Below, one piece after another: positions 1 through 64,000 of a DNA stretch of 64,000 nt. Position 1 is the stretch's first letter. Every line of letters begins with the position of its first letter. Origin of the DNA: Candidatus Latescibacterota bacterium (GTDB taxonomy: Bacteria; Latescibacterota; UBA2968; GCA-2709665). Location of the stretch: the NCBI GenBank assembly GCA_965248435.1, contig OZ252100.1:1-64000 (forward strand). The letters are read 5' to 3'. A program made the translations under genes and the position numbers. The notes beneath the pieces are model-generated. The model did no database searches. It saw only the letters and a list, made by a program, of their open reading frames with translations, and was not told the DNA's origin.

Positions 1-939
1 TTCTGGCAAAGCACCGACTCGGGTGACGACGACAGGTTTGGCAAAGGCATACGCAAGTTGAAGCGCGCCGCTTTGTGCGATAGCCCGGTAAGGGAAGGCG
101 GCGATGTCGGCAGCCTGGAAACAGCGTGCGATGTCCTCAAAGGGTACATATCCGGGCCGAAAGATGATGTGATGATTCAGATCATGTCGCTCGATGAGCG
201 CCCGATAGACCTCCAGGTCGATACCTATGGGCTTTCCGACGATGGCCAGGTAGGCATCGGGGACCACCCTTGCGACCCGCGCAAAGGCCTTGATAAGGTC
301 GGGAACGCCTTTGTAGGTGCGGATAGTGCCAAAGGCGAGGATCAGCCGCCCGTCCGGTGGCACGCCGAGCCAAGCTTTGGCCTCCGTAGGGTCTGTCCGA
401 CTGTCTTTGTCTGCAAAGATATAGTCTCCGTGCGGGATGACAGCGATCTTTTTGGGTGACGGGCTGAACTGCCTGAAGAGTTCCATCCGGACGTTTTCGC
501 TGTGGACAATGATGGCGTCGCTCAGGGCATAGATCAGGCGGTATGCGAGCCGCATGCCGGTGGCGTCACGCTCCTCCCCCTCATGCGGCAGGACGTTGTG
601 GGCAGTGAAGACGAGGGGCTGTCGAAAGAATTTGAGGAGCAGAAGGGGCAGCCAATCTTTGCGGGCGGAAAGGGTGTTCTGAATGTGGAGCAGGTCTGGT
701 CGGATAGCACATAGATTTGTTGCGATGCACTTAATCTGTTGTTCGTAGGACGCGTCAGGTGGAATCACGGGTTTCAGCTTGAAATATAGGGGTAGTTTTT
801 CTAATTCATAATTCGTGTTGCTGATTAGAGTAACGCGACAGCCTGCGCGAGCGAGCGACTGGCTGAGGTTGTACGTGTAGTGGCAGATTCCTCCCCAGCC
901 GCCAGATTCGAGCATAGCAATGTGAGGTGGAGTTTGCAT
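1..939 (-). CDS. Glycosyltransferase family 4 (runs off the left edge of the window)
   Basis: Translated by hand because it is absent from the ORF track. It reads MQTPPHIAMLESGGWGGICHYTYNL...LVFTAHNVLPHE...FGTIRTYKGVPDL...AADIAAFPYRAIAQSGALQLAYAFAKPVVVTRVGALPE, open from the ATG at 939 to base 1. Confidence 0.9.
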   Translation of the reverse strand, partial: MQTPPHIAMLESGGWGGICHYTYNLSQSLARAGCRVTLISNTNYELEKLPLYFKLKPVIPPDASYEQQIKCIATNLCAIRPDLLHIQNTLSARKDWLPLLLLKFFRQPLVFTAHNVLPHEGEERDATGMRLAYRLIYALSDAIIVHSENVRMELFRQFSPSPKKIAVIPHGDYIFADKDSRTDPTEAKAWLGVPPDGRLILAFGTIRTYKGVPDLIKAFARVARVVPDAYLAIVGKPIGIDLEVYRALIERHDLNHHIIFRPGYVPFEDIARCFQAADIAAFPYRAIAQSGALQLAYAFAKPVVVTRVGALPE

Positions 940-1339
940 GGATAGACCTTCATTTGACCCGATAGGATGGACGCCTTCGTTTACGAGCACTGATCAGGTG
1001 GGGGGATGTGAGCGAGGAGTAGGGAAACATCCTTCCTCAGATGCGCCTGTCCGAATCAGACTAGCCCGCAGTTGTGATGCAGCTATAGGCCAAGTGCGGC
1101 ATCTGGCAGTGCAGATTTGAGAATGACTCACGGGAATGCAAGTGTCGGCCAGCGATGCGGTCTAGAACGCCTTACATTCTCCATGCGCGGGGTATCCTAC
1201 AGAGATTTCGCCTGCTAATGCTCGAGAATGTTTAGGAGAATGTCTTTCTTCAGGGATGACTATCTATTGCCTGTTCGGTCTTAGATATCTTCCTGTCCCA
1301 CATTTCTGGAACCGGCGATCTCGAATAATGCGCGTGTGG

Positions 1340-2551
1340 TTAATCGGGGAGCCCACACGCCCTGCCATAGGCCGCCTCTATTCTGTCAGCCAGCCGTCGG
1401 ATATCGTGGGTCTCCTCGCTCAGCTTTCTGTTATAATTACCCATCTTTTTTGACAGTATGGGGTCTGTTAACAGCCTGCACAGGGCGTCGGCAAGCGCTC
1501 TGGAATTTCGGGGCGGCACCAAGATGCCCGATTTTCCATCTTTGACGAAGTTTGGAACCCCCCCGGATGCTGTTGAGACAACGGGAATGCCACACGCCAT
1601 GGCCTCGAGGAGAGTGTTAGCTGCCGGTTCACCCACAGAGGGAAGGCAATAGATATGGGATCTTTGAAAATAGTAAACCGTATCTCCGTGGGGGACGGAA
1701 CCAATGAATTCAACATAAGATTCTAGCTTCAGAGATGTTGTTAAATCCTGAAAATAGGACCGAGCGGGCCCATCTCCGACGATTTTGAGTCGAACCCCTG
1801 GCACAACACTGATGGTCTGAGACATTGCCTTGAGTAGATATTCCAGGCCTTTGCGCCTGAAAAGTTTGGCGAGGAAGAGGATTGTCGGACGCTCGAATTG
1901 TTCTGTTGAGGGGCAAAATTGCCTCGTGTCCGTACCAAGCCCTACGATTTCTGTCTTAGAATGTAGTGTTTTAGGAATGCCTTGAAGGGCTTTTGGAATT
2001 TGTACTAAAATCACTGCAGCCCTTAGAAGCGTCGCCCTCCAGATACGGGGAACTACTGTCTTTTCGAATCGATGGAAGACTCGCGATGCTACCCTTCTCC
2101 AGATCGAGATCGTGCGCCCCGCAATCGGAAAGATATCCCGGTCATGCTCGGACGTGTTTTCCCAGGCAGGGGTGATGGGGCCGTAGACAAATGGCAAAGG
2201 GAGCAGAGAGGCGAGGCTGAAACGGCCTTGAAAGGCTGGCCGGATGTGGTGCACAATGTCAATGCGTTCCTTCCAAAGCAGCCGCCGGGCCTCCACGTAG
2301 GCGCGGAGGTTATAGAGCCACCAGTCAATCCGGTATCGGAAGTAGTCCCGATCGGGATCGAAGCGGTAGCGACCGAGTTCATAGAGTCGGGTGTTTGGCA
2401 AGACAGCTTGCACATCGCACTTGGGGGCGAAGAGGAAGAGCCGGTGGCCCCTCCGGTCCAGTTCCTTGACGATACCGAACACAACCCGGTTTTCGCCTCC
2501 CGCGAGATGGTCGGAAAAGTTGTAAGAGGCGGATGAGATAAGGATGTTCAT
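1340..2551 (-). CDS. Glycosyltransferase family 4
   Basis: GT-B motifs RRKGLEYLLKAM, IVGDGP and PSVGEPAANTLLEAMACGIPVV. Confidence 0.92.
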   Translation of the reverse strand: MNILISSASYNFSDHLAGGENRVVFGIVKELDRRGHRLFLFAPKCDVQAVLPNTRLYELGRYRFDPDRDYFRYRIDWWLYNLRAYVEARRLLWKERIDIVHHIRPAFQGRFSLASLLPLPFVYGPITPAWENTSEHDRDIFPIAGRTISIWRRVASRVFHRFEKTVVPRIWRATLLRAAVILVQIPKALQGIPKTLHSKTEIVGLGTDTRQFCPSTEQFERPTILFLAKLFRRKGLEYLLKAMSQTISVVPGVRLKIVGDGPARSYFQDLTTSLKLESYVEFIGSVPHGDTVYYFQRSHIYCLPSVGEPAANTLLEAMACGIPVVSTASGGVPNFVKDGKSGILVPPRNSRALADALCRLLTDPILSKKMGNYNRKLSEETHDIRRLADRIEAAYGRACGLPD

Positions 2552-2568
2552 CGACGGCCACTGATCGG

Positions 2569-3357
2569 TTAGTGACAGATGGCGATTAGAAATGGAGCGT
2601 TCTTCACTCCTCGTTGCGAAATGAGGAGGTCTTCCGTTCGAGTCTGACTTTTTGGTTTTCCGCCTGTTCTTAGCGCAACTTTTTGATAGATCTGGTCCTT
2701 GAATCGGTTTGTGAACTTGCTTCGAATACCAAGAATGTCGACGGCTCGTATCAAGCGGTGAAGCGACCTAGCGTATCCAACGATACTTCTTCCACTAGAT
2801 ATTCCGAAAATTTCAACATTTGTAAAGAACCGTTGCAGTAGAATCGCGAGCTCAATGTGGCTGAGTTCCTTGACATGATAAGGGCTTTTCGTTCGGCCTT
2901 CAATCGGATACCCTTCACGGTTGGGTGTGGAAAGGACAAGGGTGCCTCCAGGCTTCAAGGCATAGCAGATTTCGCCCAAGAAGTCCTCATGTTCTTTTAA
3001 ATGTTCTATCACTTCGAGGGAAATCACCGTATCGAAGACACCGCCACGAGTGCCAAGGTGAAGGGCCTCGGAACATAAGTAAACAATTCGTTGATGTTCA
3101 TATCGCCGTCGAGCTACCCTCAGTTGGTTTGGTAGGTTGTCAATCGCAACGACCTTCCTGGCGAACTGTGCCAGATGCCAGGGCCCGTCTCGGGCTCCAC
3201 AGCCCAGGTCGAGCACGAAATGGTCGTTGATGTTGCGCGCCGCAAATCGATAACGGGCCAAGTGCTCCTGATAGTGGAAGTTGGAAGGAAAGTCGCCGAA
3301 GACAACACTGGATCTATTTTTTTCAGCGATCCGAGGGATGTCTGAACCTTGGTTCAT
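2569..3357 (-). CDS. Class I SAM-dependent methyltransferase
   Basis: HLARYRFA, VLDLGCG, FDTVISLEVIEHL, LKPGGTLVLSTPN. Confidence 0.9.
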   Translation of the reverse strand: MNQGSDIPRIAEKNRSSVVFGDFPSNFHYQEHLARYRFAARNINDHFVLDLGCGARDGPWHLAQFARKVVAIDNLPNQLRVARRRYEHQRIVYLCSEALHLGTRGGVFDTVISLEVIEHLKEHEDFLGEICYALKPGGTLVLSTPNREGYPIEGRTKSPYHVKELSHIELAILLQRFFTNVEIFGISSGRSIVGYARSLHRLIRAVDILGIRSKFTNRFKDQIYQKVALRTGGKPKSQTRTEDLLISQRGVKNAPFLIAICH

Positions 3358-3582
3358 CTGTAATTACTCCCAAAAGGGGGACAGTGAGTCAATTTTGACT
3401 AATGGAAAAACACTTATGCTAGACCACATGGACGGCTTCCAAATTGAACTTGCCATCGAACGCCGATCCCGACCAACTATTGCAGAGGCTTCCACGCTGC
3501 AACACACACTCGTTTTTTTCGTTGTTCCCAAAACCAGTTTGACCACTTCACAGTTAAAATATCCCGGATGTCAATTTGTCGC

Positions 3583-5100
3583 TCACTTTCTGATCGAACG
3601 GGTAGAGTGGTCGTCCTCTTCTCCGAATGTGTGTCGAAGCATTTCAAGGATTTCCTGCGTTAGACCCCGGTCCAGGATGGCAATGGCGATCAGGTATGTG
3701 ACGCAACAGACCAACAGGACTGCAAGGAAGGGCAAAGGTGAGTCCAGGATAACATTCTGTGTCAGGATGTTCACGAGAACACTTACTGTGATGGCAGCAA
3801 TCAACGGTCTGGAAACACTGCTCAGAAGGCGCAGGGGCGTAACACCGATAAGCCTTTTCAACTGTAAGGACAAGAGAAGGTCAAAAATGAAAATACCGAA
3901 AGTGACAGCTGTCGCAACTCCTACCAGCCCAAATCTTGTCAGGCAAGGATAGATTACGACTGCAGTCGATACGAGTTGCCAGAAAGCGATATTCTTAAGC
4001 CGATCGGGACTTCCGATCCCCTGAAAAAGGGCCCCATACATGAAACCGAAGGAGCGAAGAACTCCGAAGATACAGAGCACTCTCAGGCCAGGCACCATAG
4101 GCAGCCAGGTCTCTCCAAGGAGGATTCGTGTCAGTTGAGGTGCAAGGGCGAGCATTAGCAACCCCGATGGGAACGAGAGAAAGCCCACAAATCTGAATGT
4201 CCTGAGAAAGGTCGCAGGGAGTGCCGTTGTTTCGTCGTGAAGTTTTGCATAAACAGGAAGGATGACACCCGTAACCGAGGTGCTGATAACGGTAGCCGGT
4301 AAATTGGCGATCACATACGCGTATGCGTAAAATCCCAGAGCCTCGGGCCCGAGAAATCTTCCTACCAGAAGATCGTCACCTGAAAGGAGGAAGTAGTCAA
4401 TGATTCTGAATGCCAGGATATGTTTGCCAAAGTTGAAGAGTTCAAGAGCAATCTTCGAGTCCCACTTCAATTTAGGCCGGTAGGGATGTATACGATATGA
4501 GAGGTACAACCGGATTAGACCGCCGAACATCTCCCCAATGACTAGTGCCCAGACGTTGCGCAGTAGAAGGGCCGCTCCTGCAGAGACGACCGTCGTCAGG
4601 AATCCTGCTAGGAGATAGAAAGTTGCACGACGCTTGAAGTCGAGTTCTTTCTGGAAGAGAACGAACCCGATATTGCGGAGACCATCAAGAATCTGATTGA
4701 GAGCGAGAAAGCGGATAATGGGCCCAACAAGCGGCTGGTTAAAGAAATCTGCCAGAAACGGTGCAACTCCGACAAGGATGGCACAGAGGAGGACGCCTCT
4801 GAGAGTGGAGATGACCCAAGCCGTGTTAAGCACGGCGGCGTCGACATCTCGCCTGTGAATGAGGGCAGGCTGGAGCCCGGTGGTCGCAAAGGCATGGAGA
4901 CCCCCGATGACCGAAAGGGCAAGATGTACAAGCCCGATGTCACCTGGAAGCAGGAGTCGGGCGAGGATGACAGTGCGGACCAGGCCCAGCACTCGTTCTC
5001 CCACATTGCCTGCTGCATTCCAAATACCTCCATGAACCACGCGACGTTTAAGGCTATCACCAATGGCCTCCGTGCTTCTCAAAAAAGGAGATAGAACCAT
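3583..5100 (-). CDS. wzx: Wzx/PST-family polysaccharide flippase (WzxC-like)
   Basis: Multi-TM protein of 505 aa with VILARLLLPGDIG, KELDFKRR and D.LLVGRFLGPEALGFYAYA. Confidence 0.88.
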   Translation of the reverse strand: MVLSPFLRSTEAIGDSLKRRVVHGGIWNAAGNVGERVLGLVRTVILARLLLPGDIGLVHLALSVIGGLHAFATTGLQPALIHRRDVDAAVLNTAWVISTLRGVLLCAILVGVAPFLADFFNQPLVGPIIRFLALNQILDGLRNIGFVLFQKELDFKRRATFYLLAGFLTTVVSAGAALLLRNVWALVIGEMFGGLIRLYLSYRIHPYRPKLKWDSKIALELFNFGKHILAFRIIDYFLLSGDDLLVGRFLGPEALGFYAYAYVIANLPATVISTSVTGVILPVYAKLHDETTALPATFLRTFRFVGFLSFPSGLLMLALAPQLTRILLGETWLPMVPGLRVLCIFGVLRSFGFMYGALFQGIGSPDRLKNIAFWQLVSTAVVIYPCLTRFGLVGVATAVTFGIFIFDLLLSLQLKRLIGVTPLRLLSSVSRPLIAAITVSVLVNILTQNVILDSPLPFLAVLLVCCVTYLIAIAILDRGLTQEILEMLRHTFGEEDDHSTRSIRK

Positions 5101-5172
5101 AGTTGATTCGCCTTTGTCTTAAAATCTATGTTGAGAAGGCCTCTTGCGGCCTATTCCTTAAAAAGACCTTGT

Positions 5173-6634
5173 TTACCTGCGATGGCTGGGGCGGAGTACG
5201 CCTTCGACGTCTTGTTGAGGTTCTGTCATTCGCGATCGCTGGTTGGCCATCAGGGTTTCTGTCTGTTCAGGGGACTCTTCGAGAGCGGGAAAGGCAACCA
5301 CAAGCGCAGTCAGCAGCCAGAAGGGCTCCATGACGCGCACGATGATAAAGGTGTTAGCCATCAACCCGTGTGCCATCATCCCTAGAGTACCGACGAAAAA
5401 CCCCAGAGCGACCCCCCTGAAAAGGGGATCCTTCACTTCCCTGTAGGTAAATCGTGCCTGACGCAATACCGCCCAAAGCAGCATAAGGAATGTTGTGAGT
5501 CCCAAGAGTCCGGTTTCAAGCAAGACACGGAGGTATTGCGCGTCGATGAACCTCCACCCCGTGATGCCATAGCCTATTACCGGATGATTCGGAAGGTCAC
5601 CTAACGCGTGCTTCCAGGATCTGATACGGGCAGAGGAGGAGGTATCGAAGGTGATGCCTCCTAGTGATTCCTGCTGTTGACGCTCCCATACTCTCTCTCC
5701 CTTTTCTGTGGTGTAAAGTACGCGCTCCTTAACACTTTCTGGAACGGCGAAGGGTGCCACCACAAGGCCTGCCACTCCGACCAAGGTGAGGACAAGCTTT
5801 CGATCGCTCAGCAACAAAAACCCGACAAAAACGGGAAAAGCGGCAAGCCAGGTGGCCCGCGATAACGTAAATAGAATTGGAATGAACATGAGGACTGCAA
5901 GAAAGGCCAATGCAACACGATGCCAAAAATTCTGGACCGCGTTCTTTGATAACAACAATCCTCCGACCGCAGAGGAAATGAGAAGCAGATAGCCGCCAAG
6001 CGTATTCGGCTCACCACTTTCCCCTTCAAAAGGCGCGACAACCCGACCTCCGGTGGGTATTTGCGCGATGGCGATCAGTGAAACGATTGCAGCTGTCAGG
6101 AAGATGGCCACCAAAAAGCGTCTGGCCTGCTTTTTATTTTCAATGTTGTTCACCAGCAAGAAGTAAACGATAAAATATTCGAAATATTTAAGAACGAAGA
6201 AGAACCCAGTGACAGGACGTACGCGGCCAAAGATGATCCCTACACTCGTTGAAATGATACAAGCAAGCATGTAGTAGGTGATATACCGATTCAGAGGTGT
6301 CCAGGCGAAAATTCCGATTTCCCTGTTAATGGCGCTCTTTGTTAGCTGGCTGAAACCGATAAGAAGGAGAAGGAAGTCATCCAGGCGGATCGTGACCCCG
6401 CCGCCGCCGGTCGTTCGGCTACTCCGGGGAGAGGAGCGTCGCAAAAATCAAGGTGTAGAGTGCGAATTGGACGCTCACGAAGGTGAGAATAAAAACGATG
6501 ACGCCCAGCACAATGCCTATCGCCAGCGCAGGCTCGACGCGGGCAACGAGAAGCCCAATCATAGGGGTCAAAACCAGGAGCAGGGCAAGGATACCAAAAA
6601 CGATGGGGGATGTCTGTTGTCTGGAGGCGAGCAT
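5173..6634 (-). pseudogene. O-antigen ligase/Wzy polymerase family protein, frameshifted near 6420
   Basis: The N-terminal TM ORF 6419..6634 ends LLSPE*. It continues in another frame (RTTGGGGVTIRLDD...) with EPNTLGGYL, TLSRATW, SARIRSW, HPVIGYG and ETGLLGL. The shift could be a sequencing error. Confidence 0.75.
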
Positions 6635-6768
6635 ATGTCAAACTCAGGTGTTCTTTACATTAGAACTGAAAGAAATCACGATGACGTTTCAAAGTTAAGT
6701 TGAAAAGTGCGCCAAATCAAATAGATAAACTATTTAGGGTGGCCTAGTTCCAACTTCAGCCAAGTACA

Positions 6769-6844
6769 ACGGCCGCAGACAACGCTCGTCGAAAGGGGGA
6801 GATTTCGCGAGTGCATCTGCGGCCGTGAAGGGGGTCGCGACCCC
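6769..6844. repeat. Intergenic stem-loop plus a perfect 14-bp palindrome
   Basis: ACGGCCGCAGA (6769-6779) pairs with TCTGCGGCCGT (6816-6826), with further inner pairing. GGGGTCGCGACCCC at 6831-6844 is a perfect palindrome. Confidence 0.6.
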
Positions 6845-6887
6845 AAGGGTCAGTTTCGGGGGAGGGGAATCAGCTGCCAGTAAACGC

Positions 6888-9369
6888 TCAGATGTCAGAG
6901 TGGACAGGTGTATTCATTGGAAGAATCGAGGTATAGCTTGCAACGCTTTTCGCCCTGAGCCTCTTAGCCGCGTGCGAGGCCTCCAGCCTGGTGCTAAACG
7001 CTCCAACAAGGACCCGATAGAATTGCCCGCGGTTCTGAATATCCTTGCGCATCAGTCTCACGGGGAAACCCCGCCTGCGGTACTTGCCCGCCTCGTTTTC
7101 TGCAGAGACCCTCACTTTGTGAGAGGATACATGGATCGTGAACAGACCTGAGTCGCTGTTGATCGACGGCTTTATTTGTGGTTCCGGCTTTGGTTGGAGA
7201 GTTACAACCGGCATTGGTGTCGATGCTGTTCTGGCCGGGCTTTTTGGATGAACCTCTGGCTCGACGAGGGCCGACGCCGGTTGACGGACTTCTTGCACCT
7301 CTAATGTCGGAGGTTTCACGTTTTTGAATTCAAGCACTTTGTCCCTTTGTTGAGGCCGGCCGGAGGCAGCAACATATCCGAGCTGCCAGAGGATTCCGGC
7401 GGCCAGAAGGAGGATGAGAAATACCCAGAACAACGTGTTTAGAATTACACTTGAACCCGAATCATCTTCCTCCACTGCTTCAGCTTCTTCCTCGGGCGAT
7501 GTATCTTCTTCGGTTGCTTTTGAGTACCTCTCTTGGGCCCACTCAAGAAGAGGCTGAATGATCTTGTAGAAGTCGTTCCACACCGATTTGAGACGCCTTA
7601 TTACCCTGTTGTAGAATCGCTGTATCGGAGGACCCGTTTCAAGATCCGGCTCGGAGCCGTAGCTGTAGTAGGAGTAGTATCGAAGGTCGCGGAAGTCTTC
7701 GCTGGCCTCAGCCTTCAGACCGTTTATGACGACGCCAAGCACAGGAATATCGACGTTGTCCAGCTGGAGTTTCGCTCGCTTCAGCGCGCTCCTGGAAACC
7801 TGGCCGATTTTGTAGACAACCAGGACGCCATCCATCTTTGTTCCGAGTATCGTTGAGTCTGTCGCTTGCAGGATAGGGGGGGAGTCGAACAGGACAACGT
7901 CGTATACGGAACGTACTTCTTCTATGAATTCATTCATGCGTCTGGCGGATGTGATTTCGGCAGGATTTGGAGGAATGACACCACTCGTGATGATATTCAG
8001 ATTATCCATCCCGGGCGTCATCATGATATCTTCCATCCCGAGTCCGCCGACCATGATGTCTGTGACTGTCCGTACGACATCTCGCCAGTTGTAATTGCCC
8101 AGGATCACGTCCGTGACGCCCGGCTCCCGATCTAAACCAAAGATGCGGTTGATGGTGGGTCGGCGGAGGTCAGCATCCACGAGAAGCACTCGGTTTCCGG
8201 CCTGGGCAAGGGTCATCGCCAGGTTGGCGCTTGTCGTGCTTTTCCCCTCCTGGTGAGACGCGCTTGTGAGCGAGATGACCTTGGCGCCCTTTTCAAGGTT
8301 TGCAAACTGAATATTGGTCCTGAGCGCCCGATAACTTTCTGCGAGGACCGATCGGGGTTCGAAGTGGGCTGCCAGGCGCAGCCGACGCTCCATCGTCTCG
8401 GTATCATCCTCTGCAACGCCGCTCTGAATCAACGCGTCCTTCATGTCATCGAGATCGACGTGGGGGATAATCCCAACGACGGGAACCTCGATATACTCCT
8501 CCACGTCCTCGATCGTGCCGATGGATGTGTCCAGGGTCTCAGCGATGAACGCGAAGACCACCCCAAGAATCAATCCAAGAAGGGCGCCAACTCCGCCGGT
8601 GGTGGTCGGGGTGGAAGGGTTGGTGGGGCGCGTAGGGAGGAGCGCCTTCTGCAAAACGGTGACCTGGTGCACTTCTTCCGACTGTGCGATGCGGGACGCT
8701 TGGTACTCCTCCTCTATGGCGAGGAGGAGGCGTTTTTGTACCTCGACGCGCCTGACGAGTTCGCCAAGTCGAATGCTGAGCTCGGGCAGGCGTCCGTATT
8801 CGTTTTCCAGTGTTTCGAAAACCTGCTTCTCGCTTTTCATCCTTCTAGAGACTATATCCCGCTGTACGCGGAGGCTGGAAAGCATGTTCTTGACGATCAC
8901 TTGCTTGCGCGCGTCCAGATCACGCACCTGAGGATGTGCCTCGGTGAAGTTGACGAGAAGCTGGTTTCTTCCCTGATTGAGAGCCTGTAACTGGTTGCCT
9001 AGACCGATAAACGTCGAACCTCCCTCCTCGGGAGGTATACTGGAAAGCGTTCCCTCAGAAACCCTGCCCATATTTCGATTTTCTCTCAGCACAGAATCGA
9101 TACTCTTTTGCACTGAGGTTAGGCGTTCCAGCTCATCCCTGGAGTCGTGAAGCTGTCCCAGAATGTCTGATGTATAGGCAGCCACGGAGACAATCTGTGC
9201 TTCCTCCTGGAACTCTCTTAGCCGCTCCTGGGCTTTTTTTAGTCTCACCTCAACCGTATCTCGCTGGGACTTGATGAATCTTCTGGAATTGAGGCGTTGT
9301 GAATTTCGGGTTTCGAAGTTGTATTCCGAGTACTCTTCCGCAACTGTGTTGGCGATATCACGTGCCAGG
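6888..9369 (-). CDS. wzc: Wzc-type polysaccharide co-polymerase/tyrosine kinase with C-terminal TM+SPOR extension, 5'-truncated
   Basis: Coiled-coil region, TM2, Walker A SASHQEGKST, A' VLLVDADLR, B VVLFDSPP and Tyr cluster YYSYYSYG. These are followed by a TM helix and a SPOR-like domain (FTIHVSS...FYRVLVGAF). The N-terminal TM1 is missing. Confidence 0.85.
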
Positions 9370-9371
9370 CA

Positions 9372-10322
9372 AAATGGATCATCATCTCTTTTGCGTTCGA
9401 GAAGTTTGCCGAGCGCACCCTGCAGCGCCCGCTGTTGATCGCGGAAGTGCAGGAGGCGATTCGGCAGCAGGACGGAAAGGAAGGCGGTTCGGGTGACGGT
9501 CAATTGGCCCCGCCGCATTTGAGGGAGTTTATGGAGGACGAACGGCTGGTCAACCTGCTCAAGAGCGGGAAGCCGTTTCCGAGCAACGAAGAAGAGATCT
9601 CAGTCTACACGCACTTGAGTGCTTCCACTCAACCACGACGCGTCCTTCCCGATGCGCAGGAGGATTTGGGGGCAGAGGGAACGGAGGGGATGATTCGTGT
9701 AGACCGCGGGAAGTTCCTGATGGGAGACATAAACCGCGCGACGCTCCTTGAGGAATTTGAAATAGACATCTGTCCGGTGACGAACAGGCAGTTCCAGAAG
9801 TTCCTGGATGCGACCGGCTACGCAAACGTTCCGGAGCACTGGCGCGATGGTACCTATCCTTCCAGCAGGGCTGACCATCCAGTTGTGAACTTGAGCTGGG
9901 AGGACGCGCAGGCCTATGCCGATTGGACCGGAAAGCGTCTGCCGACAGAACAGGAGTGGGAGAAGGCCGCCCGGGGGCCGAATGGGAGGATCTATCCCTG
10001 GGGCAATGCCTTCAATCGGTTCAATTGCAACGGCCGGGATTTGAGTCTGAACGGCACGACGAGCGTCTCACAATTTCCTAACGGGGCAAGCCAGTACGGA
10101 TGCTACGATATGTCTGGGAATGTGTGGGAATGGACGGCGACAGATGTCTTTCCGGACACCCAGGAGGCCAAAGTCATTCGGGGAGGGAGTTGGGCAAGCC
10201 CTCAGGAAGGTATGCGAACGACGGCCCGTGCCTACGAGCGGGTTGAACGTCGGCGAAGGGATCTGGGATTTCGGTGCGCCCGAGATATGGGTGCCCGCAA
10301 CGAAATGGAGCGTGCAGATTGA
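9372..10322 (+). CDS. FGE-sulfatase (SUMF1/EgtB/PvdO-like) domain protein, apparently 5'-truncated
   Basis: PVTNRQF, HPVVNLSWEDAQAYA, RLPTEQEWEKAARG, YDMSGNVWEW, RGGSW and GFRCAR. It lacks the catalytic Cys pair of true FGE. The frame is open upstream of 9435 (KWIIISFAFEK...) without a start codon. Confidence 0.8.
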   Translation, partial: KWIIISFAFEKFAERTLQRPLLIAEVQEAIRQQDGKEGGSGDGQLAPPHLREFMEDERLVNLLKSGKPFPSNEEEISVYTHLSASTQPRRVLPDAQEDLGAEGTEGMIRVDRGKFLMGDINRATLLEEFEIDICPVTNRQFQKFLDATGYANVPEHWRDGTYPSSRADHPVVNLSWEDAQAYADWTGKRLPTEQEWEKAARGPNGRIYPWGNAFNRFNCNGRDLSLNGTTSVSQFPNGASQYGCYDMSGNVWEWTATDVFPDTQEAKVIRGGSWASPQEGMRTTARAYERVERRRRDLGFRCARDMGARNEMERAD

Positions 10323-11044
10323 GACGATCCAAAATCCTGGGGATGCTCGTGATGGGGTTAATCTTCGCGGCCATGGGTCCCCCCCGGAGCCTGGCTCAAT
10401 CCGCCAAGAACGGGGATATCGTAGAAGGTAAGCGGCTCTTCTGGTCTACGGATTGGTCGGCTACGGGACTGACCTGCGCGCACTGCCACGCGGATTTCAA
10501 CGAAAAGAAAGACCCTGATGACCGCTTGCGTCCAGGACATTCGCTCTACAATGGAGGATTTCGGTCCGAGTGGCAAACCTGGGACGGGAGGAAGATTCAG
10601 ACCCTGGAGAAGGCCGTAGAGACGTGCATCGTGAGATGGATCGTGGCCCGTGAAGGAGAAGAAGAAGACAAACTGCCTGCAAAACATCACCTCCGTAAGG
10701 TTCTGGCTTACCTTAGATCTGACGACCTTTCACCCGAGAAAAAATCGAGGGCGATAGAGCTGATGCGGGCCAACAAGCTTCCGAGCGACCGACTCCTGGA
10801 ACTGGGCGATCCAAACCTTGGAACACCTATCTTTCGGAGGTCGTGCAGTCATTGTCACCTCGACGACGGGAGCGGCCCGGCGCCATCTCTGATTCGAAAC
10901 GGTTACAGCCGGTATCAGATCGCAAAGAAGGTGAGGGGGATCGACAATCCGGGTCTGGAAGGGCTGGTGATGCCCCCATTTTCGAAGGATCGAATTTCAG
11001 ACCGGGAGCTGATCAACATCGTGGCCTTCATCTATCAGATGTGA
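10319..11044 (+). CDS. Periplasmic diheme cytochrome c, TsdA-like
   Basis: Signal peptide, CAHCH and CSHCH heme motifs, a lone Cys in LEKAVETCIVRW, and a distal MPP. The TTG start overlaps the upstream stop codon. Confidence 0.8.
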   Translation: MRRSKILGMLVMGLIFAAMGPPRSLAQSAKNGDIVEGKRLFWSTDWSATGLTCAHCHADFNEKKDPDDRLRPGHSLYNGGFRSEWQTWDGRKIQTLEKAVETCIVRWIVAREGEEEDKLPAKHHLRKVLAYLRSDDLSPEKKSRAIELMRANKLPSDRLLELGDPNLGTPIFRRSCSHCHLDDGSGPAPSLIRNGYSRYQIAKKVRGIDNPGLEGLVMPPFSKDRISDRELINIVAFIYQM

Positions 11045-11119
11045 TCTTGATTGACAACCCCTTTGTGTTCCGCGCGCCTCTTACTTCTGGGTTTTAGGCG
11101 CGTTGTCTTTTTTGGAAAG

Positions 11120-11147
11120 TTGACAAAAGGACGCGGGATCCTATATT
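11120..11147 (+). promoter_or_regulatory. Putative sigma70 promoter
   Basis: TTGACA-N16-TATATT about 70 bp upstream of the GT2 start. Confidence 0.45.
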
Positions 11148-11216
11148 CGAAATACTTTAGGGGTTACCTATTTGGGGTCATCTACCTAGTACGTAAATCG
11201 AAATCCAGGTTGGGAT

Positions 11217-12743
11217 ATGCTCTGGTTGCAGTGGTCGTTGTTGATCATATACAGCGTCGCCTTGGCCCTGCTGTTCATCTACAGCCTACACCGCCACCTC
11301 ATGGTCAGGCTTTATTACAAGAACGAGAAGAATCGTTCACTTCCTGGGGGGCGATTGGATTCCTATCCACGGGTGACCGTCCAACTTCCGGTTTACAATG
11401 AACTTTACGTCGTCGAGCGGTTGATACGGTCGACTGCAGAGATCGAATATCCAAGGGATCGGCTCGAGATCCAGGTCCTGGATGATTCCACAGATGAGAC
11501 GACCCAGATTGCCCAGCGATGCGTCGATGAGCTTAGAAAAGAGGGTTATGATATCTCGTGCTTACATAGAGACCGGCGAATCGGCTTCAAGGCTGGCGCG
11601 CTCGAAGAAGGGATGCGTGTCGCGAAGGGAGAGTATGTTGCGCTGTTTGATGCCGATTTTGTCCCCTCACCCGAGTTTCTGCTCAAGACGCTCCCGCATT
11701 TTTCGGATGAAGGCGTCGGGATGGTCCAGGCCAGGTGGGAACACCTGAATCGGGATTATTCTCTCCTGACCCGGATTCAGGCCATTCTCCTGGACGGCCA
11801 TTTCGTGATGGAACACGGCGCCAGGAGTCGATCGGGGATGTTCTTCAATTTCAACGGGACCGCGGGCATCTGGCGCCGTCGATGTATAGAAGACGCGGGA
11901 GGGTGGCAGCACGACACGCTCACCGAAGATCTGGACTTGAGCTATCGTGCGCAGCTGGCGGGATGGCGGTTCATCTTTTTGCAGGACCTGGCCTGCCCTG
12001 CCGAAGTGCCGGTTGAAATGAATGCCTGGAAGTCCCAGCAGTTCAGGTGGGCCAAGGGGTCGATGGAAACGGCGATTAAGCTGCTCCCCCGGATGATCAG
12101 GAGCGAATTTCCCTGGCGAGTCAAACTGGAGGCCGTTATTCATCTGCTGGCCAATTTTTCATACGTTTTGATGGCCATCGTGGCCCTGCTCATCTTCCCT
12201 GCCGTGTTGTCCAGGCAAGATTTAGGGTGGTACAGAGTTCTGGTGGTGGACCTTCCCCTCTTTCTCGCAGCCGCGGGTGTCGTCTCCCGGTTCTATATCT
12301 GCTCTCAAAAGGAGCTCTACCGGGACTGGAAATCACGGCTCAAATATCTTCCCTGTGTCCTGGCTTTTGGTATGGGTATCGCGCTGAACAACGCCAGGGC
12401 CGTAGTGGAGGCGCTTGCCGGACATAAGACGGAGTTCAGGCGAACCCCGAAATACCGGGTTGTAGATCGAGGCGATACGTGGTGGAACAAGCGATATACC
12501 CTCGGAAAACAGCATCTTTTTTCGATGTTTGAGGTGGCTATCGGGGTCTACTTCTGCTGGATTATCGGGTATTCGCTCCAGCATGGGGTCTATTTTCCCA
12601 TTCCGTTCCTGATGCTTTTTGGCTTTGGCTTTTTCTATGTAGGATCTGCGTCGTTGCTTCAACAAAGATTCGAACGCTGGCGGATACCGGACCTGGAGCC
12701 AAAAGAGGTTGTGGCAAAGGGCGAACTTTCTGTTGGGGTGTGA
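11217..12743 (+). CDS. Processive GT2, cellulose-synthase-like (CslA-like) glycosyltransferase
   Basis: QLPVYNE, VLDDS, GFKAGAL, FDADF, TEDLDL and QQFRW motifs, with C-terminal TM helices. Confidence 0.9.
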   Translation: MLWLQWSLLIIYSVALALLFIYSLHRHLMVRLYYKNEKNRSLPGGRLDSYPRVTVQLPVYNELYVVERLIRSTAEIEYPRDRLEIQVLDDSTDETTQIAQRCVDELRKEGYDISCLHRDRRIGFKAGALEEGMRVAKGEYVALFDADFVPSPEFLLKTLPHFSDEGVGMVQARWEHLNRDYSLLTRIQAILLDGHFVMEHGARSRSGMFFNFNGTAGIWRRRCIEDAGGWQHDTLTEDLDLSYRAQLAGWRFIFLQDLACPAEVPVEMNAWKSQQFRWAKGSMETAIKLLPRMIRSEFPWRVKLEAVIHLLANFSYVLMAIVALLIFPAVLSRQDLGWYRVLVVDLPLFLAAAGVVSRFYICSQKELYRDWKSRLKYLPCVLAFGMGIALNNARAVVEALAGHKTEFRRTPKYRVVDRGDTWWNKRYTLGKQHLFSMFEVAIGVYFCWIIGYSLQHGVYFPIPFLMLFGFGFFYVGSASLLQQRFERWRIPDLEPKEVVAKGELSVGV

Positions 12744-12802
12744 CTCCGGTCACGGTGTCGACGAAGGGATTAGCCGACTTTCAGACTAGGAAGAGGATAA
12801 AG

Positions 12803-12819
12803 TGTAACAGATCATGACA
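12803..12819. promoter_or_regulatory. Possible enhancer-binding-protein site
   Basis: TGT-N11-ACA dyad about 135-150 bp upstream of a -24/-12 motif. Confidence 0.3.
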
Positions 12820-12951
12820 AACCACCGAGCAGCGTGCCACATTTCGTGTGACTGCAGTGCCTCATCGATGAATACGAAAGCAAGATAAGAATATATGTAA
12901 ACATTTAATAATAAGTAGGTTATGATCTATTCAGGTTCGGGCATTGATGAA

Positions 12952-12967
12952 GGGCACGGTTATTGCA
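12952..12967 (+). promoter_or_regulatory. Putative sigma54 (-24/-12) promoter
   Basis: GGGCACGGTTATTGCA fits GG-N10-GC and is close to the TGGCACG-N4-TTGC consensus. An AT-rich tract lies upstream. Confidence 0.6.
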
Positions 12968-13296
12968 TATGTCTAGTTTGTAAGGCAGTCTAAACTAACA
13001 AAAAACGTTGTCGAGGTCGGGGCTCGACGATCCATCATGGTGTGCTGTATGGGTCGCGTGCCCCTTTATTTTTCTGAGTTTCCTGCGGAGGAATCGGACG
13101 CGGCTGAACCGGTCAATAAGCCTGCACAAGGATCCTCGATGGCTTAAATGAGACAGAAGGTGACGGATATGCCCTAATCTTTTTTCGATGGATCGGCGTC
13201 CGGACCTTTGTTTCCGAATCGGTCACTGTTTCGCAATCTTTTGTAAAATAAAGCCTTAAGCTGATAATTCCAGGAAACTCAAGAATGGTCTTTTTT

Positions 13297-13312
13297 GGGT
13301 ACGCCTATTGCG
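13297..13312 (+). promoter_or_regulatory. Second putative sigma54 promoter
   Basis: GGGTACGCCTATTGCG fits GG-N10-GC, directly upstream of the large secreted-protein gene. Confidence 0.45.
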
Positions 13313-13317
13313 ACTGA

Positions 13318-16300
13318 GTGTGGGGGAAGAGTGTTGTCGGAGAAAGTAGGTGTGATATGTTCAATCTAATGGAGACAAAAAAGATGAAAGTTGGCCGATC
13401 GGCGCGGTGGAAGATCGGTTTGGCAGTGAGCGTGCTGACCCTAGCGGTTTCTGCGATTTCGGCCCCTGTGGAAGCTCAGGAGCAGGTGGAGATCCGGGTC
13501 GTAGACGGGAACGGCGTCGAGCTCACGAATGTGGGCGGATTCCTTTTCAAAGAGGAAGTCAAGGTCGGGCCTGCTGGCATTTATCAGGACTCGCCGATTA
13601 CAATTTCGGCCTCAGACGGTGAGTTGGTTCATGTCTTTGGGCGGCATACGGATGCCTTTGGCAACGAGAAGCAATATAGCGCGGTCGTTAATGTGACGAA
13701 GGATCACACGATCACCATCTTTGGTAATGGGCTGTCAAACAAGAACAACCCGGTTCCCAATACACCCACACGTATCGAAGTGCAGTTTCAGGTGGTGGAT
13801 GATTTCCCAGTGAAAGTGGTGGACGGGATTGGGGCAGACCTAGTTGGAGAAGTTTACGTCACTGCGACAAATGATCCCGTGCATCCGGATGATCTGGTGC
13901 CTTCGGGCTATGCGAACTCGCCATTGATAGTGCAAAAGGATGTGAACAGGATTCTGGACAACCAGTTCCTTCGCTTCTATGGCAAGCATACCGATGTCTC
14001 AGGCACCGAGACGGAATACAGCGCGAACGTGAAGGTGCAATCTGGCTTCATAGTAACGATTCTGGGGAACGGCCTGTCTAATAGCAATAACCCGGACCCT
14101 GGACCGACGAGCGTCCAGGTGCAATTTAGTGTATCCCAGGAGCCGGTGGAGATCCGGATTGTCGACGGAATCGGTGTAGAACTGGCGAACGTGGGTGGAT
14201 TGCCTTTTAAGGAAGAAGTGAAGGTCGGGTCGGGCAGCAGTTACGCTGACTCGCCGATTACGGTTTCGGCTTTAGACGGACAGGTACTTGAGGTGTTTGG
14301 GAGGCACACCGATGCCTTTGGCAACGAGACGGAATATCAGGCGAATGTGACCGTGGTGTCGGGCACCACTCAAAGGGTCGTGGGGGACGGATTGGTGGAT
14401 CCACCGGTGCCAGGGGGGTCGACCATCGTCGAGGTGCAGTTCCAGCTGGTGGAAGATTTCCCGGTGAAGGTCGTGGACGGGGATGGAGCAGACCTGGCAG
14501 GTGAAGTTTACGTTACCCACGAGACTGATCCAGTTCATCCTGATGATGTGGTGCCTTCGGGGTATGTGAATTCGCCATTTATTGTCGAGAAGGACTTGAA
14601 CAGGTTTGTGGATAACCAAAACCTTCTCTTCTACGGAAAGTTTACTGACGCATTTGGCGCCGAGACGGAATATAGCGCGGATGTGAATGTGCAATCGGGC
14701 TTCACGGTGACGATTGTAGGGGACGGCCTGTCCAATAACAATAATCCGGAGCCCGGGGCGACGGCCATCCACGTGGGGTTTGGCGTGTTGGAGGCGGAGA
14801 TCCGGATTGTGGATGAAAGCGGTACAGAACTGACAAACGTGGGCGGATTGCCTTTTAAGGAAGAAGTGAAGGTCGGGTCGGGCAGTAGTTACGCTGACTC
14901 GCCGATCACGGTTTCGGCCGTAGATGGACAGGTGCTTGAGGTGTTTGGGAGACACACCGATGCCTTTGGCAGTGAGACGGAATATAGTGCGGCTGTGAAT
15001 GTGAAGAACAACCACACGGTGACGATTGTGGGGAACGGCCTGTCTAATGATGATAACCCCGTGCCCGGGTCTTCGACGATTATCGAGGTGCAATTCAAGC
15101 TGGTGGAAGATTTTCCTGTGAAGGTCGTGGACGGGGATGGGGCAGACCTGGCAGGTGAAGTTTACGTTACCCTTGAGGCTGATCCGATTCATCCTGATGA
15201 TCTGGTGCCTTCGGGGTATGTGAATTCGCCATTTATTGTCGAGAAGGACTTGAACAGAGTTGTGGAGAACCAAAACCTTCTCTTCTACGGAAAGTTTACC
15301 GATGCGTTTGGCACCGAGACGGAATACCAGGCGGATGTGAATGTGCAGCCGGGCTTCACGGTGACGATTTGTTGTGACGGCCTGTCTAATAACAATAACC
15401 CAGAGCCCGGGGCGACGGCCATCCACGTGGGGTTTGGCGTGTTGGAGGCGGAGATCCGGATTGTGGATGAAAGCGGTACAGAACTGACGAACGTGGGCGG
15501 ATTGCCTTTTAAGGAAGAAGTGAAGGTCGGGCCGGGCAGTAGTTACGCTGACTCGCCGATCACGGTTTCGGCCGTAGATGGACAGGTCCTTGAGGTGTTT
15601 GGGAGACACACCGATGCCTTTGGCAGTGAGACGGAATACAGTGCGGCTGTGAATGTGAAGAACAACCACACGGTGACGATTGTGGGAAACGGCCTGTCGA
15701 ATGACGATAACCCTGTTCCCGGGCCTTCGACGATCATCGAGGTGCAGTTCAAGTTGCTGGTGGAAGATTTCCCGGTGAAGGTCGTGGACGTGGACGGGGC
15801 AGTCGTGGCGGGTGAAGTTTACGTTACGAATGAGACTGATCCGATTCATCCTGATGACCTGGTGCCTTCGGGGTACGTGAATTCGCCATTTGTTGTTGAG
15901 AAGGACTTGAGCAGGGTTGTGGAGAACCAAAACCTTCTCTTCTACGGGAAGTACACTGATGCGTTTGGCGCCGAGACGGAATACCAGGCGGATGTGAATG
16001 TGCAGCCGGGCTTCACGGTAACGATCGTAGGGGACGGTCTGTCTAATAACAATAACCCGGAGCCCGGGTCGACGGCCATCGAGGTGCAATTCATCGTGAA
16101 CAACCCGCCCGTAGCCGATGCCGGTCGTGACACCACGATCGAGTGCGAGGGCGATTCTACGGCCGTGACGTTAGACGGATCTGGCTCGTCAGACCCAGAC
16201 GGAGATGACCTTACCTACACATGGACTGAGAATGGCAACCTGTTGATCTTGGGCGGCAAGGCGACGGCCGAACAGCCCACGGTCTTCCTGAACGGACTGG

Positions 16301-17874
16301 GAATCCACGACATCATTTTGACTGTGACCGACTCGAGCGGCTTGAGTGATGCGGATACCGTCCGTGTTACGATCGAGGACACGGCGCCACCGGTGATCAC
16401 GCTGATCGGGGCCAACCCGATGAACCTCGAGCTGGGTACCCCATATGCCGAGCCAGGGGCGACCGCCGAGGATATGTGTGATGGTGATGTAACTGCCGCC
16501 ATCCAGATCTCGGGTGCCGTGGACCACACGACCGAAGGGCCCTACGAGATCGATTACGAAGTTGCGGATTCGGCCGGCAACCTAGCCTCCGAGACCCGAA
16601 CCGTGAACGTCGGCGTTAGCGCCAACAGCTATGTCTTGCTGGCCGTCAACGGGACGAGCATGTGGATCAAGGAAAAAGCACAGGTATTCAGCGGGTTCGT
16701 TGGCGTCAACGATCACGACGCGGGCGACAAGAGGTTCGAGCTCGTCGTCGGCACGAAGGTTCATACTGCGGAGCGTGTGAGGGTCACCGCGCCGGACGTG
16801 CACCTCAAGAATAAAGTAAATATCGAAGGAACACTCGTTTACGAGACGCTGAAGAAGGCGAAGAAGGTCCACATCGGTGAGGAGATTCAGGTCGAGCCGG
16901 AATATTGGCCTTATCCTGAGGATCTTCCCGAGGTTAAGGAATGCACACCGGGAGAAGATGATGTTATCGTAAAGTCGAAAAAGACCAGGGAGCTGGGACC
17001 AGGCAATTACCGTCACGTCGTTGTTAAAGCCAAAGCCAAACTCATTCTCACGGGCGGCGAATATAACTTCCAGTCGCTGAACGTGAAGGCGAAGGCGAAG
17101 GTCCTCTTTCAGGCACCAAGCGAGGTTTGTGTCGACGGTATGCTCAACACGAACAGTAAGGTCTACATCGGACCTGGACGGCTTGCCGAAGATGCAGAGC
17201 CGATTGATGCGTCCGATATCCGTATCGACGTTAATGGGCCGGATCGCGAGATCGAGCGTCACGATGACGACGATGATGATGGGGACGACGATGATGGTGA
17301 TGACGATGATGATGGGGACAAGAAGAAGAAAATGAAGCTGGCCGCGAAGATCGGAAGTCAAAACGAGGTCCACGCCAATATCTTCGTTCCGAACGGCACG
17401 CTGCACATCAAGACAAAGACGCACGCCACGGGCTCGTTCATCGCCAAGGACGTCATCGCCGGGACCAAGACCCGGTTCCATCACCTGAACGGCTGGGAGA
17501 TTCCGGGCGTGATCTACAACCCAGCACCTGTTGTGGCGACGAAAATGGCGCTCGCCCAGTCCGTGGATGAGGAACCGGATGCATCAGATTCGAGCATCGA
17601 GTTTGGACTGAACCAGAATTACCCGAACCCATTCAACCCCGCCACGACGATCCGGTACACACTCGCGGAAGCGACCGAGGTCAAGCTGGTCATCTACAAC
17701 ATTATCGGCCAGGAAGTGAAGGTCCTGGTGAATTCGACGCAGGTGGAAGGCGTTCACGGCGTTCAGTGGGACGGACGTGACACGTTCGGGCACATCGTAG
17801 CGACCGGAATGTATCTGTATCGCCTGCACGCCGGTCCGAACGTGGCGGTCAGAAAGATGATCTTCACGAAATAG
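13318..17874 (+). CDS. Large secreted protein: 8 tandem beta-rich domains, PKD, DUF5011-type Ig domain, Lys-rich beta-solenoid-like region, FlgD-Ig/T9SS-type C-terminal domain
   Basis: Signal peptide ending ...APVEA|QE (true start probably 13357-13384). Motifs NNPPVADAG...LDGSGSSDPDGD, DTAPPVITLIG and NQNYPNPFNPATTIRY. Confidence 0.88.
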   Translation: MWGKSVVGESRCDMFNLMETKKMKVGRSARWKIGLAVSVLTLAVSAISAPVEAQEQVEIRVVDGNGVELTNVGGFLFKEEVKVGPAGIYQDSPITISASDGELVHVFGRHTDAFGNEKQYSAVVNVTKDHTITIFGNGLSNKNNPVPNTPTRIEVQFQVVDDFPVKVVDGIGADLVGEVYVTATNDPVHPDDLVPSGYANSPLIVQKDVNRILDNQFLRFYGKHTDVSGTETEYSANVKVQSGFIVTILGNGLSNSNNPDPGPTSVQVQFSVSQEPVEIRIVDGIGVELANVGGLPFKEEVKVGSGSSYADSPITVSALDGQVLEVFGRHTDAFGNETEYQANVTVVSGTTQRVVGDGLVDPPVPGGSTIVEVQFQLVEDFPVKVVDGDGADLAGEVYVTHETDPVHPDDVVPSGYVNSPFIVEKDLNRFVDNQNLLFYGKFTDAFGAETEYSADVNVQSGFTVTIVGDGLSNNNNPEPGATAIHVGFGVLEAEIRIVDESGTELTNVGGLPFKEEVKVGSGSSYADSPITVSAVDGQVLEVFGRHTDAFGSETEYSAAVNVKNNHTVTIVGNGLSNDDNPVPGSSTIIEVQFKLVEDFPVKVVDGDGADLAGEVYVTLEADPIHPDDLVPSGYVNSPFIVEKDLNRVVENQNLLFYGKFTDAFGTETEYQADVNVQPGFTVTICCDGLSNNNNPEPGATAIHVGFGVLEAEIRIVDESGTELTNVGGLPFKEEVKVGPGSSYADSPITVSAVDGQVLEVFGRHTDAFGSETEYSAAVNVKNNHTVTIVGNGLSNDDNPVPGPSTIIEVQFKLLVEDFPVKVVDVDGAVVAGEVYVTNETDPIHPDDLVPSGYVNSPFVVEKDLSRVVENQNLLFYGKYTDAFGAETEYQADVNVQPGFTVTIVGDGLSNNNNPEPGSTAIEVQFIVNNPPVADAGRDTTIECEGDSTAVTLDGSGSSDPDGDDLTYTWTENGNLLILGGKATAEQPTVFLNGLGIHDIILTVTDSSGLSDADTVRVTIEDTAPPVITLIGANPMNLELGTPYAEPGATAEDMCDGDVTAAIQISGAVDHTTEGPYEIDYEVADSAGNLASETRTVNVGVSANSYVLLAVNGTSMWIKEKAQVFSGFVGVNDHDAGDKRFELVVGTKVHTAERVRVTAPDVHLKNKVNIEGTLVYETLKKAKKVHIGEEIQVEPEYWPYPEDLPEVKECTPGEDDVIVKSKKTRELGPGNYRHVVVKAKAKLILTGGEYNFQSLNVKAKAKVLFQAPSEVCVDGMLNTNSKVYIGPGRLAEDAEPIDASDIRIDVNGPDREIERHDDDDDDGDDDDGDDDDDGDKKKKMKLAAKIGSQNEVHANIFVPNGTLHIKTKTHATGSFIAKDVIAGTKTRFHHLNGWEIPGVIYNPAPVVATKMALAQSVDEEPDASDSSIEFGLNQNYPNPFNPATTIRYTLAEATEVKLVIYNIIGQEVKVLVNSTQVEGVHGVQWDGRDTFGHIVATGMYLYRLHAGPNVAVRKMIFTK
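13486..16098 (+). repeat. Four intragenic tandem units of about 650-660 bp, each made of an A and a B domain
   Basis: A units start at about 13486, 14146, 14794 and 15448. B units start at about 13801, 14455, 15109 and 15766. The later copies are nearly identical at the DNA level. Confidence 0.9.
17263..17319 (+). repeat. GAY-rich tract encoding poly-Asp
   Basis: Encodes DDDDDDGDDDDGDDDDDGD, followed by KKKKMK. Confidence 0.9.
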
Positions 17875-17920
17875 TCAAAGCTGGACCGAAGTCGAACCCA
17901 CGACTATACGATTGAGGGCA

Positions 17921-17952
17921 GGGGCCCGGCGGAAGCCATTCCGCCGGGCCTC
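17921..17952 (+). terminator. GC-rich hairpin after the large protein gene
   Basis: GGCCCGGCGGAA-GCCA-TTCCGCCGGGCC with only a weak U tract. Confidence 0.55.
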
Positions 17953-18137
17953 GTTGCATTCCGAGGCACATTGTCGCTGTAATTCCGGGAACGATGTCGA
18001 CGACAGATGGGTCTAATGGTAAGGCTTGCAGCGGTCTGCAAGCCCCCAATTGAGGTGCTTTGTGCTTGTCTATCCTCAAGCATCGGCTATATTTATCTCA
18101 ATCTTGTGAATCGCCAACCTTCAAAAGCTGTCAGTCA

Positions 18138-19034
18138 ATGGATCGCATCAACGGACTCCTGAAGCACCCCTACACCCTATCCCACGCCTCAGCGGTCTTT
18201 CTCCACGTGCTTCTATTCCTGCTCTACGCGCCCCTCACCCGTGCCTGGGTAACTCAGCCAGAATTCGCTTCGGAAGACGCGAAGAGTTCACCTGTGACCT
18301 TTGAGTTCGTGGAGGTACCCCGGCAGGACCGGAGCGAAAAACCGCCCGAGCAGACCCCGCTTCTCTCAGACAGACACTCCGTGGCCCGGGACATGCAGGA
18401 GTCGACCCTTCCTTCATCCTATCTGCCCTATTCCGAGGGGGTGATGGACGAAGCCAGGGATCGTCAGACAACGCCGGGCATCAGTGGGCCCGATGGCCTG
18501 AGTATAAATGATCAAGCCAATGCACAACAATCTGAGTCACTTGATCAGTCAGATCTGGCATTCCAGGAGATGAAGAACGCGACCGAATTCTTGAAGCGAT
18601 CAGATTTGGACGGTTCGCAGGCCAGAAGCCGCGAAGAGGCTGTTTACGGGCGACCGAGTTCCAACATTCAGCTCGAAAACAGGCAAGTAAGCGCCGTGGA
18701 GCGTGGAAACTTCCAGCTCAGTACGTATGAGTGGGACTTCGTACCTTACATGGCCGATTTCAAGAGGCGAGTAGAGAGCAACATCTTTCCACCTCCTGCG
18801 TGGGATCTAGGAATTGTCGAAGGAAGGACCGTGCTCAATATAAGGATCATGAGAGATGGAAGTCTTGAGTTCCTGAAGGTCGAAAGGTATGATGGGAGCG
18901 AGCTACTGCGAGACACCAATCTGCGGGCTGTTGAGTTGTCCGCGCCGTTCCAACCATTGCCGGATCATTTCCCCGATCCCCAGCTGGAAATTAGATACTT
19001 GTTCCTCTGGAAGATCGTTCGGTACGGACGATAG
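18138..19034 (+). CDS. TonB/TolA-family energy transducer
   Basis: N-terminal TM with SAVFLH, a disordered linker, and a TonB_C-like domain (YMADFKRRVE...IMRDGSL...AVELSAPFQPLP). It lies upstream of exbBD. Confidence 0.8.
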   Translation: MDRINGLLKHPYTLSHASAVFLHVLLFLLYAPLTRAWVTQPEFASEDAKSSPVTFEFVEVPRQDRSEKPPEQTPLLSDRHSVARDMQESTLPSSYLPYSEGVMDEARDRQTTPGISGPDGLSINDQANAQQSESLDQSDLAFQEMKNATEFLKRSDLDGSQARSREEAVYGRPSSNIQLENRQVSAVERGNFQLSTYEWDFVPYMADFKRRVESNIFPPPAWDLGIVEGRTVLNIRIMRDGSLEFLKVERYDGSELLRDTNLRAVELSAPFQPLPDHFPDPQLEIRYLFLWKIVRYGR

Positions 19035-19108
19035 AGATTTGCCCGGGAGCTTGCTCGTTCATCAAGGCTTCTTGTCACTGGAGTTCACCGTCGCATAAGG
19101 ACAAAGAA

Positions 19109-19762
19109 ATGAGTTGGGAGCTGTTTAATCAGGGTGGCTTGATAATGTATCCGCTCACACTTTGTTCTGTGATCGCCCTCGCGATTACGATCGAGCGCGG
19201 TTTCAACCTTCGCCGCAAGCGGGTCATCAGGCCGGAGGTCGTGAGCGTGATCGAAAATATTCGTGGGCCTGAAGAGATCGGGCTTGCGCTTTCTGTCTGC
19301 CGCGAGGAGGAGGGCCCCTTTGCCAACGTGATGCGAGCCGGGCTCGACAACCTCGATCTGTCCGTGGATGAGATCAGAGAAGGCATCATGGATCAGGGCC
19401 GCCAGGAAATGGGTACGCTCCAGAAGGGTCTCGTCGTCCTGGAGACGATCGCGAGCGTTTCTCCACTGCTCGGACTGCTGGGTACCGTTCTGGGGATGAT
19501 CAAGGTCTTCGACGAGATTTCGCAGGTAGGCGTCGGGCAGGGCAACCTGTTGGCAGGAGGTATCGCGGAGGCCATCCTGACGACGGCCGCCGGCCTCTTC
19601 ATTGCCATCCCATCCCTAGTGTTCTACAACTACTTCAGCAGCAAGACCGAGTCGATGATCCTGGAGATCGAAAAGTACGCAAACGGACTCCTTAAAAAGT
19701 TCAGAGGATTCCAGGGAGATGCAGGAACGCTTTCGGTCGCCAAGGGAGGAGAGGTGTCGTGA
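19109..19762 (+). CDS. exbB: MotA/TolQ/ExbB proton channel protein
   Basis: GGLIMYPL, SPLLGLLGTVLGMI, GIAEAILTTAAGL.IAIP. Confidence 0.9.
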   Translation: MSWELFNQGGLIMYPLTLCSVIALAITIERGFNLRRKRVIRPEVVSVIENIRGPEEIGLALSVCREEEGPFANVMRAGLDNLDLSVDEIREGIMDQGRQEMGTLQKGLVVLETIASVSPLLGLLGTVLGMIKVFDEISQVGVGQGNLLAGGIAEAILTTAAGLFIAIPSLVFYNYFSSKTESMILEIEKYANGLLKKFRGFQGDAGTLSVAKGGEVS

Positions 19763-20169
19763 AATTCGTCTTTTCCGCCCGCCACCGGCCCTCCATAAAC
19801 ATCACGTCTCTCATCGACGTCCTGTTTCTGTTGCTGACGTTTTTTCTCGTTACGACGACCTTCATCGAACAGTCTGCACTCAAAGTCGAGCTCCCGTCCA
19901 TGCAGCACTCTGACCTGGATGAACACCAAAGGAGATTCGTACTGGATGTCGATGTGAATGGTGCTTTGCAGTATGGCGGAGAGAACTTTACCCGAGAGGC
20001 GTTGAGGCGTGGACTGCTCCAGGACGCTGAGGCGATCAACCTCGGCGGCGGGTTGGTCCTCCGCGCAGATCAGGCACTTCCTCACGGAGAGGTGATCTCG
20101 ATCCTGGACCTGATTCGGGGCTCGGGGATCAGGCGATTTGTGATTGCAACTGTAGATCCCAATCATTAA
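19759..20169 (+). CDS. exbD: ExbD/TolR biopolymer transport protein
   Basis: INITSLIDVLFLLL.FF and LRADQ motifs. Confidence 0.9.
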   Translation: MKFVFSARHRPSINITSLIDVLFLLLTFFLVTTTFIEQSALKVELPSMQHSDLDEHQRRFVLDVDVNGALQYGGENFTREALRRGLLQDAEAINLGGGLVLRADQALPHGEVISILDLIRGSGIRRFVIATVDPNH

Positions 20170-20221
20170 ACTTGGCGGGGCTGAATTTTTTTCGCAGGCT
20201 GGTAAGTAACCGTTTACTTTC

Positions 20222-21616
20222 TTGGGAGACATAAGGGTGACGAAACGGCTCTGGTCGATTTTGGCGGCCGTCCTGCTGTTCCAGGGGGTATCGGGGTGCG
20301 ATTCCGGGGACAACTCGGGGGGGCGCGGGGGTAGATCCGGGAGTCGTTCCGGTCGGGGAGGACAGTCTGCCGCAGTTCCGGTCAAAGTAGATCAGGTAAC
20401 CCGCGGAGAAATCTCGGACTACATCCTGGCGAACACGACGCTCGAAGCGGAAAGATGGGTTGAAGTTCGGGCCCGCACAACGGGTCAGGTTGTCAAGATC
20501 ATGGGGGAAGAGGGAGATCGTGTATCGAAGGGGAGTCTGCTTGCCCGCCTTGACGACGAGGCTGCGCACCTGCAGGCGAGCCAGATGGAGGTCGCCTATG
20601 AAGAGGCCTTGCGAAATTTCGAGCGCGCGAAAAAGATGTACCAGAGAAGACTGGTGAGTGAAGAGGACTTTGCGACCGCGAAAGGAGCGCTTGATCGAGA
20701 CAGAGCTCAGTTTGAGCAGGCAAAGCTTAACCTGAGCTACACGACGATAGCTTCGCCGGTTACGGGGGTTCTGACGTCGCGGAACGTGGAAGTTGGAAAC
20801 ATGGTGACGAACAACCAGGCCGTGTTCTCGGTGGCCGATTTTCCGCCTTTGCTTGCGAGAATTAGAATTCCTGAAAAGAATATCGGTAAGGTGGCCGTCG
20901 ATCAACACGCGAAGGTCACGGTAGAGTCTGCGCCGGGAAAGCAGTTTAGCGGGATGGTTAAGATGATCAGCCCCGTGGTGAATCCGGAAAGTGGGACGAT
21001 CAAGGTGACGATCGAAATCCAAGAGGCCCTCGACGGGGTGCTGCGCCCAGGCATGTTCTCTTCTGTTTATCTCATCACAGAAACGCACGAAAACGCACTC
21101 GTCATTCCGAAAAAGGGGCTGGTTTTGGAGGGGGAGGGGAACCAGGTATTTGTCTACGAAAAGGATGCCGAGTCCGGGATGGGGCTGGCCAAGCGAAAGA
21201 ACGTGAAAATCGGGTTTTCAGACAACGAACGTCTGGAAGTGCTCTCCGGTCTTGCTGACGGAGAGCAAGTGATTACCGTGGGGCACGAAGGTCTGCGTCC
21301 CGGAACTGCGGTTCGCCTTGTGGGTGAAGCGGTCCCGACACAGAAGACGGCAGAGACACCTGGAGGCGAGATGGCGTCGGGAGGGCCAGGACGAGGGGCG
21401 CCCTCCGGTCGCGGCGGGATGTCGGCAGATCGAATGGCGCGGATGAAGGACCGGATGTTGGGCCGGTTTCCAGACCTGAAGCAAGAATATGAGAAGCGCT
21501 TGAAGAAGGATTCCGATCTGGCCACCGACACCCAGAAGTGGATGGCGTTTATTTCTGAAATGCAGCAAAAGGGAGTGATTCCAGACTTCAGCCAGATGCG
21601 GGGCAGGGGACGGTAG
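20222..21616 (+). CDS. RND efflux periplasmic adaptor subunit (lipoprotein)
   Basis: Lipobox VSGC, EEGDRVSKGSLLARLD, IASPVTG, LRPGMF. Confidence 0.9.
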   Translation: MGDIRVTKRLWSILAAVLLFQGVSGCDSGDNSGGRGGRSGSRSGRGGQSAAVPVKVDQVTRGEISDYILANTTLEAERWVEVRARTTGQVVKIMGEEGDRVSKGSLLARLDDEAAHLQASQMEVAYEEALRNFERAKKMYQRRLVSEEDFATAKGALDRDRAQFEQAKLNLSYTTIASPVTGVLTSRNVEVGNMVTNNQAVFSVADFPPLLARIRIPEKNIGKVAVDQHAKVTVESAPGKQFSGMVKMISPVVNPESGTIKVTIEIQEALDGVLRPGMFSSVYLITETHENALVIPKKGLVLEGEGNQVFVYEKDAESGMGLAKRKNVKIGFSDNERLEVLSGLADGEQVITVGHEGLRPGTAVRLVGEAVPTQKTAETPGGEMASGGPGRGAPSGRGGMSADRMARMKDRMLGRFPDLKQEYEKRLKKDSDLATDTQKWMAFISEMQQKGVIPDFSQMRGRGR

Positions 21617-21657
21617 GGAATGATCCGGGCAATACCCAAAAACAACAAGAACCTCCC

Positions 21658-24600
21658 ATGAAGATTGTTGAGTTTTCAACCCGTCGGCCCGTGACGGTTA
21701 CCATGATTGTGTTGGCGGCCGTCATTTTCGGTTGGGTCGCCTTTCGTCTGCTCTCCATCAACCTCCTTCCAGATATTACTTATCCCACACTGACGGTCAG
21801 GACCGAGTACGAAGGCACGGCTCCCACTGAAATGGAACGGCTGATCACCGAGCCGGTAGAGGGGGCCGTTGGCATCGTCACGAATGTCATCAGGGTGAGT
21901 TCGACATCCCGCCCAGGAATTTCCGAGGTGGTCGTTGAATTCGCGTGGGGCACCGATATGGATTTCGCCTCCCTTGATGTTCGTGAGAGGCTGGACCGTG
22001 TGCAGTTGCCGTTAGATGCCGAAAAGCCGGTGCTGCTTCGTTTCGATCCTTCACTCGATCCGATTATGCGCATCGGTCTCTACGGCGAGGAGAGCCTCGT
22101 CGCCCTGCGGCTCCTGGCAGAGGATCAGATCAAGCCTGAGCTGGAGAGCATCGAAGGCGTAGCTGCGGTTCGGGTCAACGGCGGGCTGGAGGAGGAGATT
22201 CAGGTCGAGATCGATGCGCCAAAGTTGGCCTCTGTGGGCATCCCCTTTTCCCAGCTTGTGAATCGTCTTGCCCAGGAGAACGTCAATCTGACCGGTGGAC
22301 AGCTCAAGGACGGCGAAGCGGAGTATCTGGTGCGAACCTTGAACGAGTTTCAAAGCGTGGAAGAGATACGGGACATCGTGATCGGCCAGCGGCAGGATGC
22401 TGCCCTCACGTTGGCTGACGTGGGTAAGGTGATTCGCGGACACAAGGAACGGCTCGTTATTACACGCATCAACGGCCGTGAAAGCGTTGAGCTGGCTGTC
22501 TACAAGGAGGGCGACGCAAACACGGTGACGGCTGCAGAGCGCGTGAACGACGCGTTGAACGCCTTCAAGGAAGATGCAGGAGAGCTCTTGAGCCAATCCC
22601 GGATGGAGGTGGTCTTTGACCAGTCCACCTTCATCAGGGGTTCTGTGAACGAAGTGTTGAGTACAGCCATCGTGGGTGGACTGCTGGCGATCGTCATCCT
22701 CTACCTCTTCTTGAATAGCCCAAGAAGCACGAGCATTATCAGTCTATCCATACCGATCTCGGTCGTAGCGACGTTCTTCTTCATGTACGTCTCCGATGTG
22801 AGTCTCAACATTATGTCGCTGGGCGGGATCGCACTCGGCATCGGGATGCTTGTAGACAACTCGATTGTCGTGCTCGAGAGCATCCAGCGGAGTCGCGAAG
22901 AGGGGATGGGTGTGCTCGAATCTGCGAACAAGGGAGCCGGTAATGTAGGCAGGGCCGTGGTCGCGTCTACGCTGACGACCATCTGCGTTTTCGTGCCGAT
23001 CGTCTTCGTGGAGGGCATCGCCGGACAGTTGTTTCGCGATCAGGCGCTGACGGTCACCTACTCTCTTGTCGCCTCTCTCTTTGTCGCCCTGACCTTGATC
23101 CCGATGCTGGCTTCCCTGGACGTTCGGGGGAGCGAGGAGCAGACAGAATTGGAGCGACGACGCGTCAATTCCGGGCACGATCTATCTGAAGGCGCCGCCA
23201 GAGGCGTTGGATTCGCTTTGCATACCGCCAGGGGATTTGGCAGAGTGGTCCTCAAAATGCTTTCGCCGCTCATCTGGGCATTCGACCAGATAACAAGCAG
23301 GGCTTATAGGCTCTATCCCAATCTGCTGCGGTGGGCCCTGCGCCACCGGGCAACCGTCATCGTGATTGCCGTCGGATTGATGGGTGGCGCCCTTTTGTTA
23401 GGCACCCTGCTCGGGAGTGAACTGATTCCCGAGATCAGTCAGGGTGAGTTCGTCATCAACGTCGAAATGCCGGTAGGCACGCCGATAGAGAGGACCGAGC
23501 AGGCCGTTATTGAAATTGAGCGCATGGTTCGAACTCAGCCGGAGGTTCTATTGATCTACGACATTATCGGCTCGAGCGGCGAGTCCGGTGGTGCCGTGGA
23601 GGTAGAGCGGGAAAACGTTGCTCAGGTTCACGTCGCGCTGAAAGAAGGGGTCATCAGGGAGAAGGAGGAGGCGGTGATGGATCGCATCCGGAGAGCCCTT
23701 CGAGATTTACCTTCGGTTGAAACCAAATTCGCTCGTCCATCTCTCTTTTCGGCTCGGACCCCGGTTGAGGTCGAAGTCTCGGGATATAACCTGAGCACCC
23801 TGAGTCGCCTGGCCGACGAGGTGGCAGATAAGATGACTGGAATATCAGGACTGACAGATGTGAAGACGAGTTCGGAGGGGGGAAGTCCGGAGGTCCAAAT
23901 TCGCTTTGACCGCAAACGTGTTGCGCAGATGGGGACAACGATTCAGGCGATTGGTGAGATCGTTCGCAATCAGGTTCAGGGAGAGGTAGCTACGGAGTTT
24001 AGCAGAGGTGATAGAAAAGTCGACATCCGGGTGCGAGCGGACGACGATCACAGGAGTCGCGTCGACGACCTTAGGCGATTGAAAGTGACCGTACCGAGCT
24101 CGTCTACCCCCATCCCCCTGGAGGTCGTGGCGGACCTGTCCGTGACCATGGGCCCTGCCGAAGTCCGGCGGATCGATCAGCAGAGAGTCGCCCTGGTTTC
24201 CGCGAATCTTGAAGGACGAAGCCTGAGCGATGTTGTCGGCGAGATCGGAGAAGAAATTCGATCTTTGCGCTACCCGTCGGATTTCAACATCAAGATCGGT
24301 GGGCAGGACGAGGAGCGCAGGCGGTCATTCGAAAGCATGCAGCTGGCCATCGCCCTTGCCGTTTTTCTGGTATACCTGGTGATGGCCTCTCAGTTCGAGT
24401 CTTTGGTCCACCCGTTCGTGATTATGTTCTCCATCCCGTTTGGTCTGGTCGGGGTAATCTTGATTTTGCTCGTGACCGGCCAGACGATCAGCGTGGTGGT
24501 GCTGATCGGTCTGATCATGCTGGCCGGAATCGTTGTAAACAACGCCATCGTGTTGATTGACTATATCAACCGACTTCGCCGCGAAAGCGGAATGTCCAAA

Positions 24601-24930
24601 TTCGAGGCCATCGAACACGCCGGAAGCGTGCGTCTCCGTCCGATTCTGATGACGACGTCCACAACAGTCCTGGGGTTGCTGCCGATGGCCCTGGGGATAT
24701 TCAACTTCCGTCCGATCGTGAGCGGGTTCGATCACGCGCTTGGAGACGTTCTGCCTGCTGGAATGAAGGTCACGCTGATGAGTGCGATGGGCATCTTCTT
24801 TCCGGTAGGGCAGGGAGCGGAGATCCGGGCACCGATGGCGATTACGGTGATCGGAGGCCTTGTGTTTTCAACCCTGGTGACGCTCATTCTGATCCCTACG
24901 ATCTATTCACTGGTCGATCGCAAAGAGTAG
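21658..24930 (+). CDS. RND efflux permease (AcrB/AcrD/AcrF family)
   Basis: 1090 aa with GMLVDNSIVVLE, GIVVNNAIVLID and RLRPILMT. Confidence 0.93.
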   Translation: MKIVEFSTRRPVTVTMIVLAAVIFGWVAFRLLSINLLPDITYPTLTVRTEYEGTAPTEMERLITEPVEGAVGIVTNVIRVSSTSRPGISEVVVEFAWGTDMDFASLDVRERLDRVQLPLDAEKPVLLRFDPSLDPIMRIGLYGEESLVALRLLAEDQIKPELESIEGVAAVRVNGGLEEEIQVEIDAPKLASVGIPFSQLVNRLAQENVNLTGGQLKDGEAEYLVRTLNEFQSVEEIRDIVIGQRQDAALTLADVGKVIRGHKERLVITRINGRESVELAVYKEGDANTVTAAERVNDALNAFKEDAGELLSQSRMEVVFDQSTFIRGSVNEVLSTAIVGGLLAIVILYLFLNSPRSTSIISLSIPISVVATFFFMYVSDVSLNIMSLGGIALGIGMLVDNSIVVLESIQRSREEGMGVLESANKGAGNVGRAVVASTLTTICVFVPIVFVEGIAGQLFRDQALTVTYSLVASLFVALTLIPMLASLDVRGSEEQTELERRRVNSGHDLSEGAARGVGFALHTARGFGRVVLKMLSPLIWAFDQITSRAYRLYPNLLRWALRHRATVIVIAVGLMGGALLLGTLLGSELIPEISQGEFVINVEMPVGTPIERTEQAVIEIERMVRTQPEVLLIYDIIGSSGESGGAVEVERENVAQVHVALKEGVIREKEEAVMDRIRRALRDLPSVETKFARPSLFSARTPVEVEVSGYNLSTLSRLADEVADKMTGISGLTDVKTSSEGGSPEVQIRFDRKRVAQMGTTIQAIGEIVRNQVQGEVATEFSRGDRKVDIRVRADDDHRSRVDDLRRLKVTVPSSSTPIPLEVVADLSVTMGPAEVRRIDQQRVALVSANLEGRSLSDVVGEIGEEIRSLRYPSDFNIKIGGQDEERRRSFESMQLAIALAVFLVYLVMASQFESLVHPFVIMFSIPFGLVGVILILLVTGQTISVVVLIGLIMLAGIVVNNAIVLIDYINRLRRESGMSKFEAIEHAGSVRLRPILMTTSTTVLGLLPMALGIFNFRPIVSGFDHALGDVLPAGMKVTLMSAMGIFFPVGQGAEIRAPMAITVIGGLVFSTLVTLILIPTIYSLVDRKE

Positions 24931-25097
24931 GCTAATAGAAGGTGCAGGACTCATTTCTGCGAGCTTAGAAGGTTGTCTTTCATCCCCTTATTTCTTATAC
25001 TTTTAGGTCCCCTTTGTTGTTTGCTTCCTTCCTTCCCGCGCTCTCCCTGGACTGAAGAATTTCCGAGACCGGACGCCTCATCGTTCGTTCTCGAGCT

Positions 25098-25586
25098 TTG
25101 GTTTGGCTCATCCCGCTCGCGATGATCACATCTCGGAGGTGTGCGCTCATGTCTGGAAATGTCAAACCTGTCTTCTGTTGTTTGTTGTCTCTGGCCCTCG
25201 TGCTGGCCGGGATGATCGCACCTGTCGACGCGGAACCTTTCTTTACCGTTCGCCGATCCTTCGCTGTCGCTTTCCTGGGGGGCAGCCTCCTGTTAGCCAA
25301 GAAGGCCGTCGATTTTCGACGGGACGCGAACAACCTCTACGACCGGTATGAAGCGGCGCGTGGTGCGGAAGAGGCCGAGCGCCTCTTCGACAGGACCAGC
25401 GACCGGGATACAAAGAGCCAGTTGAGCATTGGCCTTTCGATCGTCCTGCTCGCGAGTGGGTTGCGGTTGCTTCTTTTGAGCGGCGAGGACGACAATATCC
25501 CGAAATTCGATCGGGGCGTGAGGCTGAATGTGTCGGGTGACAAAGCCGCTCGCAACGTAAAGGTTGTTGTTGAAAAGGGATTTTAG
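25098..25586 (+). CDS. Hypothetical exported or membrane protein
   Basis: Signal-like N-terminus (probable start 25149), two hydrophobic segments and a terminal Phe. It overlaps the next ORF. Confidence 0.6.
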   Translation: MVWLIPLAMITSRRCALMSGNVKPVFCCLLSLALVLAGMIAPVDAEPFFTVRRSFAVAFLGGSLLLAKKAVDFRRDANNLYDRYEAARGAEEAERLFDRTSDRDTKSQLSIGLSIVLLASGLRLLLLSGEDDNIPKFDRGVRLNVSGDKAARNVKVVVEKGF

Positions 25587-27576
25587 TCTCACCATGGGAA
25601 GAATTTCACGCATGAACTTCCTGGGTGATGTCCATTCGTTTATTCTCTGCCTGGGAATCCTCACAATCACGTTTTGTGGCTGTGGTCGTGAGCGATCGAA
25701 CCCGATCGATCCGAATTTCCCAGGCAGCGAGGGATTAGGCCCGCCCTCGAATTTGAGCGCCAGCGGCGGGATCGAACAGATTGTTCTCACCTGGGATCCT
25801 GTAGTCAGCGGTAATCTCTCAGGATATGGCGTTTACCGTGCCACTTCGTCAACCGGAGTGTATCTACCACTGCCGGGCGAGGTCGCGGATTCGCTCGTTA
25901 CGACGGGCCGGACAACGTTCGCCGATACATCGATCGACTTGAGCGTTGCCAAAATCTACTTTTACAGAGTGAATGCGGTGGATGTCCTAAAGCGATCGAG
26001 CGCGCTGTCTGTATTCGTGAGCGCTGAAGCTCTCGAAGATAATCGCCCACCTGCGGCCCCCACCGATCTCTCAGTCGTGAGCGATGCCGAGACGGGGAGT
26101 GTCACGCTGACCTGGGCGGCTCCCCAGTCGGATACAGACAACGAGGCCCTGAGTGGACTGAGCGGGTATCGGGTGCTCCGGTCCAGGGATAGTGACGGCG
26201 CGTTCGTGGAAGTCGCTACCGTTCTTGCCTCGGAGGTCACTTTCGTAGATACCACCGATTTGGAGCTCGATACCCGCTACTCCTATCGGGTCAGTGCGTT
26301 TGATGCGAACGGGAACGAAGGGGCGCAATCAGGCTCCGCGTCCATAACCACGACGGGCGCGGCTGCTCCAGCGGGGCTCAGGACGACAGACAGGATCGCT
26401 CGGATAGAGGTCGAGTGGAATCCTGTGAACGAACCTGACTTGCTGGGCTATCTGGTTCTGAGGTCCACATCGACTCAGGAAATATTCGAGCCCGTGACCC
26501 AGGACACGCTGTTCACGACCGCCCAAACCAGATATGCCGATAGCAACGTTTCGATAGGTACGGTCTATTTTTACAGGGTACAGTCGGTTGTCCAGGATCC
26601 GACACGGGGAATCTTGCGAAGCGACCCTTCCGGCTTTGTAGACGGCCTGGCACTCACAGATGAAAGCCCACCGGCCGCTCCCTCAGACCTGGCAGTAACC
26701 CTCGATGACGAGGACCCCAATCAAATCTTGTTGACCTGGACCGCTCCCCAGACGGATGGCGGTGGGGGCGAGTTGACGGGGCTCTCGCTCTACAGGGTCT
26801 TTCGGTCGCCGGGGGGCTCTACGTCGCTCGTCCTCCTGGCGGAGACTTCTAGCGTTCAATTGACTTATCAGGACACGACCGTAGCGCTCCTGACTCAGTA
26901 TTTTTACGCAATAAGCGCTGTCGATTCTGTGGGCAACGAGGGTGCCAGGTCCGGATCCGTCTTGATTACCACGCGGGGGCTGGCCGTGCCCGTGAATGTC
27001 AGCGCGACCTCTGACATTACCCAGGTCACGATTCAATGGACTGCCAACACCGAGCCAGAACTAACTGGCTACGAGATTCTGCGATATGCGGACCCGGCAC
27101 AGCCGGATCCAGATGAGACGTTCAGCACGCTCCTGACCACCTACGTGGATTCACCGCTGGCTGCGGGCAGTGCCTTCGTCTATCGCGTGCGTGCGGTTGG
27201 GACGGGAGGTCTTAAGAGCGAGCTTTCGCCATTCGTTTCCGCCCTCGTGCCGGAGGACAATCGGGCACCGGCTACGCCCGGAATTTTCGCTGGAAGCGTG
27301 CTCGGTTCGACCAGCATCAGGCTCAGCTGGAGTGCCCCTAAGACAGACGAGGGCGGCCAGGCCTTGACGGGACTCTCGGGATTCCGGATCTACAGGGCCC
27401 TGGGCCAGGGAGAAACAGGCTTCCCCTTCCTCGCTCAGGTGGATTCGAGTCAAGTGATGTATGATGATACCGGGTTGAGTTCGGCAACCACGTACAGCTA
27501 CCGAATCAGCGCCGTCGACGGCAACGGGAATGAAAGCGCTCAATCCAGCCAGATTATTCTTGTAACAGATAATTAG
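25564..27576 (+). CDS. Fibronectin type III repeat lipoprotein
   Basis: Lipobox FCG|C followed by RERSNPIDP. About six FN3 units (PAAP.DL...LTW...GYRV.R...Y.YRVSA.D..GNE). Confidence 0.85.
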   Translation: MLLKRDFSLTMGRISRMNFLGDVHSFILCLGILTITFCGCGRERSNPIDPNFPGSEGLGPPSNLSASGGIEQIVLTWDPVVSGNLSGYGVYRATSSTGVYLPLPGEVADSLVTTGRTTFADTSIDLSVAKIYFYRVNAVDVLKRSSALSVFVSAEALEDNRPPAAPTDLSVVSDAETGSVTLTWAAPQSDTDNEALSGLSGYRVLRSRDSDGAFVEVATVLASEVTFVDTTDLELDTRYSYRVSAFDANGNEGAQSGSASITTTGAAAPAGLRTTDRIARIEVEWNPVNEPDLLGYLVLRSTSTQEIFEPVTQDTLFTTAQTRYADSNVSIGTVYFYRVQSVVQDPTRGILRSDPSGFVDGLALTDESPPAAPSDLAVTLDDEDPNQILLTWTAPQTDGGGGELTGLSLYRVFRSPGGSTSLVLLAETSSVQLTYQDTTVALLTQYFYAISAVDSVGNEGARSGSVLITTRGLAVPVNVSATSDITQVTIQWTANTEPELTGYEILRYADPAQPDPDETFSTLLTTYVDSPLAAGSAFVYRVRAVGTGGLKSELSPFVSALVPEDNRAPATPGIFAGSVLGSTSIRLSWSAPKTDEGGQALTGLSGFRIYRALGQGETGFPFLAQVDSSQVMYDDTGLSSATTYSYRISAVDGNGNESAQSSQIILVTDN

Positions 27577-27670
27577 ATTCTTGCCAGGTCACAATCGTGA
27601 AGCCGGAGTCAAACAACTGTGAGGATTACTTTATGAGATAGGAAGGACCGATCGATAAAACGGAGTCTGG

Positions 27671-27705
27671 TTGGCGCCTGAAGAGTCTTGGCGCCGATTT
27701 TTTTT
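27671..27705 (+). terminator. Putative intrinsic terminator
   Basis: TTGGCGCC...GGCGCCGA followed by T8. Confidence 0.55.
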
Positions 27706-27853
27706 GTTTAGTGACGCGCGACAGTTCGCTGCAGACCTGTCCGGGCAGCCATGGCAATCGTTTCAGATGATTCTGCCTCACACCACCAGGGGGACTTGCT
27801 TACAGGCTTGAACAGGAAGGGATTAGAGCTCACGATTCGATCCTCTTTCCGAA

Positions 27854-27868
27854 TGGCACGAAACCTGC
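27854..27868 (+). promoter_or_regulatory. Putative sigma54 promoter upstream of the activator gene
   Basis: TGGCACGAAACCTGC fits GG-N10-GC, about 70 bp before the ATG at 27939. Confidence 0.5.
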
Positions 27869-28933
27869 GTGCGATAGGATACTCAACGGACTTTATATCC
27901 TTTTCTGGGGGACGCATTATACAGGGAGGAGGCTGGCTATGGACCAAGTCCTGCTGGTGGATGGCGACGAGCGCTTCTCGAAGGAGTTGACGGGACGGCT
28001 TACGGCTAGGGGATACCGTGTGACCTGCGCCGGGTCCTCATCCGAGGGTGTGCAAAGGGTTCGAGAGGGGAGTCCGGAGCTCATTCTCACCGATGCACGC
28101 CTGCCTGATGGAGATGGGCTGCCCATTTTGGAGGCGGCTGGGAGATCGGACGGACAGACACCTGTCGTCGTGCTCAGCAAGCGGTTGTCTCCTGAGCTGG
28201 TGTTTTCGTCGATTTCGCGGGGGGCATACGATTGTCTTCCCAAGCCTTTGGACGACACGACACTGGATGATCTTCTAAGGCGCGTTCAAGTCAGGGATGA
28301 CAGCACCGTACGCTATCTCTTGGATCGGTCGATGGATCAACCTGAAGAGGAAGATGAGATGGTCGTTGGGCGCTCCGCGGGCATGATCGAGGCCCTGAAA
28401 AGTGCAGGTGGGGCTTCTGCCTCCAATGCGACCATTCTCATCATGGGGGAGAGTGGAACGGGGAAGGAGCTTCTGGCCAGGGCCATTCATAGGGCTTCGG
28501 GCCGGTCGGGAAGCCTCGTCGCAGTGAACTGCGCTGCAGTCGTTGAGACCTTGACCGAGGCCGAACTCTTCGGACACGAACGCGGAGCATTCACCGGAGC
28601 CACCGAGCGCCGGCTGGGCTGTTTCGAACGCGCCAGCGGCGGGACCCTTTTCCTGGATGAAATCGGGGATTCCTCCCAGGCTTTTCAAGCAAAGCTTTTG
28701 CGGGTACTCGATAGAAGTGAATTTTATCGAGTCGGGGGGCAGGACCCAGTCAAGTCCGATGTTCGTGTTATCTCAGCAACGAACTGTGACCTGGAGGATC
28801 TCATCAGAGCTGGGGCGTTCCGTGAAGATCTCTATTACCGCCTTTCGGAAGTCGTCATTCCGCTGCCGGCGCTTCGGGACCGAAGGTTGGATTTCCCACT
28901 TCTATTGAGTAAAATGCTTTCGAGGATCAATCT

Positions 28934-29975
28934 GCTGGATTCAATGACTAAGTGCAACACTTGGACTTGAAGACTTCAGCTGGTGTTTTGAAGTTAAGAC
29001 ATTTTCTTGGTCGGTTGTTGATCCGGTTCTGAATTTTCTTTAACTCGTGTTTGCTGACCTTTGAGAAGTCTGTCTTCTTGGGGAGGTATCTGCGGACCAG
29101 ACCGATAGCGTTTTCCACAGCGCCTCGCTCCCAGCTGTGGAACGGTTTGCAGAAATAGGATTTGGTGCCAAGCACCTCGTTGACCCGTTGATGTTGGCCG
29201 TTTTCGGATCCGTTGTCATATGTGATGCTCTTCCTCATGTGGGGAGGATGTCGCCCAAGGCGTCGATTAATCGCTTCGGCGACCTCCGAGGGTCCGTTCT
29301 TTGCCAGCTTAGCCAGGTGTAGGTATCTCGACGATCGCTCAAGACAAGCGCCAACGGCCTGTTTGCTCTCACGAGAGATGATGGTGTCGGATTCCCAGTG
29401 GCCAGGTTGTTTCCGTTTTTCGATGTAACGGGGACGTCGATCGATCGAAATACGGCCTGGAATGTGGCTTTCGTATGCCACCGCGGCTTTCGTTTTTTGT
29501 GAGCTCGGGATAAGCAAGCAACCAGATCCCGCTGCTTGTGCACCTTTGGATCGTAGATATACTGGTAGATGGCTTCGTGGCTGATACCCGCGCTCGGACG
29601 CTCCTCGGGAAGCCTCCCAGCGATCAACTCGGGAGACCATCCTTGCTTGAGTTTGGTCTCGACATATCGCCGGATAACCGGATTCTTCAGCCGTTTCCGC
29701 TTGCCGGCCTCCCGCTTACGTTTCTCAGCCCTTCTGTGAGCCTGGAGGCCCGAGTAACTCTCAGCTATCGGGGACGGATTACGTTTCAACTCTCTTGAAA
29801 TCGTGCTGGCGCTCCGGTCAAGGGCCTTGGCAATATCTCTAAGGCTTGCACCAGTGGCTCGACAAAGCGCAATCTGCTCGCGTTCGTCTATCGTAAGATG
29901 CTTGTAATTGTTTCCCATACACTTAGGATAGGACAGTTGCTACCCTAAGTGTTGCACTTCCTTATTGAACTCGGG
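28934..29975 (-). mobile_element. IS30-family insertion sequence, 1042 bp
   Basis: Imperfect 29-bp terminal inverted repeats (28934-28962 and 29947-29975, 22/29 matches, core AAGTGCAACACTT). A 3-bp target duplication TCT sits at 28931-33 and 29976-78. Confidence 0.92.
28948..29918 (-). pseudogene. IS30 transposase, frameshifted near 29470
   Basis: The N-half has YKHLT..ER, STISRELKRN, WSPE.IAGRL and SHEAIYQYIY. The C-half is in another frame and has GHWESD, SITYDNGSE, WERGAVEN and NNRPRKCL. Confidence 0.88.
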
Positions 29976-30378
29976 TCTTAGATTGAACCGGAAAATCGTG
30001 GGCGTTTCCCGAGATGCCATGGACCGATTGGTTGTACACGGGTGGCCAGGCAATATCCGGGAAATGCAGAACGTCATCACGAGGGCTGCGATACACTGCC
30101 GAGGTCAAATTATCGAGACGTTCGACCTGCGCGGTTTGGACAGCAATCAGCATGCGAAGCGCGATGATCGTGTACGGACCTTGATGGAATTGGAGCGTGA
30201 TCATATTGGGCAAGTGTTAGACATTGCCGGATGGAACCGCGGCGAGGCCTGTCGGATGCTCGGCATTACCCGGCCGACATTGCGCCGAAAGATCCGTCGT
30301 TATGAACTCGGGAAGACGGGCTGAGATCGTAGAATCTTTGAGATTCAACGGGTGGAATTGTTGCCCGGCCCTTCCGTA

Positions 30379-30407
30379 TTGACTTACCATAAAGGCTGAT
30401 GCATAAT
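30379..30407 (+). promoter_or_regulatory. Putative sigma70 promoter
   Basis: TTGACT-N17-CATAAT upstream of thrC. Confidence 0.55.
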
Positions 30408-30447
30408 TAGTTCACCCGGGTTTGGTAGATGGGATTTTCTTCAAGAG

Positions 30448-31626
30448 GTGTGTGTGGAATTCCTGACAGATCTGTTTTGCACCCGTTGTGAAAAATCATA
30501 CCCGAAGGACAAGCTCTGGAACCTGAGTCCTTGCTGTAGCGCTCCTCTGTTTGCACGTTATGATCTGGGCGGTGTTTCGAAAGCATTGAGCCGCGAGCAG
30601 ATCGCTTCCCGGTCGCCGACCATGTGGCGGTACGCCGAGATCCTACCGGTGGAGCGTGGAGATTTCAGGGTGAGCCTGGGAGAGGGGTTTACACCGCTCC
30701 TGCACGTGGGTTCGCTCGGGAAGGCGCTTGGGCTGGAAGGCCTCTACCTGAAGGAGGAGGGCAACAATCCGACGGGTTCATTCAAGGCGCGAGGAATGTC
30801 GGCGGCCGTTTCAAGGGCTATCGAACTTGGGGCGAGATCGTTCGTGGTTCCATCTGCCGGAAATGCGGGTAGTGCATTGGCCGCATATGCGGCCCGTGCG
30901 GGCGTCTCCGCCCACATTTTCATGCCGAATGACACTCCGCTGGCCAACCGAAGTGAGTGCGCTGCTCTGGGTGCACACGTGGAACTCGTTGATGGGCTCA
31001 TCACAGATTGTGGCAGGATTGTGGCAGAAAGGAAGGAACAAGAGGATTGGTTCGATCTCTCCACGCTAAAGGAGCCATACCGCGTGGAAGGAAAGAAGAC
31101 CATGGGCTACGAGCTGGCTGAGCAGTTCGACTGGGTTCTCCCAGACGTTGTGATTTACCCGACCGGCGGAGGTACGGGACTGATCGGGATGTGGAAGGCA
31201 TTTGGGGAAATGGAAGAGATGGGCTGGATCGACAAGAAACGGCCCAGGATGATCTCGGTTCAGGCGGCGGGGTGTGCCCCGATCGTTCGGGCCTTTGAGG
31301 AAGGCATCGAAAAGGCCGAACCCTGGAAGGATGCGCATACGATGGCTGCGGGACTTAGAGTGCCGGCTGCGGTGGCAGATTTTATCATGCTGAGGGTGAT
31401 TCGCGAGAGCGGAGGGGTTGCTGTCTCAGTCACAGACGATGAGATTTTCCAATCTTTGGGCGAGATGGCCTCCTTGACGGGGATTTTCCCTTGTCCGGAG
31501 GGCGCCGCCTCGTTGGCCGGGCTTAAACACCTGATCGCAAACGGGTCGGTTCGCCGGGATGAGCGGGTCGTCTTATTCAACACAGGTACGGGTCTCAAGT
31601 ACCTTGATGTTCTTGAGGATCGTTGA
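30448..31626 (+). CDS. thrC: Threonine synthase (PLP fold type II)
   Basis: SLGEGFTPL, NPTGSFKARG, PSAGNAG, EGKKTMGYE, PTGGGTG. Confidence 0.9.
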   Translation: MCVEFLTDLFCTRCEKSYPKDKLWNLSPCCSAPLFARYDLGGVSKALSREQIASRSPTMWRYAEILPVERGDFRVSLGEGFTPLLHVGSLGKALGLEGLYLKEEGNNPTGSFKARGMSAAVSRAIELGARSFVVPSAGNAGSALAAYAARAGVSAHIFMPNDTPLANRSECAALGAHVELVDGLITDCGRIVAERKEQEDWFDLSTLKEPYRVEGKKTMGYELAEQFDWVLPDVVIYPTGGGTGLIGMWKAFGEMEEMGWIDKKRPRMISVQAAGCAPIVRAFEEGIEKAEPWKDAHTMAAGLRVPAAVADFIMLRVIRESGGVAVSVTDDEIFQSLGEMASLTGIFPCPEGAASLAGLKHLIANGSVRRDERVVLFNTGTGLKYLDVLEDR

Positions 31627-33338
31627 ATCCATTGGCGGCCATGACTCAAGAGGAGACAACGCGCGCCCTTGCCTTTGCATTCGCGAAGTTCACAGCACAG
31701 GCAAGAGGTCGTCTGGTCCAGATGCTGCCGGTCTCGCTAAGAGAAGAGGTCGCGAACACGATGGACGCTGCCTCGGACCTTCAGCCATCAGAGATGTCTT
31801 TTTTAGAGCAGGTATTAAACGGCGACCTCGAGGTCATCTTTGCTCAAGAAGCGGACGGGCACGAAGCATCCGGATTGTTTGTCGAAGCGTGGCCGCTCAA
31901 AGTTTCAGATGTTCTGGCTATGATTCTACTTCACGCAACTCCCCAGCAGGCTGGGGACCTCCTGCTCTACCTCCCCCCGGGCCTCCAGGGAGAGGTCCTT
32001 CAGAAAGTAACGGCCCAGAATTGGACCGCGCTTGACACCCGGATGGGCCGAGTAGAACTGTCCTTCCTGGACACCATCGAGTCGGCTTGGGACCTTCCTC
32101 CCCGAAAAAGCTCAACAGAGTTCTCTGCCGATATCCTCCGCCACGTATCCTCCGCCGCCGCGGTAAGACGGATTCTTAGCGATATGTATCGGCTTGATCC
32201 AGAACCCACGAGAGCTGTACAGGACCTTTTATACCGCTTTGAAGACTTGGTTCGACTGGGAGACCAGGATTTCCAGACGGTGCTCTCGAGGGTAGACGCT
32301 TGGGACCTTGCGATTGCGCTCGGCTCGGCGACGGCCAGTCTGAGGCGGCGCGTGCTCGCGAACGTTTCCGAACGTCGGGCACTAAACCTTTCTGAGGATG
32401 AGGAAGCCATCGGTGAGGTCGAGCCCGATGACGCTGAGGCAGTGCAGCGTCGCATTGTCCAAAAAGCCCGGAGTCTCTACGAAGAAGGAAAAATCAGGAC
32501 TTACTTCGGGTCGGTCGGTATCGCGGAGGAAGAGGATGAGCCCTCTCCTGATGAAGGTAAGCCTGCCGGCGGGTCAGGCAAAAAAGGGGAAGCCTTGACC
32601 GAGCCCAAGCAGAAGCGACGGAATCTGAAAGGAATGGCCCTCGGTCTTTCCGGTGCAGTCGTGTGTGTCGCACTCGTTGCCTGGTATGTTCAATGGCGCT
32701 CAGGCGTCTCGAAGCCCAATGGCAGTTCACGGCGAGCAACACTTTTCCGCGGGTCGGACAGCGAGACCCCCGCGAGGAGCGTAAACAAAAAGAAAAAGAC
32801 GGGACAGAGCATCCTGACCGACGATGGGTCGAGCATGGAGACCGTAGTCGGTGACGTGCTGCTTTTTTCAGGCGATTCAGATCCTCCGGATGTTGAGAAA
32901 CTCAAGACAGGGGATCAGGTGGTGACGGAGGCGGGTCGGAGGGCCGTGCTCAGGCTTGGGGAAGAGGTGGGACAGATCCAGGTCGAGGGGGCATCGTCTC
33001 TAGAGATCGGGGAGAAAGAAGAGAACGGAACCGTTCCTCCCCAGTTGAGTATTCGATTGGGAAAACTCTGGGTCTACGTAAAAAATCCAACCATGGAGGT
33101 GCGTTCACCCCTCGCCGTGGTCACCGCTTCGGAGGGGGCGCTATACAAACTGCGCGTCGTGCTCGATGCGTCCACCACGATTTCCGTGAGTCGAGGTACC
33201 GTCTGGGTCAAGCCGCTTGTCGGTGAGGACAGTGGAAATCTGGTCCTTGGACCACAAGATGTCGTGAGAATTCACCCGCGGGGTCGCATCACCCGGTACA
33301 ACCAGGAACCGGAATCGGGTTGGTTGGGTTTGTTTTAG
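31623..33338 (+). CDS. FliG-like cytoplasmic domains + single TM + FecR-like periplasmic domain
   Basis: LYRFEDLVRLGDQDFQTVLSRVD..DLAIAL...NVSERRALNLSED...QRRIV...EEGKI resembles FliG-C. A TM lies at about 32631-32696. LKTGDQVVTEAGRRAVL...GKLWV...EVRSPLAVV...SVSRGTVWV resembles FecR. Confidence 0.8.
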   Translation: MNPLAAMTQEETTRALAFAFAKFTAQARGRLVQMLPVSLREEVANTMDAASDLQPSEMSFLEQVLNGDLEVIFAQEADGHEASGLFVEAWPLKVSDVLAMILLHATPQQAGDLLLYLPPGLQGEVLQKVTAQNWTALDTRMGRVELSFLDTIESAWDLPPRKSSTEFSADILRHVSSAAAVRRILSDMYRLDPEPTRAVQDLLYRFEDLVRLGDQDFQTVLSRVDAWDLAIALGSATASLRRRVLANVSERRALNLSEDEEAIGEVEPDDAEAVQRRIVQKARSLYEEGKIRTYFGSVGIAEEEDEPSPDEGKPAGGSGKKGEALTEPKQKRRNLKGMALGLSGAVVCVALVAWYVQWRSGVSKPNGSSRRATLFRGSDSETPARSVNKKKKTGQSILTDDGSSMETVVGDVLLFSGDSDPPDVEKLKTGDQVVTEAGRRAVLRLGEEVGQIQVEGASSLEIGEKEENGTVPPQLSIRLGKLWVYVKNPTMEVRSPLAVVTASEGALYKLRVVLDASTTISVSRGTVWVKPLVGEDSGNLVLGPQDVVRIHPRGRITRYNQEPESGWLGLF

Positions 33339-33414
33339 GGTAATCCTGGATGATCTTCAAAATGGCTGCAGGATGAAGATGGATCTGCCGATGGTTTCGG
33401 TGGAGGACCATTGA

Positions 33415-33825
33415 ATGAAGATTTGGCTCAAGATTGCGATTCTGACGTTTCCGGCTCTGGCTGCGGGCGACCTATGGGCCGCCGGGGAGTCGATCTATGG
33501 CCTCGAATCCGTGAAATTCACCAGGGTGTTCGACCCTGATCCGAGGCCCGAGAGACTGCTGCTCGTTTCAGGCAGCCTGAAATTTGCAGGAGGTTTCCCT
33601 GGGGGAAATACCTGGGAAGCTGTCACCTATATTCCTCAGCGGACGGCGGCCCCGAGGGCCGACTACGGGATCCTCAAAGTAACCGGGAACTTCGTCCGCT
33701 TCTACTCTTTTGTTTCATTCGCGACCTATCGGGGTAGAGTGGGTGAGGAAGGTGAGAAGATTTCCGTCACAAAGATCGACGGAGCCGGCAGGTCTCAAAC
33801 CGAGACGTGGTATCTGGTCAGATAG
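33415..33825 (+). CDS. Hypothetical secreted protein
   Basis: GGAGG RBS, a Sec-type signal peptide and a beta-rich mature region. Confidence 0.7.
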   Translation: MKIWLKIAILTFPALAAGDLWAAGESIYGLESVKFTRVFDPDPRPERLLLVSGSLKFAGGFPGGNTWEAVTYIPQRTAAPRADYGILKVTGNFVRFYSFVSFATYRGRVGEEGEKISVTKIDGAGRSQTETWYLVR

Positions 33826-33914
33826 GGCGACCCGTATTGTTTTCCGGGGCGTCGAGTGGAATTTTGTTATATTTACGCTGCAATACGGGTCAGGTTTTGG
33901 GGGCATCGGATCAG

Positions 33915-34304
33915 ATGATTGAGAAGGAAATCGGAAAGTATAAAACCTATGTCCTTGAGGCTGAGGACATGGTCGTCGTTATGGGTGAAGTGGCGAAACA
34001 TGCCGGCTTCTTGAAGGAGGCCGGTTTTGAGGAGCACCCGGAGACCAAGGAGTGGGTTGGGAAGGGCGCCCACCTTTACGGAATGGATCCCCAGACATTC
34101 TTCGATAGGTTCAGTTCTCGAACCGGGGGCGACTCAGAACTGACGGCTCAGGCGACGGACGGCCAGTCGTTCTACCAGGTGGATTCACTCCCACTGGTAG
34201 AGGAGGACGAGCAGGGCAGATCTTTTATTGTGAGCATTCACGCCCTGGATTTGGAGACGAGGACGGTGATCGATGAGGGCGTCTCGAACTTCAGGGTCGG
34301 GTAG
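33915..34304 (+). CDS. Hypothetical acidic cytoplasmic protein
   Basis: Protein-like ORF from the ATG at 33915, followed by a terminator. Confidence 0.65.
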   Translation: MIEKEIGKYKTYVLEAEDMVVVMGEVAKHAGFLKEAGFEEHPETKEWVGKGAHLYGMDPQTFFDRFSSRTGGDSELTAQATDGQSFYQVDSLPLVEEDEQGRSFIVSIHALDLETRTVIDEGVSNFRVG

Positions 34305-34328
34305 CACTGTTTCGGTGATATTTTATTC

Positions 34329-34363
34329 GAGGCGCGGCCTTCGGGTCGCGCCTTTCTTTGTTT
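34329..34363 (+). terminator. Intrinsic terminator between convergent genes
   Basis: AGGCGCGGCC-TTCG-GGTCGCGCCT followed by TTCTTTGTTT. Confidence 0.75.
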
Positions 34364-34404
34364 CGGGCCGGTTGAAATCTAATTTTTGACACCAATCCGG
34401 TCGT

Positions 34405-35724
34405 TCATGGGTCTCGAAGAAATTCGAGTGCTGCGTCCGAAGCCGCGCGGCCGCTCAGAACAGCGCTCTCTATCGTCGAGGGAAGGCCCGTGTCGGTCCA
34501 GTCTCCGGCAAGGAAGAGTCCGGGCCATTCGGTAGTGACGCCAGGGCGAGGGGCGCTCGGGGGAAGGACGTAAGTCGCCTGGCGTTCCCGAACGACGAGA
34601 CTATGAATCAGGGTATTCCTCTCATTATCAGGGAGGTGAGAACGGATCTCTTCCAGGGTGATACGGACCAGATCCGCGTCCGATTCGTCCAAAAGCCCGT
34701 CAGCCGCACTCGACACTACCGCAACGTGACCCGTCGACGCTCGATCCCGCCCTCGATAGAGGCTCCGCTTGTTGAACACCCAATGCATTCGGCCACCAAG
34801 GAGTCCAACGTAATCGGATTCGATAACGGGATGCTCAAACCAGAGGTTGACGGATAGGATGGGTGAGGGGCGAAAGGAGGCCAGGTCTCGGCGAAGTCTG
34901 GAAAGAGAAGGGGGAAGGAGTCGGATAAGCGCCGTCGGGGGCACAGAGCTGATACAGGCGTCGGCACTCAATCTTTCGCCAGAGTCTAATTGGATGGAAA
35001 TTCTCTCTCTCTCCTCACCGAAGTGAACCACCCGGCGGCGCAGTAGGACCTCTCCTCCGCGCGATTTAATGAACTGACTCGCGGAATCGGAATACAGTCC
35101 GCTCAGGCCGACGGTAGCGTATCCCAGGCACGCGCCGTCCAGGTTCCGCAGAAAAGCGTCTCGGAAGATCCGAGCAAGGTGGCTGGCGGGTGCATCCTCG
35201 GGGGCCTGGTTCAAGGCTGAGATCGAAAGTGGGTGCCAGAAGCTTCTGAGGAGACGATCAGTTTGACCGCACCGTTCCAGCCAGGCTTTGACGGAAAGAC
35301 CCTTCGTTTTGAGAGGCGACAGGTTCCTTGCGACACCTGCAAACTTCGGCATATCGGAGAGTGCGATGGGTTTGAAACGCATCAGGCCGAGCAGAATGTG
35401 AAGGGGAGAAGGGAGGCGGGGAAAGGAGAGGTGTGTTCTACCCAGTCGCGGGTGGCGAAACTCAATCGCGAATTTGTTCTGAAAGTGGAGCCGGTCCGAT
35501 GTTCCGATCTGTTTTAAAAATTCCAGCGTGTGCAGATTGCACTTCATCAACAAGTGCTGGCCGTTGTCAACCGTGTCCCCGGTCTGTCTGTCCGTGAAAG
35601 AATACGCCCTTCCACCCAACTGCTTCCGCCGTTCCAGCAGCGTCACTCTGAGACCTTTGCTTGCGAGTTGAGCGGCGGCGGAGAGCCCAGAAAATCCCCC
35701 CCCGATGACGACGACGTGTTTCAT
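34405..35724 (-). CDS. hpnE: Hydroxysqualene dehydroxylase HpnE
   Basis: VIGGGFSGLSAA, LGGRAYSF, VDNGQHLL and LAGDWTDTGLPSTIESAV. It follows hpnCD. Confidence 0.9.
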   Translation of the reverse strand: MKHVVVIGGGFSGLSAAAQLASKGLRVTLLERRKQLGGRAYSFTDRQTGDTVDNGQHLLMKCNLHTLEFLKQIGTSDRLHFQNKFAIEFRHPRLGRTHLSFPRLPSPLHILLGLMRFKPIALSDMPKFAGVARNLSPLKTKGLSVKAWLERCGQTDRLLRSFWHPLSISALNQAPEDAPASHLARIFRDAFLRNLDGACLGYATVGLSGLYSDSASQFIKSRGGEVLLRRRVVHFGEERERISIQLDSGERLSADACISSVPPTALIRLLPPSLSRLRRDLASFRPSPILSVNLWFEHPVIESDYVGLLGGRMHWVFNKRSLYRGRDRASTGHVAVVSSAADGLLDESDADLVRITLEEIRSHLPDNERNTLIHSLVVRERQATYVLPPSAPRPGVTTEWPGLFLAGDWTDTGLPSTIESAVLSGRAASDAALEFLRDP

Positions 35725-36575
35725 GCCAGAGACCGCCTGGCTCCAGCGCGAATCCATGTGCTGAGTGCAATGCTGAATTTCCTCAGGTTGTTCACACCTA
35801 TCGAATTCTCGAACACGTTGTATTGGACCGATTCTATCCGCTTGAGTAGGGCTGTGTATATATGCGCCATGATCTCAGCCGAAAAGAGGTCTGGCCGATC
35901 TTCTTCTGTGAGGAATTTCCTCGCTCTCGCGTAAAAATCCTTCGCCCGCTTCGTTTGAAATCGCATCAGTTTCACGAATGCGGGGTTATACGTGTGAGAC
36001 AGCAGGTCCCGTTCGGAATAGCCGAACCGCTGAAGATCCTCGGAGGGTATGTAGATGCGATCCTGCTGGGCGTCAGCTTTCAGGTCTCTCATGATGTTCG
36101 TGAGTTGCAACGCGACGCCGAGGTTGACTGCATAATCCCGGGTCTTCAAATTCCGATATCCAAATATTTCAATGCAAATCAGTCCGATTGTGGATGCAAC
36201 CCGATAACAGTATTGGTAAAGGTCATCAAACGTGGCATACCGGCGTTTGTGAAGGTCCATTTCGACGCCGTCGATAAGGTTCAGGAAATGGGATTTGGGG
36301 ATGGGGAATTGAAGGAGCGTCTTTTGAAGGTCGATGGTAATCGGGTGTTCGGCGCGCCCCTCATAGCAGGCTTCCAGCTGGCTTCGCCAGGTCTGCAGAT
36401 TTTCTCGCGCAGCTTCTGGTGATGACGCCTCGTCCACCAGATCATCCGTGAATCGGCTAAAGGCATAGGCGGCGAAGATGGCATCCCGCTTGGGCTTGGG
36501 TAGGAAAACGAAGGCGTAATAAAAATTCGTGCGCGCCTTCTTGACGAAGGCACTCGTGGAATCACTGATCTTCAT
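35721..36575 (-). CDS. hpnD: Presqualene diphosphate synthase HpnD
   Basis: TNFYYAF, YAFSRFTDDLVD, YCYRVAS, ALQLTNIMRD. Confidence 0.88.
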   Translation of the reverse strand: MKISDSTSAFVKKARTNFYYAFVFLPKPKRDAIFAAYAFSRFTDDLVDEASSPEAARENLQTWRSQLEACYEGRAEHPITIDLQKTLLQFPIPKSHFLNLIDGVEMDLHKRRYATFDDLYQYCYRVASTIGLICIEIFGYRNLKTRDYAVNLGVALQLTNIMRDLKADAQQDRIYIPSEDLQRFGYSERDLLSHTYNPAFVKLMRFQTKRAKDFYARARKFLTEEDRPDLFSAEIMAHIYTALLKRIESVQYNVFENSIGVNNLRKFSIALSTWIRAGARRSLA

Positions 36576-37530
36576 GAGGGTCGGATAATGTTGATGTTTC
36601 TTCACTTATGTCTTTCGGAAAGAACGCGCGAAGCAGAAGACGGGCGCGGTCCCAGGCCGAGATGCGTGGGCGTCTCCGGAAGACATCGTATCCGTTCTGA
36701 CGGATCTTGTCCAGAATCCGAAGTCCGCCCAGGCAAGTCAACCGGAGTTCGAATCTCAGACGGCCGGCTACGGATTCAGAAAGGGATCGTCCATCGTTGA
36801 AGAGCGCCTCGGTGCGTGCGATCTCGAATTCCAAGAGGTCATCGAAGCCGGGCGTCACGCGTCCTTGCGCCAGGTTTTCTTCTGTAACCTCGAACCGATT
36901 CATATCCTCCTGCGGAATATAGACCCTGCCGCGCGAGAAATCTACCGCGACGTCCTGCCAAAAATTGGTCAGCTGCAGTGCGCTGCAGATTGCATCTGAG
37001 AGAAGAAGCCTCCTTTCGTCTCTATGGCCAAAGAGGTGCAGGATGAGTCTGCCGATCGGGTTGGCCGAGTAGCGGCAGTATGAGAGCAGATCATCGAAGG
37101 TTTGTCGGCGCTGCGTCGTCACATCCAACCTGAAGGCCCACAGGAGGTCTCTGAGAAGCTGGGTCGGAATGTGATGCGTCCGTATTGTTTCGGCAAGTGC
37201 AGTAAATACAGGACCTTCAGGAGCTGTTAGGCAGGCGTTGAGACGCTCTTCCCACCTGTCCAGTCTGATGAGACGCTCCGTATCGTTCATTCCGGGTTCG
37301 TCCGCAAAATCGTCTGCTGCACGAGCGAAGGCGTAGATACTACAAACGTGGGGTCTGAGAGACCTGGGGATCAAGCGGGAACCCACCGGAAAATTCTCGT
37401 AGTGACTCCTCGTTACAGACTCACAGTAGGAAAACGCCTTCCCAAGCGACACGGTAGATTCTTGATTCGTTAGGCCCTCAATTTGAGCAGACGTTATTTG
37501 GGAGGTCATGGCGAGAGGAAGATAAGACAT
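36562..37530 (-). CDS. hpnC: Hydroxysqualene synthase HpnC
   Basis: SHYENFPVGS, YAFARAADDFADE, YCRYSANPIGR, ALQLTNFWQD. Confidence 0.9.
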   Translation of the reverse strand: MSYLPLAMTSQITSAQIEGLTNQESTVSLGKAFSYCESVTRSHYENFPVGSRLIPRSLRPHVCSIYAFARAADDFADEPGMNDTERLIRLDRWEERLNACLTAPEGPVFTALAETIRTHHIPTQLLRDLLWAFRLDVTTQRRQTFDDLLSYCRYSANPIGRLILHLFGHRDERRLLLSDAICSALQLTNFWQDVAVDFSRGRVYIPQEDMNRFEVTEENLAQGRVTPGFDDLLEFEIARTEALFNDGRSLSESVAGRLRFELRLTCLGGLRILDKIRQNGYDVFRRRPRISAWDRARLLLRAFFPKDISEETSTLSDPHEDQ

Positions 37531-37605
37531 TGATCTTTAAGGGGGAATCGAATTTTCGCAAAGTGCCTTTGCTAATTGAACCTGCTTTCCTCATTCTGTT
37601 CTGTC

Positions 37606-37635
37606 TTGACAGATGGGTTCTCGCTGACCTATATT
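37606..37635 (+). promoter_or_regulatory. Putative sigma70 promoter of the B12 operon
   Basis: TTGACA-N18-TATATT just upstream of the riboswitch. Confidence 0.55.
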
Positions 37636-37669
37636 CCGGTGTCGTCGATCTTTGACATTGTTGTCCATC

Positions 37670-37835
37670 AGGCCCAGGTGCCCCCAAGGGGGCCAAAAGG
37701 GAAGACGGTGTAATTCCGTCGCGGACCCGCCGCTGTGACCGAGGATGCGTCCTGCACAAGCCACTGGCCGGTATCAATAGGCTGGGAAGGCGTAGGAGCG
37801 CAGATGATCCGGGAGCCAGAAGACCTGCCTGAGCC
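37670..37835 (+). ncRNA. Cobalamin riboswitch
   Basis: Conserved elements GGTG...AAAAGGGAA.CGGTG.AATTCCG...CCCGCCGCTGTGA...GCCACTG...GGGAAGGC...GAGCCAGAAGACCTGCC (B12 box). It lies upstream of btuB and cob genes. Confidence 0.93.
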
Positions 37836-37905
37836 GTGGTGTCGATTTAGATCTTCCTCGAGGAGCGGGAAGCAAGATCAGCTATAGATCCATAAGGAAT
37901 TGGGT

Positions 37906-37942
37906 TCCCCGGCTTCAGGAAAGAGGCCGGGGATTTTTGTTT
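37906..37942 (+). terminator. Riboswitch-associated attenuator terminator
   Basis: TCCCCGGCTT...AGGCCGGGGA followed by TTTTTGTTT, between the aptamer and the btuB start. Confidence 0.7.
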
Positions 37943-37980
37943 GATGTCCATGGCTGCCTCAGATAAGGAACGAGTGAACG

Positions 37981-40227
37981 ATGATGCTTCGGTTTATGTC
38001 CAACCATAGAGGCTCACCCTGCGCGATGGAATGGGTGCTCTCCGTCCTCTTCCTTATTTTGACTCCCCGTTTCGTCGACGCCGCCACTCTGAAGGGGATC
38101 ATAAAGGATACTCAGACTAACGAACCCCTCTATGGGGCATGGGTCGTTCTGGGAGACGCCATCGGAGGTGTTGAGACAGATGCCGCGGGTCGGTTTGAAT
38201 TCGATTCTGTGCCTGCAGGCATCTACACGCTGCGCGTTTCACACGTAGGATACCACCAACTCGTGGAGAAAGGGGTGAGGGTATTGGATCGGGCAGAGGG
38301 CGTGTTGCAACTGGCAATGATACCCAGGCTGATTCCGCTGGAGGAGATGATCGTGCGGGCAGAACCGGTCGGACAATCCGATATTCATCGGATGCCTTCA
38401 TTTGTGACCGTCTTGAAGCGCGAGATGTTCGAGGGCCGAGCGACGTCCGTGCCCGAAGTTTTATCGACAGCGACAGGAGTTCAACTGAAACAATTGGGCG
38501 GGCTCGGAAGTTTCAGCACGATCTCGGTTCGTGGTTCCTCCGCCGAGCAGGTGGAGATCTATCTGGACGGCATCCTTCTTAATTCGGCCTTTGGGGGAGG
38601 CGTCAATCTGAGCAATCTCCCTCTCAAGCAGATCGAGCAAATAGAGCTGTATCGAGGCGCTGCGGCAGAGGGGGGGGGTATGGGAGGGACCCTCCACATT
38701 CGGACGCGTTCAGCGAGGGAGGGGTGGCAGCGGAACGGAGGCGTTTCCTGGGGCTCATTCGATACACGAAATCTCAGTACAACGATCTCCGATCGAAGGG
38801 GAGCGGGCGATTACCTGCTCGTGGCGGAATATCTCACAAGCGATAACAACTTTCGATTTCTTGATGACAATGGCACGCGCTACAATCTGGACGACGACTC
38901 CGTTGCCCGCCGAGTGAACAGCGACTTTACATCCGGAAGTTTGCTGGGAAAGTGGAGACATCGGTTTCATCGGAATTGGAAGTTCTATCTTCAGGAAAAT
39001 CTCTACTGGAGCCACAAAGGGATTCCTGGAATCAGCAACAACCAATCGACACACGCCCGCCTGAATACGTTCAGAAATCTCGTTGAAGCCGGCGTCGTGA
39101 TTCCGGATCTGAGAAATCGGTTTTCCATTCGGCAGCGAGTCACCTTCTCTCATACGGCAGAGTCTTTTATGGACCCGAATGGGGAGGTGGGTCTGGGGCG
39201 TCAGAACAGCCGATATCGGACGAGGCATATCGAATGGCAGAGCAGGATTCAGACTGCGATTGGCCAAAATCTTGGCACAGGTTTGGGCATCTCCATTCGG
39301 AAAGAGACCTTCCTTCCCGAATCCCGCCTGCAGCGTCGGTCGCTCTTCCTCGAAAGCGATCGGTGGACAGCCGATGTGCGGGTGGGGACGGATTGGGAGC
39401 TCCCCGGGCGCAAGGGGATCGCTTCGATCTCTGCGGAGGTCCGGCGCCTTCGAAGCCGGGTGTTCGATGAGAACCCCTATCTGTTTTCGCCCGAGGCGTC
39501 AGACACGACGACAGACCGAACGCTTGTATCTTTCCGGTGGGGGTTGCGATTCGACCTGAGGCCCGGGCTCTGGCTGAAGGCCAATCTGGGGTTGAGTCCC
39601 CGGGTTCCCAGCTTCTACGAACTCTTCGGTGATCGCGGAGGTGTCGTGGGGAATACCGAATTGATCCCCGAAAGGGGGCATACCTGGGATGCCGGTTTTC
39701 GGGCCCAATCTCGTCGCGATGCGGTGTTTGAAGCTGCTTTCTTCGACCATCGCTACGAGGATCTGATTCAGTTCGTTCAGACATCACAGGGGACATCCCG
39801 TGCCTTCAACATCGGCAAAGCTCGTGCGCGAGGCGTGGAAGTCACGGCTGGCGTATCCCCTGTGAGGAGGTGGTCGATATCCGGAAACTACACCTATCAA
39901 CGTGCCGTGGACGAATCAGACATTCCCCACCGCCAGGGAAATCGCCTGCCAAACCGACCTGCCCACAGGACATTTCTACGCACGGACGTTGGGGTGGGAT
40001 ACGTTTCAATCTTCTATGAATATACTTTCCAGGACAAGAATTTCCTGGACCGGGCCAACTTGCGTCCCGTGCCGTCCCGCCATATCCACAACCTCGGATT
40101 ACGCGTTCGCCTTTCGAGCCGGGCCCGAATGACGCTAGAAGCCAAAAATCTGAAGAATACACGGATCGCCGACGTCTGGGGATATCCGTTGCCTGGAAGA
40201 TCTTACTTCGTCACGCTGCAGTTATAA
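37981..40227 (+). CDS. btuB: TonB-dependent receptor, probable cobalamin transporter
   Basis: N-terminal carboxypeptidase-regulatory-like domain, plug motif ISVRGSSAEQVEIYLDG and C-terminal GYPLPGRSYF. Preceded by a B12 riboswitch. Confidence 0.85.
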   Translation: MMLRFMSNHRGSPCAMEWVLSVLFLILTPRFVDAATLKGIIKDTQTNEPLYGAWVVLGDAIGGVETDAAGRFEFDSVPAGIYTLRVSHVGYHQLVEKGVRVLDRAEGVLQLAMIPRLIPLEEMIVRAEPVGQSDIHRMPSFVTVLKREMFEGRATSVPEVLSTATGVQLKQLGGLGSFSTISVRGSSAEQVEIYLDGILLNSAFGGGVNLSNLPLKQIEQIELYRGAAAEGGGMGGTLHIRTRSAREGWQRNGGVSWGSFDTRNLSTTISDRRGAGDYLLVAEYLTSDNNFRFLDDNGTRYNLDDDSVARRVNSDFTSGSLLGKWRHRFHRNWKFYLQENLYWSHKGIPGISNNQSTHARLNTFRNLVEAGVVIPDLRNRFSIRQRVTFSHTAESFMDPNGEVGLGRQNSRYRTRHIEWQSRIQTAIGQNLGTGLGISIRKETFLPESRLQRRSLFLESDRWTADVRVGTDWELPGRKGIASISAEVRRLRSRVFDENPYLFSPEASDTTTDRTLVSFRWGLRFDLRPGLWLKANLGLSPRVPSFYELFGDRGGVVGNTELIPERGHTWDAGFRAQSRRDAVFEAAFFDHRYEDLIQFVQTSQGTSRAFNIGKARARGVEVTAGVSPVRRWSISGNYTYQRAVDESDIPHRQGNRLPNRPAHRTFLRTDVGVGYVSIFYEYTFQDKNFLDRANLRPVPSRHIHNLGLRVRLSSRARMTLEAKNLKNTRIADVWGYPLPGRSYFVTLQL

Positions 40228-40236
40228 CCTCGGGGA

Positions 40237-41517
40237 GTGAAGATGAGATTTCGTTCAGGAATGCTTTGCCTTATCTGTGTCCTCAGTGCCTGTTCGTTGG
40301 CGTGGGCGCAGGACCGAGCGATTTTGACGACGACGGATTTCGAGAGTGGGAGTGTCTCCGTTGTGGACTTGCAAACGGACCTGGCGGCCGTGAACCTGCT
40401 GAACATCCACAGCGATGCTGCAGTGCGGACTTACGGGGGATTGGTCTACGTCATCAATCGGTTCGGCGAAGACAATATCCTTGTACTTGATCCCGACGAT
40501 CTCGCGACACCCGTTCTTCAATTTTCGGTGGGAAACGGGACGAATCCACAGGATATCGCATTCCTGAGCCAGACCAGGGCCTACATCGCCAGGCGGGCGT
40601 CCGACCGCCTCCTGATCGTGAACCCTGCGACCGGTGATTCGCTCGGGGGCATCGATCTGTCTTTCGTGGCTGATGCAGATGGATTGCCAGAAATGAAATT
40701 CGTCACGATATTTGGGAGAAGTCTCTACGTGACGTGTCAAAGACTGGATCGAGACAATTTCTCCTCGCCCACCGACCGCAGCGAGGTCGTGGTCGTTGAT
40801 ATGGATACAGATACGGTTATGGATCTGGACCCGGAGCAGGATGGCATTCAGGGAATCGTGCTTCAGGCAAAGAATCCGTTCGGCGGACAGGTTCGTATAG
40901 GGAGGAAGCTTTATCTGTCTTGCGTCGGATCGTTCAGTGATCTGACCGACGGTGGTATAGAGGTGTTGAACCTGGAGGAGAACTTAACAGAAGGAGTCGT
41001 GCTTGGTGAGGATCTGCTCGGGGGAAATGCAGGCTCCATCGCGTTCACTTCCGAGGAGCTTGGATATGTCGTGGTTTCGGATGCCTCATTTGCGAACAGC
41101 GTCAAGGGATTCGACCTGGCCTCAGGGGGAACCGTTTCTGGGACGCTTCCGGGCGGTTCGGGGGGGTTTGTACCTGAAATCGCAGCGTGGAAAGGGCAAC
41201 TCTACGTCGCGGATCAAGGCAGCTTCGGGAGTCCAGGGACGGCAGGACTCCTGATCTACGATGTGTCATCCGAAAGTCTGGTGACTGGGCCGATTTCCAC
41301 CGGGCTTCCTCCGAATTCGATCGCCTTTCTGGAGACACCTTCTACTGCGGATTTCGACGGCAGCGGCGGAGTAGATTTTATGGACTTCCTTTCCTTTGTT
41401 CTGGCTTTCGATTCGACGCAAGGTGACGCCGATTGGGATTCGAGGTTCGACCTGGACGGCGACCTTGAAGTCCGTTTCGGCGACTTTTTGGTATTCGCAA
41501 GATTCTTTGGTCAATAG
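40237..41517 (+). CDS. YncE/BtuG-like beta-propeller with a C-terminal dockerin-like double EF-hand domain
   Basis: YVINRFG.DNI, NPQDIAF and GPISTGLPP. The tail reads DFDGSGGVDFMDF...DLDGDLEVRFGDF. Confidence 0.75.
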   Translation: MKMRFRSGMLCLICVLSACSLAWAQDRAILTTTDFESGSVSVVDLQTDLAAVNLLNIHSDAAVRTYGGLVYVINRFGEDNILVLDPDDLATPVLQFSVGNGTNPQDIAFLSQTRAYIARRASDRLLIVNPATGDSLGGIDLSFVADADGLPEMKFVTIFGRSLYVTCQRLDRDNFSSPTDRSEVVVVDMDTDTVMDLDPEQDGIQGIVLQAKNPFGGQVRIGRKLYLSCVGSFSDLTDGGIEVLNLEENLTEGVVLGEDLLGGNAGSIAFTSEELGYVVVSDASFANSVKGFDLASGGTVSGTLPGGSGGFVPEIAAWKGQLYVADQGSFGSPGTAGLLIYDVSSESLVTGPISTGLPPNSIAFLETPSTADFDGSGGVDFMDFLSFVLAFDSTQGDADWDSRFDLDGDLEVRFGDFLVFARFFGQ

Positions 41518-41532
41518 AAGGTTTCTGCGGAG

Positions 41533-42159
41533 TTGAAAATAGCTATGGGAAAAGGTCGATCCGATGCGTCGAGTGGCCCCCGCGTCATTCCCCCTGCTGA
41601 TAGAAGCGAGAAGCTGCATCGGCTACATGTATATTATGGGTACGGGAAAGGGAAGACGACCTGCTGTATCGGACTTGCGATCCGGGCCTTCGGGGCCGGA
41701 AACCGCGTTGCGCTTGTTCAATTCGACAAGGGCTACGACGGGGAAACAGAACACTATTCTGAGAGGAAGGTCCTTCGTCAACTCGAAGGCCTGGACCTCC
41801 ACCCGACGGGCTGCGAGCGGATGATGCCTGACGGCTCGTTTCGGTTTGGGGCCGAGGAACGGGACATCGAGGAAGCGAAGCGGGGGATGGAGATGGCCGG
41901 GAGGCTGATCGTGGAGGGCAAGCACGACCTGGTTGTCCTGGACGAAATCCTGGCGGCCGTCGCTTACGATCTGGTCGCGGCCGAAGATGTGATGGCTCTT
42001 CTGGACATTTACGATGCCGATCGAAAATCCGAACTCGTTCTATCGGGACACAAGGTCTGGGATGACCTGATAAAGCGCGCGGACCTCGTTACGGAGATGC
42101 GGAAAGTAAAGCACTATTACGCGGAGGGAACGCCTGCCCGGCTGGGGATCGAGTTTTAG
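41533..42159 (+). CDS. cobO: Cob(I)yrinic acid a,c-diamide adenosyltransferase (CobO/BtuR)
   Basis: YYGYGKGKTT, VQFDKG, LVVLDEI, ADLVTEM..VKH, GIEF. Confidence 0.9.
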   Translation: MKIAMGKGRSDASSGPRVIPPADRSEKLHRLHVYYGYGKGKTTCCIGLAIRAFGAGNRVALVQFDKGYDGETEHYSERKVLRQLEGLDLHPTGCERMMPDGSFRFGAEERDIEEAKRGMEMAGRLIVEGKHDLVVLDEILAAVAYDLVAAEDVMALLDIYDADRKSELVLSGHKVWDDLIKRADLVTEMRKVKHYYAEGTPARLGIEF

Positions 42160-42693
42160 ATGGCACACATTGTCCTCGTGACGGGTGGGGGCCGAAGCGG
42201 AAAGAGCAGCTACGCGCAAAAGTTGGCCGAGGCGCTCCCCGGCCAGCGGGCCTTTGTGGCTACCGGCGTCTCCGTGGATTGCGAGATGAAGGACAGGATT
42301 CTGTCACACCAGAGGGCGAGGCAGGATAAGGACTGGGAGACAATAGAGGAGCCGGTAGCGCTCTCTCGGATCCTCGAAGAGTCGAGACACGAAGTCCTGC
42401 TGGTAGACTGCCTGACCCTGTGGATCAACAATCTGATGCACGAAGCAGAGCTAGAAGGGCGACAGATCGAAGAGGCTGATGTGGAGACGTGTTGCGACAA
42501 TCTCCTGAAAGCGGCTTTGGATCGATCCGGGGCTATTATTCTTGTGACCAACGAAGTGGGCATGGGCATCGTACCCGATCATCCATCCGGCAGGAGATAT
42601 CGTGATCTGTTGGGGAGGTGCAACCAGAGGATCGCCCGCCAGGCAGATCGAGTTGTGCTGATGGTCTCCGGGATACCTCTAGATCTGAAATAG
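42160..42693 (+). CDS. cobU: Adenosylcobinamide kinase/phosphate guanylyltransferase
   Basis: [38 protein letters not shown]. Confidence 0.93.
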
Positions 42694-42702
42694 GGACTGA
42701 GT

Positions 42703-43767
42703 ATGAGGCTCCTTGAATCGACGTTGCAGGCCATACAGGGACAGGACCAGGCGTCCCGGTCAAAGGCCAGGGCGCACCTGAGTCAGCTGACGATGCCACA
42801 TTGGGCCCTGGGCCGCCTGATGGATCTTGCCGAAGACCTCGCTGGAATGACGCGGTCACTGTCTCCGCCAACGGGGAAAAAAGCGATCGTAGTCATGGCG
42901 GGAGACCACGGCGTCGTTGAGGAGGGAGTGAGCGCCTATCCCCAGGAGGTGACCACCCAGATGGTACATAGCTTCATCGAGGGGGGTGCCGCGATCAATG
43001 CCCTGGCCCGGGTCAGCGAGATTCGTCTGATCGTGATGGATATGGGCATTGTCGGGGATCTTCAAGCCGCGGTACGAGCCGGAAAGCTTCAGTCCAGACG
43101 TATCGGGGCAGGCACAAAGAACATAGCGCGCGGGCCGGCGATGCTTAGAGAGGAGGCCGTTCGATCTCTGGAGGCTGGAATAGAGATCGCCAGTCAGCTG
43201 GGAGATTCAGTGGACCTTTTCGGGTCCGGGGATATGGGCATCGGGAATACGACGCCGAGTGCGGCCATAACTGCATCGGTCACGGGGCGGCCCGCAAAAG
43301 AAGTGACCGGCCGGGGCACCGGCGTGGATGACGAGCGGCTGGCGCACAAGGTCGAAGCAGTCGAACGCGCACTGGACCTGAATCGACCCGATCCGAAAGA
43401 CGGACTGGATGTGCTGGCCAAAGTGGGGGGGTTCGAAATTGGTGGAATCGCCGGCCTGATTCTGGGATCTGCTCGGCTGAAAAAGCCGGTCCTGGTCGAT
43501 GGGTTTATTTCGATGGCCGGCGCACTCATCGCGACCCTGCTCGCGCCCGATTCCGTCGACTATCTGATTGCGGCGCACCGGGGCTCGGAGCCCGGGCACG
43601 GTGTGATTCTTGAACACCTCGGTAAACTGCCGCTGCTCGATCTTGAGCTTCGCTTGGGAGAAGGAACCGGGGCGGCGCTGGCGATGCCCCTGGTCGAGGG
43701 GGCCGCCAGACTACTGACGGACGTGCAGACGTTTGATGCGGCCTCAGTATCGAAGGCTAAGGGGTGA
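42703..43767 (+). CDS. cobT: Nicotinate-nucleotide--dimethylbenzimidazole phosphoribosyltransferase
   Basis: AGDHGV, GGAAIN, GDMGIGNTT, GGFEIG, LRLGEGTGA. Confidence 0.94.
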   Translation: MRLLESTLQAIQGQDQASRSKARAHLSQLTMPHWALGRLMDLAEDLAGMTRSLSPPTGKKAIVVMAGDHGVVEEGVSAYPQEVTTQMVHSFIEGGAAINALARVSEIRLIVMDMGIVGDLQAAVRAGKLQSRRIGAGTKNIARGPAMLREEAVRSLEAGIEIASQLGDSVDLFGSGDMGIGNTTPSAAITASVTGRPAKEVTGRGTGVDDERLAHKVEAVERALDLNRPDPKDGLDVLAKVGGFEIGGIAGLILGSARLKKPVLVDGFISMAGALIATLLAPDSVDYLIAAHRGSEPGHGVILEHLGKLPLLDLELRLGEGTGAALAMPLVEGAARLLTDVQTFDAASVSKAKG

Positions 43768-44513
43768 ATCGCCTTTTTGCCGCGATCCGTTTTCTGACGA
43801 TCCTGCCCCTTCCAGGAAGGCGGGGGTGTGAGCTTGAGGACCTGGCCCGGAGCTTGGTCTTTTTCCCCGTCGTTGGGCTTTTTATCGGGGCTCTGGCCGC
43901 CGCCTTCGCGTGGGGTTTGGGCCATCTGCTACCGGACCTGGTTACCGGCGTTTTGACGACGATCCTGCTCATCGGGGTCTCCGGTGGGCTGCATATGGAC
44001 GGCGCGTCTGACACGGCGGACGGATTCTTCAGCGCACGGCCTGAAGAACGTGTCTTGGAGATCATGAGGGACAGCAGAATCGGGGCGATGGGCGCGATTG
44101 CCATCGTCTCTCTTTTTTTACTAAAGGCTTCTGCATTGACCGGACTTTCAAACGAGATCCGCTGGCAGGCGGCGCTACTCATGCCGGTCGCGGGTCGGTG
44201 TGCGCTGGTTGTATCTATGGCAATTCTACCCTATGTGCGTGCGGAGGCCGGGATCGGATCTCCGTTCCATGAGAAGCGGCCACGATTCGCTGCCGCCTGG
44301 AGTCTCTTTCTGATGGGCTTGGTTGGCTGGGTCGTTGCTGAGATATCTGGATTGATCGCTGCTGGCGCCACGCTGGGTGCCATCTTACTCTTTGCCTACT
44401 ATGTCTATCGCAAGATCGGAGGTTCTACAGGTGATACACTTGGCGCGACGTGCGAGATCGTTGAATGCGTTCCGCCGTTGACGCTACTCATTTGGTTGGA
44501 CGTAGCCATATAA
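43764..44513 (+). CDS. cobS: Cobalamin synthase
   Basis: FLTILP, GGLHMDG.SDTADG, MRDSRIGAMG, GG.TGDTLG. Confidence 0.93.
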   Translation: MNRLFAAIRFLTILPLPGRRGCELEDLARSLVFFPVVGLFIGALAAAFAWGLGHLLPDLVTGVLTTILLIGVSGGLHMDGASDTADGFFSARPEERVLEIMRDSRIGAMGAIAIVSLFLLKASALTGLSNEIRWQAALLMPVAGRCALVVSMAILPYVRAEAGIGSPFHEKRPRFAAAWSLFLMGLVGWVVAEISGLIAAGATLGAILLFAYYVYRKIGGSTGDTLGATCEIVECVPPLTLLIWLDVAI

Positions 44514-44661
44514 GAATGTTTCGAAGATTCTCTGACTTGAACTTCCCCGGGCATCCGCTCGGGGAAGTTTTTCGTAAGTTCACTAGGAATGGATTGATTC
44601 CCATCGCCATCACGCCTATCTTGGCGGGGGGAAACGAATTTTCATAGCACGGGAGGCTCAG

Positions 44662-45450
44662 ATGGAGACCCACTTCTTCGCCGGTTTAGATGGTGGCCCG
44701 AGATCCGAGAAGCCCAGGAAAGAGGGGAGGACGATGGTCGTCGACTGGGGTCTAGGACCACACGCCCAGGAGGATCTGGTCGTCACCGGGGGAGGCTATT
44801 TCGACTTTGCAAAAGTCGCCATCGGCTACTCGCGGCTCTACTCGAACGATGTCCTCGGCAATAAGATCAAACACTATCAGGAGCACGGAATCGAGCCCTT
44901 TCCCGGGGGGCAGTACTTCGAGTATGCCGGGGTCGAGGGGAAGTCGGACCTCTATTTGCCGGCAGCGTGCAAGGCAGGCTACCGATGGGTGGAAGTGTCG
45001 GATAATCAGGCCGGTGTTTCGCTGGACTGGAAGCTTCAGATGATTCAATCCGCGAGGGAAGAGTTCGGCCTCTCGGTCCTGGGCGAAGTCGGGCAAAAGG
45101 AGGGCCTCGAGGCCGCCGTCTCTATGGCGGATGACGTGAAGGCCTGTCTGGATGCCGGTTCGGAGATCGTTCTCCTGGAAGCAGCGGAACTGGTGAGTGA
45201 TGACCCCGAGACGAAAAAGGAAGTGGACGAAGTCGTCGCGGTTGTAGAACTGAAACTACTCATGTTCGAGCTGCCCGGTCCGTGGATTCCCGGTACCAAC
45301 CTGCACGACATCCACGCCATGCGCAGGCAGCTCATCGACCGTTATGGTCCGGAGGTCAACCTCGGCAACGTGCTTGCCGACGATCTGATAGACCTGGAGG
45401 CCTACAGACGAGGACTGGGGATCACTGCGGGAAGAAAAGGCGAGGACTGA
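44662..45450 (+). CDS. comA: Phosphosulfolactate synthase family (ComA-like)
   Basis: KPRKEGRTMVVDWG, FDFAK, PGGQYFE, VEVSD, GEVGQK, GPEVNLGNV, LEAYRRGL. Confidence 0.8.
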   Translation: METHFFAGLDGGPRSEKPRKEGRTMVVDWGLGPHAQEDLVVTGGGYFDFAKVAIGYSRLYSNDVLGNKIKHYQEHGIEPFPGGQYFEYAGVEGKSDLYLPAACKAGYRWVEVSDNQAGVSLDWKLQMIQSAREEFGLSVLGEVGQKEGLEAAVSMADDVKACLDAGSEIVLLEAAELVSDDPETKKEVDEVVAVVELKLLMFELPGPWIPGTNLHDIHAMRRQLIDRYGPEVNLGNVLADDLIDLEAYRRGLGITAGRKGED

Positions 45451-45467
45451 TCCGAGGTTCCAAGGCA

Positions 45468-46772
45468 ATGGCTCGAGACGAAAGAAAGGCGATCACCGGC
45501 TGGGCGTTCTACGACTGGGCCAATTCCGGGTTTGCCACAACCGTCGTTGCAGGATTCTTTCCGATCTTCTTCAAACAATTCTGGAGCTCGGGGATCGACA
45601 CAACGCTGAGCACTGCCAGGTTGGGTCTGGCAAATTCGCTGGCGGGCATCGTTGTGGCCTTCTTTGCACCCGTGCTTGGTGCCATCGCAGACCGGGGAAC
45701 CTCCAAGCGGAAATTCCTCCTGTCTTTCGCCTACCTCGGCGCGGCGACGACGGCCTGTCTATATTTCGTCGAGAGGGGCAATTGGCCTTCGGCCGTATTG
45801 GTTTTTGTGATCGCAAGTATCGCCTTCTCAGGCGGAAACATCTTCTACGACGCGCTGATCACGGTCGTTGCGTCTGAAAAGAAACTAGACTTTATATCGT
45901 CGCTCGGATTTTCGCTGGGATACCTCGGAGGCGGGATCCTCTTCGCGGTAAATGTCTGGATGACGCTGCGGCCGGAAACCTTCGGGTTCGCAGATTCTGT
46001 TGAGGCGGTTCGGTTCAGTTTCGTTTCTGTGGGCGTCTGGTGGGCGATTTTTTCCATTCCGCTCATTCTGTTCGTCAGAGAACCGGAATCAGAGAAGGCC
46101 GCACCAGGGTTTAAGGCAATCGGGGAAGGTGTTGCTCAGTTGATGGCGACGTTTAGGGAGATCCGGCACCTCAAACCGATCTGTCTGTTTCTCGCGGCGT
46201 ATTGGCTCTACATAGATGGCGTGGATACGATCATCAGGATGGCCGTGGCCTATGGCATCTCGATCGGGTTCGAGGCGAATGACCTGATCGTGGCTCTGCT
46301 AATCACACAGTTTGTTGGATTTCCGTTCGCGATCGGGTTTGGCCTTCTGGGTAAACGGATCGGAGCCAGACCCGCGATCTTCCTCGCTATCTTTGTCTAC
46401 CTGTTCGTGTCCATTTGGGGCGCTTTCATACAAACCAAAGGTGAATTCTATACGCTGGCTGTGTTGATCGGAATGGTGCAAGGAGGCATTCAGGCACTGA
46501 GTCGGTCCTACTATGCGAAGCTGATCCCGCTGGACAAATCGGCAGAATATTTCGGTTTCTACAACATGATCGGAAAGGTTGCGGCCGTGATCGGTCCCGC
46601 CCTGGTTGCGTCGCTCGGCCTGTTTATCAGGGATATCGGTTACAGCAGCGACGTCGCATCAAGAGCCAGCATCAGTTCGGTCGCGCTGCTGTTCCTGGCG
46701 GGCGGCTGTCTGCTCTACTTCGTGGATGAAGAGAAGGGGAAGAGAGAGGCGGCTTACCTCTCTGGAGAATAG
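45468..46772 (+). CDS. MFS transporter (Atg22/BtlA-like)
   Basis: WAFYDWANS, GGIQALSRS and EYFGFYN, with about 12 TMs. Confidence 0.88.
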   Translation: MARDERKAITGWAFYDWANSGFATTVVAGFFPIFFKQFWSSGIDTTLSTARLGLANSLAGIVVAFFAPVLGAIADRGTSKRKFLLSFAYLGAATTACLYFVERGNWPSAVLVFVIASIAFSGGNIFYDALITVVASEKKLDFISSLGFSLGYLGGGILFAVNVWMTLRPETFGFADSVEAVRFSFVSVGVWWAIFSIPLILFVREPESEKAAPGFKAIGEGVAQLMATFREIRHLKPICLFLAAYWLYIDGVDTIIRMAVAYGISIGFEANDLIVALLITQFVGFPFAIGFGLLGKRIGARPAIFLAIFVYLFVSIWGAFIQTKGEFYTLAVLIGMVQGGIQALSRSYYAKLIPLDKSAEYFGFYNMIGKVAAVIGPALVASLGLFIRDIGYSSDVASRASISSVALLFLAGGCLLYFVDEEKGKREAAYLSGE

Positions 46773-46807
46773 ACGGAAAATCAGTTGCGGATTTCGGAGA
46801 GTTATGA

Positions 46808-47647
46808 TTAACGCGCCAATGACCGAAAGTAGTCCCTGTAGCGAATCGTCTCAGTGAGATTGTCACATTCGTTGCAGCGTTCCCATTCCGTCCAGACGTA
46901 CTCGATTCCGACCCATCCCCTGTAGCCTGTCCTCTGCATGGCCCTGAAGACCCGTTTGTAATCGATGACGTTTCGATCGAAACCTTCCTGCAGTCGGCCC
47001 CTGCGCCCGCCTCTGACGTGAAAGTGGCTGGCGTATTTCATTAGGGGTTCAATCTCGGCATCGGTCAGTCCGATTCGCGTAAAGTGGGTATAGTCTAAAG
47101 TAAGGGTCAAGCCCTGCACCTGTTCGACGAGCTTTGCTGCCCCATTGGGGCGTGGAACGATCGAACCGATGTGGGCCTCGACACCGAAAACGATCTTGTG
47201 CTGCCTCGCTTGTTCAACCCGCCAACTCAGTTCATCGACGGTCCGCGCAAGAGAATCCTTGGGAGACTCCTCCTCGAAACGCATACCCGGTAGACACGTT
47301 ACGTGCTTGCATCCGCATTCGGCCGCGTAGTCCAGCGTCTTGTCGAACCAGTCTCGAGCCTTTCGCCGTCTCAGGGCCAGGGGATGGTTAGCCGCGAATG
47401 GCCCGGGGTTCGCGTCAGCCTGGAGAAAGACATCGGCCGCTTTGAGCCCCAGGCCGTCGAGCTTCTTTTTCAATCGTCTGGCTGATCTGCTCGGGTTCTT
47501 GAACTCAGTCGAGGGCTGGAGGTGCGAGCGGTTTTCGAAGAGCCCGATGTCCACGCCCTTGAATTCCAGCGTTGAGATGAGCTTAAGCACATCGTCGTGC
47601 GGCAGTAGCGGAAAGGTAAAATCGGCGCAGGCGAGTTTGAGTCTCAC
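46808..47647 (-). CDS. Sugar phosphate isomerase/epimerase (xylose-isomerase-like TIM barrel)
   Basis: VEAHIGS, LTLDYTHF, HFHVR and GIEY. The GTG start overlaps the SDR stop codon. Confidence 0.8.
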   Translation of the reverse strand: MRLKLACADFTFPLLPHDDVLKLISTLEFKGVDIGLFENRSHLQPSTEFKNPSRSARRLKKKLDGLGLKAADVFLQADANPGPFAANHPLALRRRKARDWFDKTLDYAAECGCKHVTCLPGMRFEEESPKDSLARTVDELSWRVEQARQHKIVFGVEAHIGSIVPRPNGAAKLVEQVQGLTLTLDYTHFTRIGLTDAEIEPLMKYASHFHVRGGRRGRLQEGFDRNVIDYKRVFRAMQRTGYRGWVGIEYVWTEWERCNECDNLTETIRYRDYFRSLAR

Positions 47648-48453
47648 GAGTCTTCCATAAACTTCGTATGCGAAGTCTCCCATTCAGCGGCGGCCGTATA
47701 CCCGCAGTCGATGACAAGAGAGGTCCCCGTCACGCCAGCAGAGTCCTCGCACGAAAAGTAAAGGATCGACTTCGCGATTTCCCCTGGGCTCAGCGCGACG
47801 CCCATCGGTACCCGACGGAGACGCCCGGAAAGCGTCGCCTCTGGGTCGTCCGTCGTTTCAAGATGTTCCCGCAGCATGGGGGTATCGGTGATTCCCGGAC
47901 AGACACAGTTACAGCGCAGTCCGTCGGCGGCGTAATCCAGCGCGATCGATCTCGTCAGACCGAGGACTGCATACTTGGACGTCGTATAGACCGGCGTCAA
48001 CGCCTGACCGACAAAGCTGCTGATCGAACCGACATTGACCACGTAGCTCCGCGCATTCCTTCTAAAGTGATCTAAGCCGTACTTCGTCGAATAAAAGATC
48101 GATTTGACGTTCACGTTCATCACGCGGTCCCAGTCCTCGTCTGAGTGCTCGTGCAAAGGGTCAACGTGTACGATGCCCGCACAGTTGACGACGATCTGCA
48201 AACCCCCGAAATGCTCGGCTGTCTTGGCGATCGACTCACGAACCTGGGTTTCGCTGGTGACGTCGCATTCGACAGAGACGGCGTCCCCTCCGCTTTCGAT
48301 TATTCCATCAGCGACGTTTCGACCTTTGTCTCCCTGGACATCAACGACGGCGACTTTTGCTCCTTCCTGAGCAAATAGCTGGGCGGTCGCCTCACCCATC
48401 CCTGAGGCACCCCCGGTGATCCACGCCACCTGACCTTCGAGGCGTCCCGGCAT
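47644..48453 (-). CDS. Short-chain dehydrogenase/reductase
   Basis: TGGASGMG, NCAG, YTTSK, PG.TDTPM. Confidence 0.92.
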   Translation of the reverse strand: MPGRLEGQVAWITGGASGMGEATAQLFAQEGAKVAVVDVQGDKGRNVADGIIESGGDAVSVECDVTSETQVRESIAKTAEHFGGLQIVVNCAGIVHVDPLHEHSDEDWDRVMNVNVKSIFYSTKYGLDHFRRNARSYVVNVGSISSFVGQALTPVYTTSKYAVLGLTRSIALDYAADGLRCNCVCPGITDTPMLREHLETTDDPEATLSGRLRRVPMGVALSPGEIAKSILYFSCEDSAGVTGTSLVIDCGYTAAAEWETSHTKFMEDS

Positions 48454-48457
48454 CCGA

Positions 48458-49516
48458 TCATTCCTCCTGTGAAGTCTCGACCGCGATTCGAGCCCACTTA
48501 TCCTGGAAGCATTTACGGTCGAAGACCTCCGGATTCAAGACCCCGTTGGGTCGCTTGCCCTTATACAGATCTACCATTCCCTGGCATACCGCCTTTCCGA
48601 TGTCCCGGACAAGTTCATCTGTCCAAGCGATGGAGTGTGGAGCGAGCAGTACGTTTTCGAGTTGGCCAAACCGGTGAGGAGAGACGATTGGCTCGCCCAC
48701 GAAACAGTCTAGCGCAGCCCCCGCAATCGCCCCTTCTTTCAGTGCGTCGTAAAGGGCATCTTCGTTTACGATGCCCCCGCGTGCAGTATTGAGCAGAAAG
48801 GCGCCAGGTTTCATGAGCGCGAGTTCTGAGGGGCCAATCAGGTCATTCGTCTCCTCATTCAAGGGGCAATGGATAGAAACGAAATCGGCCTGGGCCATCA
48901 GTTCCTTCAAGGGAACCAGCTTGACCCCCAGCCTATCGGCCTCGGAGGGATCCACGTATGGATCGAAGGCGAGCGGCGGCTTCATCCCAAAGACACTCAA
49001 GAGACGAATCGTTTCCCGGGCGATTCCACCGAGCCCTACAGTCCCGAGCGTGCGGTCCCGCAACTCAACACCCATATACCCGGTACGGTCGTCCCATCTG
49101 CCTTCCCGAAGGAGCTGGTCCTTGACGCGAACGTGATGGGCCAACGCGATCATCCATCCAACCGTCGCCTCGGCGACCGGGCGGTCCACGGCGCCTCGTG
49201 TGATAAAGACGACAACATCTGCCGAGGTACAGGCCTGGACATCCACCGCATCGAAACCCACGCCAAACCGGCCCAAAGCAAGCAGGTTCTCGGAGTTGGA
49301 AACGGTATCCCTGTTCACGACCTGACCGTGTACGATCACGCCGTTTGCCTGAAGAATCTGGTCGGGCGTGATGGGACTCCGGTCCTCAGAGAGGGGGAAA
49401 AGCTCGATTTCACGATATTCCCGAAAGATGGAAATGGCCGTATGTTTGAATTTGGACTCTCCTTCATAAAAGTCCGCGGAGACTGCAACTCGGAAGGGCT
49501 TGGAACCTGGCGTCAA
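48458..49516 (-). CDS. D-isomer-specific 2-hydroxyacid dehydrogenase
   Basis: GVGFD.VD, VGLGGIA, NTARGGIVNE, LAPH. Confidence 0.88.
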   Translation of the reverse strand: MTPGSKPFRVAVSADFYEGESKFKHTAISIFREYREIELFPLSEDRSPITPDQILQANGVIVHGQVVNRDTVSNSENLLALGRFGVGFDAVDVQACTSADVVVFITRGAVDRPVAEATVGWMIALAHHVRVKDQLLREGRWDDRTGYMGVELRDRTLGTVGLGGIARETIRLLSVFGMKPPLAFDPYVDPSEADRLGVKLVPLKELMAQADFVSIHCPLNEETNDLIGPSELALMKPGAFLLNTARGGIVNEDALYDALKEGAIAGAALDCFVGEPIVSPHRFGQLENVLLAPHSIAWTDELVRDIGKAVCQGMVDLYKGKRPNGVLNPEVFDRKCFQDKWARIAVETSQEE

Positions 49517-49724
49517 AGCGCTACTCTTTTTCGGGTTGTGCGGTGCAAGCGAACGGGTGGAGATGGAGCTTCACCAGGCAACATCTGGACTAATAGCACA
49601 TTTGTCAAGCGTGTCAGGAATGAGGTGGAATGTCTTGCTTCTTGAACATGGAGCCCTTATTTTGATGCCGAATGTTCCGAATTCTGGTGCTGGGGCAAGC
49701 AAGGTTTGAGGAGATCATCTGGTC

Positions 49725-50505
49725 TTGGGTGGAACGCTATGGACCATAGGAACTGTGGTTGGTATTCTGTCGAGCGTTTCATCCGCATCCTCTCAGGTAA
49801 ATATCGAAAAGTTGAGAAGGGAGGAGGATCAGAGAGGACTGAGCGGGACCGTCGACGTTGATGTCTCAGGGCGATCCGGCAACGTGGATGTGTGGCAAGT
49901 TGCGGTTGGTGGTCGGGTGGATTTCGCCGGGCCGTCGGCCACGACGCTTTTCGTCACTCGAGCGGACTTTGGATGGGAAGATGGCAAACGGTTCTCGAAC
50001 GAGGCGCTACTCCACCTGAGACGTGTTCACCGAAACCGATCCTGGCTTCGACCAGAAGCGTTCGTCCAGATAAACTACGATAAACCACGGCTTCTCACCT
50101 TCCGCGGGCTTCTAGTTTCTAGGGGCTGGTCTCCGTATCGGAATCGCTTCCTCTGAAAATTTCGCGTTCTGGTGGGGTTCAGCCTACATGGTCGAGCACG
50201 AGAGCCTGGAGCTTCCCGAGGGCGCACGTCATTCCAAGCGTGTTTGGGTGCATCGGTGGAGCAATTACCTCTCTTCGCGAGCAGTGTTGAGCGAACGGGC
50301 AACACTGCTCTGGTCAGCCTATCTCCAGCCTCGTATCAACGTATTTGAAGATGTCAGGGCCATAGCCGAACTGGATATTGGCGTAGAATTGACAAGCCGA
50401 TTTTCTTTCGTGGTGAGCTTCCGCACCCGGTACGACAGTCGGCCGCCGGACGACACCGAGTCGACAGACACATCGCTTTCAACGGGAATTTCCGTCGCAT
50501 TCTAG
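49725..50505 (+). pseudogene. DUF481/YdiY-like outer-membrane barrel, frameshifted near 50115
   Basis: Signal peptide then QVNIEKLR, SGNVD and amphipathic strands ending in Phe. The sequence CTTCTAG-TTTCTAG looks like a 7-bp duplication, and removing one copy joins the two ORFs as FRGLLGAGLR. Confidence 0.7.
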
Positions 50506-50528
50506 AAAAGGGGCGTCGAACAGCTTCT

Positions 50529-51621
50529 ATGGTTGAGGAAAAGATCTATCGCGCAGGGGCCATTGGGAGGACGGGCGGGGGAAACTACGGTCACGGAATT
50601 CATCTGGGTTACAAAGGGCACGAGCGGATCGAGTTCGTTTCAGTCGCCGATCCGGATGAGGAAGGTCGCCAAAGGGCTGAAGCCGAAACCGGCGCGAAAC
50701 GCACCTACGCGGATTACCAGGAGATGCTTGAACGGGAATCGCTTGATCTAGTAAGTGTCTGCCCGCGCTGGGTGGACTGCCATCTGGAGATGGTGCTGGC
50801 GTGTGTGGAGGCAGGCTGTCACGTATACTGTGAGAAACCCATGGCGATGCGTCTGGATGATGCAGACCGGATGGTCTCGGCGGCTGATCGCAGGGGTGTA
50901 AGAATTGCAGTTGCACATCAAGGGGTCTACCTGCCTCAAACCCGGGAAGCGAAGCGGCTCGTGGAGTCGGGTCGAATCGGGGACCCCCCATACAGTCTAT
51001 GCCTGGGGCAAACAGGACCATCGAGGGGGTGGAGAAGACACGATGGTGCTTGGGACGCACCTCTTCAACACGATGCGCTTTTTCTTCTCGGAGGTGGCCT
51101 GGATGTTCGCACACGTGACGGTTGAAGGGAGGGAAATTGGACCGGGCGATGTAAGGGATGGGAATGAACCGATTGGTCCAGTGGCCGGAGACTGTGTGGA
51201 GAGCTACTTCTCTTTTCAATCCGGCGTGAGTGGATTCTTTCGTTCGCGCGCCAACAGCCACCCAGGGGACCGGCCCTACGGGATGGAGATTGCGGGCCAG
51301 GAAGGACGCCTCGCGCTTTGGGGGGGATCGCCGGACCAGATTTTCCTGTGTCCCTACGGAGGTTCTGCTCCCGAGCGTCCTGACCGGGTATGGCAGCGGC
51401 TGGATGTCGAAACCGCGCCCTATACGGGGGGAAATAGTCGGGCCATCCAGGACCTGATTCAATCGATAGAGGAAGATCGCGACCCGCTCTCCAGCGGGCG
51501 AGATGCCACTTCGGCGCTCGAGATGATTCTGGGCGCATACGAATCTCAGATCTCGGGCGGACGCGTAGAATTTCCAATGAGCGAGCGAACCCACCCACTC
51601 GACCGGCTGCGTTGCAATTGA
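50529..51621 (+). pseudogene. Gfo/Idh/MocA oxidoreductase with a +1 frameshift near 50980
   Basis: The HVYCEKP half and the QDHRGGGED..VLGTH half are in different frames, owing to an extra base in ATCGGGGACCCCCCAT. Confidence 0.8.
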
Positions 51622-51990
51622 GAACATAATCCGTCACAAGTTGAGAGGCCACATGTCGAGGGGAAAAAGTTACAGGGCCGGTGCCATCGGCCGCACGGGG
51701 AAGGGCCGCTACGGGCATGGCCTTCACCTGGCCTACAAGGAAATCGACGAAGTAGATCTGGTCGCGATCGCCGATCCGGACGATGAAGGACGCGCGGCCG
51801 CAAAAGAAGAAACAGGGGCCAAGACGGACTACGCCGATTACCGGGATATGCTGGAAAAGGAAGATCTGGATATTGTCAGCGTCTGCCCAAGATGGGTGGA
51901 CTGCCATCTCGAGATGGTGCTGGCCTGCGCCGATGCGGGATGCCACATCTACTGTGAGAAACCGATCGCGATGAGCTTGGAGGATGCCGA
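50867..51990 (+). repeat. 1124-bp direct repeat, copy 1
   Basis: Matches 54486-55609 at a constant offset of 3619. The ORF translations are identical. Confidence 0.95.
51653..51990 (+). pseudogene. Truncated N-terminal copy of the Gfo/Idh/MocA gene at 55272
   Basis: Identical to 55272-55609 up to ...MSLEDA, then unrelated sequence. Confidence 0.85.
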
Positions 51991-52024
51991 GGCCTGGGTC
52001 CGACTGCCCTGGCTTATGCTTGCC

Positions 52025-52167
52025 GCTGAACAGATGCGTTCCGAGCACCATCATGTCTTCGCCACCGCCCCGGTGGTCCTGTGTGCCCAGCCTCAATGTC
52101 AGCCATTCGAATCGATCTATACAGTAATCGATGGCCCCGACTCCCACGCTGCCCATCCCGGGCCATC
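52025..52167. other. Mosaic of three short fragments copied from nearby genes
   Basis: 52025-52091 is the reverse complement of 55745-55811. 52092-52125 equals 57605-57638. 52123-52167 is the reverse complement of 56536-56580. Confidence 0.93.
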
Positions 52168-52663
52168 TAATCAATCTGCCCATTAATTTCGGAAATTCTG
52201 GATGTGTGGCAAAAATTCTGGCTGCGATGGCGAAGAATGTGATAGCCAGAAGAATATCAGTGTGGAAAGGTCTTCCCCTTCGGATTTCGCGTCTTGTGCA
52301 CGAACTTCTAGGCGCAGTACCCGCGCCACATGACTTCCGGTCAAACACCGGATGAGGTTCTAACTAGGCAAAAATATTTGCCTAAACTCTAAACCCTCGC
52401 CGCGTCCGGCTGTGCGCAAGTAAGAATCGTGGTAATCTTTATATACTATCGTGTGGTTTCTAACCTATGACATCACGCGCAGATGTGGCTAGGCAAAGAT
52501 TCAACTATACATCACGGTGGTTTACTTATCCCTCATCTCAATCAAATCCAATCAGAGGGATTTATGAATTCGGCATTATGTGTTTCGATATTACGAGTGG
52601 TGTTCGGATTAGAAGACTTAGGCCACCCCTAACCAATACAACAGTAAGTGAGGATTTTTTGCC

Positions 52664-53434
52664 ATGGCAGATCGATCAACAGAGGAAGAGGACATAAACG
52701 ACGAGTTTAATCGGAGGAGAGGGCGACTTCGAATCGCACCGGGGCCTGTTGGTGAGGACGTTCCTCAGTGGATGAATGACGGTATCGAGGAACTGTACGG
52801 CCTCTTCAACACAACCGCCGACATATGGGACAAGAAATTTTCTGTGGAGTCTGATAATCTCTTCTACAGAGCTGTTTCGGAGCAAGTGCCGATTACATCG
52901 GCGGAACTGGACATTCTCGATCTTGGATCTGGCACGGGAATACAGCTCGAATCCGTTTTCGCCCGAGCACCAAATGCCAAGGTAACTGGGATCGACTTGG
53001 CTCCAAACATGCTGGATCAACTACGCTTCAAGTTCGTCAATAGAACTTCCCAGCTTCGGCTCGTTCAAGGATCAATACTTGATCTTCCATTAGGAGACAG
53101 GGAGTATGATTATGTCATTTCCACACTCACTATGCATCATTTTTCACCGGAGAACAAAGTTCGAATCTATCGCAAGGTGAGAGAAGCGTTACACGCAGCG
53201 GGTTTGTACATCGAGGGTGATCAGTCCACTACCGCCGAGGGCGAAAAAGAAACCCTCTATTGGTACCATCATTGGATTGCCAAGCTCCCGGGCGGAGATC
53301 GTTCTGAGTGGAACTACGACATCACTTTATCTGTGGGAACTCAGAAGCGAATCCTTCGCCAGTCCGGGTACTCTGAGGTCCAGCTTACGTGGGAGGAACC
53401 AGGTAAGCGAGCAGTTCTGGTGGCGAAGCGTTAG
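52664..53434 (+). CDS. Class I SAM-dependent methyltransferase
   Basis: ILDLGSGTG, VTGIDLAPNML, YDYVISTLTMHHF. Confidence 0.85.
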   Translation: MADRSTEEEDINDEFNRRRGRLRIAPGPVGEDVPQWMNDGIEELYGLFNTTADIWDKKFSVESDNLFYRAVSEQVPITSAELDILDLGSGTGIQLESVFARAPNAKVTGIDLAPNMLDQLRFKFVNRTSQLRLVQGSILDLPLGDREYDYVISTLTMHHFSPENKVRIYRKVREALHAAGLYIEGDQSTTAEGEKETLYWYHHWIAKLPGGDRSEWNYDITLSVGTQKRILRQSGYSEVQLTWEEPGKRAVLVAKR

Positions 53435-53711
53435 CGCGCGCGAAGTGATGAACCAGTCGACGTCTGGTATTTCGCGTACGGAAGGATCAGGCCATGGTCC
53501 GTGGGACGTTTCGGTGGCCAGCCGTTGTGCTCTTTCGGATCTCAGAGCACAACCAATTCGTCTTCGTTGACAATGACCTTTCAGCTGTGACTTGTCAGTG
53601 ATTATGCTCATCTTTGAATTCTTGAGGGAAATATACTCCAGGGCTAAGAGTCAGCCTATTGCCGCGCGATCCACTCGCATCTCCCACGCTGAAAATCCGG
53701 AAAATAGTGAT

Positions 53712-54485
53712 ATGAAAGTCTTGATGGTGGAGATTTTTGGAAGGGGAGGTCTTGCTCACTATGTTTTCAACCTGGCTTCGGAACTCGCCAGGAGCGGCGC
53801 GAATATCTGCATCGTGACCGCCGCGGAATACGAGCTTGAATCCCTCTCGTTGCCCAGTGGTGCCGTGGTCAGTCCGAATTTGAGCCGTTTAGCATTTCGC
53901 CTGCGAGGCTTATTGCCCGATTCCATGCTTCGTCTAATCAAGGTTGTAGAGTTCCCCGCGAGCTCAGTCTCGGTCTTCAGAGTTGTTCGAAACTGGAAGC
54001 CCGATGTGATCCATCTACATTGCACAAGTTGGGCTATTCTATTGCTCCTAGTTTTCCTCAAACCATTAGGCGTTCCTCTAGTGTACACGGCTCACAACGT
54101 GATACCACACGAGTCTTCCGGTTTTCATGAGGCTATATTCAAAGTAATCTACAGGATGTCCGATCACATTATCGTGCATAGTGTGCAGGATCGAAAGCTA
54201 CTAAGCGATAAATTCGGTGTGGAAGACGCTGTATCGGTCGTTCCTCAGGGTAATTACTGCTTTCTCTGTGATGAACCCAAGATGGTTACCCGAATTCAAG
54301 CACGCAGCATCCTTGCAATCGAACAAGATGCGGATGTCGCGCTCTTCTTTGGATTCCTTCGCGAGAACAAAGGGTTGAACTTGCTGCTAACTGCGTGGCC
54401 AGAAGTGTGCAAAGTTCGTCCAACTGCGCGACTGCTGATAGCAGGGTACCCGAATCGGATGAACAGAAAGAGATTTGATCAGCTT
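53712..54485 (+). pseudogene. Glycosyltransferase family 4, 3'-truncated
   Basis: MKVLMVEIFGRGGLAHY, VYTAHNVIPHE and FFGFLRENKG. It is cut at the start of repeat copy 2, before the C-terminal donor-binding motif. Confidence 0.82.
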
Positions 54486-55609
54486 CCGGATGGTCTCGGC
54501 GGCTGATCGCAGGGGTGTAAGAATTGCAGTTGCACATCAAGGGGTCTACCTGCCTCAAACCCGGGAAGCGAAGCGGCTCGTGGAGTCGGGTCGAATCGGG
54601 GACCCCCCATACAGTCTATGCCTGGGGCAAACAGGACCATCGAGGGGGTGGAGAAGACACGATGGTGCTTGGGACGCACCTCTTCAACACGATGCGCTTT
54701 TTCTTCTCGGAGGTGGCCTGGATGTTCGCACACGTGACGGTTGAAGGGAGGGAAATTGGACCGGGCGATGTAAGGGATGGGAATGAACCGATTGGTCCAG
54801 TGGCCGGAGACTGTGTGGAGAGCTACTTCTCTTTTCAATCCGGCGTGAGTGGATTCTTTCGTTCGCGCGCCAACAGCCACCCAGGGGACCGGCCCTACGG
54901 GATGGAGATTGCGGGCCAGGAAGGACGCCTCGCGCTTTGGGGGGGATCGCCGGACCAGATTTTCCTGTGTCCCTACGGAGGTTCTGCTCCCGAGCGTCCT
55001 GACCGGGTATGGCAGCGGCTGGATGTCGAAACCGCGCCCTATACGGGGGGAAATAGTCGGGCCATCCAGGACCTGATTCAATCGATAGAGGAAGATCGCG
55101 ACCCGCTCTCCAGCGGGCGAGATGCCACTTCGGCGCTCGAGATGATTCTGGGCGCATACGAATCTCAGATCTCGGGCGGACGCGTAGAATTTCCAATGAG
55201 CGAGCGAACCCACCCACTCGACCGGCTGCGTTGCAATTGAGAACATAATCCGTCACAAGTTGAGAGGCCACATGTCGAGGGGAAAAAGTTACAGGGCCGG
55301 TGCCATCGGCCGCACGGGGAAGGGCCGCTACGGGCATGGCCTTCACCTGGCCTACAAGGAAATCGACGAAGTAGATCTGGTCGCGATCGCCGATCCGGAC
55401 GATGAAGGACGCGCGGCCGCAAAAGAAGAAACAGGGGCCAAGACGGACTACGCCGATTACCGGGATATGCTGGAAAAGGAAGATCTGGATATTGTCAGCG
55501 TCTGCCCAAGATGGGTGGACTGCCATCTCGAGATGGTGCTGGCCTGCGCCGATGCGGGATGCCACATCTACTGTGAGAAACCGATCGCGATGAGCTTGGA
55601 GGATGCCGA
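54486..55609 (+). repeat. 1124-bp direct repeat, copy 2 (includes a headless oxidoreductase C-terminal fragment ending at 55240)
   Basis: Matches 50867-51990, including the same frameshift. Confidence 0.95.
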
Positions 55610-56393
55610 TCGAATCGTGGAGGCGACAGATCGGGCAGGTGTAAAGATTGTCGTCGCGCACCAGGGTCTCTATGTGCCACAAGTTCACGAAGTGAAACGT
55701 CGAATCGATTCCGGAGTGATCGGCCGTTTGGAGGCGTTCTACGCGCTGGGCACACAGGACCACCGGGGCGGTGGCGAAGACATGATGGTGCTCGGAACGC
55801 ATCTGTTCAGCTTGATGCGATTCTTCGCAGGCGACGTCGACTGGATCTCTGCCCACGTTACGGCAGGGGGGCGTGATATTGGACCTGAGGATGTGAGGGA
55901 AGGGCACGAGCCGATCGGCCCTATAGCTGGAGATTCGGTGAGCAGCTATCTCTGGTTCAAGAGCGGGATTTCAGGTCATTTCTCCTCGAGAGTCAAGCAG
56001 AGCGCTTGGGCGCCCGATGGGGGTAAAGGTTCCGGGATGAGCCTGGAGCTCGTCGGGCAGGAGGGGAGGATCAGCATGAAGGGCGGTGCGGCGGGGGCGG
56101 TACGAATCTACCCTTTCGGAGTCTTCACGCCCTGGGACGGTGATCCGCCGTGGAGATCCCTCGACGTTGAGTGCCTGGATCACCTGCAGGGGAATCGGTT
56201 AGCCATCGTCGAGCTGATGGAGGCGGTCGAACAGGAACGCGAGCCCATCGGAAGCGCGCGAGACGCTCGTGCCGCCCTGGAAATGATTCTGGGCGCCTAT
56301 GAATCACAGACGAAAGGCGGCGTTCGAGTATCTTTCCCGCTTGCAGAACGATCCCATCCGCTCGAGCGATTCAAGAATGGAGCCAACACCTGA
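55272..56393 (+). CDS. Gfo/Idh/MocA family oxidoreductase
   Basis: AIGRTGKGRYGHG, HIYCEKP, QDHRGGGEDMMVLGTH. Confidence 0.9.
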   Translation: MSRGKSYRAGAIGRTGKGRYGHGLHLAYKEIDEVDLVAIADPDDEGRAAAKEETGAKTDYADYRDMLEKEDLDIVSVCPRWVDCHLEMVLACADAGCHIYCEKPIAMSLEDADRIVEATDRAGVKIVVAHQGLYVPQVHEVKRRIDSGVIGRLEAFYALGTQDHRGGGEDMMVLGTHLFSLMRFFAGDVDWISAHVTAGGRDIGPEDVREGHEPIGPIAGDSVSSYLWFKSGISGHFSSRVKQSAWAPDGGKGSGMSLELVGQEGRISMKGGAAGAVRIYPFGVFTPWDGDPPWRSLDVECLDHLQGNRLAIVELMEAVEQEREPIGSARDARAALEMILGAYESQTKGGVRVSFPLAERSHPLERFKNGANT

Positions 56394-56474
56394 TCCACAA
56401 GTACCTGGACGAATCCAGGGGTTTTGGATATATAGTATTTGTCGTAGCGCGACACACGGTGTAGGGGAGGATTC

Positions 56475-57434
56475 ATGGAGCTGAAGATCAACCGGGACAT
56501 CAAGGGTGAGGTCATCTCCCCAACATTGCTTGCAGGATGGCCCGGGATGGGCAGCGTGGGAGTCGGGGCCATCGATTACTTGAGGAGGCAGCTGGATGCA
56601 GCTCCTATCGCTGAGTTGGACCTGAGTGAGTTCTTCACTCCTGAAGCCGTTGTCGTGGAGAATGGAATCGCGAAGGCATTCACGGATCTGCCGACCCACG
56701 TCTTCTACTACGTGCGTGAACCCGAATTGATTATCTTCGAAAGCGAAGCGCAGGTCGGCGGTACAGGTGGAATAACTTTGATGACTCAGATTCTGGATTT
56801 CGCCTCTGAATTGAAAGTAAAGAAGATCTATACGGGCGCTGCGTTCTCCAGACCGATCAGCCACCGAGAACCGGTCAAGGTCCTGGGTGTGGCCAACCGC
56901 GAAAGCCTGAGAGATGGGCTCGTCCCTCACGGCGTTGAAATCCTGGACGAGGGGCATATTTCGGGGCTGAATGGCCTGCTTCTTGGGTTTGCAGGATTGA
57001 GGGATATCGAGGCGGCCTGTTTGCTGGCCACGATGCCACAATACGCCCAAATGATGCCAAATCCCAAGGCTTCCCGCGAGATCATCCGCGTCTTCGAATC
57101 GATCTTGGGCGTCCAGATCGACATGGAGGAGATCGATCAGGCGGCAGAGCAGATGGATCAAACGATGTTTGAGATTGAAGAGAAGATACGGGCAACGTTC
57201 TCCAGCATGGAGATGGAGGAGGATGAAGCGTCCGAACTCGAGGAGGTTGATGAAGAGCAGGTTCCTCAGTACGTGATGGAGAAGATCGAGAGATTATTCG
57301 AAGAGATTCAGCAAGAGAATTCGAGAGGGAAAGCGGCCCAGCTGAAAAAGGAACTGGATCGTTGGAATCTGTACAGTCTTTATGAAGATAGGTTCCTAAA
57401 CCTGTTCCGTCGAGATAAGGAGGGCGGCGTTTAG
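56475..57434 (+). CDS. PAC2 (proteasome assembly chaperone 2) family protein
   Basis: LLAGWPGMGSVG, ISGLNGLLLG and PNPKAS, with an acidic helical C-terminus. Confidence 0.8.
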   Translation: MELKINRDIKGEVISPTLLAGWPGMGSVGVGAIDYLRRQLDAAPIAELDLSEFFTPEAVVVENGIAKAFTDLPTHVFYYVREPELIIFESEAQVGGTGGITLMTQILDFASELKVKKIYTGAAFSRPISHREPVKVLGVANRESLRDGLVPHGVEILDEGHISGLNGLLLGFAGLRDIEAACLLATMPQYAQMMPNPKASREIIRVFESILGVQIDMEEIDQAAEQMDQTMFEIEEKIRATFSSMEMEEDEASELEEVDEEQVPQYVMEKIERLFEEIQQENSRGKAAQLKKELDRWNLYSLYEDRFLNLFRRDKEGGV

Positions 57435-57458
57435 CAGCCTCCCATATATTCTTAACGT

Positions 57459-57496
57459 AAGGACATGTCTCCAAATGGTGACATGTCCTTTGTTTT
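57459..57496 (+). terminator. Intrinsic terminator
   Basis: AAGGACATGTC-N10-GACATGTCCTT followed by TGTTTT. Confidence 0.7.
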
Positions 57497-57608
57497 ATTC
57501 CCGACGCCGACTTGCTTGAAATGTCTTGCCTGATACATCATTTGCGCCTAATTTGAGAGCCGGAATCGCAAAAATCTGTATAAGATGACTTTTCAATGAG
57601 AGGACTCA

Positions 57609-58670
57609 ATGTCAGCCATTCGAATCGATCTATACAGTGATACGGCGACCAAACCGACCAAAGAGATGAGGGAGTTCATGTGCTCCTGCGAGGTGGGTGA
57701 CGAACAGCGATACGAGGATCCTTCGGCGAACGAACTCCAGGGAATGGTCGCCGAGATGCTCGGAAAGGAAGCGGCGATCTTTCTCCCTTCAGGCACGATG
57801 TGTAATCATATCGCATACCTGGTTCACTGTAAACCAGGGGATATGGTCCTGATGGAGAAAACAGCGCATCCTCTTATATCCGAGGCCGGAGGAGCGTGTG
57901 CGCTTGCAGGGGTGACGATCTACCCCGTCGACGGACAGAAAGGACAGTTTTCGGCCGAGCAGGTCGCCGAGTTGATGTCTTATCCATACAGTTTGCGCAG
58001 GCCGGGCGTGAGGGTCGTCTCTGTAGAACAGACTGCGAACAGTCCTGGAGGGTGCATCTGGCCGCTCGAGCAGATGAGGGCCGTGTGCGAGGTGACGCAC
58101 GAGAAAGGGGCCATTGCGCACATGGATGGGGCACGGCTGTTGAACGCGGTCGTTGCCACGGGGATTTCGCCTCAGGACTACGCGGAAACGTTCGATTCGG
58201 TGTGGATCGACCTGAGCAAAGGGTTGGGGGCCCCGGTAGGCGGGGTTCTCGCAGGCTCCGAAGCGTTTATCCAGGAAGCGTGGGCGTGGAAGCATCGTCT
58301 GGGCGGTGCAATGCGGCAGTCCGGCATCCTTGCAGCGGCCGGGATTTACGCACTCAAGCACAACGTCGATCGGCTGGCCGCGGACCACATAAATGCAAAA
58401 CGCTTCGCAAAAGGCATTTACAGTGCCGAGGGTATCGCAGTGGATCCGGATTCCGTGGAGACGAACATGGTGCGTTTCGATGTTGCAGATACCGGGTTGT
58501 CATCCTCGGCCTTCGTCGAGCGGTTGATCGGGGAAGAAGGTGTCAGGGTCAGCACGCCTGGCCCGACTGCACTTCGAGCCGTCCCACATCTCGGGATCAC
58601 CGAAGATGACATCGACTCAGCAGTGGAATCGGTCCATGGCCTGGCGGGACGGATTGTGGAGGGCGTTTAG
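57609..58670 (+). CDS. ltaE: Low-specificity L-threonine aldolase family
   Basis: IDLYSDT.TKP, PSGTMCN, HMDGARL.NA, SKGLGAPVG, GGAMRQSG. Confidence 0.88.
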   Translation: MSAIRIDLYSDTATKPTKEMREFMCSCEVGDEQRYEDPSANELQGMVAEMLGKEAAIFLPSGTMCNHIAYLVHCKPGDMVLMEKTAHPLISEAGGACALAGVTIYPVDGQKGQFSAEQVAELMSYPYSLRRPGVRVVSVEQTANSPGGCIWPLEQMRAVCEVTHEKGAIAHMDGARLLNAVVATGISPQDYAETFDSVWIDLSKGLGAPVGGVLAGSEAFIQEAWAWKHRLGGAMRQSGILAAAGIYALKHNVDRLAADHINAKRFAKGIYSAEGIAVDPDSVETNMVRFDVADTGLSSSAFVERLIGEEGVRVSTPGPTALRAVPHLGITEDDIDSAVESVHGLAGRIVEGV

Positions 58671-58697
58671 GCTTCCAAACTTATGGAGACTTGAGGT

Positions 58698-59861
58698 ATG
58701 TATCGCATCGCAATTCTGGGCTGCCGTTCCAGGGGAACGGCGGCGGCCATGGCTTATCACGCACATCCCGGGACGGAGGTGGTTGGACTCTGTGACCGGA
58801 TCCCAGAGCGACTTCAGGAGCTGGGCAACGCGTTGGGGGTTACCGCCCGATTCGCTGACGCAGACGAAATGATCCGAGAGACCCGGCCCGATATCGTTGC
58901 TATTCCCACAGGCACTGAGTTTCACTACGACCTCTGCATGCAGGTCCTGAGATACGGTTCCACACATATCGATGTGGAAAAGCCGATGTGCGTGGATCTG
59001 GTTCAAGCGGATACCCTTGTGCGGAAAGCCGAGGAGGTGGATGCACGCATCGCGGTCCATCACCAGGGCCGCTGCGGCGTTTGGATGAAAGCGGTTGTGC
59101 GGGAGATTCAAAAGGGACGGATCGGGGATCTGCAGCACATGACCGCTTACGGGAAGGGCTACTACGGCGGCTATGGCCTGATGAACATCGGCACCCATAT
59201 TCTTAGCAACTTTCTGGAACTGGCCGGGCCGTGCAGGCGCGTGTCCGCTTCTGCCCTGACGGATGGGCACCCGATTACGCCCGAGGATGTCCTGCCTTCA
59301 TCGAACGGCATGGGAACGATCGCGGGAGAAGCCATAACCGCAACGCTCGAGTTCTCAGGGAATGTGACCGCGACGCTCGTGCACCACCGTTACCCGGTGA
59401 TCGACAATCAATTCGCTCGCCTTGTGATTCAAGGGAGCGAGGGGATACTTTTGTGGGATTGGGATGGCGCGTGGCGGATGACGCCCCATGGATTTCCTCC
59501 GAAGGTGACGAAGCATGATTGGGAGTTACTGGATTCCGACGGTCCAGAGCACTATGATCCTGACAGCGGCGTGAATTCAACCGAGTATTCATATGTGGAT
59601 GAATATGTCCACGCGCTGGACGAGGAACGGGACCACGTCTGCAGTGGGTCCGAAGCGGTACACGTGATCGAGATCATGATGGGAATTTTCGAGTCGGCTG
59701 CCCACGGCCGGACAGTCGAACTGCCGCAGGTCGACCGGGAGCACCCCCTTGTGCGCTGGCGACGTGAGGCCGGCCTGGGTGAGCCGGAACCGATGCCCAG
59801 GCCCTACCCGGAGTGGTTGGCGGCTGAGGATCGACGATTGGGTAGGGGTAAGGAGAACTAA
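58698..59861 (+). CDS. Gfo/Idh/MocA family oxidoreductase
   Basis: N-terminal Rossmann fold, VEKPM, LMNIGTH. Confidence 0.88.
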   Translation: MYRIAILGCRSRGTAAAMAYHAHPGTEVVGLCDRIPERLQELGNALGVTARFADADEMIRETRPDIVAIPTGTEFHYDLCMQVLRYGSTHIDVEKPMCVDLVQADTLVRKAEEVDARIAVHHQGRCGVWMKAVVREIQKGRIGDLQHMTAYGKGYYGGYGLMNIGTHILSNFLELAGPCRRVSASALTDGHPITPEDVLPSSNGMGTIAGEAITATLEFSGNVTATLVHHRYPVIDNQFARLVIQGSEGILLWDWDGAWRMTPHGFPPKVTKHDWELLDSDGPEHYDPDSGVNSTEYSYVDEYVHALDEERDHVCSGSEAVHVIEIMMGIFESAAHGRTVELPQVDREHPLVRWRREAGLGEPEPMPRPYPEWLAAEDRRLGRGKEN

Positions 59862-60923
59862 ATGCAGAGGGTAAGAACGGCGCTGCTCGGCGTGACCCAC
59901 CCGCACTCCAGCTTTCACCTCAAAACTCTGCAGACATCATCCATGGTCTCGGGGATCGTCCTCTACGATCCTGATGGTGATGCACTCGAAAGCGTGAGGT
60001 CGGAGTACAAGGTCGAATCTGTCTACACCGATTTGGAGGCTCTCCTCGCCGAGGAGAAGTTCCCAGTTGGAATTGGTTGCGTTGAAAACGATCTCAACGC
60101 AGTTTTGTGCAATAGGCTCATCGAAGCCGGCGTACACGTGATGAGCGAGAAACCGATCGGGAAAAACGCAAAGGAAGTCGGGTCCGTGGTGTCCGCAGCG
60201 AGAGAAAAGCGAGTCAAACTGGGGGTGATGTACTCAAACCGATCTCATCCCATCACCCAGGAGGCTCGCAGACTCGTCCAAGACGGCGTGATCGGGCGCG
60301 TGACGAGCTGTGAAGCAAGGCAGGTAACCTCTCAGATCAAGTTCAGGAATCCCGATCTATGGCTGTTCAAGAAAGACAGGGCCGGGGGCGGCATTCTGTC
60401 CTGGCTGGGCTGCCACCACATCGATCTGCTGTGCTATGTGATGGGGGATGAAGTCGCGTCGGTCTCTGCAATTGTGGATACCCTGAGCGGCGAGGCGATC
60501 GACGTGGAGGATGTGGCATCGGTCAGTTTTCGGTTTCAGAGCGGCGCCATCGGAGGACTGCAGGCAGGATACCAGCTCGCGATGAGCACCGCGGGCTATC
60601 AAGGGGCGAAATACGATAGCTATGTCGGGTTCCGCGGGACAGAAGGTCGGCTCTACTGGAGTCCGATCGATCGACCTCCGCGGCTTCACGTGGAGAGCGC
60701 TCATCCGGAATGGGCTTCGTCACCCGAACGCACGTTCGACTTTGCACTCCCCCATGTGGAGGCCTACGGAGGCGCACACGGCCTCTCTTTTGTCGAAACC
60801 TTCATTTCGTCCGCGCTCGGCGAAGGGGAGCCGGTGGCCACGGGTGAGGATGCACTTCGCGTCGCCAGGATCGTGGATGCGATCTACGAATCGAACGATA
60901 CTGGAAGAAGAATCGAGTTGTGA
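59862..60923 (+). CDS. Gfo/Idh/MocA family oxidoreductase
   Basis: HVMSEKP, AGGGILSWLGCHHID, DVED. Confidence 0.9.
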   Translation: MQRVRTALLGVTHPHSSFHLKTLQTSSMVSGIVLYDPDGDALESVRSEYKVESVYTDLEALLAEEKFPVGIGCVENDLNAVLCNRLIEAGVHVMSEKPIGKNAKEVGSVVSAAREKRVKLGVMYSNRSHPITQEARRLVQDGVIGRVTSCEARQVTSQIKFRNPDLWLFKKDRAGGGILSWLGCHHIDLLCYVMGDEVASVSAIVDTLSGEAIDVEDVASVSFRFQSGAIGGLQAGYQLAMSTAGYQGAKYDSYVGFRGTEGRLYWSPIDRPPRLHVESAHPEWASSPERTFDFALPHVEAYGGAHGLSFVETFISSALGEGEPVATGEDALRVARIVDAIYESNDTGRRIEL

Positions 60924-61765
60924 TGGTTGCTTCGGGACGGGCCTCGGTGCGGTTGGAGACCATCAATCGAGAAGCCGTGACGCCCCTGGGTATGGCAGGA
61001 AACCCCGACACCAAAAGCCGGTGGCTGAGCACAGCTTTTGACGCAGGAATAAACGCCTTTTTCTTCTACAACCTCTCCTTCTCCGGGATGATCGCCGGCT
61101 TGCGCAACCTCCTCAAACGGGAACGTGAGCGTGTGATCGTGGCGACCGGAACAGAATCCCGGGATCCCTTCGAGATGAGGCGACACCTCGACCGCATCAA
61201 GGCGCAGCTGCAGGTGAGCGTCATCGACCTGTTCTTCGCAGAATACGTCTCTCCTTCAGACGGGACAGATGATGTGTTGGGAGTCGGAGGTGCGTTGGAT
61301 GAGATTTGGAAGTGGAGGGAGGAGGGGACCGTGCGCTACGTAGGGGCGACGGTGCACGATCGCCCGCTCGCTTTGAAGTTGATCGCAAGCGGGAAGGTCG
61401 AGGTGTTGATGCACCGCTATAACATGGCACACCGTGGCGCCGTGGCAGAAGTGCTTCCTGCGGCCATCGGTGCGGGAGTTCCTGTAGTTGCGTTCACCTG
61501 CACACGCTGGGGATCGCTTCTAAAGGGTCACCCGGAGTGGGCGGGAGAGATTCCAACCGCTGTGGATTGTTACCGGTATGCGCTGTGCCACCCGGCGGTA
61601 GACCTTGCGCTAACGGCGCCTGCTTCGCTGGATGAGCTTCAAGGGAATCTCGGGGTGATGAAAGAGCCGATGGCTGTGGACGCGGGCCAGATCACGAGTT
61701 GGGAGTCCTACGGCGATCTCGTCTATGGGTCCGGCACCGATGCCTTTGAAACAAAATGGCCTTGA
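60920..61765 (+). CDS. Aldo/keto reductase family protein
   Basis: AFDAGIN.FF, IDLF, EEGTVRYVG.TVHDR, RYNMAH. Confidence 0.8.
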   Translation: MMVASGRASVRLETINREAVTPLGMAGNPDTKSRWLSTAFDAGINAFFFYNLSFSGMIAGLRNLLKRERERVIVATGTESRDPFEMRRHLDRIKAQLQVSVIDLFFAEYVSPSDGTDDVLGVGGALDEIWKWREEGTVRYVGATVHDRPLALKLIASGKVEVLMHRYNMAHRGAVAEVLPAAIGAGVPVVAFTCTRWGSLLKGHPEWAGEIPTAVDCYRYALCHPAVDLALTAPASLDELQGNLGVMKEPMAVDAGQITSWESYGDLVYGSGTDAFETKWP

Positions 61766-61780
61766 CCGGATCGATCTAGG

Positions 61781-62764
61781 TCAGACGACGGGGCTCGGAA
61801 GGTCCTTACCGTTCAGCCCGGCGACCAGGTTGTCCACTGCGAGTCGGGCCATCGCGCGTCGTGTCTGAACCGCAGCGCTACCCAGATGTGGGGTAATGAT
61901 CACGTTGTCCATCTTGAGGAGCGGGTGATCTCTAGGGAGGGGTTCCGGTTCGGTCACATCCAGCGCTGCGCCGCGTATCTGCCCGTTCTGTAACGCTTCT
62001 GTCAAGGCCTCGTGATCCACGATGGGTCCGCGGGCAACGTTGATGAGAAACGCTGTGGGTTTCATCATCGCAAGCTCATCTCGACCGATCAAGCCTTTCG
62101 TCTCCTCGGTCATCTTGACGTTCAGGGAGACAAAGTCGGACTCGGAGAGCAGATCGTTTAGCGTTGCATAGGTAACACCGAGTTCCGCTTCCACCCTGGG
62201 GTCCGGTTTCCGGTTATGGTAGAGTACCCTCATGTCGAATCCCTTGGATCGGTGGGCCACGTGCCTGCCGATGTTGCCCAATCCCACGATGCCCAGCGTA
62301 GATCCGTGAATATCCCATCCGATGAATAGATTGGGGTCGTGTCTCGTGAAGGCCTCGCTTCTCGCGTAGCGGTCTGAGCTGACGACCTGTCTGGCAATCG
62401 CCAGGATCAGGGCGAATGTCATATCCGCAGCCGCACCATCTAGTGTGTTCGCCGTATTTCCTACCGGTATTCCCCGCTTCCGTGCCGCTTCCAGGTCTAT
62501 GTGCTCCACACCCACGCCGTGAATACTGATAACCTTGAGAGAAGACAAGCGATCCATCAGCGCCTCATCGATCGGAAACAGGCTATATCCGAATAGCCCA
62601 TCGAACGACGCGTATTGATCGGGACTGGGGCCGCCCTCTGACATAATCGTGACTTCGCAGTGCTCATCCAGCATCTTGCGGAGCTCTTCGGGGACCGGAA
62701 CGTTCAACAGGACTTTGTGTGCCATACCAACATGCTTCCTTTCATTAGGTTTGGAACGGTTCAA
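61781..62764 (-). CDS. D-glycerate dehydrogenase/glyoxylate reductase family
   Basis: VGLGNIG, INVARG, ALDVTEPEPLP and TPHLGSA. The start may be 62725. Confidence 0.9.
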   Translation of the reverse strand: MNRSKPNERKHVGMAHKVLLNVPVPEELRKMLDEHCEVTIMSEGGPSPDQYASFDGLFGYSLFPIDEALMDRLSSLKVISIHGVGVEHIDLEAARKRGIPVGNTANTLDGAAADMTFALILAIARQVVSSDRYARSEAFTRHDPNLFIGWDIHGSTLGIVGLGNIGRHVAHRSKGFDMRVLYHNRKPDPRVEAELGVTYATLNDLLSESDFVSLNVKMTEETKGLIGRDELAMMKPTAFLINVARGPIVDHEALTEALQNGQIRGAALDVTEPEPLPRDHPLLKMDNVIITPHLGSAAVQTRRAMARLAVDNLVAGLNGKDLPSPVV

Positions 62765-63732
62765 TTCGTCGGCGTGAGAATGCGCTTTGGATTCTCGACC
62801 ATGATTTGATCGACCTGTTCGTCCGAGAGACCGACTTCGCGGAGCAGGGGTGCAAACCAGTCCATCAGCAGCGCGAACCCGTGACCGCCATATTTCTTGA
62901 GGTGGTACTTGCGCGTCATATCACACGAAACTGTGACCTGCTCTATATGTCCCCAGTCTGCGAATGTTTTTGCAAGCTGGGCCTTTCCGTGTTCAAAAAG
63001 CTTGCCATTGTCTCGTTCACCGTAGCCGACGGTGTCGATCCCGACGTTGACGCCCGTATCGAGGATGCGTTTGAGGTGTTCCATCTCCGGGTTGGACAGA
63101 CCGGCCGCCACAGCTGACGCGTCGGAGGGCATCATGTGTCCCAGAACGACCTTATCGATCTGGGCACCGTGCCTTTTGAACGCTTCTACCTGCCAGTCAC
63201 AGTCTCTCAGCCCACAATGGGTCGAGATGGGGATCCCAACTGCCTGCTGCGTCATACAGGCCGCTTGAAAAACCTTGTCAGCATCCTCAGGCACGCCATC
63301 CTCGTTCGAACCGAACTCGGCAAGCACGCCGGGGCGCACATCGGTTCCTTCAAAGCCGTTCTCGCATTCGTTGGTCCATCGCTGAGCCAGCTCTTCTGCT
63401 GTGGATGCCGCCACATAATCAGGCCACACGATCGGCCGGTAGACACCTGTTGAGGTGATGATGTTGATCCCGGAGTCCTCCGCGATCTTCTTGAGTCCAG
63501 CAGGATTCGGACCCAGGCCGATGCATGTGAGATCGACGATCGTACGCCCGCCGGCACGCAGAACGTCCTTCATTTCCCAGATCAGCGTATCTATCTCATC
63601 AAGTTTTTTATTTGGGTCGTTGCCACTCCACGAGTTGTCCACAATCACGTGCTCGTGCGCGTAGGTTGGGCCCAGATCCTCAGGCGAAATTGGTCCCAGC
63701 ACACCCATAACTTTTCCAGGCTGAGAACTCAT
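62761..63732 (-). CDS. Phosphotriesterase-related amidohydrolase (PHP-like)
   Basis: HEH metal motif, GGRTIVD, a Glu in VLAEFG, STH, GH, SCD and GGHG. Confidence 0.85.
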   Translation of the reverse strand: MSSQPGKVMGVLGPISPEDLGPTYAHEHVIVDNSWSGNDPNKKLDEIDTLIWEMKDVLRAGGRTIVDLTCIGLGPNPAGLKKIAEDSGINIITSTGVYRPIVWPDYVAASTAEELAQRWTNECENGFEGTDVRPGVLAEFGSNEDGVPEDADKVFQAACMTQQAVGIPISTHCGLRDCDWQVEAFKRHGAQIDKVVLGHMMPSDASAVAAGLSNPEMEHLKRILDTGVNVGIDTVGYGERDNGKLFEHGKAQLAKTFADWGHIEQVTVSCDMTRKYHLKKYGGHGFALLMDWFAPLLREVGLSDEQVDQIMVENPKRILTPTN

Positions 63733-64000
63733 CCTTCTTCCTTTTCCTGTCTGTCGCTTGTTGGACCAAACTGACTAAGGATCCGAATGACACGGGGCGC
63801 TGAATATATAGCCACCCGGGACGTCGGGCAATCGGAAAGAGGGAGACGGAGCGGAACTCTCAGGCCCATAGGCGCTACAGCAAAGTCAACAAGTTTGTTT
63901 TGATTTAATGGAACGGTTTGGAAGTCTGAGATGTTTAAGAAGGTGAAATCACAATTCGTATCTAAACCTGGAATTTTCCAGCCTTTCGGAGGTTCATTGA

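Follow-up and report, generated by a model that had tools for sequence, protein, structure and literature searches.

A membrane-tethered FliG-like protein with a FecR-fold periplasmic domain that occurs together with flagellar genes in Latescibacterota

The window analyzed here, a stretch of 64,000 nucleotides from a Latescibacterota genome, encodes on its forward strand, on which all features given below lie, a protein combining a FliG-like cytoplasmic module, a single transmembrane (TM) helix and a FecR-like β-domain. Its gene occupies positions 31641..33338, with the ATG at 31641 (residue 7) corresponding to the start of the homologues; a TTG at 31623 furnishes an alternative start, yielding an ORF (31623..33338) of 571 aa, and all residue numbers for this protein are counted from 31623. 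The stretch matched by the family model in our scan of the phylum is 31641-33296 of contig C1 of genome G000. Upstream lies a thrC-like gene for a PLP enzyme (30448..31626; Pfam PALP, 5.2e-76), mentioned for context only, whose stop codon overlaps or directly adjoins the FliG/FecR start; the adjoining gene downstream (33415..33825) codes for a secreted 136-aa protein, here termed c10, and c12 and hpn genes are further neighbors. The three-part architecture had been proposed in an earlier note on this DNA, and Pfam searches, hhalign, an AF2 model (mean pLDDT 83.4) and fold matches now agree on it.

Sequence profile analysis of the cytoplasmic part recovered a FliG_C domain at residues 190-291 (32190..32495, the position also given by the genome scan; Pfam 8.4e-25, 87.6 bits with a cut-off of 23.3) and a FliG_M match at residues 97-129 (1.6e-8, 35 bits) within an ARM unit spanning residues 94-131 (31902..32015). 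A sequence search of the PDB matched residues 97-292 to the MC domains of Thermotoga maritima FliG (6e-18), and hhalign against a profile of 18 canonical FliGs aligned residues 97-294 with FliG positions 132-328 (probability 99.9, E 6e-33). The FliG_C region matched the folds of 1qc7 and 8ucs_H with target TM-scores of 0.85-0.94, and the best structural match of the AF2 model was 4fhr, a FliG:FliM complex. The alignment indicates that ARM_M, helix MC, an MFxF-like motif (LYRFEDL), ARM_C and the torque helix have been kept from FliG. The most strongly conserved cytoplasmic feature of the family is the S-x-R-R motif plus an acidic pair in the torque-helix region (N-V-S-E-R-R-A-L-N-L-S-E-D-E-E, residues 247-262; 32361..32408): S249, R251 and R252 are invariant in 35/35 family sequences, all of which also possess the acidic pair 7-8 residues past R251, with one D-N case. 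In the alignment they correspond to FliG residues described in excerpts of PMC12505986 as contacting R90 and E98 of MotA; the E. coli numbering of the FliG charges follows the same source. The FliG_C domain fused to an ECF sigma factor in the same genome lacks the acidic pair, and hence the FliG_C fold as such does not need it.

The FliM-binding EHPQR motif is present in none of the 35 family sequences, the hhalign alignment beginning just past the EHPQ of the template, and conservation is lacking at the position corresponding to E. coli R297. The earlier observations by eye that SERR...SEDEE is kept, that GPVR has become GEVE and that EHPQ is missing all hold in the alignment. At the N-terminus the AF2 model shows a four-helix domain, ARM-like by eye, at residues 9-77 (31647..31853; helices 9-21, 25-34, 37-51 and 60-77, pLDDT >90). 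Residues 1-96 are helical, such that a remote relationship to FliG_N is conceivable, but they gave no Pfam FliG_N match at E<=1 and no hhalign alignment to canonical FliG. Accordingly, of the two FliG-N/M-like units claimed earlier, the second is recovered by both Pfam and hhalign, whereas the first remains a by-eye assignment. The protein also does not pass the fliG equivalog model TIGR00207 (94.9 bits versus a cut-off of 226.7). Short natural forms, found in G096, G097, G098, G041 and G043, consist only of FliG_C, the TM helix and the FecR domain, and representatives without ARM_M are 363-378 aa in length; their retention of FliG_C marks it as the minimal cytoplasmic module. The cytoplasmic part is thus a divergent FliG, homologous over FliG positions ~132-328, which has lost EHPQR and a recognizable FliF-binding FliG_N. 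FliG itself is a soluble rotor protein assembled on the MS ring, with a length of ~335 aa (about 330-340); in contrast, the protein described here has 565-571 aa including a TM helix and a periplasmic domain, and its gene is not beside fliF or fliH in the loci compared.

FliG_C is connected to the membrane by an acidic tether of ~37 residues (298-334; 32514..32624), disordered with pLDDT <50 at residues 303-332 and ending in KQKRRNLK. It is followed by the only hydrophobic helix of the protein (residues 335-359 in the AF2 model; 32625..32699), which contains the Kyte-Doolittle maximum (2.12 for the best 19-residue window, 338-356). The basic stretch on the N side of this helix fits an N-in topology, and the protein is a single-pass, N-in membrane protein. 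A disordered and poorly conserved periplasmic spacer (residues 360-404; 32700..32834; pLDDT <50 at 360-402, mean column conservation 0.14) leads to a FecR/CJM-fold domain at residues 405-565 (32835..33317). Of the three profiles put forward earlier for checking, FliG_M and FliG_C were matched; Pfam did not call FecR in this protein's own C-terminal domain at E<=1, but PF04773 is called in 11/35 members of the family (best 2.5e-6). The C-terminal part of the AF2 model resembles the periplasmic domain of PupR (6ovk_R; E 4.6e-6, rmsd 2.9 over 138 columns, with 138 of its 213 residues aligned), and also the anti-sigma factor BDI_1681 (4m0h and 4m0n, about 2e-5), and the ESM Atlas gave weak leads (0.76, 0.75) to clusters bearing FecR domains. 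By DSSP the domain, of ~160 aa, consists of strands only; the modeled periplasmic region ends at residue 571 and contains no STN subdomain.

These features place the protein beside the FecR/PupR/FpvR sigma regulators, with which it shares the single-pass N-in topology and the periplasmic CJM (Pfam FecR) fold. It differs from them in possessing a FliG-like module in place of their N-terminal anti-sigma domain, families of the latter kind being found in its cytoplasmic part in neither Pfam nor NCBIfam, and in the missing STN subdomain. FecR-type regulators undergo signal-dependent site-1 and site-2 proteolysis; their self-cleavage pair, G-T, reads G-A in this protein and G-T in some other members of the family. 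In FecR systems the regulator gene accompanies those for a FecI-type ECF sigma factor and a TonB-dependent transducer, neither of which adjoins the FliG/FecR gene; a TonB-dependent receptor is present nearby (37981-40227), with no STN or other signaling domain by Pfam. PupR is described in excerpts of PMC7186176 as binding its transducer through the STN and CJM subdomains together. A relay of the classical FecR/TonB-transducer type, as entertained in the earlier note, is therefore unlikely, there being no STN, no anti-sigma domain and no signaling domain in the nearby receptor.

Comparison across genomes recovered the architecture in 37/168 Latescibacterota genomes, all of them in families f1-f4, and a protein search at E<=1e-30 gave 35 representatives, many of them 500-600 aa long and matching over their whole length. 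The surrounding loci form two types of fully collinear block (A and B). Among the 21 loci compared, the gene is never beside mot, fli or flg genes, in agreement with its initial description as lying outside any flagellar locus. Within the window, searches for FliG_C, FliM-like, FHIPEP, Flagellin_N and MotA_ExbB domains detected only the FliG/FecR gene itself and an ExbB at 19310, the latter in an ExbB/ExbD/TonB_C-like cluster (18060-20169) located ~12 kb upstream. Synteny of such collinear blocks reveals little about function beyond c10 and a sigma factor gene of family f4, and a distant metagenome subfamily adds no independent context because it sits in the type B block as well. c10 is encoded in 12/168 genomes (families f1 and f2), in all 12 directly downstream of the FliG/FecR gene, and is a candidate periplasmic partner. 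It belongs to no Pfam family and its AF2 model is poor (mean pLDDT 56); a complex prediction of residues 400-571 with mature c10, run twice without controls, scored 0.00 and is evidence neither way. In family f4 the next conserved downstream gene encodes a 281-aa RpoS/RpoD-like (group-2) sigma factor, in 11/11 loci and in the metagenome locus L100; since the block is collinear throughout, this adjacency amounts to about one observation. In the loci of families f1-f3 that were compared no sigma gene adjoins the FliG/FecR gene. Between L100 and locus L038 the adjacent sigma factors are 89% identical versus 37% for the FliG/FecR proteins, which evolve much faster than their neighbors.

The phyletic pattern of the gene follows that of flagella. 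The host genome encodes FlhA, FliM, three FliGs of canonical length and a MotA-like protein (C1, about 2,227,966-2,228,877), and has 8 flagellin-N matches, settling the earlier question of whether canonical flagellar genes are present. FliM query matches are found in 36/37 carrier genomes, the exception being the 58% complete G127, which has a canonical FliG; conversely, the FliG/FecR gene is present in 0/79 FliG-less genomes of f1-f4. In genus g1, FliG and the FliG/FecR gene are both present in G000 and both absent from G040 (97% complete, one contig), and in genus g25 FliG occurs in 5/31 genomes, all 5 of which carry the gene. In the flagella-less G040, G044, G060 and G071 the thrC-like and hpn flanks are retained but the FliG/FecR gene and c10 are gone, tblastn with the FliG/FecR protein in these genomes giving a best E of 2.9. 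The carrier counts come from related genomes and are not independent samples, and the co-distribution could also have arisen had FliG been duplicated in flagellated lineages, with the copy and the flagella later lost together. The occurrence of the gene only in genomes with flagellar genes suggests an accessory or signaling protein, so far undescribed, that is linked to the flagellum. The earlier view of a repurposed FliG serving a system separate from flagella is unsupported, because the gene is found only alongside canonical FliG and FliM and is lost from otherwise intact loci in flagella-less relatives. The gene is missing from 16/36 FliG-positive f4 genomes and from 16/16 FliG-positive genomes of other classes, and is therefore dispensable for flagella.

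The same host also encodes ECF sigma factors fused to pieces of flagellar proteins, namely FliG_C (Pfam 4.8e-10), FliM (2.5e-7 and 2e-15) and a piece of FlhA (5.4e-9). Every genome with a full-length ECF-FliG_C or ECF-FliM fusion also carries the FliG/FecR family, but each type of fusion is found in only about 6-7 genomes, compared with 37 carriers, and with only a handful of carriers having them they are rejected as obligatory partners in general. The C-terminal half of a 243-aa FliG_C protein (C1:2513189-2513917) was considered as a MotA cytoplasmic loop and rejected, BLASTP against the host MotA-like protein giving a best E of 1.3.

These observations are best explained by a protein of the inner membrane, linked to the flagellum and confined to a lineage within one Latescibacterota class. 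Our preferred, though still tentative, reading of its function is that its membrane-tethered FliG_C module engages MotA stators under periplasmic control. The invariance of the torque-helix charges across the family makes a MotA-type partner the most plausible idea on the sequence evidence. The tether would keep FliG_C close beneath the membrane, roughly level with the site at which the FliG_C of the rotor meets the cytoplasmic face of MotA, and FliG_C might there bind stator units through its conserved arginine and acidic-pair charges. Such a membrane-tethered pseudo-rotor could act as a decoy, as a brake, or as a parking or scaffold site for stators, rather than being built into the C ring. 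Where or when this happens might be set by the periplasmic domain, by sensing or by anchoring to an envelope component, and in f1 and f2 the secreted c10 probably works with it; a possible further step would be proteolysis that frees the FliG module in the manner of FecR. The proposed logic, of an accessory protein acting on the FliG-MotA interface from outside the core motor, would be analogous to that of the YcgR/MotI-type brakes and the EpsE clutch. Those are soluble PilZ or glycosyltransferase proteins with no homology to the present one, in which the effector would instead be a membrane-tethered copy of FliG_C itself with a coupling to the periplasm. Points against this reading include the unconserved R297 equivalent, the lack of mot, fli or flg neighbors in the 21 loci, the dispensability of the gene for flagella, the other possible origin of the co-distribution, and the fact that the conserved charges could serve another partner.

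The main rival to the MotA-stator reading, which we consider rather unlikely, is that the protein is a FecR-style transducer or anti-sigma analogue, in which the FliG-like module replaces the anti-sigma domain and holds a transcription factor at the membrane until a periplasmic signal, perhaps with regulated proteolysis, frees it. Candidates for the captive factor would be the ECF sigmas with FliM or FliG_C extensions, bound through FliG:FliM or ARM-stacking interfaces, and the group-2 sigma of f4. The order of cytoplasmic binding domain, TM helix and periplasmic FecR/CJM domain is that of sigma regulators (as described in excerpts of PMC7186176), and the host ECF fusions, their restriction to carriers of the family and the FliG:FliM complex as top structural match are all in keeping with this proposal. 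The sigma gene as next conserved gene in f4 fits this rival better than it fits the MotA-stator reading. Nevertheless, the protein has neither an anti-sigma domain nor an STN subdomain, the FliM-binding motif is missing throughout the family, the sigma fusions are far fewer than the carriers, the f4 adjacency lies within a collinear block and has no counterpart in f1-f3, and the self-cleavage pair reads G-A. A more speculative extension, to which we assign a low probability, is that in this class of Latescibacterota FliG, FliM and FlhA domains serve as portable docking modules for gene regulation, with ECF sigmas bearing such pieces being sequestered on the basal body or on the FliG/FecR protein; the latter would then be a new kind of anti-sigma factor, with an interface from the motor switch and a periplasmic trigger. 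If so, sigma activity would report flagellar assembly or the state of the envelope by a mechanism unrelated to FlgM export.

It is improbable that the protein is instead a structural subunit of the rotor, its FliG module co-assembling with canonical FliG in the C ring through ARM_M/ARM_C stacking and anchoring it to the membrane or to a ring in the periplasm, in the manner of a FliF-FliG fusion. The elements kept from FliG (ARM_M, helix MC, LYRFEDL and ARM_C) and the exclusive occurrence with flagella are compatible with such a role, and engineered FliF-FliG fusions do form rings (PDB 8z4d; PMC6079021). However, with EHPQR and FliG_N lost the protein lacks the contacts that FliG normally makes with FliM and FliF, the short forms entirely lack ARM_M, the protein diverges much faster than its neighbors, and many flagellated relatives do without it. 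Less probable still is the reading of the earlier note, an autonomous trans-envelope mechanical or signaling device partnered with an ExbB/TolQ-type motor and unrelated to flagella. The position of the gene outside a flagellar operon and the ExbB/ExbD/TonB_C-like cluster upstream might suggest one; yet only flagellated genomes contain the gene, its loss accompanies that of flagella, that cluster adjoins it in none of the loci compared, nothing ties it to the ExbB at 19109, and the host has three ExbB/TolQ-type genes, as is usual. The chance of an assembly chimera or a decaying pseudogene is negligible: nothing was found in its favor, the frame is intact, the same architecture recurs in 37 genomes and many metagenome proteins, and contigs of an independent seawater study (X7), ~97% identical, cover 30749-32531, 32502-32664 and 32635-34321, tiling the FliG/FecR stretch with overlaps of 30 bases and bearing out the join at 32480-32850 that had been flagged for verification. 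The gene is genuine and conserved in marine Latescibacterota.

We found no description of the FliG-FecR fusion, nor of ECF sigmas carrying extensions of FliG or FliM type, in the full-text literature; in the main text of the ECF reclassification paper (PMC7826278), the fused-domain listings of which are in its supplementary tables, FliG and FliM have 0 occurrences. A conserved, membrane-wired FliG paralogue with a periplasmic sensor-type domain would, if true, represent either a new coupling of the envelope to the stator-rotor interface or a reuse of that interface for signaling. For motor biologists it offers a natural FliG_C on a tether, with which to test how stators recognize their track. 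Together with the host sigma factors fused to FliG_C, FliM and FlhA pieces, it hints at a so far unexplored role of flagellar components in regulation within an uncultured phylum of the sea. Proteins of this kind are at present annotated in public databases as plain FliG, a label that would mislead predictions of motility from metagenomes.

The FliG/FecR ORF (31623..33338, + strand; residues are counted from 31623) is intact and encodes 571 aa counted from a TTG start; as all homologues start at the ATG at 31641 (residue 7), this is the likely start of the gene, leaving a gap of 15 nt after the stop of the upstream gene, which Pfam identifies as a thrC-like PLP enzyme (30448-31626). Pfam searches also recovered FliG_C (residues 190-291, 8.4e-25) and FliG_M (residues 97-129, 1.6e-8), and a PDB sequence search matched structures of the FliG middle and C-terminal domains across residues 97-292 (best 6e-18). 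Comparison of a 35-member family profile with a canonical FliG profile (n=18) aligned residues 97-294 with FliG 132-328 (probability 99.9, E 6e-33); this alignment begins directly past the canonical EHPQ, with residues 1-96 unaligned to canonical FliG. Downstream, an acidic linker and the sequence KQKRRNLK precede a single hydrophobic helix (best 19-residue window 338-356, Kyte-Doolittle 2.12), indicating that the N-terminus is cytoplasmic. In an AF2 model built from the 35-sequence alignment (mean pLDDT 83.4), residues 9-77 form a four-helix N-domain, followed by the helices of FliG M and C; the TM helix (335-359) is flanked by a linker (303-332) and a spacer (360-402), both disordered, and residues 405-560 make up an all-beta domain. 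Foldseek searches of the PDB with this model ranked FliG structures first (4fhr_B, E 3.4e-9), with target TM-scores of 0.85-0.94 for 1qc7 and 8ucs_H; its C-terminal part matched the periplasmic domain of PupR (6ovk_R, E 4.6e-6, 138 columns, rmsd 2.9) and the anti-sigma protein BDI_1681 (4m0h and 4m0n, about 2e-5). Pfam calls no FecR domain in the window's protein itself and one in 11 of the 35 family members (best 2.5e-6). The fusion of FliG-like, TM and FecR-like elements deduced in the earlier note was therefore upheld, save for the first ~96 residues, which are helical and lack demonstrable FliG_N homology.

A word-indexed protein search recovered six relatives, and an exhaustive representative search 35 (E<=1e-30); many of the latter measure 500-600 aa, with end-to-end matches reaching down to 23% identity, and the named genome records matching the family are Latescibacterota MAGs and one MAG labelled Gemmatimonadetes. 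The architecture also recurs across the phylum set, as the earlier note had proposed to look for: in a family-profile scan the TM/FecR-bearing form was found in 37 of 168 genomes including the window's own, counting matches that extend past profile position 300 or are interrupted by a frame break or the end of a contig. These carriers fall in four families of a single class (f1 4, f2 10, f3 3 and f4 20), and five genomes in the scan encode short forms reduced to FliG_C, TM helix and FecR domain (363-378 aa in the representative library).

Nine residues are invariant in the 35 sequences (Q218, S249, R251, R252, R283, G480, P496, G505 and R511). A torque helix of the form N-x-S-x-R-R-(5 residues)-acidic-acidic is present in all 35, one of them with a D-N pair, and its arginine and acidic pair align with the corresponding conserved positions of T. 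maritima FliG. We take these motifs to match the residue numbers used for E. coli FliG. There, R281 and D288-D289 are described as contacting MotA E98 and R90 (PMC12505986). In the window's genome, the FliG_C that forms part of an ECF sigma fusion lacks the acidic pair, implying that the FliG_C fold does not demand it. The stator-facing charges are thus kept, an equivalent of R297 is not conserved and EHPQR, the FliM-facing motif, is absent in 35/35, both losses having been read correctly by eye; a recognisable FliF-binding domain is likewise lost. Column conservation averages 0.55-0.59 in FliG_C, the highest value, and 0.44 in the periplasmic domain, where 10 columns reach >=0.9; the two disordered linkers are the least conserved, at 0.29 and 0.14. 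Homology to FliG covers the M-to-C part of the protein, which scores below the cut-off of the fliG equivalog model (94.9 versus 226.7 bits), lacks EHPQR and a recognisable FliG_N, and is not soluble; it is hence to be filed as a real, conserved FliG paralogue and not as FliG, the name that one public source gives a family member ("flagellar motor switch protein FliG").

The window's genome does possess flagellar genes, namely a single full FlhA, eight flagellin-N matches, FliM, three canonical-length FliGs and a weak MotA-like gene. Across the phylum set, FliG-containing profile matches occur in 69/168 genomes and an independent FliM-like query matches 63/168, with nearly the same family breakdown. 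FliM is matched in 36 of the 37 carriers, the exception (58% complete) having a canonical FliG, and the FliG/FecR gene is found in none of the 79 f1-f4 genomes devoid of any FliG match. In genus g25 FliG occurs in 5 of 31 genomes, exactly the five carriers, and in genus g11 neither is found in any of 21 genomes; a 97% complete, single-contig genome from the window's genus (G040) has neither. In this and three other flagella-less relatives (G044, G060 and G071) the locus is recognisable by its borders, the thrC-like gene at one end and hpn genes at the opposite end, with both the FliG/FecR gene and its neighbor c10 missing; tblastn with the protein in these four gave a best E of 2.9. The co-distribution is given without a statistic because the genomes are related and not independent samples. 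The gene is absent from 16/36 FliG-positive f4 genomes and from 16/16 of other classes, and so is not required for flagella. A flagellar context of the family is reasonably established.

We tentatively favor the possibility that the protein is no C-ring subunit and instead duplicates FliG's stator-binding face on a membrane tether. The ~37-residue acidic tether would keep FliG_C directly beneath the membrane, at the MotA cytoplasmic domain, where bound stator units might be parked, scaffolded or braked. When or where such binding happens could be set by the FecR-fold domain in the periplasm, in two families together with c10; the FliG module might conceivably also be released by FecR-like proteolysis.

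The 21 loci compared define two collinear types. Type A, seen in families f1-f3 and at the metagenome locus L102, has the order sigma-54 activator, thrC-like gene, FliG/FecR gene, c10 and c12, followed by divergent hpnE/D/C. The 136-aa product of c10 (33415-33825) has a signal-peptide-like N-terminus, no Pfam family and an AF2 model of pLDDT 56; c10 occurs in 12/168 genomes, directly downstream of the FliG/FecR gene in all 12, and this invariable adjacency and joint loss make it a candidate periplasmic partner. Type B (11/11 f4 loci, plus L100 and L101 from metagenomes) has dxr, PTPS, a DUF protein, a fadB-like gene, HpaB and sometimes an SDR, then the FliG/FecR gene. No mot, fli or flg gene adjoins it in any of the 21 loci. 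The FliG/FecR protein evolves far faster than its neighbors: between L100 (9989-11632) and L038 (8315-9922) it is 37% identical, the sigma factor next to it 89%, and the upstream genes of L100 are 52-76% identical to those of f4 loci. In the window, the sigma-54-dependent response regulator (27939-30324), a single piece of 442-484 aa in relatives, is split into receiver plus AAA (27939-28970) and AAA-lid plus Fis HTH (29965-30324), with an IS30-like transposase (minus, 28948-29918) between them that reads as two overlapping frames; an intact 327-aa copy of the transposase lies elsewhere in the window's genome at L012:677-1660. The hpn trio (34405-37530) consists of an amine oxidase and two SQS_PSY genes for squalene synthesis, and is followed at 37981-44513 by a TonB-dependent receptor that lacks a signalling domain and by cobalamin salvage genes (CobA/BtuR, CobU, CobT-like DBI_PRT and CobS). 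The upstream stretch 18060-27576 contains a TonB_C-like/ExbB/ExbD cluster, an efflux pair of HlyD/AcrB type and a protein of 670 aa with fibronectin-III repeats, none of which shows a link to the FliG/FecR gene.

The main rival, an anti-sigma-like transducer, is rather unlikely. It draws on the TM-plus-CJM layout common to FecR/PupR regulators, on the 281-aa group-2 (RpoS/RpoD-like) sigma factor that is the next conserved gene in 11/11 f4 loci and L100 (L101 ends directly past the FliG/FecR gene), and on ECF sigma factors fused to flagellar pieces in the window's genome. However, the anti-sigma and STN domains and gene partners of FecR/PupR regulators, as far as PMC7186176 describes them, are absent from the protein and its locus, as is EHPQR, and the sigma adjacency counts as about one observation since type B loci are collinear over their full extent. 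The ECF fusions cluster at 943-960 kb of the window's contig (943471-944376, L093:5472-6377; 946970-948121, L093:8971-10122; 956158-957315, L012:5159-6316; 959278-960123, L012:8278-9123, minus) and carry C-terminal basal-body pieces: one of FlhA (Pfam FHIPEP, 5.4e-9, profile positions 322-408), FliM middle domains in two genes (2e-15 and 2.5e-7) and FliG_C (4.8e-10). Near 5.32 Mb (5324457-5325200), beside transposase-like ORFs, is another ECF-FliG_C copy, truncated at its N-terminus. Full-length ECF-FliG_C (~6/168 genomes) and ECF-FliM fusions (~6-7/168) occur only in genomes also carrying the FliG/FecR family, but are too rare among carriers to explain the family as a whole. In the literature searched, including the main text of the ECF classification paper, no ECF sigma factors with FliG/FliM extensions are described, nor did full-text searches return a FliG-TM-FecR architecture. 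About twelve ~290-aa group-2 sigma paralogues occur at 12 places on the window's contig (e.g. 4400990-4401808 and 1306194-1306997), and an orthologue of one is the conserved f4 neighbor.

Compared with the tethered stator-binding copy, a structural role as a tether of the rotor is less probable still. The phyletic pattern, with the gene only in FliG-bearing genomes and lost at its locus in flagella-less relatives, speaks against the flagellum-independent system envisaged in the earlier note, and an autonomous device partnered with ExbB is very improbable. That the gene is an artefact has a negligible chance, as contigs from an independent seawater study (~97% identical) span 30749-32531, 32502-32664 and 32635-34321 with overlaps of 30 bases, tiling the FliG/TM/FecR join outside the source assembly; these proteins form a real, conserved family and are not chimeras. 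In one contig from another run (X1), 30639 is followed directly by 34284, so that 3644 bases are skipped, and the shorter side has only 22 letters; it may be a related strain or a chance join and is too weak for interpretation.

FliG and FliM each have multiple paralogues in many genomes of the class, with as many as 8 or more matches. The three canonical-length FliG genes of the window's contig, all with EHPQ (2545898-2546914, 2547389-2548405 and 4870988-4872004), do not adjoin fliF; two are tandem copies with 95% DNA identity, each after a gene for a CheY-like single-domain receiver. A 243-aa frame at 2513189-2513917 (minus; L014:8190-8918) combines an N-terminal FliG_C (8.6e-24) with an intact acidic pair and ~130 further residues of no known family, without similarity to the MotA-like protein of this genome. 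A short FliG_C-only frame at 2296317-2296676 is broken by a TAG stop and is probably a decayed paralogue.
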